In this document: positions 1 through 64,000 of the stretch, piece by piece
Numbering within the stretch: the stretch's first letter is position 1
How the letters are laid out: every line of letters starts with the position of its first letter
Origin: Macrostomum lignano
Lineage: Eukaryota
Direction: 5' to 3'
NCBI GenBank assembly: GCA_002269645.1
Contig: NIVC01002353.1
Location: 1 to 64,000, forward strand
Length of the DNA stretch: 64,000 bases
Position numbers and translations under genes: made by a program
The notes under the pieces: generated by a model
The model's database searches: none
What the model saw: only the letters and a program-made list of their open reading frames with translations
Told to the model about the DNA's origin: nothing

Positions 1-1959
1 CTTAGTGGGAGAATTGTTGAGATATCAAGGCTTAACAAGGGGAATTACTAAGATATCAAGCTTGAGGTCTAAAGCTACCTACATATAGTTTTTTTCATTT
101 TTTTAATTCTGAACAATTTTATTTAAGTAAAGGTGATTTACTAAACTAAATTAAGAATGCTTTTAATTTTTTTCATTTTAAAGGATTCTCATAAATTTTC
201 ATTCTTTGCTTATTGGGCATCCTAAAAGGGGGCACTAGATTGCTTGTAGAATCTAAGACTATACAAAAACTTAAGTATCTATATAAATTATCTTAATAAC
301 TTTTTTTAATTAGATGTATGGATTATACAAAGCATTTAATTAAAATAATAAAGAAGTAATAGCAAATTATTTTTAAGACGAAAGAAAGAAGTCTATTATA
401 GTTAAGTTAACACTATTTATCTAACCTCACCTTTTATGATTTTTAGCTATTTGCCAAAGATCAAAGTCAAATAGTAGTTACAAGGGTAATACTTTAGATA
501 AGAAAGGCATTAAAGACTGCCATCAAAAACCAAAAGAAAATAATTTCTAAGAATGCTTGCTATAGACCTATGTTTTTGATAAATTAAATTAAGTGTGTAA
601 ATCATTAATTGTATACCTTAGGTATTGAGGAACTTTTGGTTTTTAATTGCAATTTATACTGAGTTTTTCTAGGGTAACTCTTAAGTTTTTGGGGTTTAGG
701 ACTAAAGCAATAGATTTTTCACTTTAAGTGCACATTGTGTAAATAGAATATATAGTAGGCTAAAGTCAAAATTAATATTTTAATTTTTAATGCAAATGGA
801 GCTCTTAAGTCCTTAAGGTTAGATACTCTAGTAACAGAGCCATGTGCACATTGCATATATAAAGTGATAAAGGCTAAATTTAAGGTTAATGTTTAAATTC
901 TCACTTCAAAAAGAGCTCCTAAGTCCCTAGATTTAGGAACTCACAATAAAAATTTATAGTACTATGTGCACATTGTAATCTATTAATCTATATAACCCCT
1001 ATTAATCTAGGTAATAGGGGTTAAAGTTATAAATATATTTTTTCAATACAAAGGCCTAAAGTAGTCCTTAATCTCTATAGTCAAGGACTCAAGCAATATA
1101 TTTTCTATGCCACATATGCATTTTTGGTTAGTATAGTAAGGGTTGAAGTTAGGATAAATGTAATATTAGCCATTCTTCTTATGCAATAAGAAGCATTCTT
1201 CTTGTGCATTCTTCTTGTGTATTCTTATGTGATATATTAAAATTATACTATTGCCATTGGATTTAGTATCATTAAAAGTTATTGGAAGTTATTAGAAATC
1301 AATTAACTATAGGTAGATAAGATAGAACCATTATAGATAGACTATGAGAAAAATTATGACTATAAATATAGTAAAGCTATAGAAAGCAAGGCAAATGCAC
1401 TTATTAACAATAAAGAGCTAGCATTAGTCAAAGCTGGCATTAATATATAAGAGCAAGCAAGCAATACTATGTTTATTTCATAGCCTCATCATACAAAGAA
1501 AAAGTATGCTCAGAGTCCCATCCTAACCTAATCAACCCTAAGACTCTTCACATTACCAATTCCAGAACCAGAATCAGTTCGGATCTTCCAAGAAAAACAG
1601 CAGTATAACTATTTAACTCTGTTGATATTTGACTGCCTTTAACAGCCTTACTTTGCAAAATTTTTAACTTTCTTCTTGGCAATTTTCATTCAATAATTAA
1701 GAGTTTATAGCAGGTATATCCCACTAGTTAAGGAGACAAAAAATTATACTTTACAAATTGGTTCTGGTTCTAGAACCAGAACAAGCAATATGAAGAGCCT
1801 CCCTTACTAGCCAATCATAAAGCAGAGTTAGCCAATCATTGCTTCATAAATAGAGCCAATTATTTTGGAGGCTAAAAAACAATAAAAATAGGGCTTAAGC
1901 TAATTGGCTTAGGTGTACTTATCATATATGTAAGGGTGATTCAAATGAACAAAAACAAA

Positions 1960-3150
1960 GAATGAAATATATTGGATGACTCAACAAACCTTGTAGGTAA
2001 AATGCATTTGTAGTTCAAGAGTGCCCAGTACAATAGTAGTTCTAAATGAACATTGACTGCAAAAACCAATGTGTTTCAACCCACTAGGGCCATGATCAAG
2101 GTATATTATTTATCAATCAACCAAACACTTAATATAAATAAACAATTGTACTATATAGTGTCAAATTGAAAATGGAAGATAAAAAATATACAAAAGAACA
2201 TAAAAAACTGAGGGTTGAAGTTAAGCAAGAAGAGAGAGTGAGAGAAGGAAAAATAAAATGTACATGCAAAGAACTGGTCAATCTCAAAACACCCTAAGAA
2301 GGTGACCCGCACCACTATGCAACAGCTGCACATAGAGGCTTGGGTTTTGAGCCTTGAAATGCAGTGCTTGCAGAATGCCAAGCTTGAATTCAGAATTGGA
2401 ACAATCAATAATCTTAAAAGCTCAATCTGTTCTCTGTCACAGCAGCTCTTGCACTCCAGAAGGTGGTCCTAGATTGCAGATTTCTTTAGCCAATGCTTCC
2501 TAACATTGGTGCCTTTTCGTTTTTCCCATGTATAAGATATTCTGATCATCAGAACAACAAAATTTATACATAACACCTGCAGCCAAAGCATGAGGAACAT
2601 AGGACTTGAGCTTGCTAACAAATTGACCCACATTGACTAAATGCAAAAACAATCCTAATTAATACAAGGATTGAAATATATCCTCAAAGTGTAGTGTTCC
2701 ACGAACGTAGTGTTCCACTATTTCCAAAAATATCTCTCAAGTTTCTTTTTCAACAAGTTAGATAGGATACCATTGAAAGACAAGATCATTATAGGGTCAT
2801 CCAGCTTTTCACCATGATTCTGCTGCAACCTGCTAGTAACCTTATCAGTGACAAACCTGAAAATTAAACAACTAATGAAATTGTTAGGGTATCCATTCAT
2901 GCTGAAAATCCTCTAATCAAATTGTTCACCTCTTTATCAAATGTGGACTCACCTCTTTATCAAAGGAAAATTGCAGTCAATGTTGATTTTAAGCTTTATT
3001 TATTTGCTATTAATTAAGCGACCAACTCTACCACAATAGTAGTTCTATCTGGCATGTACCAATTGATACAAGTTACATATGACTTAGTTAACTTAGTCAA
3101 TCCAAACAGTCATGATTGCTTACCTTTTAGGCTTTTTTGTTATATATTTT
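1960..3150 (-). mobile_element. Decayed Penelope-like retroelement (RT C-terminus plus GIY-YIG endonuclease relic)
   Basis: Manual minus-strand translation gives ..STFDKEVNNLIRGFSMNGYPNNFI (about 2870-2950, PLE RT C-terminal NGYP motif), GVMYKFCCSDDQNILYMGKTKRH (about 2500-2580, GIY-YIG core) and FKIIDCSNSEFKLGILQALHFKAQNPSLYVQL (about 2325-2420), with stops and frameshifts. Boundaries are approximate. Confidence 0.6.
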
Positions 3151-4404
3151 AATTGTTTAAACAATGTTATCAAGTATAAAAGATAGAGAATTGGGTCATT
3201 ACTAGTCATTAATTTTACCAGAGTAAGCAAGTAGCTCCTAGGTTCCTACTTGTACTTTTATTACTCGACCTTTCAAGTATTGTATCATAAAATATATTTC
3301 ATAGATTGTATTGAATTCAGTTACATTATAGATGAATAAATTAGTATCAATAGTTATAGTATTTTAAATGCACTTCTGAACAGTTTTTAAAGAATTCGAT
3401 ATTAAAAATATGTTGACTTTCTATTAAGTAAAAGTAATTTGATGGCAACTGTTTTGTGTAGTATTGATATGATTTGCCTCAGACTGAATAGTTGATGTAT
3501 ACTAAAAATATTAGATATAAATTAGTATATGGATTTATTTATTCATAAATATCTATTCTGTTGTGATTAAAATAAAGACCTAAACATTTTGATTTAAACT
3601 CATATATAACACAATGGACCATATTGACTAAATAGATTATGATCTTTAAATTGTTTTTATTAGACTTGATACTGAAATTTTTACTGAAATGGCAATCTAA
3701 TTTCATTTATTTCAAAATTTGCATTTTCTCATTTACCTACTATAGCTTTATTAGATAAGCTTTTATTTATAAGCATTGGTATCTTTGAAAGTAGTATAGT
3801 TTGCACATCAGTTCTAATACAAACCAAAACTGTCTAACAATAATTTATTTAAGGCTTTCAATTGAATACAGGCATAGTTATGGCATAGCAATAAAGCAAA
3901 GACAAGCTGCTATGTCTGCATAGTTTTTGCTTAACTATGATTTCACCAATGCCATTTAATAAACAGTGGTGTTGTAAATAAATTCTCTTTGAAAACATTT
4001 CATTCATACCAAAGCACAAGTGCAAGGATATTGTCAATGGCCTCCTAATGTTGAGACAATGGTTAAAATGGGATTTTATTGTAGCTAGTTACTGGGCATA
4101 AAACTGACTGCTTCAGTACAATGCAGCACACATTGTTTTTAATTGCAATGAACAACAATAAAAGTTTATATACTGGGGTGCAATGAGTGTTATATACTGG
4201 GATGCATGCTCGCAATATCGATAGGAAATGGTGTGAATTTTAGTCATATAGTTTTTGTGCATATTTACTTGAAAATACTTGTTGGTCGTGATTTTTTATG
4301 CTTTTATAATGCTACTAAATAAAGTACCGACTTCAGAGGTTTAAGTTTTTGTGTCAGAAAATAGTAGAACATAAAAGCCGACCAACTCAGTATTGTCCAG
4401 ATGC

Positions 4405-6069
4405 CTATGCCAGCTCAGCGTCTGCTGCAGATGCTGCTTGCAGTTGCTGATTCTCCTTCCGCCTCACACTGAACAGTTGAATGAAAAGCTCAAAGAATTC
4501 AAAGGTGCTGATAATGGACACGCCCAGCCACAGGCCGAGGATACCGCCGATGTCGGAGGCCAAATTTCGGGCCAGATAGGCCCAGTTCTCGCGCACAATG
4601 TTGCCCATTGTGGAGTGACTGTACACTGTGAGCTTGGCGAACCGCTGCAGCGCGTACGGGTCATTTTTAAGGTGCTCCATGATCTCTTCCAGCACTTCAG
4701 TACTGTCGCCCCTGCTCCTTGCCTCGTGCATTGTCCTCTGAGTCGCCTCCCATAGCGCCTGGCGCGTCTCGTTGGCATCATTTGGCCATTTGTTCTGCAT
4801 CACCCGCATCTCGTAGCGAGTGTTGTTACACTTCAGAGGGCAGTAGCTGTCTTTTTTCGTTTTCTTAGCCGATACTTGTTTGTGAATTTCATTGATGGCG
4901 TTGTCGTGGCACTCTTGTTTCTCCCTAACTGAGCTACTGTCGTTCGATTTTGCGCCCCTACTTTGCTTGAGTCTCTCCTCGTTGATGTGGTGACAGAATG
5001 TGATGTTGTGGCGGGTGATGTTCCTAAACTTAGCCGGCAGAGGCAGGATTTCGGAAACGCAGCGGCAGCTCTCGTTCAAAAAGTTTTGATACAAATTGAC
5101 CTGGCAGTCCCTGACGCTGTACCTGTATTGAGTGACCTTTCCGTATCTATCCACGAATTCTAATGGCTGCAGGCTTTCCTCTTCAGCGCATTTTCTCAGC
5201 ACCACCTCTTCAGTGTAGCCTAGTTGTACGTAGGTGCACGCATGCTCTTGTACATAAAATCCTTCGAGCATCTCCGGTCGCGTCCCTTTTTCCTGTATGA
5301 CAGCTCGGAAGCCTTTGGAGTATCTCAGTGAATCTTCCTCGCTGATGAAGTTCATCATATCTCCGACATACATGATCACACTGAGGCCGCCGTCTCTTTC
5401 GCCTCCCACCAGCAGATGCCGCTCCCTTGGCGAAAATGTAAAGCAACTGAAGTAGTTTGGATCAATGTACTCCGTGAAGTTTATGTATGAGCAGATTGTT
5501 CCGGCAAAATCACAGTGTAGAATCATCTCCTGGCTCTGTTTCGTGATGTTCACCTCGTGCAGATACGACTTTAGCGAGTTCAGCAAGTCGCCGTTTATCT
5601 CGCTGTCACTTTCGTTGTTTGGATCCCAGAAGCTGCGTATGTCAGACACTAGCTCCTTTATAGGCTTGTTGAGACTTCTAATTTTTGGATTGCGTTCGTA
5701 ACGCCGCAGACTAAAGTGGCTGGTGGCGCAGATGCTGATGTCGGGGAACACAAAATTGGTGCTGTAGACACTTATCTCAGTGTTCACTGGCCCTTCGTTA
5801 AATCGGCTAAAGAGCGAGATCAAATGAGCGCTGAAGCCCGAAAATGCAGTTATAATTATGAGCAGCCACACGATCCTGTGAAGAATGCTGGAGCCTTGAA
5901 AGATTTTATGAAACCCATGCGCTGATGTGCTCTCGCAGAACTGCTTTAGCAGCTTCTTTGACGGGCTTTCCCCAAAGCCGTCTCGCCGCATCTTCTCCAC
6001 CATCTTAGAGAGCTTGTTCGGTCTCGAGTTGCCTGCTGATTGTCTTTTTTCCGACGAATTGGTTGCCAT
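4405..6069 (-). CDS. DEG/ENaC (ASIC/FaNaC-like) amiloride-sensitive cation channel subunit, single exon, 554 aa
   Basis: FCESTSAHG pre-TM1 motif, TM1 RIVWLLIIITAFSGFSAHL, FPDISIC post-TM1 motif, Cys-rich ectodomain, and TM2 LASDIGGILGLWLGVSIISTFEFFEL with GxS filter. ATG at 6067-6069, stop at 4405-4407. Confidence 0.93.
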   Translation of the reverse strand: MATNSSEKRQSAGNSRPNKLSKMVEKMRRDGFGESPSKKLLKQFCESTSAHGFHKIFQGSSILHRIVWLLIIITAFSGFSAHLISLFSRFNEGPVNTEISVYSTNFVFPDISICATSHFSLRRYERNPKIRSLNKPIKELVSDIRSFWDPNNESDSEINGDLLNSLKSYLHEVNITKQSQEMILHCDFAGTICSYINFTEYIDPNYFSCFTFSPRERHLLVGGERDGGLSVIMYVGDMMNFISEEDSLRYSKGFRAVIQEKGTRPEMLEGFYVQEHACTYVQLGYTEEVVLRKCAEEESLQPLEFVDRYGKVTQYRYSVRDCQVNLYQNFLNESCRCVSEILPLPAKFRNITRHNITFCHHINEERLKQSRGAKSNDSSSVREKQECHDNAINEIHKQVSAKKTKKDSYCPLKCNNTRYEMRVMQNKWPNDANETRQALWEATQRTMHEARSRGDSTEVLEEIMEHLKNDPYALQRFAKLTVYSHSTMGNIVRENWAYLARNLASDIGGILGLWLGVSIISTFEFFELFIQLFSVRRKENQQLQAASAADAELA

Positions 6070-7950
6070 TAGCTGGTTATCTTGACTACTTGACCAGTGG
6101 TTTGGTTTGCTTTGTAAAAGTGAGTTTCAGACTCTAAAAAGCCTGGCTTTACCTGTCTGTTCAGATTTTATCAGAGTTCTTGTCCACCTCTTGTCTTCCA
6201 TTCCACGCAGCTTTTGCCCACTCATCCCAGCCAATCTTATGCACTTTGGTCGGCCACTGACCCAGTTTTCCCTGGTTGGCTGGGACGAGCCCCGGCTGTT
6301 CATGATGCCCCAGCTGCATTGGAATCGAGAATTGGGACTCCCGGAAGTCAAGCCCTGCGGGGTTCCGGGAGAACAAATGCATTTCTACCTTTCCTCCTCC
6401 CATTGCAAAGGAGAGATAACTGGCAGTTCGTTAATTTTGCTTGTTTGCTTCGTGGGAGATAAAAATAGTTTATAAATTGCTCTTATTTTTGCCCAGAAAG
6501 AAATGAACTTTTGAATAAGCCGAGAAAATTAACAAATTAGGCTTTGCCAGATTATACCTTATATTGCAGTTGATTTGGGCTTTGGTTTTATTTTTGTAGC
6601 ATTTTGAATTGACTGTCAAAATATCTCGTGCTGTTAGTCTCGGCTTTTTAAAAAGAAAAATCAAACACATTGTTTGCTTAACATCAAGCGCGCTGCAGAT
6701 CTGTAGAAAACTGGGCTGCTGTCTCCATTCATGTGGAGTTGTCACGCGCGGTTTTGACATTTTACTGCAAACTTCTTGAATTTGATTGCTGTTGCTCCGA
6801 ATGCTTTTGCTAGTTTCGATTGCTACCATCGCGGGTGTTTCTATCTACAGACGTTATGATCTTTGCCAGCAGTAGTTGTACTTCTGTTGCTGTTTTACAG
6901 GTGTTTTTCTAATATTTAAGTCTGTCAGAAGCAATCAAGCAAATCCGCCACCCTAGTGTTTTGTCCAACTGTCAAAGTCGCTGATAGCCAGACGTGTCAC
7001 GAGCCTAGCAATGGGCTGCGTTGCATCAACTGGCACCGCTTGCTTATGTATACCGGTAGAACAGACAAATTTGCAATTGCAAAAATTCTTAAAGGGAATG
7101 TCTGGGTTTGCTTTGTGTAAGCCTCCGATTAAGTTAAAATGTCAGTCTGTACTGCCTGGGGTCTGCGACCTTAATCGTTTGAAGCATTGGATAGACATTC
7201 TAAGCACTACTGTCACTTTTTTGCTACCTCTGTACTAGTGGCAGTCAGCGCCAGACGCCTCTTGTTTTGCAGCAGCACCCTCTTGCATCGCAATAAATGT
7301 GCTGCGGCAGCCTCTGCTGATACCGGATGCTAGGGGAGTTTCCTGGAAATGGTTTCAATTATCTATCTACCGTTTCTGATTAATGCATTGGTGTCTGACC
7401 CAAAGGCTAAAATAACTCTTGGAAAATCGCAATCGTTGGTTAAAAACGGAAGTTGGCAAAGCGCACCGTTAAAGCAATTTAATATCTTAGCAGAATTCCG
7501 AAGTGTCGTAATATAAACTAGAGTGTACGACGGTGACCTTGGACGCTTCTGCAATTACGATGCTGATAAAAATTCGTAATTCCCTCAAATCGAATAGTGT
7601 GCAGCTCAAAAAAAGAAATGGATCGGTCCTAGTGCATTCAGTTAAGTATAGCATTAATTAGGCTAAGGGAAACTAAATAAGGACAATTATTAAAGCGGGC
7701 GTTTGCGTTCTTGAAAAATTCATGCGCATTTGTTTTACTTGAAATAAAGTCAAGACAAAACTTTATTTTGGTTCAAAAGCACGAAAAACTTTACCGGCTA
7801 AAAAGCCTGCTTTATATTAAACTATTTGTTATTGATCGGCATACTCACCGCACCCCCCAACCCGCGCTAGCAAGTACATGCAGCGAGAGAGAGAGAGAGA
7901 GAGCAAAACAACTCTACCTAGCCCCGCCCCCAGCGCGCACGTAGGCCAAG

Positions 7951-8926
7951 CTATCACATTATCATACAGTCTAGCCAACAAGTGAGTCAAAATAATGGAG
8001 ATTTTACCATAGACAATTGACAATCAGGGTGCAATAATGCGCCAAAAATGCACGCTGGCGGCTTTCAGCGTGCAATAATGCAACAACACAAACTTTATAT
8101 TTTACGAAAAGCAAACGTAGCAAATAGTTGAACATTTTTAACGAGCTCTTCGTCTAGTAGTCAGTGCTCTAGTAGTAACTCGAAAACTCAGTAACTCACT
8201 CAGTACTCATCAGTACTCACTGATCACCGAATTTGAAGTTGTAATTGCTGAAACTACCACTCAGATGAATATGTAGCTCCGGTCGAACAGTATCGGCCGA
8301 AGATGCTTGAACGTCAACCTTGACATTTTGGACTGACGTCGTCATTCCAACACTTGCCACCCGCTTTGGGACCTCGGAGATAGACGTAGCATCCCCCGCC
8401 GAATCCATATCGCCAGATGGTCCGACGATAGCCACAGACTTATCGTTGGTCGCAGAAGAGGAACTGGCTCCATACAGCGATGCTGACAACACGTCGGACA
8501 TCTTGCCCTCGTCCTCCTCATCTCCTCGTCCTGTCTGTCGACAATCGCTTGCAGTTCAGTTGTGGAACCTCCAACATCCGGAATTGATTCCGAGTCTTCA
8601 CCCTCCACCAAGGGAATCAGATTGAACAGTTCCTCCAGAGTAGGTAGGAGCGGCTCATCATCGAACATCGTCCGCTCGATCAACGAATTTCTGTCCATGA
8701 GCTCTACATGCTTCTCGATTTCCGCCGTAGTCAAGCCGGTTATGCAATTGTCCGGGAATTGAGACAGATGAATCATGTTTTCAAATGAACGCACACTGAG
8801 ACGAACAAATATCGCGCTGTAGTGGAGAGAAAGATATTCCTTGCCTCCCTCAACCCTGTTCTTTGCAAATTGCCATAGACAAAAATGAATAGCCACTGTT
8901 GGCTAGTCTATATGATAATGTGATAG
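7951..8926. mobile_element. Unclassified non-autonomous DNA element with 30-bp terminal inverted repeats
   Basis: 7951-7980 ctatcacattatcatacagtctagccaaca versus the reverse complement of 8897-8926 ctatcacattatcatatagactagccaaca (28/30). AAG flanks both ends (7948-7950 and 8927-8929). Confidence 0.65.
8217..8776 (-). pseudogene. Acidic about 186-aa cargo ORF inside the TIR element, broken by one frameshift near 8520
   Basis: MIHLSQFPDNCITGLTTAEIEKHVELMD... joins DEEDEGKMSDVLSAS...ELHIHLSGSFSNYNFKFGDQ* if one base is restored in the gaggag run. No recognisable catalytic motif. Confidence 0.45.
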
Positions 8927-11451
8927 AAGCACGGCTTGCGCGTGCAACAACGCCATAGACACTCGTGGTCCTAGGCGTTGTTGCACTTGCAAGCCGTGCA
9001 CTATCTTTCCATTGTTTAGCAATTTGACGATCATTATTCACATTTTTAATGCAGAACAATCCACTACTACAAACAATGCATTGTCTGTAGGATCGTCAAA
9101 CAGAAAAACAATGCAAAGAATCAGCGGTCGCAGCACGTGACAACGATTTGTCTATGGCTCGCGCCTACCGGCGCTCGCCAGACAATCGTTGTCACGCACT
9201 GGGACCGCTGATTATTTATCCATTACTACTCTACGTAAAAGTGCAGCGCATCCTCTATGGGAAAAAAGGGTCCAAGATAGCTGCGGTTTATCTTTGAAGG
9301 GGTGGTTACGGACTAGGGAAAGCGTAGGAGCGGTTGTATACAAATGCTTGTAAAAGCAGATACCCAGATAGCGCTGTGTCTTATCCAGCTGAGGGTAAAG
9401 ACTGACCCGACCTCCCACTGCCAAATGACCGGGCGATCGCTGGAGAGATTTCTGCGCACACTTTTGGGAACAAGAAAGGTTTGCAATTGAAGAGAAGGAA
9501 TGGGAGAGGCTTGGAGCGGAAAAGCTGCTGATCTGCGGGTGTATCATCATGGAGCCGGGAATAGCTAAGGCGCTATTGCGTTTTTACGTACCCTATGCAG
9601 CGTAACTACAAAGAAATCTGGTCATTTCGTGTTCAGCGCGCTTGTATTTTTGGAAGCTGCATTGGCTTTAGAGATTTGATTTATAAGTTGAACTACTTGC
9701 AAGGAGGCGGTTATTCATTGTGCTTACAGCAATAAAGCGCAGAGCGAATGACTTGCTTTTTTTTTCTAGCTTGTAACGAAGTAAATTTACCAAATGATAT
9801 AGTAAGTACATGCATGTAGGCGCCCATAGCTGCTTTCTCTTGGATAAAACACACGTGACATATTTCTGTCATGTGTTCGCTTCTGATTGCTTGGCCTTGG
9901 AACTAGCTTCAACGAATTGTCCTTTCGCCGATTTTCCATGGCATATCTATCCCAGCAATCCTCGGCTGATTCATCTTAGGCTCGATTAACCCGTAGCCTT
10001 TCTTCGCCGGCTCTTTCGATGTAAACTTAAAAAATTTTCTTCAAAGAATCTTCTCTACCCCCCCCCCCGACGCAGGCAGCTGGGCGGGATGGAGTGTATT
10101 GGCTCTGGTTCGGCCTGTTAGGCAGTCAGTTGTCGTTCCTACCCTCTCTTCTGCCTGCTTGATCTCGATGACATTTTCGATATCGATATCGGCTAGCCTT
10201 CACAAATCCTTCCGGACCAGCTGCCTTTTTTCCTCTCGATTTCTCTTCTGGCAGCAATATACAGGAAATCTTGGGGTATCCAACCGCCCTGTCTCAGTTT
10301 CTTGACCGCACCTCTCTTTTTCTGCCTCATTTTCCGCACCTGCTGGTTCGCATTTATTACCGCGTTTGCTGCGGCGGCACTAAATGTTTTGCGGTAGTAC
10401 GAATTTTTTTGCTTTCGGCAGCAAATACGAGCGTAATTATATTGGGGGGAAGGGCGCGAGCATCTGTTCGTATTTGCTGGCAGAAGCACCCTCAGGTGCC
10501 GGGCGGAACCCTTTTTTGCCTCGCATCTTCCAGTTGTCCGCCACTTGCTTTTCATCTCACTGCGCACAGACAGGAATTTGTTAGAATCGTCTTGCCGTGC
10601 GCTGTCTGTTCGAGCCGTTACATCATTGGCTTTCAATATGGCAATTTAAGCCATATTTGTCTAGCGAATCTGGAGCCTTGCTGCGTCCGTGTTATTTTAG
10701 TAAACCTCTGGGGCCCCACAAGCACCCGTAAGAACTATGTCTGGGTTTCAATTGCATAAGTACCTAGCTCTTGAAGTTTTGTATTATTGGAACTTTGCAG
10801 ACTGTTTGAATCCCAAGGCGCTTCTTCCGAATTCCGGCCTAATCTACGCAGCCTTGCTCTCTCGCTGGCTTTGCCAATTAGGCACGCTGCTTAATGTACT
10901 GCGCTGCATAACTTTTCAAACTTTTCGGTTGAAAAAGCCTTAGGTTCGCAGCTCCTGCTGGGACTTCGCTTGGGGTCTCAGTAGATGATTGCCTGTCGGA
11001 AAGTCGCTGGAATGAACTGGGCCGGTCCAATTTCTCTGTGCTCCACGAGCCGTGACGCATATATACATGTCGCGGATTGGATTAGTTTGAATTATATTTT
11101 AATGTATCAAAACTTAAGAAACTCTGTTAGATAAAATGAAATTTGCCCGGTTCTTAGTACAGTTTTTTAGACATAAAGGCCAAGCTGTATTGTACCAGAT
11201 AATGAACTGCAGTGCCCATCTAAGCAGACTACCGATCATTACTTATCGTAAACTCGCGAAAGGCGCGTTCTGAATTTTTCATCCACTGACCGAATCGACC
11301 CATTAAACCCACACGCTGCCTCTAGCCCTACCGCAGGAGTTGAGGTTTTTTATAGCCTTAGTAGTTTTTAATATTACCGCATAATTTATGAATTAGTATA
11401 GTTAGTATGGGATTAAGACTTCATTGAGCCCTGCACCCCGCGCCTTTCCAG

Positions 11452-12966
11452 GAGCCAGTCTGTCTGGCGCACTGCAGTCCGGCCTGGGCCTTCGCTCTCG
11501 CAAAGTGCGACTCCCCCGATCGAGTTCGGCACGCACGTCTTCGGCACGTCTGGGGTTTTCCGCCACGCCGCCAGGGCGTCGAGCAGCCCGCCGAGCTGCT
11601 GACGAGTCTGGCGCGCGGCCAGGGCGGCTCCCCTAGTGCTGATCGGCGGCCGCTTGTCCTACTGATCAGCGCCTCAGGCAGTCGAGGCATTTGTGCGGCC
11701 GCCCTGCTGTCCGATAATGCTTTTGAAGAAGCCGCTGAGCCGTCTGCGGACACCTCCGGCCGGCTCTGGTGCCGCTTCCGCCTGGCCGATGTACTGCCAG
11801 ACGTCGGGGTCTCCGACGACGCCGATTTGCCTCTGCTGGTGACGCCGTTCGGCGACGCGGTCGATACAGACGGTCGGCCGCTCGGCGAGTGCCGCAACCT
11901 GGCTGCGGTAAATGGCGTTTGCGGTTGCCGTCTGGTGCAGCGCCTGGCCGCCGACTTGGCCGACGCGCGGGCCGCCGCAGCGCCCGCACCGAGCCAGCTC
12001 GGCCGAATCGCTGGCGAGCGGAGCGGCGCCGAGCCTGACGAGCTGACGGTCGCCGCCCGGTTGGCGCGCCGGCTTGGCCGCAGTCACGGCCGCGTCCTGC
12101 TGGCCTGTCCGGCCGGCAGCCGACGCTACAATCTGCACAGCCCAGCCAGCGACCACGACCTGGCCGTGGTCTACCGGGCGCCGCTCCGCTCGCTGCTCGG
12201 CCTGCCGGGTCTCCGACCAGCCGACAGCCTGCAGTCAAGCGGCCCGGCGGACCCCATCGACTGCCGGGCCACCGAGCTGGGCAGGTTCCTTGAACTGCTG
12301 CTGGCGGGGGACCCCAAGGCTGTGGAGTGTCTGTTCCTGCGGCAGGAGGACCTGCACTTCGGCCTGCCTGCCGACCGGCTCCGTCTTGCCTGGCTGTTTG
12401 AGTCAAAGCGGCGTTTCCTGACGCCCCGCCTGCTGAGGGCCTACCGCAGCGAGCTGGAGGGCGCCAAAGGACTGCGCAAGCTGGACAGGCTGAGGGCGCA
12501 GTGGCTGGCCACGGCTAACGAGGGAGTGGCAGGCGCAGCCGTAGACGGTGTGACCCCAGGTTCGGTCGAGGAAGCAGCGGGCGGAGCGAAAGCGACCGCC
12601 CTGGGCGCGAGGCTGCGCAAGCTGTACTGCATTCTGCTCCGGCTGGCGGACTGCTGTGCGCACGCGGCCTCCGGTGAGCTGCCGGTCCGATTCGAGGCCG
12701 GGTCAGAGCGGCACCGCCTCCTCAGCTGGGTCCGGTTCGGGCCGCCTGCGGCGCTCAGCCAGGCGGACGAGCTGCGCATGCGGGACGCCCTGCGCGATCG
12801 GCTGGCGGCTGCGTCGTCTGCGGCTGCCGCTGCAGAGGCGTCGGTAGCACCGGAGACACTGGCGCGGCTGCAGGCGGAGGCCAACGACTGGCTGATTGAG
12901 CACCGGCTCGCCTGCCACGCTGATGGCGATGAGCGGCTGCTGGCCAGCGAGCTGGAGGGTGACTGA
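11452..12966 (+). CDS. Predicted nucleotidyltransferase, Pol-beta superfamily, RlaP/Nuc-transf (PF10127-like); terminal exon, upstream exon not identified
   Basis: Motifs LLACPAGSRRYNLHSPASDHDLAVVYRAP (GS..D.D), ELGRFLELLLAGDPKAVECLF and RKLYCILLRL..GELPV. The frame is open from 11428 to the stop at 12964-12966. A candidate acceptor ctttccag ends at 11451. No in-frame ATG precedes the domain, so the start must come from another exon. Confidence 0.8.
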   Translation, partial: EPVCLAHCSPAWAFALAKCDSPDRVRHARLRHVWGFPPRRQGVEQPAELLTSLARGQGGSPSADRRPLVLLISASGSRGICAAALLSDNAFEEAAEPSADTSGRLWCRFRLADVLPDVGVSDDADLPLLVTPFGDAVDTDGRPLGECRNLAAVNGVCGCRLVQRLAADLADARAAAAPAPSQLGRIAGERSGAEPDELTVAARLARRLGRSHGRVLLACPAGSRRYNLHSPASDHDLAVVYRAPLRSLLGLPGLRPADSLQSSGPADPIDCRATELGRFLELLLAGDPKAVECLFLRQEDLHFGLPADRLRLAWLFESKRRFLTPRLLRAYRSELEGAKGLRKLDRLRAQWLATANEGVAGAAVDGVTPGSVEEAAGGAKATALGARLRKLYCILLRLADCCAHAASGELPVRFEAGSERHRLLSWVRFGPPAALSQADELRMRDALRDRLAAASSAAAAAEASVAPETLARLQAEANDWLIEHRLACHADGDERLLASELEGD

Positions 12967-13031
12967 TGGCCTTTTTTGGGCACATAGCAATTCATTCCAT
13001 TCTGCTTTTTAATCATGTCTGTAGCGGCCAG

Positions 13032-13846
13032 GATTTGCCTCTTACCTGACAGACTCGTCTCTTACCTGACAGATTTGCCTCTTACCTGACAGATTCGCCT
13101 CTTGCCTGACAGATTCGCCTCTTACCTGACAGATTCGCCTCTTCCCTGACAGATTCGCCTCTTCCCTGACAGATTTGCCTCTTACCTGACAGATTCGCCT
13201 CTTACCTGACAGATTCGCCTCTTGCCTGACAGATTTGCCTCTTGCCTGACAGATTTGCCTCTTACCTGACAGATTCGCCTCTTCCCTGACAGATTCGCCT
13301 CTTGCCTGACAGATTTGCCTCTTACCTAACAGATTCGCCTCTTACCTGACAGATTCGCCTCTTGCCTGACAGATTCGCCTCTTACCTGACAGATTCGCCT
13401 CTTCCCTGACAGATTCGCCTCTTGCCTGACAGATTTGCCTCTTACCTGACAGATTCGCCTCTTCCCTGACAGATTCGCCTCTTGCCTGACAGATTTGCCT
13501 CTTACCTGACAGATTTGCCTCTTACCTGACAGATTCGCCTCTTACCTAACAGATTCGCCTCTTACCTAACAGATTCGCCTCTTACCTGACAGATTTGCCT
13601 CTTGCCTGACAGATTCGCCTCTTACCTGACAGATTTGCCTCTTACCTGACAGACTCGTCTCTTACCTGACAGATTTGCCTCTTACCTGACAGATTCGCAT
13701 CTTGCCTGACAGATTCGCCTCTTACCTGACAGATTCGCCTCTTACCTAACAGATTTGCCTCTTACCTGACAGATTCGCCTCTTACCTGACAGATTCGCCT
13801 CTTACCTGACAGATTTGCCTCTTACCTAACAGATTCGCCTCTTCCC
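13032..13846. repeat. 20-bp minisatellite (ctgacagattcgcctcttac)n
   Basis: Direct tandem repeat of about 40 units. Confidence 0.97.
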
Positions 13847-14625
13847 TTTAGTCCCAAACGTCCCTTAGTGCGCAGGTAACAACCTGTGCGGCCAGAGAGG
13901 ACGAGTCCATTCATCCCAAGCCGCAGCTGTTTGCTTGTTTGCCTGAATTGTCAGCTTAGGCTCGATAGTGGTTCGGGATTTACGGGGAGACTCCCTGGCG
14001 CTGTCGCCCATTCATTTCATTCCATGCGAGTTTTTACTAACCTGGCGACATTCGCCCAGCTTCTCTTAGCTGCCTCATCGCTGTTGCTAAGCGAAGTCGG
14101 GCTGGATATTTTGTATATTCCCGGGCACCACTTTGCTGCTAAATGCCAGCCCGCTTCGGCAATTTCGCCAAATCCTTGCACAGTTTTGGTCAATCAGCGT
14201 CTGCTTTGCCGCTGTTCCGACTTCCAGCTTCCAGTCAGTTTGTTGCACCTCCTCGCTTCTTTCGGCACCACCGCAGCGGCGCCGCCCCAACTTTGCCCAG
14301 ATATAAAAACTGCCCAGTTAAGTCCGGGGAGCCATCAGGTGCAGTCAGCGCCTCCCTGATTGACGCCGTCCTGTTTTGATCGTCTGCGCCGGTGCTACCG
14401 TGTGGCTTTCCTCAGTTATGCAGTCAGCAGACAGGCGCACTTTTGCACTGCCTGCCCTTCTTTGATTACCGATGCGATGCACTGTTTGCCTGCTAATGCG
14501 TATTGCTGAGCCATTCATCCAGATAGATTTACTGACGTCACTGCGCACTTCAGCCTCGTCTGTACTGGCTTTTTCATTTGGCTAACTGCCGTTTTTAAGG
14601 CCTGTGGGGTCACAGTGGCTTATTA

Positions 14626-16482
14626 CAGTGACACAGTAGCTTATCAGTGACACAGTAGCATCAGTGACACAGTAGCTTATCAGTGACACAGTAGCTTATC
14701 AGTGACAGTAGCTTATCAGTGACACAGTAGCTTATCAGTGACACAATAGCTTATCAGTGACACAGTAGCTTATAAGTGACACAGTAGCTTATCAGTGACA
14801 CAGCAGCTTATCAGTGACACAGTAGCATCAGTGACACAGCAGCTTATCAGTGACACAGCAGCTTATCAGTGACACAGTAGTTTATCAGTGACACAGCAGC
14901 TTATCAGTGACACAGCAGCTTATCAGTGACACAGCAGCTTATCAGTGACACAGTAGCTTATCAGTGACACAGTAGCTTATCAGTGACACAATAGCTTATC
15001 AGTGACACAGCAGCTTATCAGTGACACAGTAGCTTATCAGTGACACAGTAGCTTATCAGTGACACAATAGCTTATCAGTGACACAGCAGCTTATCAGTGA
15101 CACAGTAGCTTATCAGTGACACAGTAGCTTATCAGTGACACAGTAGCTTATCAGTGACACAATAGCTTATCAGTGACACAGCAGCATCAGTGACACAGCA
15201 GCATCAGTGACACAGCAGCATCAGTGACACAGCAGCTTATCAGTGACACAGTAGCTTATCAGTGACACAGTAGCTTATCAGTGACACAATAGCTTATCAG
15301 TGACACAGTAGCTTATCAGTGACACAGCAGCTTATCAGTGACACAGTAGCATCAGTGACACAATAGCTTATCAGTGACACAGCAGCTTATCAGTGACACA
15401 GTAGTTTATCAGTGACACAGCAGCTTATCAGTGACACAGCAGCTTATCAGTGACACAGCAGCTTATCAGTGACACAGCAGCTTATCAGTGACACAGTAGC
15501 TTATCAGTGACACAGTAGCTTATCAGTGACACAATAGCTTATCAGTGACACAGCAGCTTATCAGTGACACAGTAGCTTATCAGTGACACAGTAGCTTATA
15601 AGTGACACAGTAGCTTATCAGTGACACAGTAGCTTATCAGTGACACAGCAGCTTATCAGTGACACAGTAGCATCAGTGACACAGCAGCTTATCAGTGACA
15701 CAATAGCTTATCAATGACACAGTAGCTTATAAGTGACACAGTAGCTTATCAGTGACACAGCAGTTTATCAGTGACACAGTAGCTTATCAGTGACACAGCA
15801 GCATCAGTGACACAGTAGCTTATCAGTGACACAGCAGCTTATCAGTGACACAGTAGCTTATCAGTGACACAGCAGCTTATCAGTGACACAGCAGCTTATC
15901 AGTGACACAGCAGCTTATCCGTGACACAGCAGCTTATCAGTGACACAGTAGCTTATCAGTGACACAGTAGCTTATCAGTGACACAGTAGCTTATCAGTGA
16001 CACAGTAGCTTATCAGTGACACAATAGCTTATCAGTGACACAGCAGCTTATCAGTGACACAGTAGCTTATCAGTGACACAGTAGCTTATCAGTGACACAA
16101 TAGCTTATCAGTGACACAGTAGCTTATAAGTGACACAGTAGCTTATCAGTGACACAATAGCTTATCAGTGACACAGCAGCTTATCAGTGACACAGTAGCT
16201 TATCAGTGACACAGTAGCTTATCAGTGACACAGTAGCTTATCAGTGACACAGCAGCTTATCAGTGACACAGTAGCATCAGTGACACAGCAGCTTATCAGT
16301 GACACAGTAGCTTATCAGTGACACAGCAGCTTATCAGTGACACAGTAGCTTATCAGTGACACAGCAGCTTATCAGTGACACAGTAGCATCAGTGACACGG
16401 CAGCTTATCAGTGACAGCAGCATCAGTGACACAGCAGCATCAGTGACACAATGTCTTATCAGTAATACAGCAGCATCAGTGA
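14626..16482. repeat. 19-bp minisatellite (cagtgacacagtagcttat)n with 17-bp variants
   Basis: Direct tandem repeat that decays at the right end. Confidence 0.97.
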
Positions 16483-16550
16483 CCTGAGCCGGTACCTGCA
16501 AGGCCATCATTCCCACTTTCCGATTGATGCGCAGCCACCCACAGCCAGCA

Positions 16551-17582
16551 ATGACCTCAACAGCAGCAGAAGCCGGCCTGGAGCCCATGGACCCGACGCT
16601 GAGCAGCCTGGTGCACCAGAGCCAGAATATGAAGTGGATCTTTGTCGGAGGCAAAGGCGGCGTAGGCAAGACGTCCACCTCGTGCTCGTTGGCGGTGCAG
16701 CTGTCCCGCGTGCGGCCCTCCGTGCTGCTGCTGTCCACCGACCCCGCCCACAACATCTCTGACGCCTTCGACCAGAAGTTCTCCAAGACGCCCACCCTGG
16801 TGAAGGGCTTCAGCAACCTGTACGCCATGGAGGTCGACCCCTCCGTCGGGCTGTCCGGCCTGCCCGACGAGCTGGTGAATGACGACTCTGGCGCGCTGCG
16901 CAGCCTCGTGTCGGAGCTGATGTCCGCGCTGCCCGGCATCGACGAGTTCATGTCCTACTCGGAGGTGCTGCGCCTCGTCGAGGACATGGACTTTAGCGTT
17001 ATCGTGTTCGACACCGCACCCACCGGGCACACGCTCCGCCTGCTGTCCTTCCCGTCCACCATGGAGGCCTCCATGGGCAAGCTGGTCCGCTTCAAGAACC
17101 AGCTGGCGCCCCTGGTCGGCCAGCTGGGCTCCGTGCTCGGCCTCGGCAACATGCGGGCCGAGGAGCTCGGCCGCCAGCTGGAGGACCGCCTGCCGCTGGT
17201 GCGCCGCGTCAACGAGGAGTTTCGCAACCCGCAGCGGACCACCTTCGTGTGCGTCTGCATCGCCGAGTTCCTGTCGCTGTACGAGACGGAGCGGCTGGTG
17301 CAGGAGCTCACCAAGCTCGGCATCGACGCGCAGAACCTTGTGGTCAACCAGCTGCTGTTCCCCAGCCCCAGCAGGCCGCCCTGCGCCCTCTGCTCCTCCA
17401 GGCACAAAATCCAGCAGAAGTACGTGGCCCAGATGGAGGACCTGTACGAGGACTTCCACATCGTGAAGATGCCGCTGCTGGAGCGCGAGATCCGCGGGCT
17501 GGCCATGCTGGAGTACTTCTCCCAGTTCCTGCTGGCGCCCTACAGCCCCGAGACCGCGCCGCCGCTGCCCAAGCAGCTCTGA
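16551..17582 (+). CDS. ASNA1: ATPase ASNA1/GET3/TRC40 (tail-anchored protein targeting), single exon
   Basis: [16 protein letters not shown]-loop, [56 protein letters not shown] and C-terminal CxxC (CALC). The ATG at 16551 is preferred; an in-frame ATG also lies at 16527. Confidence 0.96.
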
Positions 17583-17842
17583 GTGCTGAATTGCTGCCCG
17601 AGTTCACTGCTAGATGGCCTTTCATGGCCTCTGTTTTGGTAGTCTTCATTGTTTTCTTTAGTCTTGTTGTTTGTCTTCTTCCTACTCCTGTGGGATGCTC
17701 TGTCCCCTCCTCTACCTGTCCTCGAGCCCCGCTCTCCTCCATTGCACACCCGGCCGGAGCAGCTGGTGCGCGCCATCATTCAGTCCGGGCTGGCGTCTCG
17801 CGTAGCTGAAACGGCATTTCATTTCTGATCTGGTCTTCGCTT

Positions 17843-20706
17843 CAGCCTGTGACTTCCCCGCCACTGCATCCCCAGGTGGTTACTCAGGCCTGTGACTTCC
17901 CCGCCACAGTGCATCCCCAGGTGTTTACTCAGGCCTATGACTTCCCCGCCCCAGTGCATCCCCAGGGTTACTCAGGCCTGCGACTTCCCCGCCCCAGTGC
18001 ATCCCCAGGTGTTTACTCAGGCCTGTGACTTCCCCGCCACAGTGCATCCCCAGGTGTTTACTCAGGCCTATGACTTCCCCGCAACAGTGCATCCCCAGGT
18101 GTTTACTCAGGCCTGTGACTTCCCCGCCCCAGTGCATCCCCAGGTGTTTACTCAGGCCTGTGACTTCCCCGCCTCAGTGCATCCCCAGGTGTTTACTCAG
18201 GCCTGCGACTTCCCCGCCCCAGTGCATCCCCAGGTGTTTACTCAGGCCTGTGACTTCCCCGCCCCAGTGCATCCCCAGGTGGTTACTCAGGCCTGTGACT
18301 TCCCCGCTTCCAGTGCATCCCCAGGGTTACTCAGGCCTGCGACTTCCCCGCCCCAGTGCATCCCCAGGTGGTTACTCAGGCCTGTGACTTCCCCGCTTCC
18401 AGTGCATCCCCAGGTGTTTACTCAGGCCTGTGACTTCCCCGCCACTGCATCCCCAGGTGTTTACTCAGGCCTATGACTTCCCCGCCCCAGTGCATCCCCA
18501 GGTGTTTACTCAGGCCTGCGACTTCCCCGCCCCAGTGCATCCCCAGGTGTTTACTCAGGCCTGTGACTTCCCCGCCCCAGTGCATCCCCAGGGTTACTCA
18601 GGCCTGTGACTTCCCCGCCCCACTGCATCCCCAGGTGTTTACTCAGGCCTGTGACTTCCCCGCCCCAGTGCATCCCCAGGTGTTTACTCAGGCCTGTGAC
18701 TTCCCCGCCCCAGTGCATCCCCAGGGTTACTCAGGCCTGCGACTTCCCCGCCCCACTGCATCCCCAGGTGTTTACTCAGGCCTATGACTTCCCCGCCCCA
18801 GTGCATCCCCAGGTGTTTACTCAGGCCTGTGACTTCCCCGCCCCAGTGCATCCCCAGGTGTTTACTCAGGCCTGTGACTTCCCCGCAACAGTGCATCCCC
18901 AGGTGTTTACTCAGGCCTGTGACTTCCCCGCAACAGTGCATCCCCAGGTGTTTACTCAGGCCTGTGACTTCCCCACAACAGTGCATCCCCAGGTGTTTAC
19001 TCAGGCCTGTGACTTCCCCGCCCCAGTGCATCCCCAGGTGTTTACTCAGGCCTGTGACTTCCCCGCCTCAGTGCATCCCCAGGTGGTTACTCAGGCCTGT
19101 GACTTCCCCGCCCCAGTGCATCCCCAGGGTTACTCAGGCCTGCGACTTCCCCGCCCCAGTGCATCCCCAGGTGGTTACTCAGGCCTGTGACTTCCCCGCT
19201 TCCAGTGCATCCCCAGGGTTACTCAGGCCTGCGACTTCCCCGCCCCAGTGCATCCCCAGGTGGTTACTCAGGCCTGTGACTTCCCCGCCCCAGTGCATCC
19301 CCAGGGTTACTCAGGCCTGCGACTTCCCCGCCCCAGTGCATCCCCAGGTGTTTACTCAGGCCTGTGACTTCCCCGCCCCAGTGCATCCCCAGGTGTTTAC
19401 TCAGGCCTGTGACTTCCCCGCTTCCAGTGCATCCCCAGGTGGTTACTCGGGATCGCGACTTCCCCGCCCCAGTGCATCCCCAGGGTTACTCAGGCCTATG
19501 ACTTCCCCGCAACAGTGCATCCCCAGGTGTTTACTCAGGCCTGTGACTTCCCCGCCCCAGTGCATCCCCAGGTGTTTACTCAGGCCTGTGACTTCCCCGC
19601 CTCAGTGCATCCCCAGGTGGTTACTCAGGCCTGCGACTTTCCCGCCCCAGTGCATCCCCAGGTGGTTACTCAGGCCTGTGACTTCCCCGCTTCCAGTGCA
19701 TCCCCAGGGTTACTCAGGCCTGCGACTTCCCCGCCCCAGTGCATCCCCAGGTGTTTACTCAGGCCTGTGACTTCCCCGCAACAGTGCATCCCCAGGTGTT
19801 TACTCAGGCCTGTGACTTCCCCGCCCCAGTGCATCCCCAGGTGTTTACTCAGGCCTGTGACTTCCCCGCAACAGTGCATCCCCAGGTGTTTACTCAGGCC
19901 TGTGACTTCCCCGCCCCAGTGCATCCCCAGGTGTTTACTCAGGCCTGTGACTTCCCCGCCTCAGTGCATCCCCAGGTGGTTACTCAGGTCTGTGACTTCC
20001 CCGCCTCAGTGCATCCCCAGGTGGTTACTCAGGTCTGCGACTTTCCCGCCCCAGTGCATCCCCAGGTGGTTACTCAGGCCTGTGACTTCCCCGCCCCAGT
20101 GCATCCCCAGGGTTACTCAGGCCTGCGACTTCCCCGCCCCAGTGCATCCCCAGGTGTTTACTCAGGCCTGCGACTTCCCCGCCCCAGTGCATCCCCAGGT
20201 GTTTACTCAGGCCTGTGACTTCCCCGCCTCAGTGCATCCCCAGGTGGTTACTCAGGTCTGCGACTTTCCCGCCCCAGTGCATCCCCAGGTGGTTACTCAG
20301 GCCTGTGACTTCCCCGCCCCAGTGCATCCCCAGGGTTACTCAGGCCTGCGACTTCCCCGCCCCAGTGCATCCCCAGGTGTTTACTCAGGCCTGCGACTTC
20401 CCCGCCCCAGTGCATCCCCAGGTGTTTACTCAGGCCTGTGACTTCCCCGCCCCAGTGCATCCCCAGGTGGTTACTCAGGCCTGTGACTTCCCCGCCTCAG
20501 TGCATCCCCAGGTGGTTACTCAGGCCTGTGACTTCCCCGCCCCAGTGCATCCCCAGGTGGTTACTCAGGCCTGTGACTTCCCCGCCTCAGTGCATCCCCA
20601 GGTGTTTACTCAGGCCTGTGACTTCCCCGCCCCAGTGCATCCCCAGGGTTACTCAGGCCTGTGACTTCCCCGCGTCAGTGCATCCCCAGGTGGTTACTCA
20701 GGTCTG
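17843..20706. repeat. 45-bp minisatellite (tcaggcctgtgacttccccgccccagtgcatccccaggtgtttac)n
   Basis: About 2.9 kb direct tandem array with indel variants. It generates the spurious QACDFPAPVHPQVFT ORFs. Confidence 0.97.
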
Positions 20707-23386
20707 TGCGGCGCCAGCCAGCATTGAATCCAGACTGCATCATTCAGTATATTTGGTTTGTTGTATAACCGCTGCTTGCTTTGCACTGTTTGCATATTCC
20801 TGTTAGCTGCTACATCGATCAACTTGTCGGCGATGCAATCCACCTGTTCTTTACCTGGTGTTACTGCCGCGTTTTTGCTCTGTTTCATCTGGATCCAACT
20901 GCTAGTGAGAAGATCTTGTTTTTTGATATGCGAATTAAATTTTAACCAACACTAATTCCAATTCAAAATGAAAATCTCCACCGGTTTATTGTTTTGCCTC
21001 GTTTTGCCCCTCCATGTCGGTGGCTGTCCTGTTTGAGCTGCCGCAGTTTTCGTTTGTTTTTGTTCATCATTTGCGTGGTTTTTTGAGGCTTTTACTCTTA
21101 CTTACTAGCTGTGTCGGATCTTACTGTTAACCTAATCATCTATAACTGATGCGCTAACGATGGCAAGCAATATATAATTATCGGTCCATCTGTGCTTTGA
21201 GTTCATTTATTTTGCAAGCCAGCAAAGCGTTTTGGTTTCAGTTGGTAATGCTAGATTTCACTCTGAAAAGTTTCACTTTGGAGCTGGGCTGACGCCGTCA
21301 GCAGCCGCGCTCCCATCAGGCGCAAGTTGTGTTGCTGCCTGATGCTGGCCTCCGCCGCCTCTTCTTTTCTTGTATTTTCTTTGCTACTTGGTAGCTGCCG
21401 GCCTTCCAGTGTTGCCAGTGTTTCTTCTAGTCAGAACGTGTTCCGCTGTCATCCAGCCTCGCTGCCGCTGCCTCTGACGTGCGGCCGCGTGGGCGGCTGG
21501 CGTTTGATGGAGCGCTGAGTGCGACGAGGTTGAAAATTAGCGATTGCCAACGGCTGCCTCGAACCTTGCTGTCATCTTCACCAGCTTCCTGGCCGGTCCG
21601 TCAGCTCTTCGCGTTAATTAATCGTTCAGATGACCTCAAGAAGTCTCCAATGCGGAGGTGACGTCTCTTCAGTCAAGTTCAAGTAGATCAAGTTTTTGTA
21701 AACACGCGATTGCCAACGGCGCGTTTTCTGTGCCTCTGGTTTGTTTGCACTTGTGGAGTCTTCGGCTTTGCGAACTTCTGTCTGGCCCGACTTGCGCAAT
21801 AAAAATAATATCGAACTTTCTTTTACTTGCATGTATTTTTACGGACGCAAGACAGTCGCGCGCCCCAGGGTCTGCGCCGCGGCGAGACAGCCAGCCTCCC
21901 CATAGTGATGCATTGACCAGGTGGGGTGCAGCATCGACTTCTGCGCCTTTTCTGCCTCTGCCAGACATTGCAGACCGCTGCCTTAATGACGACAGCATGC
22001 CTTGGCAAGGCCAAGGTTCCTATTTCTACTCCCTTCGTACTTGTGTTTGCCAATATCTGACTCTGGCTTCGCCGCTATTGAAAGCTTTCAACAACAGGTG
22101 CCACTGCGAGCTTCTGTCGGTTGGTTTAACAATGCCAAACTCCTTGTCTTCTTGAGGTTTCAAAGCAGCTGTCAAACATTTCCGCCTTGTTCCATTTCGG
22201 AATTTTTTCGCATCAATCGGGAATGCCGGCACTCACGAGCGAAAACTGAAATATTACTACAGAATTACTTCAATACATAATGCTTTGCAACTGCCGGTAA
22301 CATTTGCGTTAAATTAATGCTTCATCAACGTTCTGATTCCTCTAAGAGCAGCCGGTTTGACCCAGGTTGGCGTCGCTTGCATTTGATTGCCCTGTATCAG
22401 TTTAATTTGGGTGACGCTCGAATTTAATGCTTGCTCGGCCCGCCTGCCTGACACACCGTCCATAGATTTTATCAATTCTTCAAAGCGACCTCGGGCAGTA
22501 AACCGTTCCATCCTCGGTCTATCGGCATTCAGCTTATTTAGATTCGCGTCTTGGTTCTCTCTACTACCGAACAGCGTCACTTCGGAAGCAGTGTTGTTAC
22601 ACTTTTCTATATTTTTATAATCCCTTTAAATGCTAAGCCTCGATGTGGCAGAAGCGGTTTTCATTGCTTCCGTTACCTACAGCTGTGACATTTTCATTCG
22701 GCTGCCGCTGTCGAAGCGCCCGGGTGAAAACAATCTGTGCCGCTGCAGTGTTGATTGTTGTATGGAATTATTTAGCACGCGACAGCTTGGAAATCGCGGC
22801 GTCGCCCTTCCACCCGTCCTCAGCTGCCCAGTCTTGCCGAAGCCTTTAGGGTGTCATTTATGCACCCCAAGGTAGCGCAGCCTGCGCATCGACTACCTGT
22901 CTGTCAGCCAGACTGCAAGTGGATCGAAGGCTCCGATTGCTTTTCTTATTGCTGTTTTATTTTCAGCAGCTGGAGAAAGCAGCGCAACAGCTTCTTGTGC
23001 AATTCCTTGCCTGCCTGCTACCTTCGGGATGTAGGGGAGAAAGAGAGACAGAGAAGGTTCGCTGCTGCCCTCACTTTTGCTACCAGAATCTTGTGTCTCT
23101 ATCCTCGTTCCGGAAAGGTATGCCACAGCTGCATGCACGGTTTTCAAGAAGCTTCATGCAGTTATTAGTTCGCAGAAGTACTGCGTTTGTGGAGGCTTGT
23201 GATTTTTGGACTATTTTTTGGATTGATTGGAAGGAAGGCCTAAGAAGGATTAAGAAAGTCGACTAATACGAGTACATTCTTTAAACTCAGTGAGGGGGCC
23301 CTTGACTCACCGCTCCGGCAGGTGAATTTCTGCGTGCGTTCATCTGTGAGATTAATCTCCAACCCGCCTCCCGCAGCGCAGTCCAC

Positions 23387-26300
23387 ATGGGTTCGCTGCT
23401 GTCAACCTCTAGTTCGCCCCGCGCCCAGACCGAGCAGAGCTGGGCCACCTTTCCGCCTAAGACTGGCGTACTGTTTACCGGGCATTTCTACCTTGGCGGC
23501 GACAAATTCGAATCAGTTGCCCGCGAGTCCTTCATCTTCGGCGAGCCGGCCGACCTGCAGTTCGTCAACAGCCAGCCGCTGCCCTACCAGCTGCCAGTTG
23601 GCCGACCCGCCGGGCACAGCCGGCCGCTGCAGGCGGTCGTCAGTCTGCGCAAAGAGACGGCGCGGTTCGTCAAGGCCGATTCCGGCGCGGAGCCGCTGCC
23701 ACATCAGTCCTTTCACGTGGAGCTGGTGCTGGACTGTCTGGTGGACTGCGAGGTCTCCGTCTGGCTGTTTGTCCGCCAGTCCTTCAACGGCCAGCGGCTG
23801 GTTCTGGAGGCGCAGCATCCGTTGTACCCGGGGCCCGAGCGGCAACGCTTCTCCCGAGGCCTCGGCTGGGTGAGCGGCTCTGTGATAGAGCTTGGGGATG
23901 TGGTGACACTGATTAATGTACTTTAGGTTAAAGGGGTGGGGTGTGAGGAGTTTGGAGGAAGATGGAGTCTTGGAGAGGAAATTGAGACTACAAAAGGGAG
24001 ATGGAGTCTGGGAGATGCAGTTCGGTAGTGATGAGTCGAACCCCCGCTCGCACCCGTAGGTGTTTTCCTGCACCGAGCTCACCCTGCGGCCTACCGTATT
24101 CGACGACGCGTCGGACAGCTGCCAGGACGCCTTCCCTCTCGCGGTGCTGTGCGAGTCGCTGGAGTCCGGCCCCGCCAACCAGCAGCTGCTGCTGTGCTCG
24201 GCAGAGCGGCTGGCTGCCGACTCCGCCTACTCGCTGAAGGTGCTCAAGCAAATCACGGTACGTACCGGCTTGCTTAGACTGCAATTTTAGGCTGGCCTTA
24301 TTTTTACCTCCGCATCCGGTGACGCCCTCCAGGTGATCCCTGTCAACATCATCATCCAGCCATGCTATCCAGGTGTCTCCTGTCTACCTGATCATCCAGC
24401 CATGCTATCCAGGTGTCCCCTGTCTACCTGATCATCCCGCCATGCTATCCAGGTGTCCCCTGTCTACCTGATCATCCAGCCATGCTATCCAGGTGTCCCC
24501 TGTCTACCTGATCATCCAGCCATGCTATCCAGGTGTCCCCTGTCTACCTGATCATCCCGCCATGCTATCCAGGTGTCCCCTGTCTACCTGATCATCCCGC
24601 CATGCTATCCAGGTGTCCCCTGTCTATCTGATCATCCCGCCATGCTATCCAGGTGTCCCCTGTCTATCTGATCATCCAGCCATGCTATCCAAGTGTCCCC
24701 TGTCTACCTGATCATCCCACCATGCTATCCAGGTGTCCCCTGTCCACATCACCCAGCCATGCTATCCAGGTGTCCCCTGTCTACTTAGCTTATCTGTTTT
24801 ATGCAAAAATGCCAAGCACTTTCTAGGCCAGCCTCATTCCAGCGAGTATTGCCCAGATTGGATCGTGAAGTTTTGAAACTCCATAATTTTTCTGTGCATG
24901 CAATGCTTGCCCTGGGGCCAACGCACTTTGGCCCCCAATTTGCATGCTAATTACCGTCTGCCTGCCCCGAGAACGCCTTGAAATACTGGGCGGCCCAATT
25001 GTCATTTTGTGCATCAAGTTTTTCGGACATGTGAAGTAGACTGGGGGCTTTAGTTAATACCCAGATACCGTCTGTACCCCACTCGGCAGGTAATCGACGG
25101 CCTGCCGCTTGTCGTTCACGACATTTACGGCATCTCCGACCGCGAGGGTGGCGGCAGCGGCTCGCAGGCCGCCGCTCCGGCCGCTGCCGACTCACTGATG
25201 GATCCGGGCGATGCGGACTGCGTTGTGTGTATGGTGAAGGCCAGGGACACCGTCATCCTGCCCTGCCGCCACCTCTGTCTGTGCGACAGCTGTGCCGACT
25301 CGCTGAGGTGAGAGTTCGGGTAGACTGTGTGCAGTGTGGAGTAGGTTTGGGTAGGCTGTGTGCAGTGTGGAGTAGGTTAGGGTAGGCTGTGTGCAGTGTG
25401 GAGTAGGTTAGGGTAGGCTGTGTGCAGAGTAGAGTAGGTTTGGGTAGGCTGTGTGCAGAGTAGAGTAGGTTAGGGTAGGCTGTGTGCAGTGTGGAGTAGG
25501 TTAGGGTAGGCTGTGTGCAGAGTAGAGTAGGTTAGGGTAGGCTGTGTGCAGAGTGGAGTAGGTTAGGGTAGGCTGTGTGCAGTGTGGAGTAGGTTAGGGT
25601 AGGCTGTGTGCAGAGTGGAGTAGGTTAAGGTAGGCTGTGTGGAGTTGAGTAGATTAGGGTAGACTCTGCAAAGTGCAGTAGGTTTGGGTATGCATGCAGA
25701 GTGGAGTAGGTTAGGGTAGGCTGTGTGCAGTGTGGAGTAGGTTAGGGTCGGCTGTGTGCAGAGTAGAGTAGGTTAGGGTAGGCTGTGTGCAGAGTAGAGT
25801 AGGTTTGGGTAGGCTGTGTGCAGAGTAGAGTAGGTTAGGGTAGGCTGTGTGCAGAGTGGAGTAGGTTAGGGTAGGCTGTGTGCAGAGTAGAGTAGGTTAG
25901 GGTAGGCTGTGTGCAGAGTGGAGTAGGTTAGGGTAGGCTGTGTGCAGTGTGGAGTAGGTTAGGGTAGGCTGTGTGCAGTGTGGAGTAGGTTTGGGTAGGC
26001 TGTGTGCAGAGTAGAGTAGGTTTGGGTAGGCTGTGTGCAGAGTGGAGTAGGTTTGGGTAGGCTGTGTGCAGAGTGGAGTAGGTTAAGGTAGGCTGTGTGG
26101 AGTTGAGTAGATTAGGGTAGACTCTGCAAAGTGCAGTAGGTTTGGGTATGCATGCAGAGTGGAGTAGACTGGGTGCACTGTTCCCAGGGGGAGTCCGCAA
26201 GCGAAGGTCTCTGCCCTCCCCCCCCCCAGGTACCAGGCCAGCTGCTGTCCGATCTGCCGAGCGCCGTTCCGCGCGCTGCTGCAGCTGACGGTGCAGGCCG

Positions 26301-26899
26301 GCGGCGGCGCCGACCAGGCCGCGGTGCCCATACTGGAATTCGTGACCGCCCAGCGCCAGCCGGAGTCCTCGGCCTCGGTTTCCGCCGGGGCGTCGTCGTC
26401 GTCGACCTCCGGTGCGCAGGCGGCGTCGGCGCGGCGGCCTGCGACCGCCCAGCAGGCCTGGGCCTCGCCAGACAAGCAGGCCGCCCAGCCGCCGCAGCTG
26501 CCGGCCGCTCGGCGGGACAGCGACAGCAGCAACAGCAGCGGCGAGGTCGACGACCGGCACTGCTGGGCGGACTCCGAGTCGGATGAGCCGTCCGCCGCAG
26601 CCGCCGACGCGGCAACCGCGGACCCCGGAGACTCGGCGGTCATCGCCTTCCCCATGGCCGAACTGGACCGTAGCGCCGCCGCTGCCGCCACCGCCGGGCT
26701 GCTGCTGGTTGACGGCGACGCGGATCGGGGCTCGAGCTCTTGCTGCTCGTCGACGGAAAGCGCCAACAGCCAGCGGCAGCTGCTGGCAGCCGCGGCAGCC
26801 CCGGGCGAGCCGGCGGCCGACTCCGGCAGCGCAGGCTCCGCCATCATCATCGCCGGCCGCGGGGGCGATGATGAGTCGGACGAGTCGGACTTCAGCTGA
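23387..26899 (+). CDS. MGRN1: E3 ubiquitin ligase MGRN1/RNF157 family; exons 23387-23869, 24060-24257, 25090-25307, 26230-26899 (522 aa)
   Basis: Myristoylation-type start MGSLLS, YFxxHFxLGG-like FTGHFYLGGDKFE, FIFGEPADL, LKVLKQIT|VIDGLPLVVHDIYGI and C3HC4 RING CVVCMVKARDTVILPCRHLCLCDSCADSLR|YQASCCPICRAPF. All introns are GT-AG and the frame is preserved. Confidence 0.9.
24335..24782. repeat. 40-bp minisatellite in MGRN1 intron 2 (catgctatccaggtgtcccctgtctacctgatcatccagc)n
   Basis: Direct tandem repeat. Confidence 0.95.
25313..26165. repeat. 31-bp minisatellite in MGRN1 intron 3 (gtaggttagggtaggctgtgtgcagagtgga)n
   Basis: Direct tandem repeat starting immediately after the donor at 25308. 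Confidence 0.95.
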
Positions 26900-27476
26900 G
26901 CTGCTGGAGTCCTGAGAGCGCTGCCTCAGTGGCTCGGATTGGACCATGAGTTCTCTTGAAGACGGCCAGACTGCCTTCAATCAACTGGCGCTAATTTATA
27001 AGGCCATTCCTCTGCTTCACCTGTGCTAATTCTTTGCTTATTGCAGAGCCTTCACAGTGTGCTAATCTTTCATTCTCAATAGATGCTAGTCATAGAATAT
27101 GCTGAGGTCACTGTATCCACTGTCAAGGCTGGACAAACTCAAATTCTGTCGGGTGTTAATATTTTATCGTACAAAATTGCTGCTTTAATTGCGCTTGCCG
27201 CGGTTTTGTAATCAAATCATGCTTTTCTACGCTCGTATCAATGACCTCTAAGCTGTTTTGATTATTACTAAAATTCTGCTAATCCCAGAAAATAAATTGT
27301 GGAAAATAAATATTATTTTTAGTAGAAGATTCAGACGCATGTTTAATCAATGCACTGTGCACATAAAAAAAATTAGCGTTGCATGTCACCTCTCTTGTCA
27401 ATTTAATTGTTCCGATGGACGATTGCGTCCTAGCCATGAGTATCAAAGTATCGAAGACCTGCGCCAGGTGTCATTA

Positions 27477-28809
27477 TACGGGGGGTGTTCAATATATTTC
27501 CGGACTGCAGTGAACACACTCGGTTGATATGTGATGAATAACATAACACGGTGCCTGTTGTTAGCTTGCACAAAAAAACATAGAGGCTTCACTGCATACC
27601 CAGACATCACAATTTCGTTTCAAAGCCACTAACTGGCTTGCTGAATTTCTTCGAGGACGAGCGTCGCTTGAAGACCGAAAGTCGAGCTGGAAGGCCATAA
27701 AGCTCGATAACTGATGCAAACGTGACTGAAGCGCAGACAGGGGCGTTGCAATGGATTTTATGGTGAGGTGGGACCAAGCCAACAATTCATGTACATGTAC
27801 ATTACTAAATTCCTACCTGTGCATTTTTTTTATAGAATCGGTCAAGGACTTCTAGTCTTCTAGACTTCTAGTCTTGGAATCGGTGTTGTCAGCACTAAAT
27901 TTAGCGCCCCGGGCACTCATTTTGGCGCTGCAGGCCCTCATTTTAGCGCCGCAGGCACTCATTTTGGCGCTGCAGGCCCTCTTTTTAGCGCCGCACGCGT
28001 TATGTTTTGTCACCCTGCAGCAAAATTATTGATTTCCATAACGGGGTCACAAGGTGGGGTGGGGGGACAAAAGTAGATGTCCCCCAGATCTTTTACTGGG
28101 GGGGGGGCATGGCCTCCATGTCTCCGCCATTGTTGGCGACTGCATGATCACTAAAGATCCACGATCAACAGTGCAACAGTTGCCACTGCAGGTCGTAGAG
28201 GTCCATGCAGTAGCAGTACTCCGCTGGTGGTGTACAGTAAGCAGTATTTGTCAACTGGTATAGTGCATGCTTGCAGATGTACGTATGTGATGGTTGTGCT
28301 CCTCGGGTGATGCCAAAGCTGCTGCTGAGAGATGCCCAGAGACGCGACATCGAGGAGATCCTACTCTACCAGCAGGACAATGCCCCGGCCCACACAGCTC
28401 CTCTCGATCGATCAGCTTGCTTCAGCATCCGATCCACCTTGCAGCCTTAACCTGGCCCGTGTGATTTCTTTTAATTGTCTTTCCGCGGGCCAAACGTCTG
28501 CTCAAGGGAGTTCGATTTGAGTCGCCAGAACAAGGACCACTAGAAGTTACTGTAACTTCTATTTACTTCTAGTAGTCCTTGCGCCAGAACTGGCTGCTGG
28601 GGCCGCATTCTCCGTAGCATCCTGTTTGACATCTCGCCTCAGTCAGAGTGGGGTAGCGGCTTTTCTATGTGGTTTGAGAGGATGAGGAAGCGCATCAATG
28701 CAGCTGGGTATTACTTAGAAAGTGCTGACATTTATTTTTTCATTTAACATTTATTTAACTGTTTCTGTGTTCCCGGAAATACATGTGTATTGAACACTCG
28801 TCGACAGTA
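27477..28809 (+). mobile_element. Decayed mariner (Tc1/mariner) transposon, interrupted by MITE-like fragments at about 27800-28300
   Basis: Left TIR tacggggggtgttcaatatatttccgg and right TIR ccggaaatacatgtgtattgaacac. Relic motifs FLRGRASLED..RAGRP*SSITDANV, LLYQQDNAPAHTA, CDFF..FPRAKRLLKGVRFES and WFERMRKRINAAGYY. Confidence 0.75.
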
Positions 28810-29105
28810 TGCAAACTGTCGTTTAAAAGAAGGCCCACATTTTTTATTCATTTTCGTGTTTTATTTTCAAACTTACTGACTACACAGTTAAGTCAAAATA
28901 CAATTCGTAGAGAAGTGATACTCAGTCTTATTAAATGAGTTTGTTAAATCGAGTTGACACAACCGTACTAATTCAGACGATAATTTTCCATAAAGTGTTT
29001 ACAAATCGCCCGATATTATACATTTAATTCCTCGACTCTGACGGTCATCTAGTTCGAAAGATTGTTATATTTGCGTAAAGCGGACTTATTTTAGTTCTGT
29101 TGATC

Positions 29106-32100
29106 ATGCAACATACAAAGTGTTTGTACTATATTTTACTCTCTGCTGCTCTACTGCAATTTGAATCAGCATATTGTAAGTCAGCGTGCCATAACAGTTA
29201 GTTTGAATTTTTATCCATAGGCCTACTGTAATATTTTAACATAAATCGTCAAATTTAAATAGCTTTTTATTTATTTTAATGTTACAAAAATATTTAATGT
29301 ATTTTTATTGACTTCAAATGCTTTATGGCTTTAAATTAATAAAAAGATACTTTTTTACTTTGCATTTTTAAAGGCTCAAAATATAGGCTTGTTAATTTAA
29401 GAGTCTATCCAATACTATTGTAGTTAATATTTAGTAAATATTTTTATTTATAATTCTTTCAGTGGTGAATTCAAGATTCACTGCTGAAGTAACCCTTTTA
29501 TAAAATATTCAAATAATTTTAGACTGGGTTTTTAGACTATATGGGATTTTTTGGCCCCTTGAAAATCTCATTGGAAACTGGATTTTTGGTATCATAGGCC
29601 AATTTGGCAACTTCATTTTCCCCATGCCAGTTGCCAATTTCAAAAAATGATTTTGTAAATGTAATAAAAGTGCCATATGAATTGATATGATAGAATTGTT
29701 ATCTTGTTATTGTTTGTAGCATAGATAGCAATTTTAGAGTTGAAAGAACAAATTTCTACTTTTCAAGCATAGCCTTGGAAATACCCATCCTTGAGAATTT
29801 GGCTAGTTGCCAATGGGCAATAGAAAATAGCTATTGGTAACTGGATTTTGAGCCTCAAAGTCAATGGCTAATTGGCAACTGGATTTCCAACCTTAAAAAC
29901 CAGGTTTTAGACCAATAATGCAATATAACAGTTTTGGTTACTTTTGTCATAGACTCATAATATTATACATGTGTAACTGCTTGCCAACTTGGCCAATTTG
30001 GCTATTGTAAATTATGGTAGACCAGGGGTAAGTTGCAAAAATATATACCAAAAATATAGATATAGTACAAATTAAATATTGAGGCATTTAGCCTTATTAT
30101 GACAGTCATAAATACTCTTGCTGTTTTCTTAAAAGTTTGTTAATTTTCACTTTAGTGTTTCTTTCACAGGTAAGTTGTATTGCCAGTGTAAATCAAGGGG
30201 ATTGTGCATATATACATAGTATTATTTATTGATTCTTGCTTTTTTTCAATTAAACAAATGGTATTTATATTTACTTGCTAAAACCAAAAATTAAAACAAT
30301 TTTAAATAGGCTTTCAAGTATTTTAGATCTAAATATTCTCTATAGAGCCTGTCATTGACTATCAACCAATGGGTCAAGGGGTCACCTACTGATTTCTATG
30401 TTGCTGGCATCGAAAAGTTGCCTGAGAAGTAACACAAGTGTATAAGTCTCACGGATGCCTACAATGAAGAGGAGGAAGACTTGCATTATATTTGTTCAAT
30501 CTGTTAATCTGTTAAATATGTTTGATCATAGACTTTCTGAATAACCCTCATATTTATGTAAAATATTTGAAATAACACTAACCATACAACTTAGTTTGAC
30601 TAGGATTAAAATGCAATTTAGTTTTGCAACCTACCCAAAAACAGCAAATTTCACTTGGTATACCACAATTTACACTGCCAGGTTAGCTAGCAGTAGTACA
30701 TATATATAGGACAAAAGAATAGATAATAGGGTCACAATATTATAGAATTAATTCTCTTATATTAAGACTATCATATTTATTTTGTATAAAAAAACTTTGA
30801 TACAAAAAACTACTGCAAGTAACTTATTGTGTTGAAACTGAAAGCAGATATGAGTACTCTATAATTTATCATACTAGCCACAACAGCAGATTTCAATATA
30901 TTTATAGTAGATTCACACATTAAGTAGGAGTCAAAAGTTGAACAATGCTATAACTGGGGCTGTGGAGCCAAACAGAAAGATTATCCTATAGCCAGCAGAC
31001 CATGTAATGCCTAAAGTTAAGCACATATTTAAAGTACATAACGTCCTTTAAAATGATACTCCACCTCAACCTGACTGCCAGGCTCCCTGTACGACTTTGT
31101 CACCTGCGGCTCTGTGGTGAAGCTGCTCAACATGGACCACAGCGTCCGGCTGCACTCGCACGAAGTGAAGTACGGCTCTGGCTCCGGCCAGCAGTCTGTG
31201 ACTGGCGTGGAGTCCAGCGGGGACAGCAACTCCTACTGGAGGGTCCGCGCCCGCACCGGGGTTGACTGCACCCGCGGCTACCCCGTCAAGTGCGGCAGTA
31301 CCCTGCGCCTCACCCACGTGGCCACCGGCCGCAACCTGCATAGCCACGTGTACAGCTCGCCTATCACCAACCTGCAGGAGGTGAGCGACTGCCTGCTGTC
31401 AGCACCCTCATCTAACTGCTGTCAGCACCTTCATCTAACTGCTGTCAGCACCTTCATCTAACTGCTGTCAGCACCCTCATCTAACTGCTGTCAGCACCCT
31501 CATCTAACTGCTGTCAGCACCCTCATCTAACTAACTGTCAGCACCATCATCTAACTGCTGTCAGCACCCTCATCTAACTGCTGTCAGCACCCTCATCTAA
31601 CTGCTGTCAGCACCCTCATCTAACTGCTGTCAGCACCCTCATCTAACTGCTGTCAGCACCCTCATCTAACTGCTGTCAGCACCCTCATCTAACTGCTGTC
31701 AGCACCCTCATCTAACTGCTGTCAGCACCCTCATCTAACTGCTGTCATCACCCTCATTTATCAGATCAGGCACTGAGCATCCCCCACCTCTCCCACCCGC
31801 ATGCATTTCAGGTCTCCGCCTACGGTGAAAACGGCGAAGGCGACCTCGGCGACGACTGGAAGCTGCTGTGCGACAGCGGCGACTCTGCCGACGGCGGCCT
31901 GTGGCGCCGGGACGGCCGAGTGCGCCTGCGGCACGCGGTCACGGAGCAGTACCTGCACGTGGCCGGCCAGCGCTTCGGCCGCCCCATCGCCGGCCAGGCG
32001 GAGGTCAGCGCCGTTGTCTCGCCGCGGCCCGGCAGCCACTGGACGGTGGCCGAGGGCATCTTCGTCAAGCCGAACGAGTCGCCCGCCGGAGCGGCGGCCA

Positions 32101-32141
32101 GCAGCGCCCAGAGCGGCTCGCACGACTCCAGCGAGCTGTGA
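29106..32141 (+). CDS. SDF2: Stromal cell-derived factor 2 family (SDF2/SDF2L1, MIR domains); exons 29106-29175, 31082-31380, 31812-32141 (232 aa)
   Basis: Signal peptide MQHTKCLYYILLSAALLQFESAY followed by a t|gtaagt donor. FVTCGSVVKLLN, RLHSHEVKYGSGSGQQSVTG, NLHSH, QE|VSAYGENGEGD and C-terminus HDSSEL*. Splice phases are consistent. Confidence 0.9.
31393..31758. repeat. 23-bp minisatellite in SDF2 intron 2 (ctgctgtcagcaccctcatctaa)n
   Basis: Direct tandem repeat starting 12 nt after the donor. Confidence 0.95.
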
Positions 32142-32810
32142 TCCCTCGGAAAGCTCGGCAATGTCAATCATCATGCACTACTAGTTTGTCAGCAAATGCG
32201 CTGCGTTGCTCCCAGCGGCTGCTAGTTGGCTGTTGAATCATGTCATGCAGTTTTGATTGCAGTTCCCAGTAGGCTTACATGTTTCCCTTGTAATTTCTGC
32301 TCTGTTTTTCCTCTTTTCATTTCCCTCTGACTGATCGATAAAAATTAGTGTTATTTAATTTGCCCGCAGCGTACATTTGTGTACATTGTGCCCGTGCGTG
32401 ATTTTGCCTAGCCAAAACTTACTTCACAATTATTGTTTCCACACCCAAAGTGCCACACAGTCTGCTGTCTCGCTCGCGGCCGGCTATTTTGCTTTTGCTT
32501 GTCGATTTTCTTTTTCTACGCGGTTTCTGTCGTATCGCGACGTGGCTTCGTTTTCTCCGACATCGCAAATTTTGGCCCTCCCTGCAGCTGCTTTGATTCT
32601 GTCTGAAGCTTTGCAACCCCATCTCTAACTGCGTATTCGATTCTCAGATTCTCTGCTTCTAATAGCGACATCACAAGCAATAAAAAGCAATGATGTTGCA
32701 GAATCTGCTTTCAGCTGACTGGACTGTCAGTTTGTCTGAAAAAACGCATGCTGTCTAATCAACAGTTTCACGGTGGCTATTTTTTGCGTTCTGGTTCCTT
32801 TTTGCACTCT

Positions 32811-33798
32811 AAACTCTGCAGACAGTTGCTAGTTCTCTAGAGATGTACTTTAAACTCTGCAGACAGTTGCTAGTGCTCTAGAGATGTACTTTAAACTCTG
32901 CAGACAGTTGCTAGTGCTCTAGAGATGTACTATAAACTCTGCAGACAGTTGCTAGTGCTCTAGAGATGTACTATAAACTCTGCAGACAGTTGCTAGTGCT
33001 CTAGAGATGTACTTTAAACTCTGCAGAAAGTTGCTAGTTCTCTAGAGATGTACTTTAAACTCTGCAGACAGTTGCTAGTGCTCTAGAGATGTACTTTAAA
33101 CTCTGCAGACAGTTGCTAGTGCTCTAGAGATGTACTATAAACTCTGCAGACAGTTGCTAGTGCTCTAGAGATGTACTATAAACTCTGCAGACAGTTGCTA
33201 GTGCTCTAGAGATGTACTATAAACTCTGCAGACAGTTGCTAGTGCTCTAGAGATGTACTATAAACTCTGCAGGCAGTTGCTAGTGCTCTAGAGATGTACT
33301 ATAAACTCTGCAGACAGTTGCTAGTGCTCTAGAGATGTACTATAAACTCTGCAGGCAGTTGCTAGTGCTCTAGAGATGTACTATAAACTCTGCAGACAGT
33401 TGCTAGTGCTCTAGAGATGTACTATAAACTCTGCAGACAGTTGCTAGTGCTCTAGAGATGTACTATAAACTCTGCAGACAGTTGCTAGTGCTCTAGAGAT
33501 GTACTTTAAGCGCTGCAGTCAGTTGCTAGTGCTCTAGAGGTGTACTTTAAACTCTGCAGACAGTTGCTAGTGCTCTAGAGATGTACTTTAAGCGCTGCAG
33601 ACAGTTGCTAGGGCTCTAGAGATGTACTTTAAGCGCTGCAGACAGTTGCTAGTGCTCTAGAGATGTACTTTAAGCGCTGCAGACAGTTGCTAGGGCTCTA
33701 GAGATGTACTATAAACTCTGCAGTCAGTTGCTAGTGCTCTAGAGATGTACTTTAAACTCTGTAGACATTTGCTAGTGCTCTAGAGATGTACTTTAAAC
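32811..33798. repeat. 41-bp minisatellite (aaactctgcagacagttgctagtgctctagagatgtacttt)n
   Basis: Direct tandem repeat; intergenic or in an unmodelled UTR intron. Confidence 0.97.
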
Positions 33799-34040
33799 TA
33801 GAATGACAGAATAACCTGAGACTGTAGCGAAAATTGCAAAATTCTTTCTCACCGCGACTGTTTATTTTATAGTCTGGCCAAACCACCCGAAGGGCCTGCA
33901 ACGAGTACGAGCGTAGTTGCGGTAAGGATTAAATTGTTATTTAACTGTTGTCTTATTCGCAGTCAGTGCATTTTGTGTGTGGATTTTCGTTAAGAAACAG
34001 ATTTGCCAATTCAAACTCATAATCGCTTTTATCGGACACG

Positions 34041-36348
34041 ATGCAGTCCAGGCTCCTGACCGCGGCCTTCATCGTCCTGTCCTGTTGCTGTGCTGATGTG
34101 CTCAACCAGCCGCCGAATCTCCAGTTTGAGTCGCTGTGTAAGACGAATGGGACTATTGGGTTGGAGGTATACCGCTGTACATGTAGTGTGACTGATGCCT
34201 GTCACAGCAGCAGTTGTGTGTGACTGATGCCTGTCACAGCAGCAGTTGTGTGTGACTGATGCCTGTCACAGCAGCAGTTGTGTGTGACTGATGCCTGTCA
34301 CAGCAGCAGTTGTGTGTGACTGATGCCCGTCACTCCAGCAGCTGTGTGTGACTGATGCCTGTCACAGCAGCAGTTGTGTGTGACTGATGCCTGTCACAGA
34401 AGTAGCTGTGTGACTGATGCCTGTCACAGCAGCAGCTGTGTGACTGATGCCCGTCACTCCAGCAGCTGTGTGTGACTGATGTCTTGTCACAGAAGTAGCT
34501 GTGTGACTGATGGGACTTCTTCAAGTTTATGTTGATAAAATAGTTTCAATTTTGATAGGATCATAATTTTGTCTCTATAGATAGGGGTTTTGATGGTGCT
34601 GATTTCAAATTTGAGCTTCATTTTTAGGTAGCTTTAACCCAATTATATGTAGCTTAAAACCAACCACCGGGGCATGGGGAATGGGGGGTTTTATTATATC
34701 ATTTATATCATCATTTATATCATTATATCATTTATTATAATAGGTTGATTTTATCAACATAAACTTGAATAGAGGCATGGAGACCTATTCAAGATTGTGC
34801 TGATAAATTCCAATTCTAATAGGGGGGAGAGGTTGTAACTCCACGACACGAGAAAAGAGAGAATCCACCAAAGAGTCAACATAATTATGTCAGAAGTTGG
34901 TTGAATTCTATAACTTTATCTAAATGAGTTTGCTTACCGAAATCAAGTGCTGTTACTGCCTTAATACAATAGAATTAGTAATCTAGCCTTGTACAGTAAT
35001 TGGTTTTGAGGTGCGAAATGCTTTAAAGTTGCGAACGTTGCTTTGGCTGGGTGCAGTGAAAGTGCTAGTGCAAATATCGAGCGGGTCGTGACGTGGCAGT
35101 TTTTAAAAAATAGCGAACAGTAACGTGGCACTGTCTATGCATTATAACTAAATTGAAAAACTATTATCAGCGAACGTAAAAGACAATTGCATTTTAATTT
35201 GTAGATATTAATATTCATCTTTAATTGGCCTAATTAAGTTCTAGCACATGTGCTATTAGATTAAAAGTCTAGTGGATACACTTTCAAAAATGTATTCGTA
35301 GAAACTTTTTCTCACCGAACCTCATTAAGAGAATAGGGAATCGAATAAATCGTGATTGCATCAACCGTACAGGTAACTTTCTACACTTTTTTTGCATTTT
35401 TGTAATTTTGGGTGGGCCATAAGTCTCCAAAGCAAGTTTCAGAAAAATCTAAAAATCGGAAGTATTTTATCAACATAAACTTGAAGAAGCCCGACTGATG
35501 CCTGTCACAGCAGCAGCTGTGTGTGACTGAGGCCTGTCACAGCAACAGGTGTAACTGATGCCGGTCACTGCAGCAGCTGTGTGAATCCAAGCTCATCTCA
35601 GTGAATCCCTACCCCCCCCCCAGTGCTGTCCGAGAGCGGCTTCGTGAAGGCGCAGTCGGTGTTCTGCCTGCCGGAGAGGTTCATCCGCACGGAGCCGGCT
35701 GCCGGGCCGTACCTGGAGCTGGGCGCCAAGGAGGCCTGCGCCCGCGCCTGCTGGCACCGCCCCGACTGCCGCGGCTTCCGTCTGGGCCAGCTGCCGCCGC
35801 TCGGCGTCGTTTGCAAATTCTTCACCTTCGACAGCTGCTCGGAGGAGCTCATCGACACCGACTGCCTGTCCAACGAGGTCATCTGGCTGCGCTGGAGGCC
35901 GCGGGCGGACATGAGCCGGCAGTCGCCGCTGTGCCCCATCAGCTTCCAGAGCTACCAGCAGGGCACCGCTCGCTTCCGGCTGGTGTCCGTGGCGGGTCAG
36001 CCGGACGGCTGGCTGGCCGGCCTGCACCGCTGCCGCCACCCGGACGGCATGGTGAAGTTCGCGGACGCGGACACGGTGGAGGAGGCGACCTACCTGAAGT
36101 CGCTGCTGCAGCAAGGCCAGGTGAAGGCGGCCTACCTGAGCGGCTACTTCGGCTTCCAGGAAGGGCAGCTGCGGTGGCTGTGGCAGCCGTGCGGGGAGGC
36201 CATCACGGACTCGGTGCTGCAGTCTGGCCTCGTGACGATGTGGCACAACTTCACCGTGGTGGCCGACCAGGACTGGGACGGCAACGAAGTGAACTTTGCC
36301 ATCTGCGAGTGCACCGACCCGTTCCAGGTGCTCGCTGACGAGGCCTGA
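34041..36348 (+). CDS. Secreted PAN/apple-like plus C-type-lectin-like protein; exons 34041-34137, 35624-36348 (273 aa)
   Basis: Signal peptide MQSRLLTAAFIVLSCCCAD. The phase-1 donor t|gtaaga matches the phase-1 acceptor ccccag|tg. CARACWHRPDCRGF (PAN-like) and CP..F, W..G..RC, WLW, AICEC (CTL-like). Strong GC3 bias. Confidence 0.72.
34186..35582. repeat. 30-32-bp minisatellite (gtgtgactgatgcctgtcacagcagcagtt)n split by a MITE (34186-34512 and 35493-35582)
   Basis: The same unit resumes after the insertion. Confidence 0.9.
34513..35492. mobile_element. Composite MITE with about 30-bp TIRs and 8-bp target duplication
   Basis: Left end ggacttcttcaagtttatgttgataaaata, right end tattttatcaacataaacttgaagaagccc. 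gactgatg flanks both ends (34505-34512 and 35493-35500). Confidence 0.8.
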
Positions 36349-36487
36349 CAGCCTGCCGCAGGCGTGACTGGCTGTTGGTGGCGATCTATCAATACTCGAA
36401 CTGCTGCTGGCGTTTCAAATGTTATTAATAACTGGAAAACTCTGATGATTTTCCTCCGTTTGTTTCGTCTTTGATAATCTACTGGGG

Positions 36488-37202
36488 GATTAGCGGAGCT
36501 GATAATCTAGCTGAGATTAGCGGAGCTGATAATCTAGCTGGGATTAGCGGAGCTGATAATCTACCTGGGATTAGCGGATCTGATAATCTACCTGAGATTA
36601 GCAAGCTGATAATCTACCTGAGATTAGCACAACTGATAATCTACCCGGGATTAGCGGAGCTGATAATCTACATACCTGGGATTAGCAGAGCTGATAATCT
36701 ACATACCTGGAATTAGCGGAGCAGATAATCTACCTGGGATTAGTGGAGCTGATAATCTACCTGGAATTAGCGGAGCTGATAATCTACCTGGGATTAGCAG
36801 AGCTGATAATCTACATACCTAGAATTAGCGGAGCAGATAATCTACCTGGGATTAGTGGAGCTGATAATCTACCTGGAATTAGCGGAGCTGATAATCTACC
36901 TGGGATTAGCGGAGCTGATAATCTACATACCTGGAATTAGTGGAGCAGATAATCTACCTGGGATTAGCGGAGCTGATAATCTACCTGGAATTAGCGGAGC
37001 TGATAATCTACCTGGGATTAGCGGAGCTGATAATCTACCTGGGATTAGCGGAGCTGATAATCTACCTGGGATTAGCGGAGCTACCTGGGATTAGCGGAGC
37101 TGATAATCTACCTGGGATTAGCGGAGCTGATAATCTACCTGGGATTAGCGGAGCTGATAATCTACCTGGGAGTAGCGGTGCTGATAATCTACCTGTGAGC
37201 GG
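36488..37202. repeat. 27-bp minisatellite (ctgggattagcggagctgataatctac)n with longer variants
   Basis: Direct tandem repeat. Confidence 0.95.
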
Positions 37203-37441
37203 AGCTGCCACAAATATTCCAATTTGATGATTTGATAACTCAAATTTTGCGCTATTTATTAAGAAAAGCACGAGTACAAAGAGAGTTAGAAAATACAAGA
37301 GTCATGTCTATGTAATCAATCGCTTTATTATGCATGAATTTTTCTGCTCTTAGTTCTCAGTTTCTTGGAATCCTGGCGCCAGCCGCACTCCTCAGCGAGC
37401 GCCTCCACTTGAGATTCCCTCCGTCGCGTCGGTTCGGCCGG

Positions 37442-39910
37442 TCAGCAGCCGCAGCGGGACTTCTGCGGTGCGTCGTCAGTGGCCGCCGTTGAGCTCTGCC
37501 GCGACGGCTCGCGTTGAAGCTGGAAGCTGCGGTGCTGGTCTGGAAGCTGTAGCGTGTTCCGCCGGAACTGCCGGCAGGCCGCTCCGATGCGGTCTCGGAG
37601 GAGGTCAATGCCCTGACCTGAGGGGGGGGGTGGGTCAGGGATCGAGTGCTGCAGTGGGTCGGGGATCGAGTGCTGCGGTGGGTCGGGGATCGAGTGCTGC
37701 AGTGGGTCGGGGATCGAGTGCTGCGGTGGGTCGGGGATCGAGTGCTGCGGTGGGTCGGGGATCGAGTGCTGCGGTGGGTCGGGGATCGAGTGCTGCAGTG
37801 GGTCGGGGATCGAGTGCTGCAGTGGGTCGGGGATCGAGTGCTGCAGTGGGTCGGGGATCGAGTGCTGCAGTGGGTCGGGGATCGAGTGCTGCAGTGGGTC
37901 GGGGATCGAGTGCCGCGGTGGGTCGGGGATCGAGTGCCGCGGTGGGTCGGGGATCGAGTGCTGCAGTGGGTCGGGGATCGAGTGCTGCAGTGGGTCGGGG
38001 ATCGAGTGCTGCAGTGGGTCGGGGATCGAGTGCTGCAGTGGGTCGGGGATCGAGTGCCGCGGTGGGTCGCGGATCGAGTGCTGCAGTGGGTCGGGGATCG
38101 AGTGCTGCAGTGGGTCGGGGATCGAGTGCTGCAGTGGGTCGGGGATCGAGTGCTGCAGTGGGTCGGGGATCGAGTGCTGCAGTGGGTCGGGGATCGAGTG
38201 CTGCAGTCGGGGATCGAGTGCTGCAGTGGGTCGGGGATTTAATGCTCACCCGTCTTAGTCGAGGTCACCACACTGTAGCAGCACCCCAGCCGCTGCTGGT
38301 AGGACTCAATGGAGCTCAGCAGAATCCCGTCAGCGTCTGGTGAGTCTCCCTTGTTGAACACCAGGATCATCTGGGCTGCGGGCACATAAGAGGGTTCCGG
38401 CATTGGGAGTAATCATTTGAGCACTTGGTTTCCCCTGCTGAGCACTGGCTTCCCCTGCTGAGCACTGGCTTCCCCTGCTGAGCACTGGCTTCCCCTGCTG
38501 AGCACTGGCTTCCCCTGCTGAGCACTGGCTTCCCCTGCTGAGCACTGGCTTCCCCTGCTGAGCACTGGCTTCCCCTGCTGAGCACTGGCTTCCCCTGCTG
38601 AGCACTGGCTTCCCCTGCTGAGCACTGGCTTCCCCTGCTGAGCACTGGCTTCCCCTGCTGAGCACTGGCTTCCCCTGCTGAGCACTGGGCAGCCCTGGCC
38701 CTCCCCCACCTGCCCCATCGGATGCTGGGCAGCCCTGGCCCTCCCCCACCTGCCCCATCGGATGCTGGGCAGCCCTGGCCCTCCCCCACCTGCCCCATCG
38801 GATGCTGGGCAGCCCTGGCCCTCCCCCACCTGCCCCATCGGATGCTGGGCAGCCCTGGCCCTCCCCCACCTGCCCCATCGGATGCTGGGCAGCCCTGGCC
38901 CTCCCCCACCTGCACCATCGGATGCTGGGCAGCCCTGGCCCTCCCCCACCTGCACCATCGGATGCTGGGCAGCCCTGGCCCTCCCCCACCTGCACCATCG
39001 GATGCTGGGCAGCCCTGGCCCTCCCCCACCTGCACCATCGGATGCTGGGCAGCCCTGGCCCTCCCCCACCTGCACCATCGGATGCTGGGCAGCCCTGGCC
39101 CTCCCCCACCTGGCCAACGCACCTCGTGGGGCGTAGAATCCAGCGCTGTCCCGCCAGTTCTGCAGGCTCTGCACCGAGCGGGCATCAGAGGCGTCGGCAA
39201 CCAACAGCACGCAGGCGGCGTCACGGTAGTAGCTGACAGTCAGCGACTTGTTCTCAAAGCGCTCCATGTCGCAGGTGTCCATGAGCTGGATCTGCGGGAT
39301 CCGGGATGTGCTGGGAGGTCAAAAAATATTCACAGCCCTTGAAAGGTCAAAAGGACAATGTACGCAGGCACGCACTCATGTACACGATCACGCAGGGTGT
39401 ACAGCAGCTCTGACACTCTAATCGTCAGGCATGCACATTCTCTGATCCTGGGGGGGGGGGGTTCGGCATCGCGGGTTTGAATCGCACAATGACAACCCGG
39501 CCAACCCCCAGCTCACCCATGCGAACCTACAGCTCACCCCCGCGAACCTACAGCTCACCCATGCGAACCTACAGCTCACCCCCGCGAACCTACAGCTCAC
39601 CCCTGCGAACCTACAGCTCACCCCCGCGAACCTACAGCTCACCCCCGCGAACCTACAGCTCACCCCCGCGAACCTACAGCTCACCCCCGCGAACCTACAG
39701 CTCACCCCTGCGAACCTACAGCTCACTCAACACTCCCAGCCAGCTCACTCTGGTTCCATTCTGCAGCCGCAGCACTGCGGAGCCCCTGTTAGTCCCGGGC
39801 GCAGTGCCGGTGAGCCGGTGGAACAGGCTGGTTTTGCCCACCCCGAAGTTGCCGGCGAGCACGGCGGTGTCGCGCCGCACCGGGATGGTGTCCGCCTGGT
39901 CCGCCTCCAT
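37442..39910 (-). CDS. Atypical Rab-like small GTPase; exons 39910-39749, 39291-39123, 38375-38250, 37617-37442 (210 aa)
   Basis: G1 LAGNFGVGKTSL, IQLMDTCDMERF (altered G3), SLTVSYYRDAACVLLVAD, G4 LVFNKGD, G5 TSTKTG and C-terminal CGC prenylation motif. All introns are GT-AG with matching phases. Confidence 0.85.
37631..38237. repeat. 24-bp minisatellite in Rab intron 3 (gggtcggggatcgagtgctgcagt)n
   Basis: Direct tandem repeat. Confidence 0.96.
38420..38686. repeat. 20-bp minisatellite in Rab intron 2 (gagcactggcttcccctgct)n
   Basis: Near-perfect tandem repeat. Confidence 0.96.
38687..39112. repeat. 40-bp minisatellite in Rab intron 2 (gggcagccctggccctcccccacctgccccatcggatgct)n
   Basis: Abuts the 20-bp array directly. 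Confidence 0.96.
39503..39727. repeat. 21-bp minisatellite in Rab intron 1 (cgaacctacagctcacccccg)n
   Basis: Direct tandem repeat. Confidence 0.95.
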
Positions 39911-40242
39911 GGAGCCGAATGAAGCGAGAGGCCCGCAGTGGTTTTGGCACAGCTGTGGCTCTCCTTTGCTGCAGGGTTTGCTGCTGCAGAGCAATCTGTG
40001 CTGCAGATCTCGCGTCAGTTTATCTGCTTTCCGTGCGGCCCTTTATCAGCTGGCCTGTGCCTCTGGCTTTGGCAGGGCAAGTGTTTCTGCCACATTTTGT
40101 GATAACACTTTGGAGCCAGCCGAGGACCGCAAAATTAGCCAGATTTTGGATTGGAAACCAACTGGCTGTCCTCGCTTAGGCAAATTAGCAGCCTCCGTTC
40201 TTCCGTGACTTCCGTGATTTATACTTGGGGACCTTTAACCCG

Positions 40243-41078
40243 GAGTGAAGGTGAACTCGGGGGATCGGAGTGAACTTGAAGGGTCCCGAGTGAACTGAGG
40301 ATCAGGAGTGAACTTGAAGGGTCCCGAGTGAACTGAGGATCTGGAGTGAACTGAGAGGATCTGGAGTGAACTGAGAGGATCTGGAGTGAACTGAGAGGAT
40401 CTGGAGTGAACTCAGAGGATCTGGAGTGAACTGAGAGGATCTAGAGTGAACTTAGAGGATCTGGAGTGAACTCAGAGGATCTGGAGTGAACTGAGAGTAT
40501 CTGGAGTGAACTGAGAGGATCTGGAGTGAACTGAGGGTATCTGGAGTGAACTCAGAGGATCTGGAGTGAACTTAGAGGATCTGGAGTGAACTCAGGGGAT
40601 CTGGAGTGAACTTAGAGGATCTGGAGTGAACTGAGAGGATCTGGAGTGAACTCAGAGGATCTGGAGTGAACTTAGAGGATCTGGAGTGAACTCAGAGGAT
40701 CTGGAGTGAACTTAGAGGATCTGGAGTGAACTTAGAGGATCTGGAGTGAACTCAGAGGATCTGGAGTGAACTTAGAGGATCTGGAGTGAACTTAGAGGAT
40801 CTGGAGTGAACTTAGAGGATCTGGAGTGAACTCAGAGGATCTGGAGTGAACTTAGAGGATCTGGAGTGAACTTAGAGGATCTGGAGTGAACTCAGAGGAT
40901 CTGGAGTGAACTGAGAGGATCTGGAGTGAACTCAGAGGATCTGGAGTGAACTCAGAGGATCTGGAGTGAACTGAGAGGATCTGGAGTGAACTCAGAGGAT
41001 CTGGAGTGAACTCAGAGGATCTGGAATGAACTGAGGGGATCTGGAGTGAACTCAGAGCGAACTCCGAAGATCTGGAGT
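40243..41078. repeat. 20-bp minisatellite (ctggagtgaactcagaggat)n
   Basis: Direct tandem repeat between the Rab and WSC genes. Confidence 0.96.
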
Positions 41079-41596
41079 GTGATTCCTGTAAATCTTAAAA
41101 TTAGGTCAGCTTAATGTTACATATGCTTTAAATTTTATTCTTCAGTGTGGAAGCGAAGGCTGTTAATAATAAAGGTTTATTCAATACAGGGCAAAAATTT
41201 ATTTGTTGTGGAAAAAACCTAAATTGGCATGTAATCATAAAGATAATAATAGATTTGTTAGTCCGCCGTAAATACGAGCTAGCTCAATTTTAGTACAATG
41301 GTCGTTCGTAAATTTTCAATCGGTGATGGGACTACAGCAGCTTCAGATGTCTCGCAAGCTGATTGGCCGGTGCACCCATCTGTAGTTTGGGTCTCAGGCG
41401 TTCGGCTTGCGGTCGCACTCGCACTGCTCCTGCAATGCAGAGGGTGGGGGTCCTGGATCTTGGCTGTGACCTTGTAGGTTTTTGAACCAAAGTTAGCAAA
41501 GTTCTGCTGAAACTGGCTCTCTATCTTATGCGGGGGCGGAGACCCGAGATTTACTGAACAAATCTCTTGCAGCATTGCGCCTTGCCAGAGGGAAGG

Positions 41597-42063
41597 GCTG
41601 GCGCCCCTGGTGCTGGCGCCCCTGGTGCTGGCGCCCCTGGTGCTGGCGCCCCTGGTGCTGGCGCCCCTGGTGCTGGCGCCCCTGGTGCTGGCGCCCCTGG
41701 TGCTGGCGCCCCTGGTGCTGGCGCCCCTGGTGCTGGCGCCCCTGGTGCTGGCGCCCCTGGTGCTGGCGCCCCTGGTGCTGGCGCCCCTGGTGCTGGCGCC
41801 CCTGGTGCTGGCGCCCCTGGTGCTGGCGCCCCTGGTGCTGGCGCCCCTGGTGCTGGCGCCCCTGGTGCTGGCGCCCCTGGTGCTGGCGCCCCTGGTGCTG
41901 GCGCCCCTGGTGCTGGCGCCCCTGGTGCTGGCGCCCCTGGTGCTGGCGCCCCTGGTGCTGGCGCCCCTGGTGCTGGCGCCCCTGGTGCTGGCGCCCCTGG
42001 TGCTGGCGCCCCTGGTGCTGGCGCCCCTGGTGCTAAAGCTCCTAATGCTGGCGCCACTGGTGC
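41597..42063. repeat. 15-bp GC-rich minisatellite in WSC intron 2 (gctggcgcccctggt)n
   Basis: Perfect tandem array of about 30 units. Confidence 0.96.
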
Positions 42064-42423
42064 TAAAACAGCCCGGCCCCCCTCAAATACGCCCTGCGCT
42101 GACCCGGTGGATCTCGTAGATGCAGTTGCGCATCCGGCCGCCGCAGAACTCGTCCCGGTTGCCGTTGCAGCGCCGGTTGCACTCGCGCTCGCTCTTGCGC
42201 CCGTACAGGCCAGGCCGTAGGTGTTGCCGCAGAAGCAGAGGCGGCCGTTCTGCAGTCCGAAGTAGCGGTAGCGTAGGCGGTCGCACTGCCGGTAGCAGAA
42301 CTCCACCGACATGCGGCTGTGCGCCACGTAGCTGCTCAGGTCGCGCCGGGTTGTGTCGCCGTAGCAGCCGATGTAGGTGTACTTCTCGTTCGGCCCTGCG
42401 TGGGGGCGGGTAGAGTCGCAGCA

Positions 42424-42802
42424 AGCTACTCAACTACCGTGCTGAGCACAGAAATAAGCTACTCAAGTGCCGTGCTGAGCACAGCAATAAACTACCCACT
42501 GCCGTGCTGAGCAGAGCAATAAACTATTCAACTAATATGCTGAGCACAGCAAAAGCTACTCAACTACCGTGCTGAGCACAGCAATAAGCTACTCACTGTC
42601 GTGCTGAGCACAGCAACAAGCTACTCAACTACCGTGCTGAGCACAGCAATAAGCTACTCACTGTCGTGCTGAGCACAGCAACAAGCTACTCAACTACTGT
42701 GCTGAGCACAGCAATAAGCTACTCATTGTCGTGCTGAGCACAGCAATAAACTAATCAACTACTGCTGAGCACAGCAATAAGCTACTCACTGCCGTGCTGA
42801 GC
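42424..42802. repeat. 32-33-bp minisatellite in WSC intron 1 (gtgctgagcacagcaataagctactcaactacc)n
   Basis: The tandem array overlaps the exon 1 donor junction. Confidence 0.92.
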
Positions 42803-43244
42803 AGTGCAGCAGCCGATACAGCACAGGAGAGCCGCAGCTGCCAGCAGGTTGAAGGCGGCCATCTTGGACATGTTAAACTCGAGCTGCGTCTTGGAGTTCG
42901 GATTCGAGCTGCGGGCCTGCAGCTCGCGACTGTATTTAGGGCAGAAGTGCTGCAGATTAGATAATGCTGCCTCGTACACTGGTTTCCATGGCAACCAGTT
43001 TAATTCACATTTTAGATATTGTCAGCATTAGGCAGATCGGCAGATAGTGCAGACTGACACAGCAGGCAGAGCACAGCGGGCTATCAGTTTCCATTCACCC
43101 GCGCCATCAGAGATAAGCGCGCAGAGCGGCGTCCTCAGGTCTGACCGACTGCTCACACAACTGACAACCGAGGCGAACCACTCGCCTAGTGATAACCGGA
43201 CTCAGGTCTAACTGGGTCACCTCGGAGAACTGGGGCAGTCCTGA

Positions 43245-43885
43245 GTCTCGTGTGTGACACTCTTATTCAGTGCCTGTGCCAGTGACTCTCAGTCTCAGAG
43301 CACCTGTGCAGGTGTGACACTCGCTGTTCAGTGCCTGTGCCAGTGACTCTCAGTGCACCTGTGCAGGTGTGACACTCTTATTCAGTGCATGTGCCAGTGA
43401 CTCTCAGTGCACCTGTGCAGGTGTGACACTCGCTGTTCAGTGCCTGTGCCAGTGACTCTCAGTGCACCTGTGCAGGTCTGACACTCGCTGTTCAGTGCCT
43501 GTGCCAGTGACTCTCAGTGCACCTGTGCAGGTGTGACACTCGCTGTTCAGTGCCTGTGCCAGTGACTCTCAGTGCACCTGTGCAGGTCTGACACTCGCTA
43601 TTCAGTGCCTGTGCCAGTGACTCTCAGTGCACCTGTGCAGGTGTGACACTCGCTATTCAGTGCCTGTGCCAGTGACTCTCAGTGCACCTGTGCAGGTGTG
43701 ACACTCGCTGTTCAGTGCCTGTGCCAGTGACTCTCAGTGCACCTGTGCAGGTGTGACACTCGCTATTCAGTGCCTGTGCCAGTGACTCTCAGTGCACCTG
43801 TGCAGGTGTGACACTCGCTGTTCAGTGCCTGTGCCAGTGACTCTCAGTGCACCTGTGCAGGTCTGACACTCGCTATTCAGTGCGA
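43245..43885. repeat. 55-bp minisatellite (gtgtgacactcgctgttcagtgcctgtgccagtgactctcagtgcacctgtgcag)n
   Basis: Direct tandem repeat. Confidence 0.95.
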
Positions 43886-44247
43886 TTCAGTGTGGGAAAC
43901 AGACCAAAACTTAAACGGAAATTGAAATTTTGAAATGAAAAATTCCAAAACGAAATTCACGTTGCTTCAGCTGATTTTGTTCAGAAGCGAAAATTCAAAT
44001 CACAGCCATCCACAGGAAGAAACTGTATTGGAATGTATGAATTAAATCCAAAAGTGCAAAAATAAATATTCATTTGCAAGATGAGGCGCCCGCAGCCGGG
44101 CCTGGCAAAGACGGCATCGGAATGCGCTGCGCTAGAGCTGTGGAGCTGGGCAAATTGGCGAAAATATTGACAGACTGCATGACGGAATAAAATAGGATTT
44201 GCTTCGATTTGAACCTCAGCCTCCTTTGGGAACTGGGATACTGACAT

Positions 44248-44964
<717 letters not shown>

Positions 44965-45451
44965 TTGCACCAGATGAAAAAGCAGCTGTGGCCGCCCCAA
45001 AGCTGAAATGACGCAAACTTTCAGCAGGCAAGCCGGCAGCCGCACACAGAAGAGCATGTGCTGCATTGCAGTGCTTCTACTGGATTTGTTAGAATTGCAA
45101 AAAACGGCAAATGGCAAAATTTAAAACAATAAATGGAGCAGTGAGTCACTCTAGGAAAACGCTTGGCCTCGGACCAGCCGCACAGTGCCTACTGAGATGA
45201 AATTGTTGAATCCACCCGACTCTCAGATTGCTCACTGTGCAGCTGGTCAGAGGGAATGGTGGCACAGGCAAATCAATAAATTCAGAGTATTTGTAGAAAG
45301 CAAAAATTCTGGAGAATTCAGTTAGCCGGAAGGTTGGTGGTAAATTGCAGTTGCTACAATCTTGTTATATTGGCTGGCTGCTAGCCTGGGTCTTGGGAGA
45401 CTCGAGTGTGGTGGACAGATTTGACACTGATGATTTTGGAACCTGTTTTGT

Positions 45452-46032
45452 CTATGGCCCAACATCCAAGCCAAGTTTATGGCCCAACATCCAAGCCAAG
45501 TCTATGGCCTAACAACTTAGCCAAGTCTATGGCCCAATGCCGTAGCCAAGTCTATGGCCCAACACCCTAGCTAAGTCTATGGCCCAATTCTCTAGCCAAG
45601 TCTATGGCCCAACACCCTAGCTAAGTCTATGGCCCAATTCTCTAGCTAAGTCTATGGCTTAATTCTCTAGTTAAGTCTATGGCCCAATGCCCTAGTTAAG
45701 TCTATGGCACAATGCCCTAGTTAAGTCTATGGCCCAATGTCCTAGCCAAGTCTATGGCCGCTCACCCTAGCCAAGTCTATGGCGTAACAACCTAGCCAAG
45801 TCTATGGCCCAACAACATAGCCAAGTCTATGGCCCAATGTCCTAGCCAAGTCTATGGCCCAACAACCTAGCCAAGTCTATGGCCCAAAAACATAGCCAAG
45901 TCTATTGCCCAACAACCTAGCCAAGTCTATGGCCCAAGCTTTAGCTAAGTCTATGGCCCAAGCTTTAGCCAAGTCTATGGCCCAAGCTTTAGCCAAGTCT
46001 ATGGCCCAACACCCCTAGCCAAGTCTATGGCC
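45452..46032. repeat. 25-bp diverged minisatellite (ctagccaagtctatggcccaacaac)n
   Basis: Direct tandem repeat with variable 5-nt ends. Confidence 0.92.
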
Positions 46033-46152
46033 CAATCAGTTCCAACAGCCAGCCAATGAAGCTGACAAGACAAGCAACTAAAATTAGAAACAATAACACT
46101 TGATGAAGGAGAGCTGGACAGTGCGGATGCAGCAAGACCTGGCAAAGCAATC

Positions 46153-53502
<7,350 letters not shown>

Positions 53503-53879
53503 GGCGGTGCAGGCCGGAGGTTGAGGGCTGGGAGACTCAGGCAGAGCTCACAGATTCGCTGCAATGCATTTGGGGCCGTCCTCGGTTCATTCCACTCCAG
53601 GCCTCAGTGGCTTGCTGAGTTTTTAGCAAGTTTTACTAAGGTATGATTTCAGTTATGATTTAGGAATATTTTAGATTTTTTACTTTGCAAATGTATGATT
53701 TTCATGGGGGGGGGTAATTATTCTTTTTTCTTGCGAAATAGATAAAACCACTGGGAATAAATGATATAGAAATAGCTTATTTTCCTTTGTCTCATCTTTC
53801 CTTTAAAACTGTGTAATAAACAATCATTAATTTAATTATTTCTAAAGATGAATAAACATGCCAATAGTGTTTTCAAGCA

Positions 53880-55700
53880 TAATTAGCATAGCCAAAAAGG
53901 ATCACAGCCCGCCAGTGCAGGATGGTGGACGGGCGCTGCAGCTTGGCCCGATCGTACAGGGCCTCGGTCCCTCGTCTCTCGTCAGCTCGAAAGGCCGCAT
54001 GGAGCAGCCCTGAGTGCGCCGAGCCTAGCTGCCGCTCCAGCGTAGCCGTCAGCGTCCATGTCTCGGCGTTGTAGAGCAGAGCGATTTCCGACCACCGCCA
54101 GTCACAGCCGAGCCCTCTGGCGGTCGGGCAGCGCTTCGGACTGGAGGACGGCCCGGATTGACCGAAAGGCCGCCCAGGCAAGTCCTCTGCGCCGCCGGAG
54201 GTCTTCCTCCACGTGGGGCACCAGACCGCCGCGGTAGGTGAACCGCTGGTAGAGTGCGAGCTTTGTCGTCTGCCCGTCTGCGCCGCGGCACGTTAGGTCC
54301 GCTGGGATGCCGGCCGGCAAAGTCAGCAGCTCGGTCTTCAGCGTGTTGACAACCAGACCGACCAGACCGACGTTCGATGCCACATCGACCAGCCTGTCGA
54401 TCTGGCGCTGGGCGCCTTCAACGGACGAGGACAGGAGGGTGAGGTCGTCGGCGTAGCCAAGTTTTTTGCCGTGGCAGCGACCGAGGCGTCTGCGCAGCAA
54501 GAAGCGTAGTTAGCCGAGGGGAGAGCGGTCCGAAGCACCCAGTCCAGCAGCACGAAGAGGAACGGCGCTAGCGTGTCGCCCTGCAGAACTCCTGATGAAG
54601 TATCGAACAGGTCAGACAGGCCGTCCGCCGTCACCACAGTAGCTCGAGTACGAGCTATCGCAATACAGCGACATGATAGCGTCGATTAGCTGCTGCGGGA
54701 CCCGGTAGGCTCGAAGGACGAAGAGCAGTGCGGCTCTCAGCACCGAGTCAAACGCTTTAGAAAGTCAACGAAGACAATGATCAGCGTAGACTGGCGGATG
54801 CGCGCCATCCTCAATGACACGGCGGAGTGCGAGGATCTGTGTGACTGTACTGCGTTGCGGCCGGAATCCCTTCTGCTCATACCGCAGGTACGGGTCCAGC
54901 ACCGACTGCAGACGATCGAGCAGGAGCCGGTTGAAGAGCTTCGCGGTGCAGGACATCAGCGAGGTCCCGCGGTGGTCATTTTTCCGCATTGTCCCTGCCT
55001 TCTTTGGGATTGGCACGATGTGCGCGATGGTCCACTTGGTGGGCGCAGAAGCGCCGGCGAGCACGCGGTTCATGACGCCTGTGACCTGGGAGGTCACACA
55101 GCGGAGTCGAAGCGCTTCGACTGGGATTTCGCCGGGGCCGAGCGCCTGGCAGTTTGATGATTTCCGAGCAAACAGCACAACGTCCTTCGTGGTGACTGGT
55201 CTGGTGCAGAACTCTTCAGCTGGGAGTGGCGTGTCCAGTGAGAGCGAGAAGCTGGCGGGCAGCAGCAATGTGGGCACATTCAGGATGCCAGCAAAGAAGT
55301 CATGAAATTCATTCCTGCACTCCTCCGGAGTGTCACTGGCCACATTCAGTGCAATGCACTTTTTGCGCCCTATCAGAGTCTAGATGGCAGTCTGCACTGC
55401 ACAGCTCTTCACTCAGGGCTGGCTGCAGTGATGGACCTGATGGCATTGTCAAATGTGGGCTGCCAGTTTCTGTGAAGTTGCTCAATGTTGAGCAGCGCCT
55501 GCCTGATGGTCGGGTCACTCTGAAGGACAGCCAGCAATTTCTGCACTGGCCATATCAGCAGGACTGTCTGCTCTGTAGCTTGGCTCTAACAGCAATGCTG
55601 ATGTCAGAATACTCTGCCTTATACTGATCTCTAAGTGTGCTGACAAAGGTGCCTACAAATTGACACTTCACAAGGATGTCCAACAGAGGATAATAGCTAC
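53880..55700 (-). mobile_element. Decayed non-LTR retrotransposon (LINE, RTE-like) reverse transcriptase
   Basis: Fragments PIPKK, RGTSLMSCTAKLFNRLLLDRL, EQKGFRPQRST, FVDFxKAFDSV, GVLQGDTLAPFLF, YADD and LYNAETWTL, spread over several frames. The 55340-55700 extension is lower confidence. Confidence 0.88.
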
Positions 55701-56060
55701 TATATGAGAAATATTTATACCTAAATATTACCCTAATATTATTTATCTAAGTATTTCAATATAAAAATTTTCACTTTCCTAAAAATAAATCTTTGACACA
55801 AGATTGAACTTGTTCTATACCAATGTCAATGAATATATATTAAGTTGTTAAGATGTATATCAATAATATTTTTGTCTTTTGAATTTATAAAATTATGCAA
55901 TTACTAAAGCCAAAGATAACAAAATATAGAATAACTTTATATCTTAATATTGATAAACATTAATGCTAAAATACAAAACAATACATTTCTTATAAAATAA
56001 AACTTTGTTATTTAAGTGGGATTTATTTGATAAATTAGATTTACTAGGCCTAGATCCATC

Positions 56061-56363
56061 GGCAATGGCTAGAGTTCCAGCATTGGAACCTGTTTTCTAA
56101 TGGCTATGGATTTGGCATAATAAAGATAGAACATATTTTTCTTTCTACAGCTACAGGTGGCAGCTGATATTAAGATTTTATTCAAGATAAGATTCAAACA
56201 AGATGATATGTTAAGATTTGAAACAAGATGCTTCTAGGCCTAATGTTCAAACTTCTTAATAAAAGATATGTTCTTTTGTAGTTTTTTATATGCTTCTATA
56301 TGGCACTGCCAGATCTATAGCTGTTAGAGAATGGGTTCCAGTGCCGGAACTCTAGCTATTACC
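56061..56363. mobile_element. Old MITE-like inverted repeat (57-bp arms 56061-56117 and 56307-56363)
   Basis: Arms align without gaps at 46/57; all mismatches are transitions. Confidence 0.7.
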
Positions 56364-57089
56364 ATTTCAAAATGTGTACCATATGTATTTACCATATGTT
56401 AAATAATATTTTTAGCCTATAATATATAATTATAATGTCTGATCTGGATATCTACTCTGCACTAAAAGTAAAGCTGAAATCTGGCCTGCCAAATGGCCTG
56501 CATACTTTGCATTTACTTAAGTAAGTGTAAGTGGTAATAGGGCCCTAATAGCCTGCTTTATAAGCCACCCTTTGAAGCTTCTAACAAAACCTAACCTAGA
56601 TATTTCAAAAAATAGATAGTTAATTAACATTCATTCAAAAAATTGCACTGAATCATTTGAACATTAACAGAATCTAAAAAAACTATTTTTCACTTCTAGG
56701 ATTGGATGGCTTTATTGTTGTTATCAAATTTTCTGACATGTCAATCAATCTAATTATCTAATATGCTAATCTAATATGCTAAATCCAACTATACAAAATC
56801 TCTAAGGTTTGTATACTTGCTTGTCTATAACGCTCTAGTCAGAATATACTAAAAATACACTAAATGACCGAATATTGACGAATTTTAGGCCGGCAGCCGC
56901 CCGGGTGGTTAACTATGTACTGTCAGCTACCACAGAAGAATCGTTTTAAATATTGAATATCACAGGACTCTTTGCTTCAACAAAAAATGTTTCAAAAGCA
57001 CTAAAATAAGCATTAAAATTAATTAAAATATCTACAGTAATCTATTTCTTTGTCCTCTTTTATAACCTATAAACAATTATGTCTAAAGT

Positions 57090-59739
57090 TGTTATGCTTT
57101 ACTGAACGATATGATACAATTTGAACGAACTTTTGTGAACTTTCAGACCTCCTTTCTCAACTGGACTGGACTAGCGGAACTATGGTCCGGTCCACATCGA
57201 GCCTACCAAATCCAAACCAAGGACTACTAGAATAGATAACATTCCATTGGTCCGTTATCCGAACTTAACTGAACCAATCAAATATATGTGAAGTATAAGT
57301 TGTAGCTGAATGGAGCTGTTATGTTCTTGGCATTAAGCCACAGTAATCGGTGCTAGGCCGAGAATGAGTTAATATATTTGGTCGCTTGTTTGGGGTCGAC
57401 ATATAAACGGGGGCAGATGGTTTCGCACATAGACGAATATTCGCATACGCACACAACATCTCCCCTTTTAAGCAAAACAGTTTTACAGTTCTTTCTTCCT
57501 TATCTCCCCTTTTAAGCGTTAACTGGTTCACCTAACTTCCTGTAATGCAACTTGGGTGCCGGGACTCCCTTGTTCGACCGTTGACTTCGCCTTGGCTGTG
57601 CGGTCTTTGGCTTGTCCGGGGCGTCTTGTGCTTCACCTTGCTTCTGAGATGCACCAGTAGTAGAGAGCTGTTCTTGTGGTAGACATCGGCGGATGTAGTA
57701 CACACGATTGCGACGGAAAATTCGGCCGCTTACTAACTTGACCATGTAGTCCTGGTGCCGACCAACTTCTACTACGACGCCCTTCTTGTCCCAAAGCTTT
57801 GTGACGGGGTTTTGAAGAACAACGTGACTGCCGACTCGGAGAGGTTCCAGTTGTCGCTTCGAGGCATTGTAGTGTTGATGAACTTTAGCGTGAACTTTAG
57901 CGTGAGCTTTTTCCTCCATTTTCCAGACCTTGTCCTTCCATTCCTTTGCAAAACTTTTCCTATGCGCGGGCAGCGTGTCTCTGACTGTGGGTCCATAGAC
58001 CATTACAGATGGAATTCTGCCATCGTACATGGGCGTGTTTCGCAGCTGCAGCAAACCCTGAGCCATCTTGTCTTTCTCCAAGTCATTCAAGCGACTGTCC
58101 CATGCTCCTCGAACGATCTTCTTTATACTTTTCACGGCAGCTTCTGCTCTTCCATTGCTTTGATGGTAATACGGAGATGAGTATTTGATGTTCACACCCC
58201 AGCGACGTAGAAAATTAACGAACGGCTGTGCTTTAAATTGTGGCCCACAGTCTGCACAGAATTTCTCCGGTACAGCTGTTTGGCAAAAGAATTCGCGGCA
58301 AGCGTTTATCAGCTTGTACGTGGGTGCTCGATCACCGAAATGACAGAACGCTGGCCAGCCTGAGTATGCATCCACGAGCACAAGGAACTTCTTGCCGGCA
58401 TGCTCGCAGAAATCTGCATGTATGTGTTGAAAACATCGATCCGGTTGGTCCTGGGTTGTCATCGGCTCCCTGATCTGCGATGGTAGATGTTCCCGACAGG
58501 ACTGACACTGCTTGACTGTATTTTCAATGTCCCGATCGATGCCAGGCCAGTAGACGACCATCCCTGCTCTCTGCTTTGTCTTGTACAGACCTTGGTGACT
58601 TGCGTGTAAGTCCGTCAAAATCTGCTTCCTCATTGCATGTGGTATGACGCAACGACATCCGCATAGAATGATGCCGTCGTCGACTGAGAGCTTGTCTCTT
58701 ACATGCCAAAATGACCGAATGCAAAGAGGTAAGTTTGCCTTGTCATTGGGAAAGCCATCCCGAATATATTGCATCAGGTCTTGCAACTCCTGATCAGAAG
58801 CTGTGCTTTGTCGCACGCTTTGCAGAATAGGATCCAGCTCTGCTGATTCGAGGTGCATTAAGAGCTGATTGGTAATTTGAAAATCTGCAGACTCGCCCAG
58901 TTCATCCTGTGCAGTCGGATTGTCCACTGGTGCTCGCGACAGAGCGTCTGCGTCGGCATTGTCCTTGCCTTTTACCAATCGCGCCTTGTATACGTAGCGG
59001 TTCAGTTTCGCTCGAAGACGCTGAATCCTGGGATTTTCTATTTGATCCAGCTGGTAACTGTTCAGGATTGGTATCAGCGGCTTGTGGTCGGTTACAATTT
59101 CAAACTCATGAAGGCCCTCAAGGAAGAGTCTGCACTTCTGAGTCGCCCAGACCACAGCTAACAGTTCCAACTCGATCATGGCATAGCGTGACTCGGTCTC
59201 TGAAATGAATCTCGAGCCAGCTTGAACCACACGCCAGCTTCCATCGGTCTGCTGCTGTTTGAGCAAGAATCCGATTCCCTTAAGTCGAGATGCATCCGTG
59301 TGCAGGCTGTTGGCTTGCGTTGGTCATAATAGGCCAGTGTAGGAGCAATTGCCAGGCGGCGACGGGCTTCTTCAAATGCCGTTTGATGTTCGTCTCCCCA
59401 TTGAAATAAATTCTTCTCGGACAGCAGCGGCCTTAACGAGGCTGTGACTTCTGCTATGTCTGACGTAAACGTACCGACTTGGTTGACTAGGCCAAAGAAC
59501 GCGCGTAGGTCGGTAATATTGTTTGGAGTGGGAAATTGTCTGACCGCTTTCATAAGCTCCGGATCAATGCTGTAGCCATCAGCTGACAATCGAAATCCGG
59601 AAAAATCAATTTGAGTCTTGCAAAATGCAAACTTATTTTTATTTAATGCTACCCCATTGTCTTGACAGCGCTGCAGAAACTGACGAACCGCTTGTACGTG
59701 TGATTCCTCGTCAGAAGTTGCTATTAGACAGTCATCAAC
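57090..59739 (-). mobile_element. Ty3/Gypsy LTR retrotransposon A, 3' part (RT C-terminus, RNase H, integrase, PPT, 3' LTR about 57090-57458)
   Basis: VDDCLI at the insertion junction, RAFFGLVN, YAMIELELLAVVWA, TDHKPL, HASHQG..CQSC zinc finger, LVDAYSGW and SNGRAE. PPT aaaaggggaga followed by TG at 57458. One frameshift near 59290. The left LTR boundary (tgttatgc at 57090) is inferred from TG..CA symmetry. Confidence 0.9.
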
Positions 59740-62700
59740 TGTCGCGTCGTTTAATTAAGAGTTCAACTGAGCAACACGATGATTTGGTATTGTAAATAAA
59801 CGATGTCTCAGTCTCGATGTATTAATCATAAACGATGCTAACACAAACGAAGCTCAATATATAATTATTAACGCATTGGGGTGGCGGGGCGCACGGGGTA
59901 CGAAATTGGGGTGGTGGGTACACTGGATGTACAGTCAATATTTCAATAGTCAATCAGCTAGTCACTTAGTCATAAGTACAGCGGTAGAATCCAGCGCTGC
60001 CTCATCTCCCCCCTTCGAAACGGATAGGGGGCACGCCTCGAGTTGACCGAGCTGGGTAGCGACGTACTGCTGTTTGACTTGGGCCTAGTTCGGATTCGGT
60101 GGGCGGGTCCCGACTGAGTTCGCCAGGCGGGTCCTGACCGAGTTCGCCAGGCGGGTCCTGACCGAGTTCGCCAGGCGGGTCCTGACCGAGTTCGCCAGGC
60201 GGGTCCTGACCGAGTTCGCCAGGCGGGTCCTGACCGAGTTCGCCAGGCGGGTCCTGACCGAGGCCGCAGGGCGGATCCTGACCAAGTTCGATAGGTAGGC
60301 TCCGGCCGAATCGGTTTGGCTGGACCTGGTCTTCTACAACGCGTCTCAGCTGATCCGCATGCGCCAGGGCGATGCGACCGCCTTGACGAGCGATTAGGGC
60401 GGTGTTGGTTCCCTTCTGCACGACGAACTCAGCTCGCTCCTGACGCTGCTGATCACCAGGCGTGTACCACAGGCTCGCTCCGATTGGTGTGCGCATGGTT
60501 ATCGGGTTGCGTAGTTGTCGACCCATGAGCTGTGACGGGCTCTGCTGGCGCCCAGCATGCGGCACACACCTGTAGTTTAGGAGTACCCTGGACAGGAACG
60601 ACTCGTAGCTTTCGGACTGGTCCCACGCCGCAGATGCTCTCTTGATAGACTGGACCATCCGCTCGGCCAAGCCGTTAGACTCAGGGTGTCGCGGGGGAGT
60701 CTTGATGGCGCGGCAGCCGATTCTTTCCAGCCAGGCGATCAGATTGGCGTCGTGGAACTCGGCGGCGTTGTCGCTGACCAGCACATGAGGCACGCCGTTC
60801 CTAGCAAAGACTGTCTGCAACACCCGCTTGACTGTCGCCGCGTCCCTGTTTTGCACTCGTACAGCCTCGGGCCAGCCGGACATAGCGTCAACTAGAATGA
60901 GCAGGAGTCCGACCCTCGGCACACACGCATGATCCATGTGGACCCTGTGCCACGGCTTTTCCTCGTCGGGCCACCTGTGGACACTCTCCAGACCACTCGG
61001 GCGCAGTCTTGAGCAGGTCAGGCAACCTCGAACGTAGGCCTCGACGTCGCTGCAATAGCCGGGCCACCAGGCTGAGTTCTGTAGGCGAGCGCACGTTGAG
61101 CCAGATCCCTGATGCGTATCGTGCACAATTCCAAGAACGCCTTGTCGGAGGACAGCCGGGATGACTGGGCGATCACCGTAGCAGAGAACTCCGTCGTCGG
61201 TCGTGAGGGCGTGTCGGATGGCCTTGAAAGGTCGTTCGGCTGGCGAGCAGTTTGACCATCTGTTGACAGCAACGCGTTTCATGACATCAAGCAGCAGTCG
61301 GTCCCTTTGGGTCTCTGATTTCAGCTCCTGCCACGGGATCACAGCCTCGCCAGTCCAGTGAATGATGCTTTCCGGCCGCTCTGTCAGCTCGGTGTCGCTG
61401 TCACCTTCAAAATCCAGCCGCGAAAGTGCATCTACTTGCGGAATCGATTCGCCTTTAGTGTAGACGATGTCATAGTCAAAGGCCATCAGTTTGATTGCCC
61501 ATCGGAGAAGTCTCGCATTGGCAACCTTCGGCAGCTGGCGCCTCGACCCGAAGATGAATTCCAGCGGGCGATGATCCGTTCTGAGTGTGAAGCGCGACCC
61601 TAATAGGAACTGTTTCGCACGCTCCATAGCCCAAACGATCGCCAGCGCCTCTCTCTCGATGTTTGAATACCCTGCTTCTGCACTGCTCAGTTTCCGGCTG
61701 AAGTACATGATCGGGTGGTTGCCCTGCGAGAGGATCGCTCCGATGGCTTTCTCGCTAGCATCGGTAGTGAGCGTGGTCTCTTTGTGCTTGTCATACGGCT
61801 TGATTACAGGCTCGCTGCACAGCAGATCCTTGATTCGCGTGAAGGCAGCTTCCTGGGCTGGGCCCCAGACGAACTCAACGTTTCGGCCCCGGAGTTGATT
61901 GAGCGGTTCTATGACGTCAGAGTAATTCTTAATAAACCTCCCGAAGAAGTTGGAAAGTCCTAGAAACGATTCGAGCTGCTTTCTGTCCTTCGGCGAGTTC
62001 ACTGAGCGAATTTTTCCGACCAGATTGGGGTCCGGGGTGATCCCGCTCGCGCTGATGCTGTAGCCGAGGAATCTGACCTCCGTTGCGCTTAGATTGGACT
62101 TTTCTAGGTTGATCGTCATTCCAGCAGTTCGCATCGTCTGGAGAACGTGCTGCACTTTGCTCCTTAATTCGGCGTTGGACTTCGCTCCCAGGAGGACGTC
62201 ATCCTGGTAGACAATCTTGTTGCTGACATCCTGTAGGATTGTTTCCATGGCTTTCTGGAAAATGGCCGATGCAGATTTCAGCCCGGGAACCAGCCTTTTG
62301 TAGCGGAAGAGACCCAAAGGTGTCGCGATTGTCGTCACCTCTCGGCTATCTTCATCGAGTTCGATTTGCAGGTAAGCATCAGAGAGATCCAGTTTAGCAA
62401 AGTGCGACATGCCTGCTATCTCAGAAAAAATCGTCTCCATCTCCGGGATCGGGTAGGTGTCATTGCATATCTGGTGATTGACACCAGCTTTAAAATCGGC
62501 ACAGACACGAACCTTTCCATTTGGCTTGAGCACGTTGACAATAGGCGATGCCCACTGGCTGCCTCCGGGAGGGACCGCCTCAATGATACCCTCGGATTCC
62601 ATTCTTTGCAGCTCGCGCACCACCAAGTCTCTGAGGTGTAGCGGCACGGACCGGGCAGCACAATAGAACGCTTTGGCTCCTTCCACCAGTCTAATCTTAG

Positions 62701-64000
62701 CTTTGAACCCTTTGAGGCATCCGAGCTGTTGGACCGCGTTGATGGTGACCGCGTCTTCTTGGAGCTTTATGTTGTCCATGCCAAGCAGACCGTGCTTCTT
62801 CTCCGCGGCGGTGACAACCAGGTCAATCGTGACGAATTTCGAGTTGGTCTCGAGTGACGCAGTGAATTCCCCGAGGCAGGCGATGCTGGAGCCGTCGAAC
62901 TGCCGGAGAATTCTCCTGCACTTGCGCAGGGTGGGCCGGCCCAGCTGGCGCCAGAGGTTCTGCGGAATCAGACTGATCTCAGCTCCGGTGTCGACTTGCA
63001 TTGAGATACCCTGGCCGTTGATTTTGATGGTCTTGAAGAGGCCCGCTTTAGCTCTGTTGGGGCTAAGAGTATACACGTCTGCTTCTTCTGCATCGACTGC
63101 GATTTCCTGATGGACAGCTCGTGATCTGCAGACAGCCGCAAAGTGATTTCTTTTTTGGCACTTGGAGCATTTTTTGCCGTAGGCTGGGCAGTTGCCCCTC
63201 AGGTGATTGGCGCCGCAGAACCCGCATTTGATTGACGGCTGCGGCTTGGCAGGTGAGGAGACTCCCCTTTGTTGACCGGCGAAGGCGATGTCAGCAGGAG
63301 CCGGCGTGTTGTAGTCACGGATCTGCTCAAGCTGCTGCAAATTCTGCAAAATCCTGTCGAGTGGCGTTTCTCCATCTTCGTTTTGTAGGCGCTCCAAGAT
63401 TCTTTTTTTGTGCTCGAGGAGTTGAGGCCGTCAATTAGTTGCATGGTAATAATGTCGTTCTCCTTTGTCTGCTTGCTGCCCAGCTTTTCAAACTCGCAGT
63501 GTGACGTAGCAGCCCTCAGCCTCCGGTAGTAGGCTATGACGGTCTCACCCGATTCCTGCTTCAAGCTGAGGAACCTGGTGCGTTCGGCAATTACAAGTGA
63601 CTTTTTCGGCCGGATGGTCTCGTCAACTAGCTTTTTGATGTCATCGAATTTCATCTCATCAAGTTTTTTTGGTGCTGCCATTAGGGATAGCGTGCGAATT
63701 GCCTGAAGGCCGGCCTTAGATAAGAATAGGTCAGTTTTGTCCCGAGCCTCATCCGAGTCTGTTAGCTTTTTGATGCGCGCTGTGGCTGAGAGTCGCTGCA
63801 TCCATGCTTCGGCCATGTCGGCGTCGTCCAAATTGAGTTCATGACTCTGCCATCCTGCTTGCGACGCCATTGTCGCGTCGTTTAATTAAGAGTTCAACTG
63901 AGCAACACGATGATTTGGTATTGTAAATAAACGATGTCTCAGTCTCGATATATTAATCATAAACGATGCTAACACAAACGAAGCTCAATATATAATTATT
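59740..64000 (-). mobile_element. Ty3/Gypsy LTR retrotransposon B (Mag-like), near full length and young; 3' LTR 59740-60004, 5' LTR 63871 to beyond the window end
   Basis: 265-bp LTR with TG..CA ends. The two LTR copies differ at 1 of 130 comparable nt. PPT gggggaga precedes the LTR and a PBS TGGCGTCGCAAGCAGGAT follows the 5' LTR. Confidence 0.95.
60002..63870 (-). CDS. Gag-Pol polyprotein of element B (gag, CCHC knuckles, protease, RT, RNase H, integrase), one frame break at an A7 run 63403-63409
   Basis: ORFs 63199-63870 and 60002-63397. CGFCGANH..C and CSKCQKRNHFAAVC, VDTGAEIS, YQDDVL, TDASEKAIG, HDTHQG..CLTC, SDNAAEF and SNGLAE. Confidence 0.93.

Follow-up and report, generated by a model that had tools for sequence, protein, structure and literature searches.

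To our knowledge, work on RlaP enzymes has so far been confined to bacteria, where they are accessories of RNA-repair ligases; the only role known for YTH domains is that of non-catalytic m6A readers, and we know of no YTH reader with a catalytic nucleotidyltransferase. The sole biochemistry of the RlaP family concerns nucleotide addition to RNA 3' ends in Pseudomonas, where RlaP adds one or two NMPs to an RNA 3'-OH in a template-independent manner, with damaged RNA preferred (PMC12776372). The family, PF10127, is overwhelmingly bacterial and viral (PMC12776372), and is listed as a nucleotidyltransferase (NTase) family of its own, apart from the CD-NTase/OAS lineages (PMC10400998). Here we describe a gene of the flatworm Macrostomum lignano, contained in a 64-kb stretch of DNA that was analysed as a whole (the window), in which the two domains appear to be joined in one protein, Table 1. 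The explanation that we favour, and regard as reasonably probable, is a single-exon M. lignano YTH-RlaP gene with an AUG supplied by a spliced leader (SL), belonging to an old eukaryotic family and encoding an enzyme that acts on RNA 3' ends.

Table 1 Features of the YTH-RlaP locus, in window coordinates unless given as residues
Feature	Position	Strand	Basis or remark
ENaC/ASC channel gene	4405-6069	-	animal gene flanking the YTH-RlaP gene
Predicted SL trans-splice acceptor TTCCAG	11446-11451	+	follows a pyrimidine-rich run, abuts the frame start at 11452
YTH-RlaP gene, single coding exon	11452-12966	+	504 codons and TGA (stop 12964-12966); frame open
Putative diverged YTH domain, aa 13-168	11488-11955	+	hhalign, Foldseek of AF2 model
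LVLLISASGSRG, putative YTH-domain strand	11653-11688	+	aligns with the orthologues' conserved VILIFSVNNqHGWHG
Complete RlaP (PF10127) domain, aa 206-489	12067-12918	+	Pfam, hhalign, PHROG, Foldseek
Predicted catalytic residues	12115-12261	+	G222-S223 12115-12120; D234 12151-12153; D236 12157-12159; D270 12259-12261
GSRRYNLHSPASDHD, NTase motif	aa 222-236	+	present as quoted in the earlier note
ELGRFLELLLAGDPKAVECLF block	aa 275-295	+	present as quoted in the earlier note
KLYCILLRLADCCAHAASGELPV block	aa 390-412	+	present as quoted in the earlier note
GET3/ArsA gene	16524-17582	+	animal gene, other flank of the YTH-RlaP gene

The locus, its sister copy and the start codon

The frame is a real, intact and resident M. 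lignano gene. With an SL-supplied AUG its codons give a predicted protein of 505 aa, and the translated frame is 97% identical to the M. lignano protein BOX15_Mlig012231g4 and aligns end to end with YTH-RlaP proteins of 450-490 aa from Spiralia and a choanoflagellate. A sister copy (locus L001) lies in identical gene order on NIVC01000571.1, a 533-kb M. lignano contig, with 98.3% identity to the window locus across 12 kb, and retains both the catalytic residues and the 504-codon open frame. The ASC and GET3 flanks and this second copy bear out the view, taken in an earlier note on the same DNA, of a resident animal gene that is not a contaminant. One could still suspect an assembly contaminant or a chance open frame in GC-rich DNA, as several long ORFs run on the opposite strand of the same GC-rich stretch, but the locus is colinear with the 533-kb contig, an animal-specific ASC channel gene adjoins it, and the frame has significant full-length homology, which leaves this suspicion with a probability close to nil. 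A 10-bp deletion in the sister copy, suspected from the NCBI protein, proved to be an annotation artefact, the DNA of L001 keeping the frame open. Rfam and tRNA scans of the 64-kb window returned no matches, an NCBIfam search with the YTH-RlaP protein likewise returned none, and a literature search for the gene identifier Mlig012231 found nothing.

At a GC content of 0.71 (GC3 0.79), the gene lies above the mean of the window, 0.49. Its neighbours stand at 0.66 (GC3 0.94) for GET3 and 0.50 (GC3 0.64) for ASC, which shows that host genes at this locus, too, are GC3-rich. The earlier description of the composition as host-like is approximately right at best.

The earlier observations that the frame has no ATG of its own and is preceded by a splice acceptor both hold: the sole in-frame ATG is found at 12778 (codon 443), and TTCCAG stands directly before the frame, beginning 19 nt past an in-frame stop at 11425-11427. 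The motif [T/C]TNCAG is enriched at M. lignano SL acceptors, and the 3' end of the M. lignano spliced leader reads ...TTGCATG (PMC8629364); the ATG at the 3' end of flatworm spliced leaders is able to serve as a start codon (PMC12582326, PMC10468722). TTCCAG matches the acceptor motif and is the only acceptor giving the right frame, in which the terminal ATG of the leader is in frame with codon 1 at 11452. An in-frame acceptor is present in both M. lignano copies, and the chance of finding such a motif within the 60-nt gap is approximately 6%. The mRNA would be trans-spliced between TTCCAG and the following G (11451/11452), joining ...TTGCATG to GAGCCAGTC, and the start codon would be the ATG that closes the leader. 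With this AUG, the N-terminus equals those of the orthologues in length, the first YTH strand running from residue 13. Donation of the ATG by the leader would explain both the missing ATG and the "partial" label at NCBI, whose model of the sister copy has its start 2 nt past the acceptor and would have a wrong N-terminus because the SL ATG was left uncounted. No spliced-leader sequence (SL RNA gene) was found within the 64-kb window; expression of the gene and its trans-splice site are what we infer from the arrangement of the sequence. For annotation, this suggests that a flatworm gene without its own ATG can be complete once the spliced-leader ATG is counted.

Two domains in one protein

Membership in PF10127, as claimed in the earlier note, is confirmed by a Pfam match above the gathering threshold (36.2 bits, cut-off 23, E 6.9e-9), which spans just positions 5-97 of the 249 in the profile. 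When the protein is aligned by hhalign to a profile of 21 stand-alone RlaP proteins, aa 206-489 cover columns 15-246 of 266 (probability 99.7%, E 2e-26), and the domain is therefore present in full, with an NTase core, a helical C-terminal part and a terminal WL..R helix, as well as an Ala/Gly-rich insert, some 30 aa long, around aa 350-385. The protein also matches the PHROG 388 nucleotidyltransferase (E 3.9e-13), and a Foldseek search against BFVD returned phage and giant-virus nucleotidyltransferases. The crystal structure of PfRlaP has a helical domain at its C-terminus and a closing C-terminal helix. In the AF2 model, aa 276-502 are all-helical with pLDDT mostly 80-95; a search of PDB sequences with the family profile found no RlaP chain. 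The GS..SDHD motif, described earlier as intact, and the two blocks downstream of it are all in place, and the Pol-beta catalytic set is complete, with G[GS], DxD and D270 as the third acidic residue. Among 100 homologues no variation is seen at G222, S233, D234 or D236, conservation of S223 and D270 reaches at least 90%, and M. lignano retains 43 of the 62 family-conserved RlaP positions. As judged from these alignments, the protein is a PF10127/RlaP Pol-beta nucleotidyltransferase with an intact active site.

The N-terminal half had been read as a degenerate copy of the NTase motif, implying tandem active and inactive NTase domains. The profile check of both halves contradicts the tandem arrangement and points instead to a diverged YTH domain, which a linker separates from the RlaP domain: aligned to a profile of YTH halves from 26 members of the family other than M. 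lignano, the N-terminal half gives an hhalign probability of 96.3% (E 1.8e-9; best of 30 shuffles 4.9%), and the family profile matches PDB YTH sequences with E-values of 1e-13 to 1e-6. In a Foldseek search of the AF2 model against the PDB, the best 50 matches are all YTH domains, including YTHDF2 (7ywb, E 1.6e-5, TM 0.68), YTHDC1 and CPSF30-YTH, with the caveat that the input alignment of the model contained YTH-bearing orthologues. The upstream segment noticed earlier does exist, but is not a degenerate NTase motif, as it aligns with a YTH strand, both in the orthologues and in solved YTH domains (VILIFSVN / LLFSVNGSG).

This domain has diverged far enough to escape the Pfam YTH model (PF04146) in M. 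lignano, where no match appears at E-values as high as 1; of the 28 family-conserved YTH positions, 13 are kept and 15 changed. Among the aromatic positions, W34 and W106, which correspond to two cage positions, are kept, and W80, W113 and F15 are lost. Taking the YTHDF1 cage to be W411, W465 and W470, W34 aligns with W411 and W106 with W470, and W465, the second cage Trp, has no alignable equivalent because the loop is variable. At the position that we take to be D401 in YTHDF1 and N367 in YTHDC1, the YTH-RlaP family has neither Asp nor Asn. Given the unalignable second Trp and the missing Asp/Asn, binding of m6A by the M. lignano domain is therefore doubtful.

Distribution and origin of the family

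The nearest relatives are found among eukaryotes, as YTH+RlaP fusions, and not among bacteria. All close homologues with a nameable source are eukaryotic, most of them with the two-domain layout. Pfam YTH and RlaP are both found in 29 of the best 100 matches of an exhaustive search, and a Pfam scan of the ten best matches finds RlaP in all ten and YTH in nine. The family is present in many molluscs, an annelid, a nemertean, a brachiopod, a sponge and a choanoflagellate, and beyond these in amoebozoans, a dinoflagellate, a stramenopile and a hemimastigote. Members include Owenia fusiformis CAH1787254, Lingula anatina XP_013409525, Lineus longissimus XP_064635683, Mizuhopecten yessoensis XP_021347857, Biomphalaria glabrata XP_013065749, Corticium candelabrum LOC134179897, Salpingoeca kvevrii and Balamuthia mandrillaris KAL6069548. 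For the word-indexed family search we used the Owenia orthologue as query, as the family alignment matched no protein other than that of M. lignano, its low-complexity, Ala-rich sequence having probably saturated the candidates. The homologue searches gave no vertebrate, arthropod or nematode match, in agreement with the absence from vertebrates, flies and worms given in the earlier note. That note had also named broad presence in animals as an outcome that would speak against a domesticated transfer; the relatives are indeed eukaryotic, but within animals they are patchy, not broad.

Of the two origins it had offered, horizontal acquisition and patchy retention, the second thus fits, and the notion of a bacterial or phage-type import does not. 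A recent import of a bacterial or phage gene, later domesticated in the flatworm, would suit the overwhelmingly bacterial and viral membership of PF10127, the absence of introns and a GC content above the window average. It is nevertheless highly improbable, since the best matches are eukaryotic two-domain YTH-RlaP proteins, M. lignano has the same fusion, and the neighbouring host genes (ASC and GET3) are likewise single ORFs rich in GC3. YTH is a eukaryotic domain. In a neighbour-joining (NJ) tree with 100 bootstraps, Spiralia and the sponge group at 86%, the choanoflagellate joins at 64%, and M. lignano forms a long branch apart from the other spiralians, beside a metagenomic protein and Platysulcus with 24-35% support. 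As this leaves the M. lignano branch unplaced, orthology rests on best hits, architecture and collinearity, and transfer from another eukaryote is possible. The occurrence of eukaryotic YTH+RlaP relatives across distant groups points to ancient inheritance with many losses, together with fast divergence in the flatworm, so that an apparent bacterial gene in an animal would be old eukaryotic inheritance. The fusion family is old, patchily kept and so far unstudied: our literature search found no description of it, the founding RlaP paper (Burroughs and Aravind 2016) lying outside its scope.

The fast divergence raises the question of whether the inherited gene is a decaying relic in M. lignano, with selection gone and function being lost from the YTH half or from the entire protein. 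Identity to the other spiralian members is 23-26%, and up to 31% to the choanoflagellate, compared with the 36-46% that Owenia shares with its full-length spiralian orthologues, and the YTH half, as described above, keeps fewer than half of its conserved residues and escapes the Pfam model. Between the two M. lignano copies, the coding divergence of 1.7% equals that of the flanks, and pN/pS is 0.79 over 26 differences, which is indistinguishable from neutrality. Decay of this kind is nonetheless rather unlikely in our estimate: the 504-codon frame is open in both copies at 71% GC, for which a base-composition estimate gives a chance of about 2e-5, the catalytic residues are all kept along with more than two-thirds of the conserved RlaP positions, the 15 amino-acid differences that separate the copies all lie outside the family-conserved positions (approximately 5% by chance), and both copies retain the in-frame acceptor.

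Proposed function and comparison with known systems

By analogy with the Pseudomonas enzyme, we infer that the YTH-RlaP protein is likely to act as a nucleotidyltransferase on RNA 3' ends, with the YTH domain as its guide. It would add one or a few nucleotides to an RNA 3'-OH, and the YTH domain would pick the substrate RNA, through a modified base such as m6A or another RNA feature, which would make the protein a reader-guided enzyme of RNA 3'-end repair or tailing. More tentatively, and with less confidence than not, one could speculate that the family forms an ancient eukaryotic class, possibly as old as LECA, in which a modified-base reader brings a 3'-end NTase to marked or damaged RNAs.

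The earlier note had placed anti-viral nucleotide signalling among the candidate roles. In such a sensor, the YTH domain would detect modified or foreign nucleic acid and the NTase would make a second messenger or tag viral RNA; the layout of a nucleic-acid reader with a Pol-beta NTase does resemble cGAS/OAS-type sensors, immune genes often show such a patchy distribution with repeated losses, and structurally similar NTases are carried by phages and giant viruses. We consider this role quite improbable, as the PADLOC defence models gave no match, the RlaP family is separate from the CD-NTase/OAS lineages (PMC10400998), and the only RlaP biochemistry is the template-independent addition of one or two NMPs to RNA ends (PMC12776372).

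A conserved YTH+RlaP fusion, present in distant eukaryotic groups but lost from vertebrates, insects and nematodes, hints at a so far unexplored coupling between the recognition of RNA marks and the editing of 3' ends. If this is true, RNA modification would be linked directly to tailing or repair through a route that all standard model organisms lack, and M. lignano, which is transgenic and amenable to RNAi, would offer a tractable animal system for its study.

Compared with the other eukaryotic YTH+RlaP fusions, the M. lignano protein shares the domain order, a length of about 450-500 aa with end-to-end collinearity, the GS / SDxD / D set with the KxY..RLL and WL..R motifs, and, in the YTH half, W34, W106 and the R148-N149 pair. 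It differs from them in its low identity (23-31%), in the loss of about half of the family-conserved YTH residues, in its Ala/Gly/Arg-rich inserts, and in having one exon and an AUG that apparently comes from a spliced leader.

With the RlaP of Pseudomonas fluorescens and P. aeruginosa and with T4 NrdC.11 it has in common PF10127, the three acidic residues of the active site, and the layout of NTase core, helical C-terminal domain and closing helix (PMC12776372). The bacterial and phage proteins stand alone, at about 230-280 aa, and have RNA ligase neighbours (rtcB-rlaP-rtcA operons in Pseudomonas), whereas the M. lignano protein is fused to YTH, has its nearest relatives among eukaryotes, and has no RNA ligase gene among its neighbours, which are the ASC channel and GET3. 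The RtcB/Rnl neighbourhood is the origin of the RlaP name, and such operon logic is not expected in an animal genome.

Finally, the canonical YTH readers (YTHDF1-3, YTHDC1/2, CPSF30-YTH and Mmi1) resemble the N-terminal half in fold, with Foldseek TM-scores of 0.62-0.72 on the target, and in the aromatic residues at the first and third cage positions. The M. lignano domain departs from them in that neither the second cage Trp nor the base-contacting Asp/Asn is recognisably conserved, and its ligand may thus differ from m6A; binding of unmodified RNA by a YTH domain has a precedent in Mmi1.

Domain composition of the encoded protein

The frame at 11452-12966 contains all three motifs that the earlier note had quoted for RlaP (see table), a Pol-beta nucleotidyltransferase (NTase) family, and the PF10127 search it had proposed was positive, at 36.2 bits against a Pfam cut-off of 23 bits and over profile positions 5-97 of 249 only; an NCBIfam search of the protein gave no match. 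When compared with a profile built from 21 stand-alone RlaP proteins, aa 206-489 align with columns 15-246 of 266 (99.7%, E 2e-26), interrupted by an insert rich in Ala/Gly and about 30 residues long, and on this coverage the M. lignano RlaP domain is complete. Across 100 aligned homologues, G222, S233, D234 and D236 show no variation, and conservation at S223 and D270 is 90% or above. Phage and giant-virus nucleotidyltransferases were returned both by PHROGs and by Foldseek against viral models.

Features of the window around the YTH-RlaP gene
Feature	Position	Strand	Remark
Coding frame, 504 codons	11452-12966	+	ORF reading; TGA at 12964-12966
Catalytic-motif segment GSRRYNLHSPASDHD	aa 222-236	+	quoted earlier, present
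RlaP block ELGRFLELLLAGDPKAVECLF	aa 275-295	+	quoted earlier, present
RlaP block KLYCILLRLADCCAHAASGELPV	aa 390-412	+	quoted earlier, present
Candidate trans-splice acceptor TTCCAG	11446-11451	+	directly before exon start
Amiloride-sensitive sodium channel gene (ENaC/ASC)	4405-6069	-	flanking host gene, single uninterrupted ORF
GET3/ArsA ATPase gene	16524-17582	+	flanking host gene, single uninterrupted ORF
Two Ty3/gypsy-type retrotransposon frames	57512-59266 and 60002-63870 (57.5-63.9 kb)	-	ORF content
Minisatellite arrays	13032-13847, 14611-16483, 17845-20708, 47645-50031		about 25 more in the window

HMMER, run exhaustively against 1.84 billion representatives, returned 197 matches, the best being proteins of 450-620 aa aligned over both halves. 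Pfam RlaP occurs in all 10 top matches scanned and Pfam YTH (PF04146), an RNA-binding domain, in 9 of these, while both are found in 29 of the 100 best of the 197. The M. lignano N-terminus alone lies below Pfam YTH detection; aligned to a profile of 26 YTH halves from the family, its own sequence excluded, it reaches 96.3% (E 1.8e-9), the maximum among 30 shuffled controls being 4.9%. The family profile matches PDB YTH sequences at E 1e-13, and the top 50 PDB matches of the AlphaFold model (pLDDT 77) in a Foldseek search are exclusively YTH domains, among them YTHDF2, YTHDC1, YTHDF3 and CPSF30-YTH (TM 0.62-0.72 on target). Profile and predicted structure identify the N-terminal half as a YTH domain, and LVLLISASGSRG, previously read as a degenerate GS motif, is instead a YTH strand (VILIFSVNNqHGWHG in orthologues). 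Judged by conservation the domain is eroded: it retains only 13 of 28 family-conserved positions, and the RlaP half 43 of 62. The tandem-NTase architecture suggested earlier does not hold for the flatworm gene and does occur elsewhere in the family, where RlaP-type NTase modules come in pairs within single proteins of some protist relatives: P0002, a Platysulcus tardus protein of 1025 aa (YTH + RlaP + RlaP), and P0004, a metagenomic protein of 554 aa.

Locus, sister copy and start codon

The protein is 97% identical to the M. lignano 'hypothetical protein BOX15_Mlig012231g4, partial', whose contig, NIVC01000571.1, matches window 1452-13667 at 98.3% identity with unchanged gene order. The flanking host genes and this collinear second copy rule out a contaminant origin, in agreement with the earlier note, and YTH-RlaP is a resident animal gene in two near-identical copies. 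Its GC of 0.71 and GC3 of 0.79 are at the upper end; the adjoining GET3 gene has a GC3 of 0.94. Since ASC and GET3 are each one unbroken ORF, few introns seem normal at this locus and no mark of foreign origin. Elsewhere in the window, one Ty3/gypsy frame of 1131 aa encodes protease, RT, RNase H and integrase and is preceded by a gag-like ORF, and the second is a truncated RNase H-integrase fragment. The minisatellites, with units of 15-55 bp repeated as many as 100 times, are very densely packed, occupy much of the intergenic space and differ in array length between the two loci; positions 1-4000 are strongly AT-rich (GC 0.29-0.31), in contrast to the GC-rich genes and arrays of the rest.

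The frame opens at 11428, behind a stop at 11425-11427, and its sole in-frame ATG is codon 443, which bears out the remark that it has no ATG of its own; the splice acceptor suspected earlier is likewise found, with the exon beginning right behind it. In M. lignano the spliced leader reads CGGTCTCTTACTGCGAAGACTCAATTTATTGCATG, and [T/C]TNCAG is enriched at its acceptors (PMC8629364); the terminal ATG of flatworm spliced leaders can act as a start codon (PMC12582326, PMC10468722). With the leader joined to 11452, its ATG is in frame and YTH strand 1 begins at residue 13, like in orthologues, the chance of an in-frame acceptor motif within this gap being about 6%. We infer that the mRNA is probably trans-spliced, the leader donating the ATG. 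Both acceptor and open frame are retained in the sister copy, where positions 10001-11513 correspond to window 11454-12966 and the DNA retains this 504-codon frame. The public model BOX15_Mlig012231g4 has a wrong N-terminus, starting 2 nt past the acceptor in another frame and regaining the true one through a 10-nt pseudo-intron, which accounts for its 'partial' flag and its unrelated first 28 residues.

A relic would be consistent with the degenerate YTH half and with a pN/pS between copies of 0.79 on 26 differences, not significantly different from neutrality, nor is the value of about 0.5 obtained without a clustered four-codon change. However, both copies have an uninterrupted full-length frame, the acceptor and a complete set of catalytic residues, and none of the 15 amino-acid differences falls on a family-conserved position (chance about 5%), so that a functional enzyme appears more likely, without certainty. 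The clustered change, at 11537-11546, combines two 1-nt indels, one deletion and one insertion separated by 6 nt, with substitutions, giving RLRH vs LADR in YTH helix 1 with the frame preserved.

Distribution and descent of the family

The fusion is found in Mollusca (many gastropods, bivalves, one chiton), in the other spiralians Owenia (annelid), Lineus (nemertean) and Lingula (brachiopod), in the sponge Corticium candelabrum, in the choanoflagellate Salpingoeca kvevrii, a close relative of animals, in the amoebozoans Balamuthia, Pelomyxa and Flabellula, and in Spironema (hemimastigote), Tripos (dinoflagellate) and Platysulcus (stramenopile). Two stand-alone RlaPs among the closer matches, Pharyngomonas and Lapot, are also protist, and the homologues recovered by our searches include no vertebrate, arthropod, nematode, cnidarian or echinoderm protein. 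Many of the animal members lie on chromosome-scale contigs. Because the fusion is common to eukaryotic members, a recent bacterial or phage transfer is excluded, horizontal acquisition being one of the two origins that the earlier note had offered. In an NJ tree of the NTase domain, Spiralia and sponge cluster at 86%, with the choanoflagellate next at 64%, and M. lignano forms a long unresolved branch; at its 24-35% support, transfer into the flatworm from another eukaryote would also be compatible with the tree. The simplest reading is that the gene is old in eukaryotes, has been lost many times and has evolved fast in the flatworm.

Predicted activity and ligand

The sole biochemistry on the RlaP family is a 2025 preprint on the Pseudomonas protein (PMC12776372). 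That enzyme adds one or two NMPs to RNA 3'-OH ends, acts preferentially on damaged RNA and, once repair has taken place, restores the function of tRNA; structurally, it pairs an NTase domain with a helical one and is closed off by a C-terminal helix. On homology, we expect the flatworm protein to be an RNA 3'-end nucleotidyltransferase, for which the fused YTH domain would most plausibly select the RNA. The nucleotide-signalling role proposed earlier is unsupported, since no defence-system model matches the protein. Public databases already list the gene and its orthologues, labelled as hypothetical, 'YTH domain-containing' or 'nucleotidyltransferase' proteins, and our literature search, whose scope did not include the founding RlaP bioinformatic paper, found no description or test of the fusion. 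YTH-RlaP may represent a putative connection from the reading of RNA marks to the modification of RNA 3' ends, in a flatworm that is tractable. m6A is no more than a candidate ligand of the YTH domain. Of the aromatic-cage residues of YTHDF1, the first and third have aligned counterparts in W34 and W106, and the second cage tryptophan falls in a variable loop with no alignable position. Canonical readers also contact the base through an Asp/Asn, a residue that the YTH-RlaP family does not conserve.
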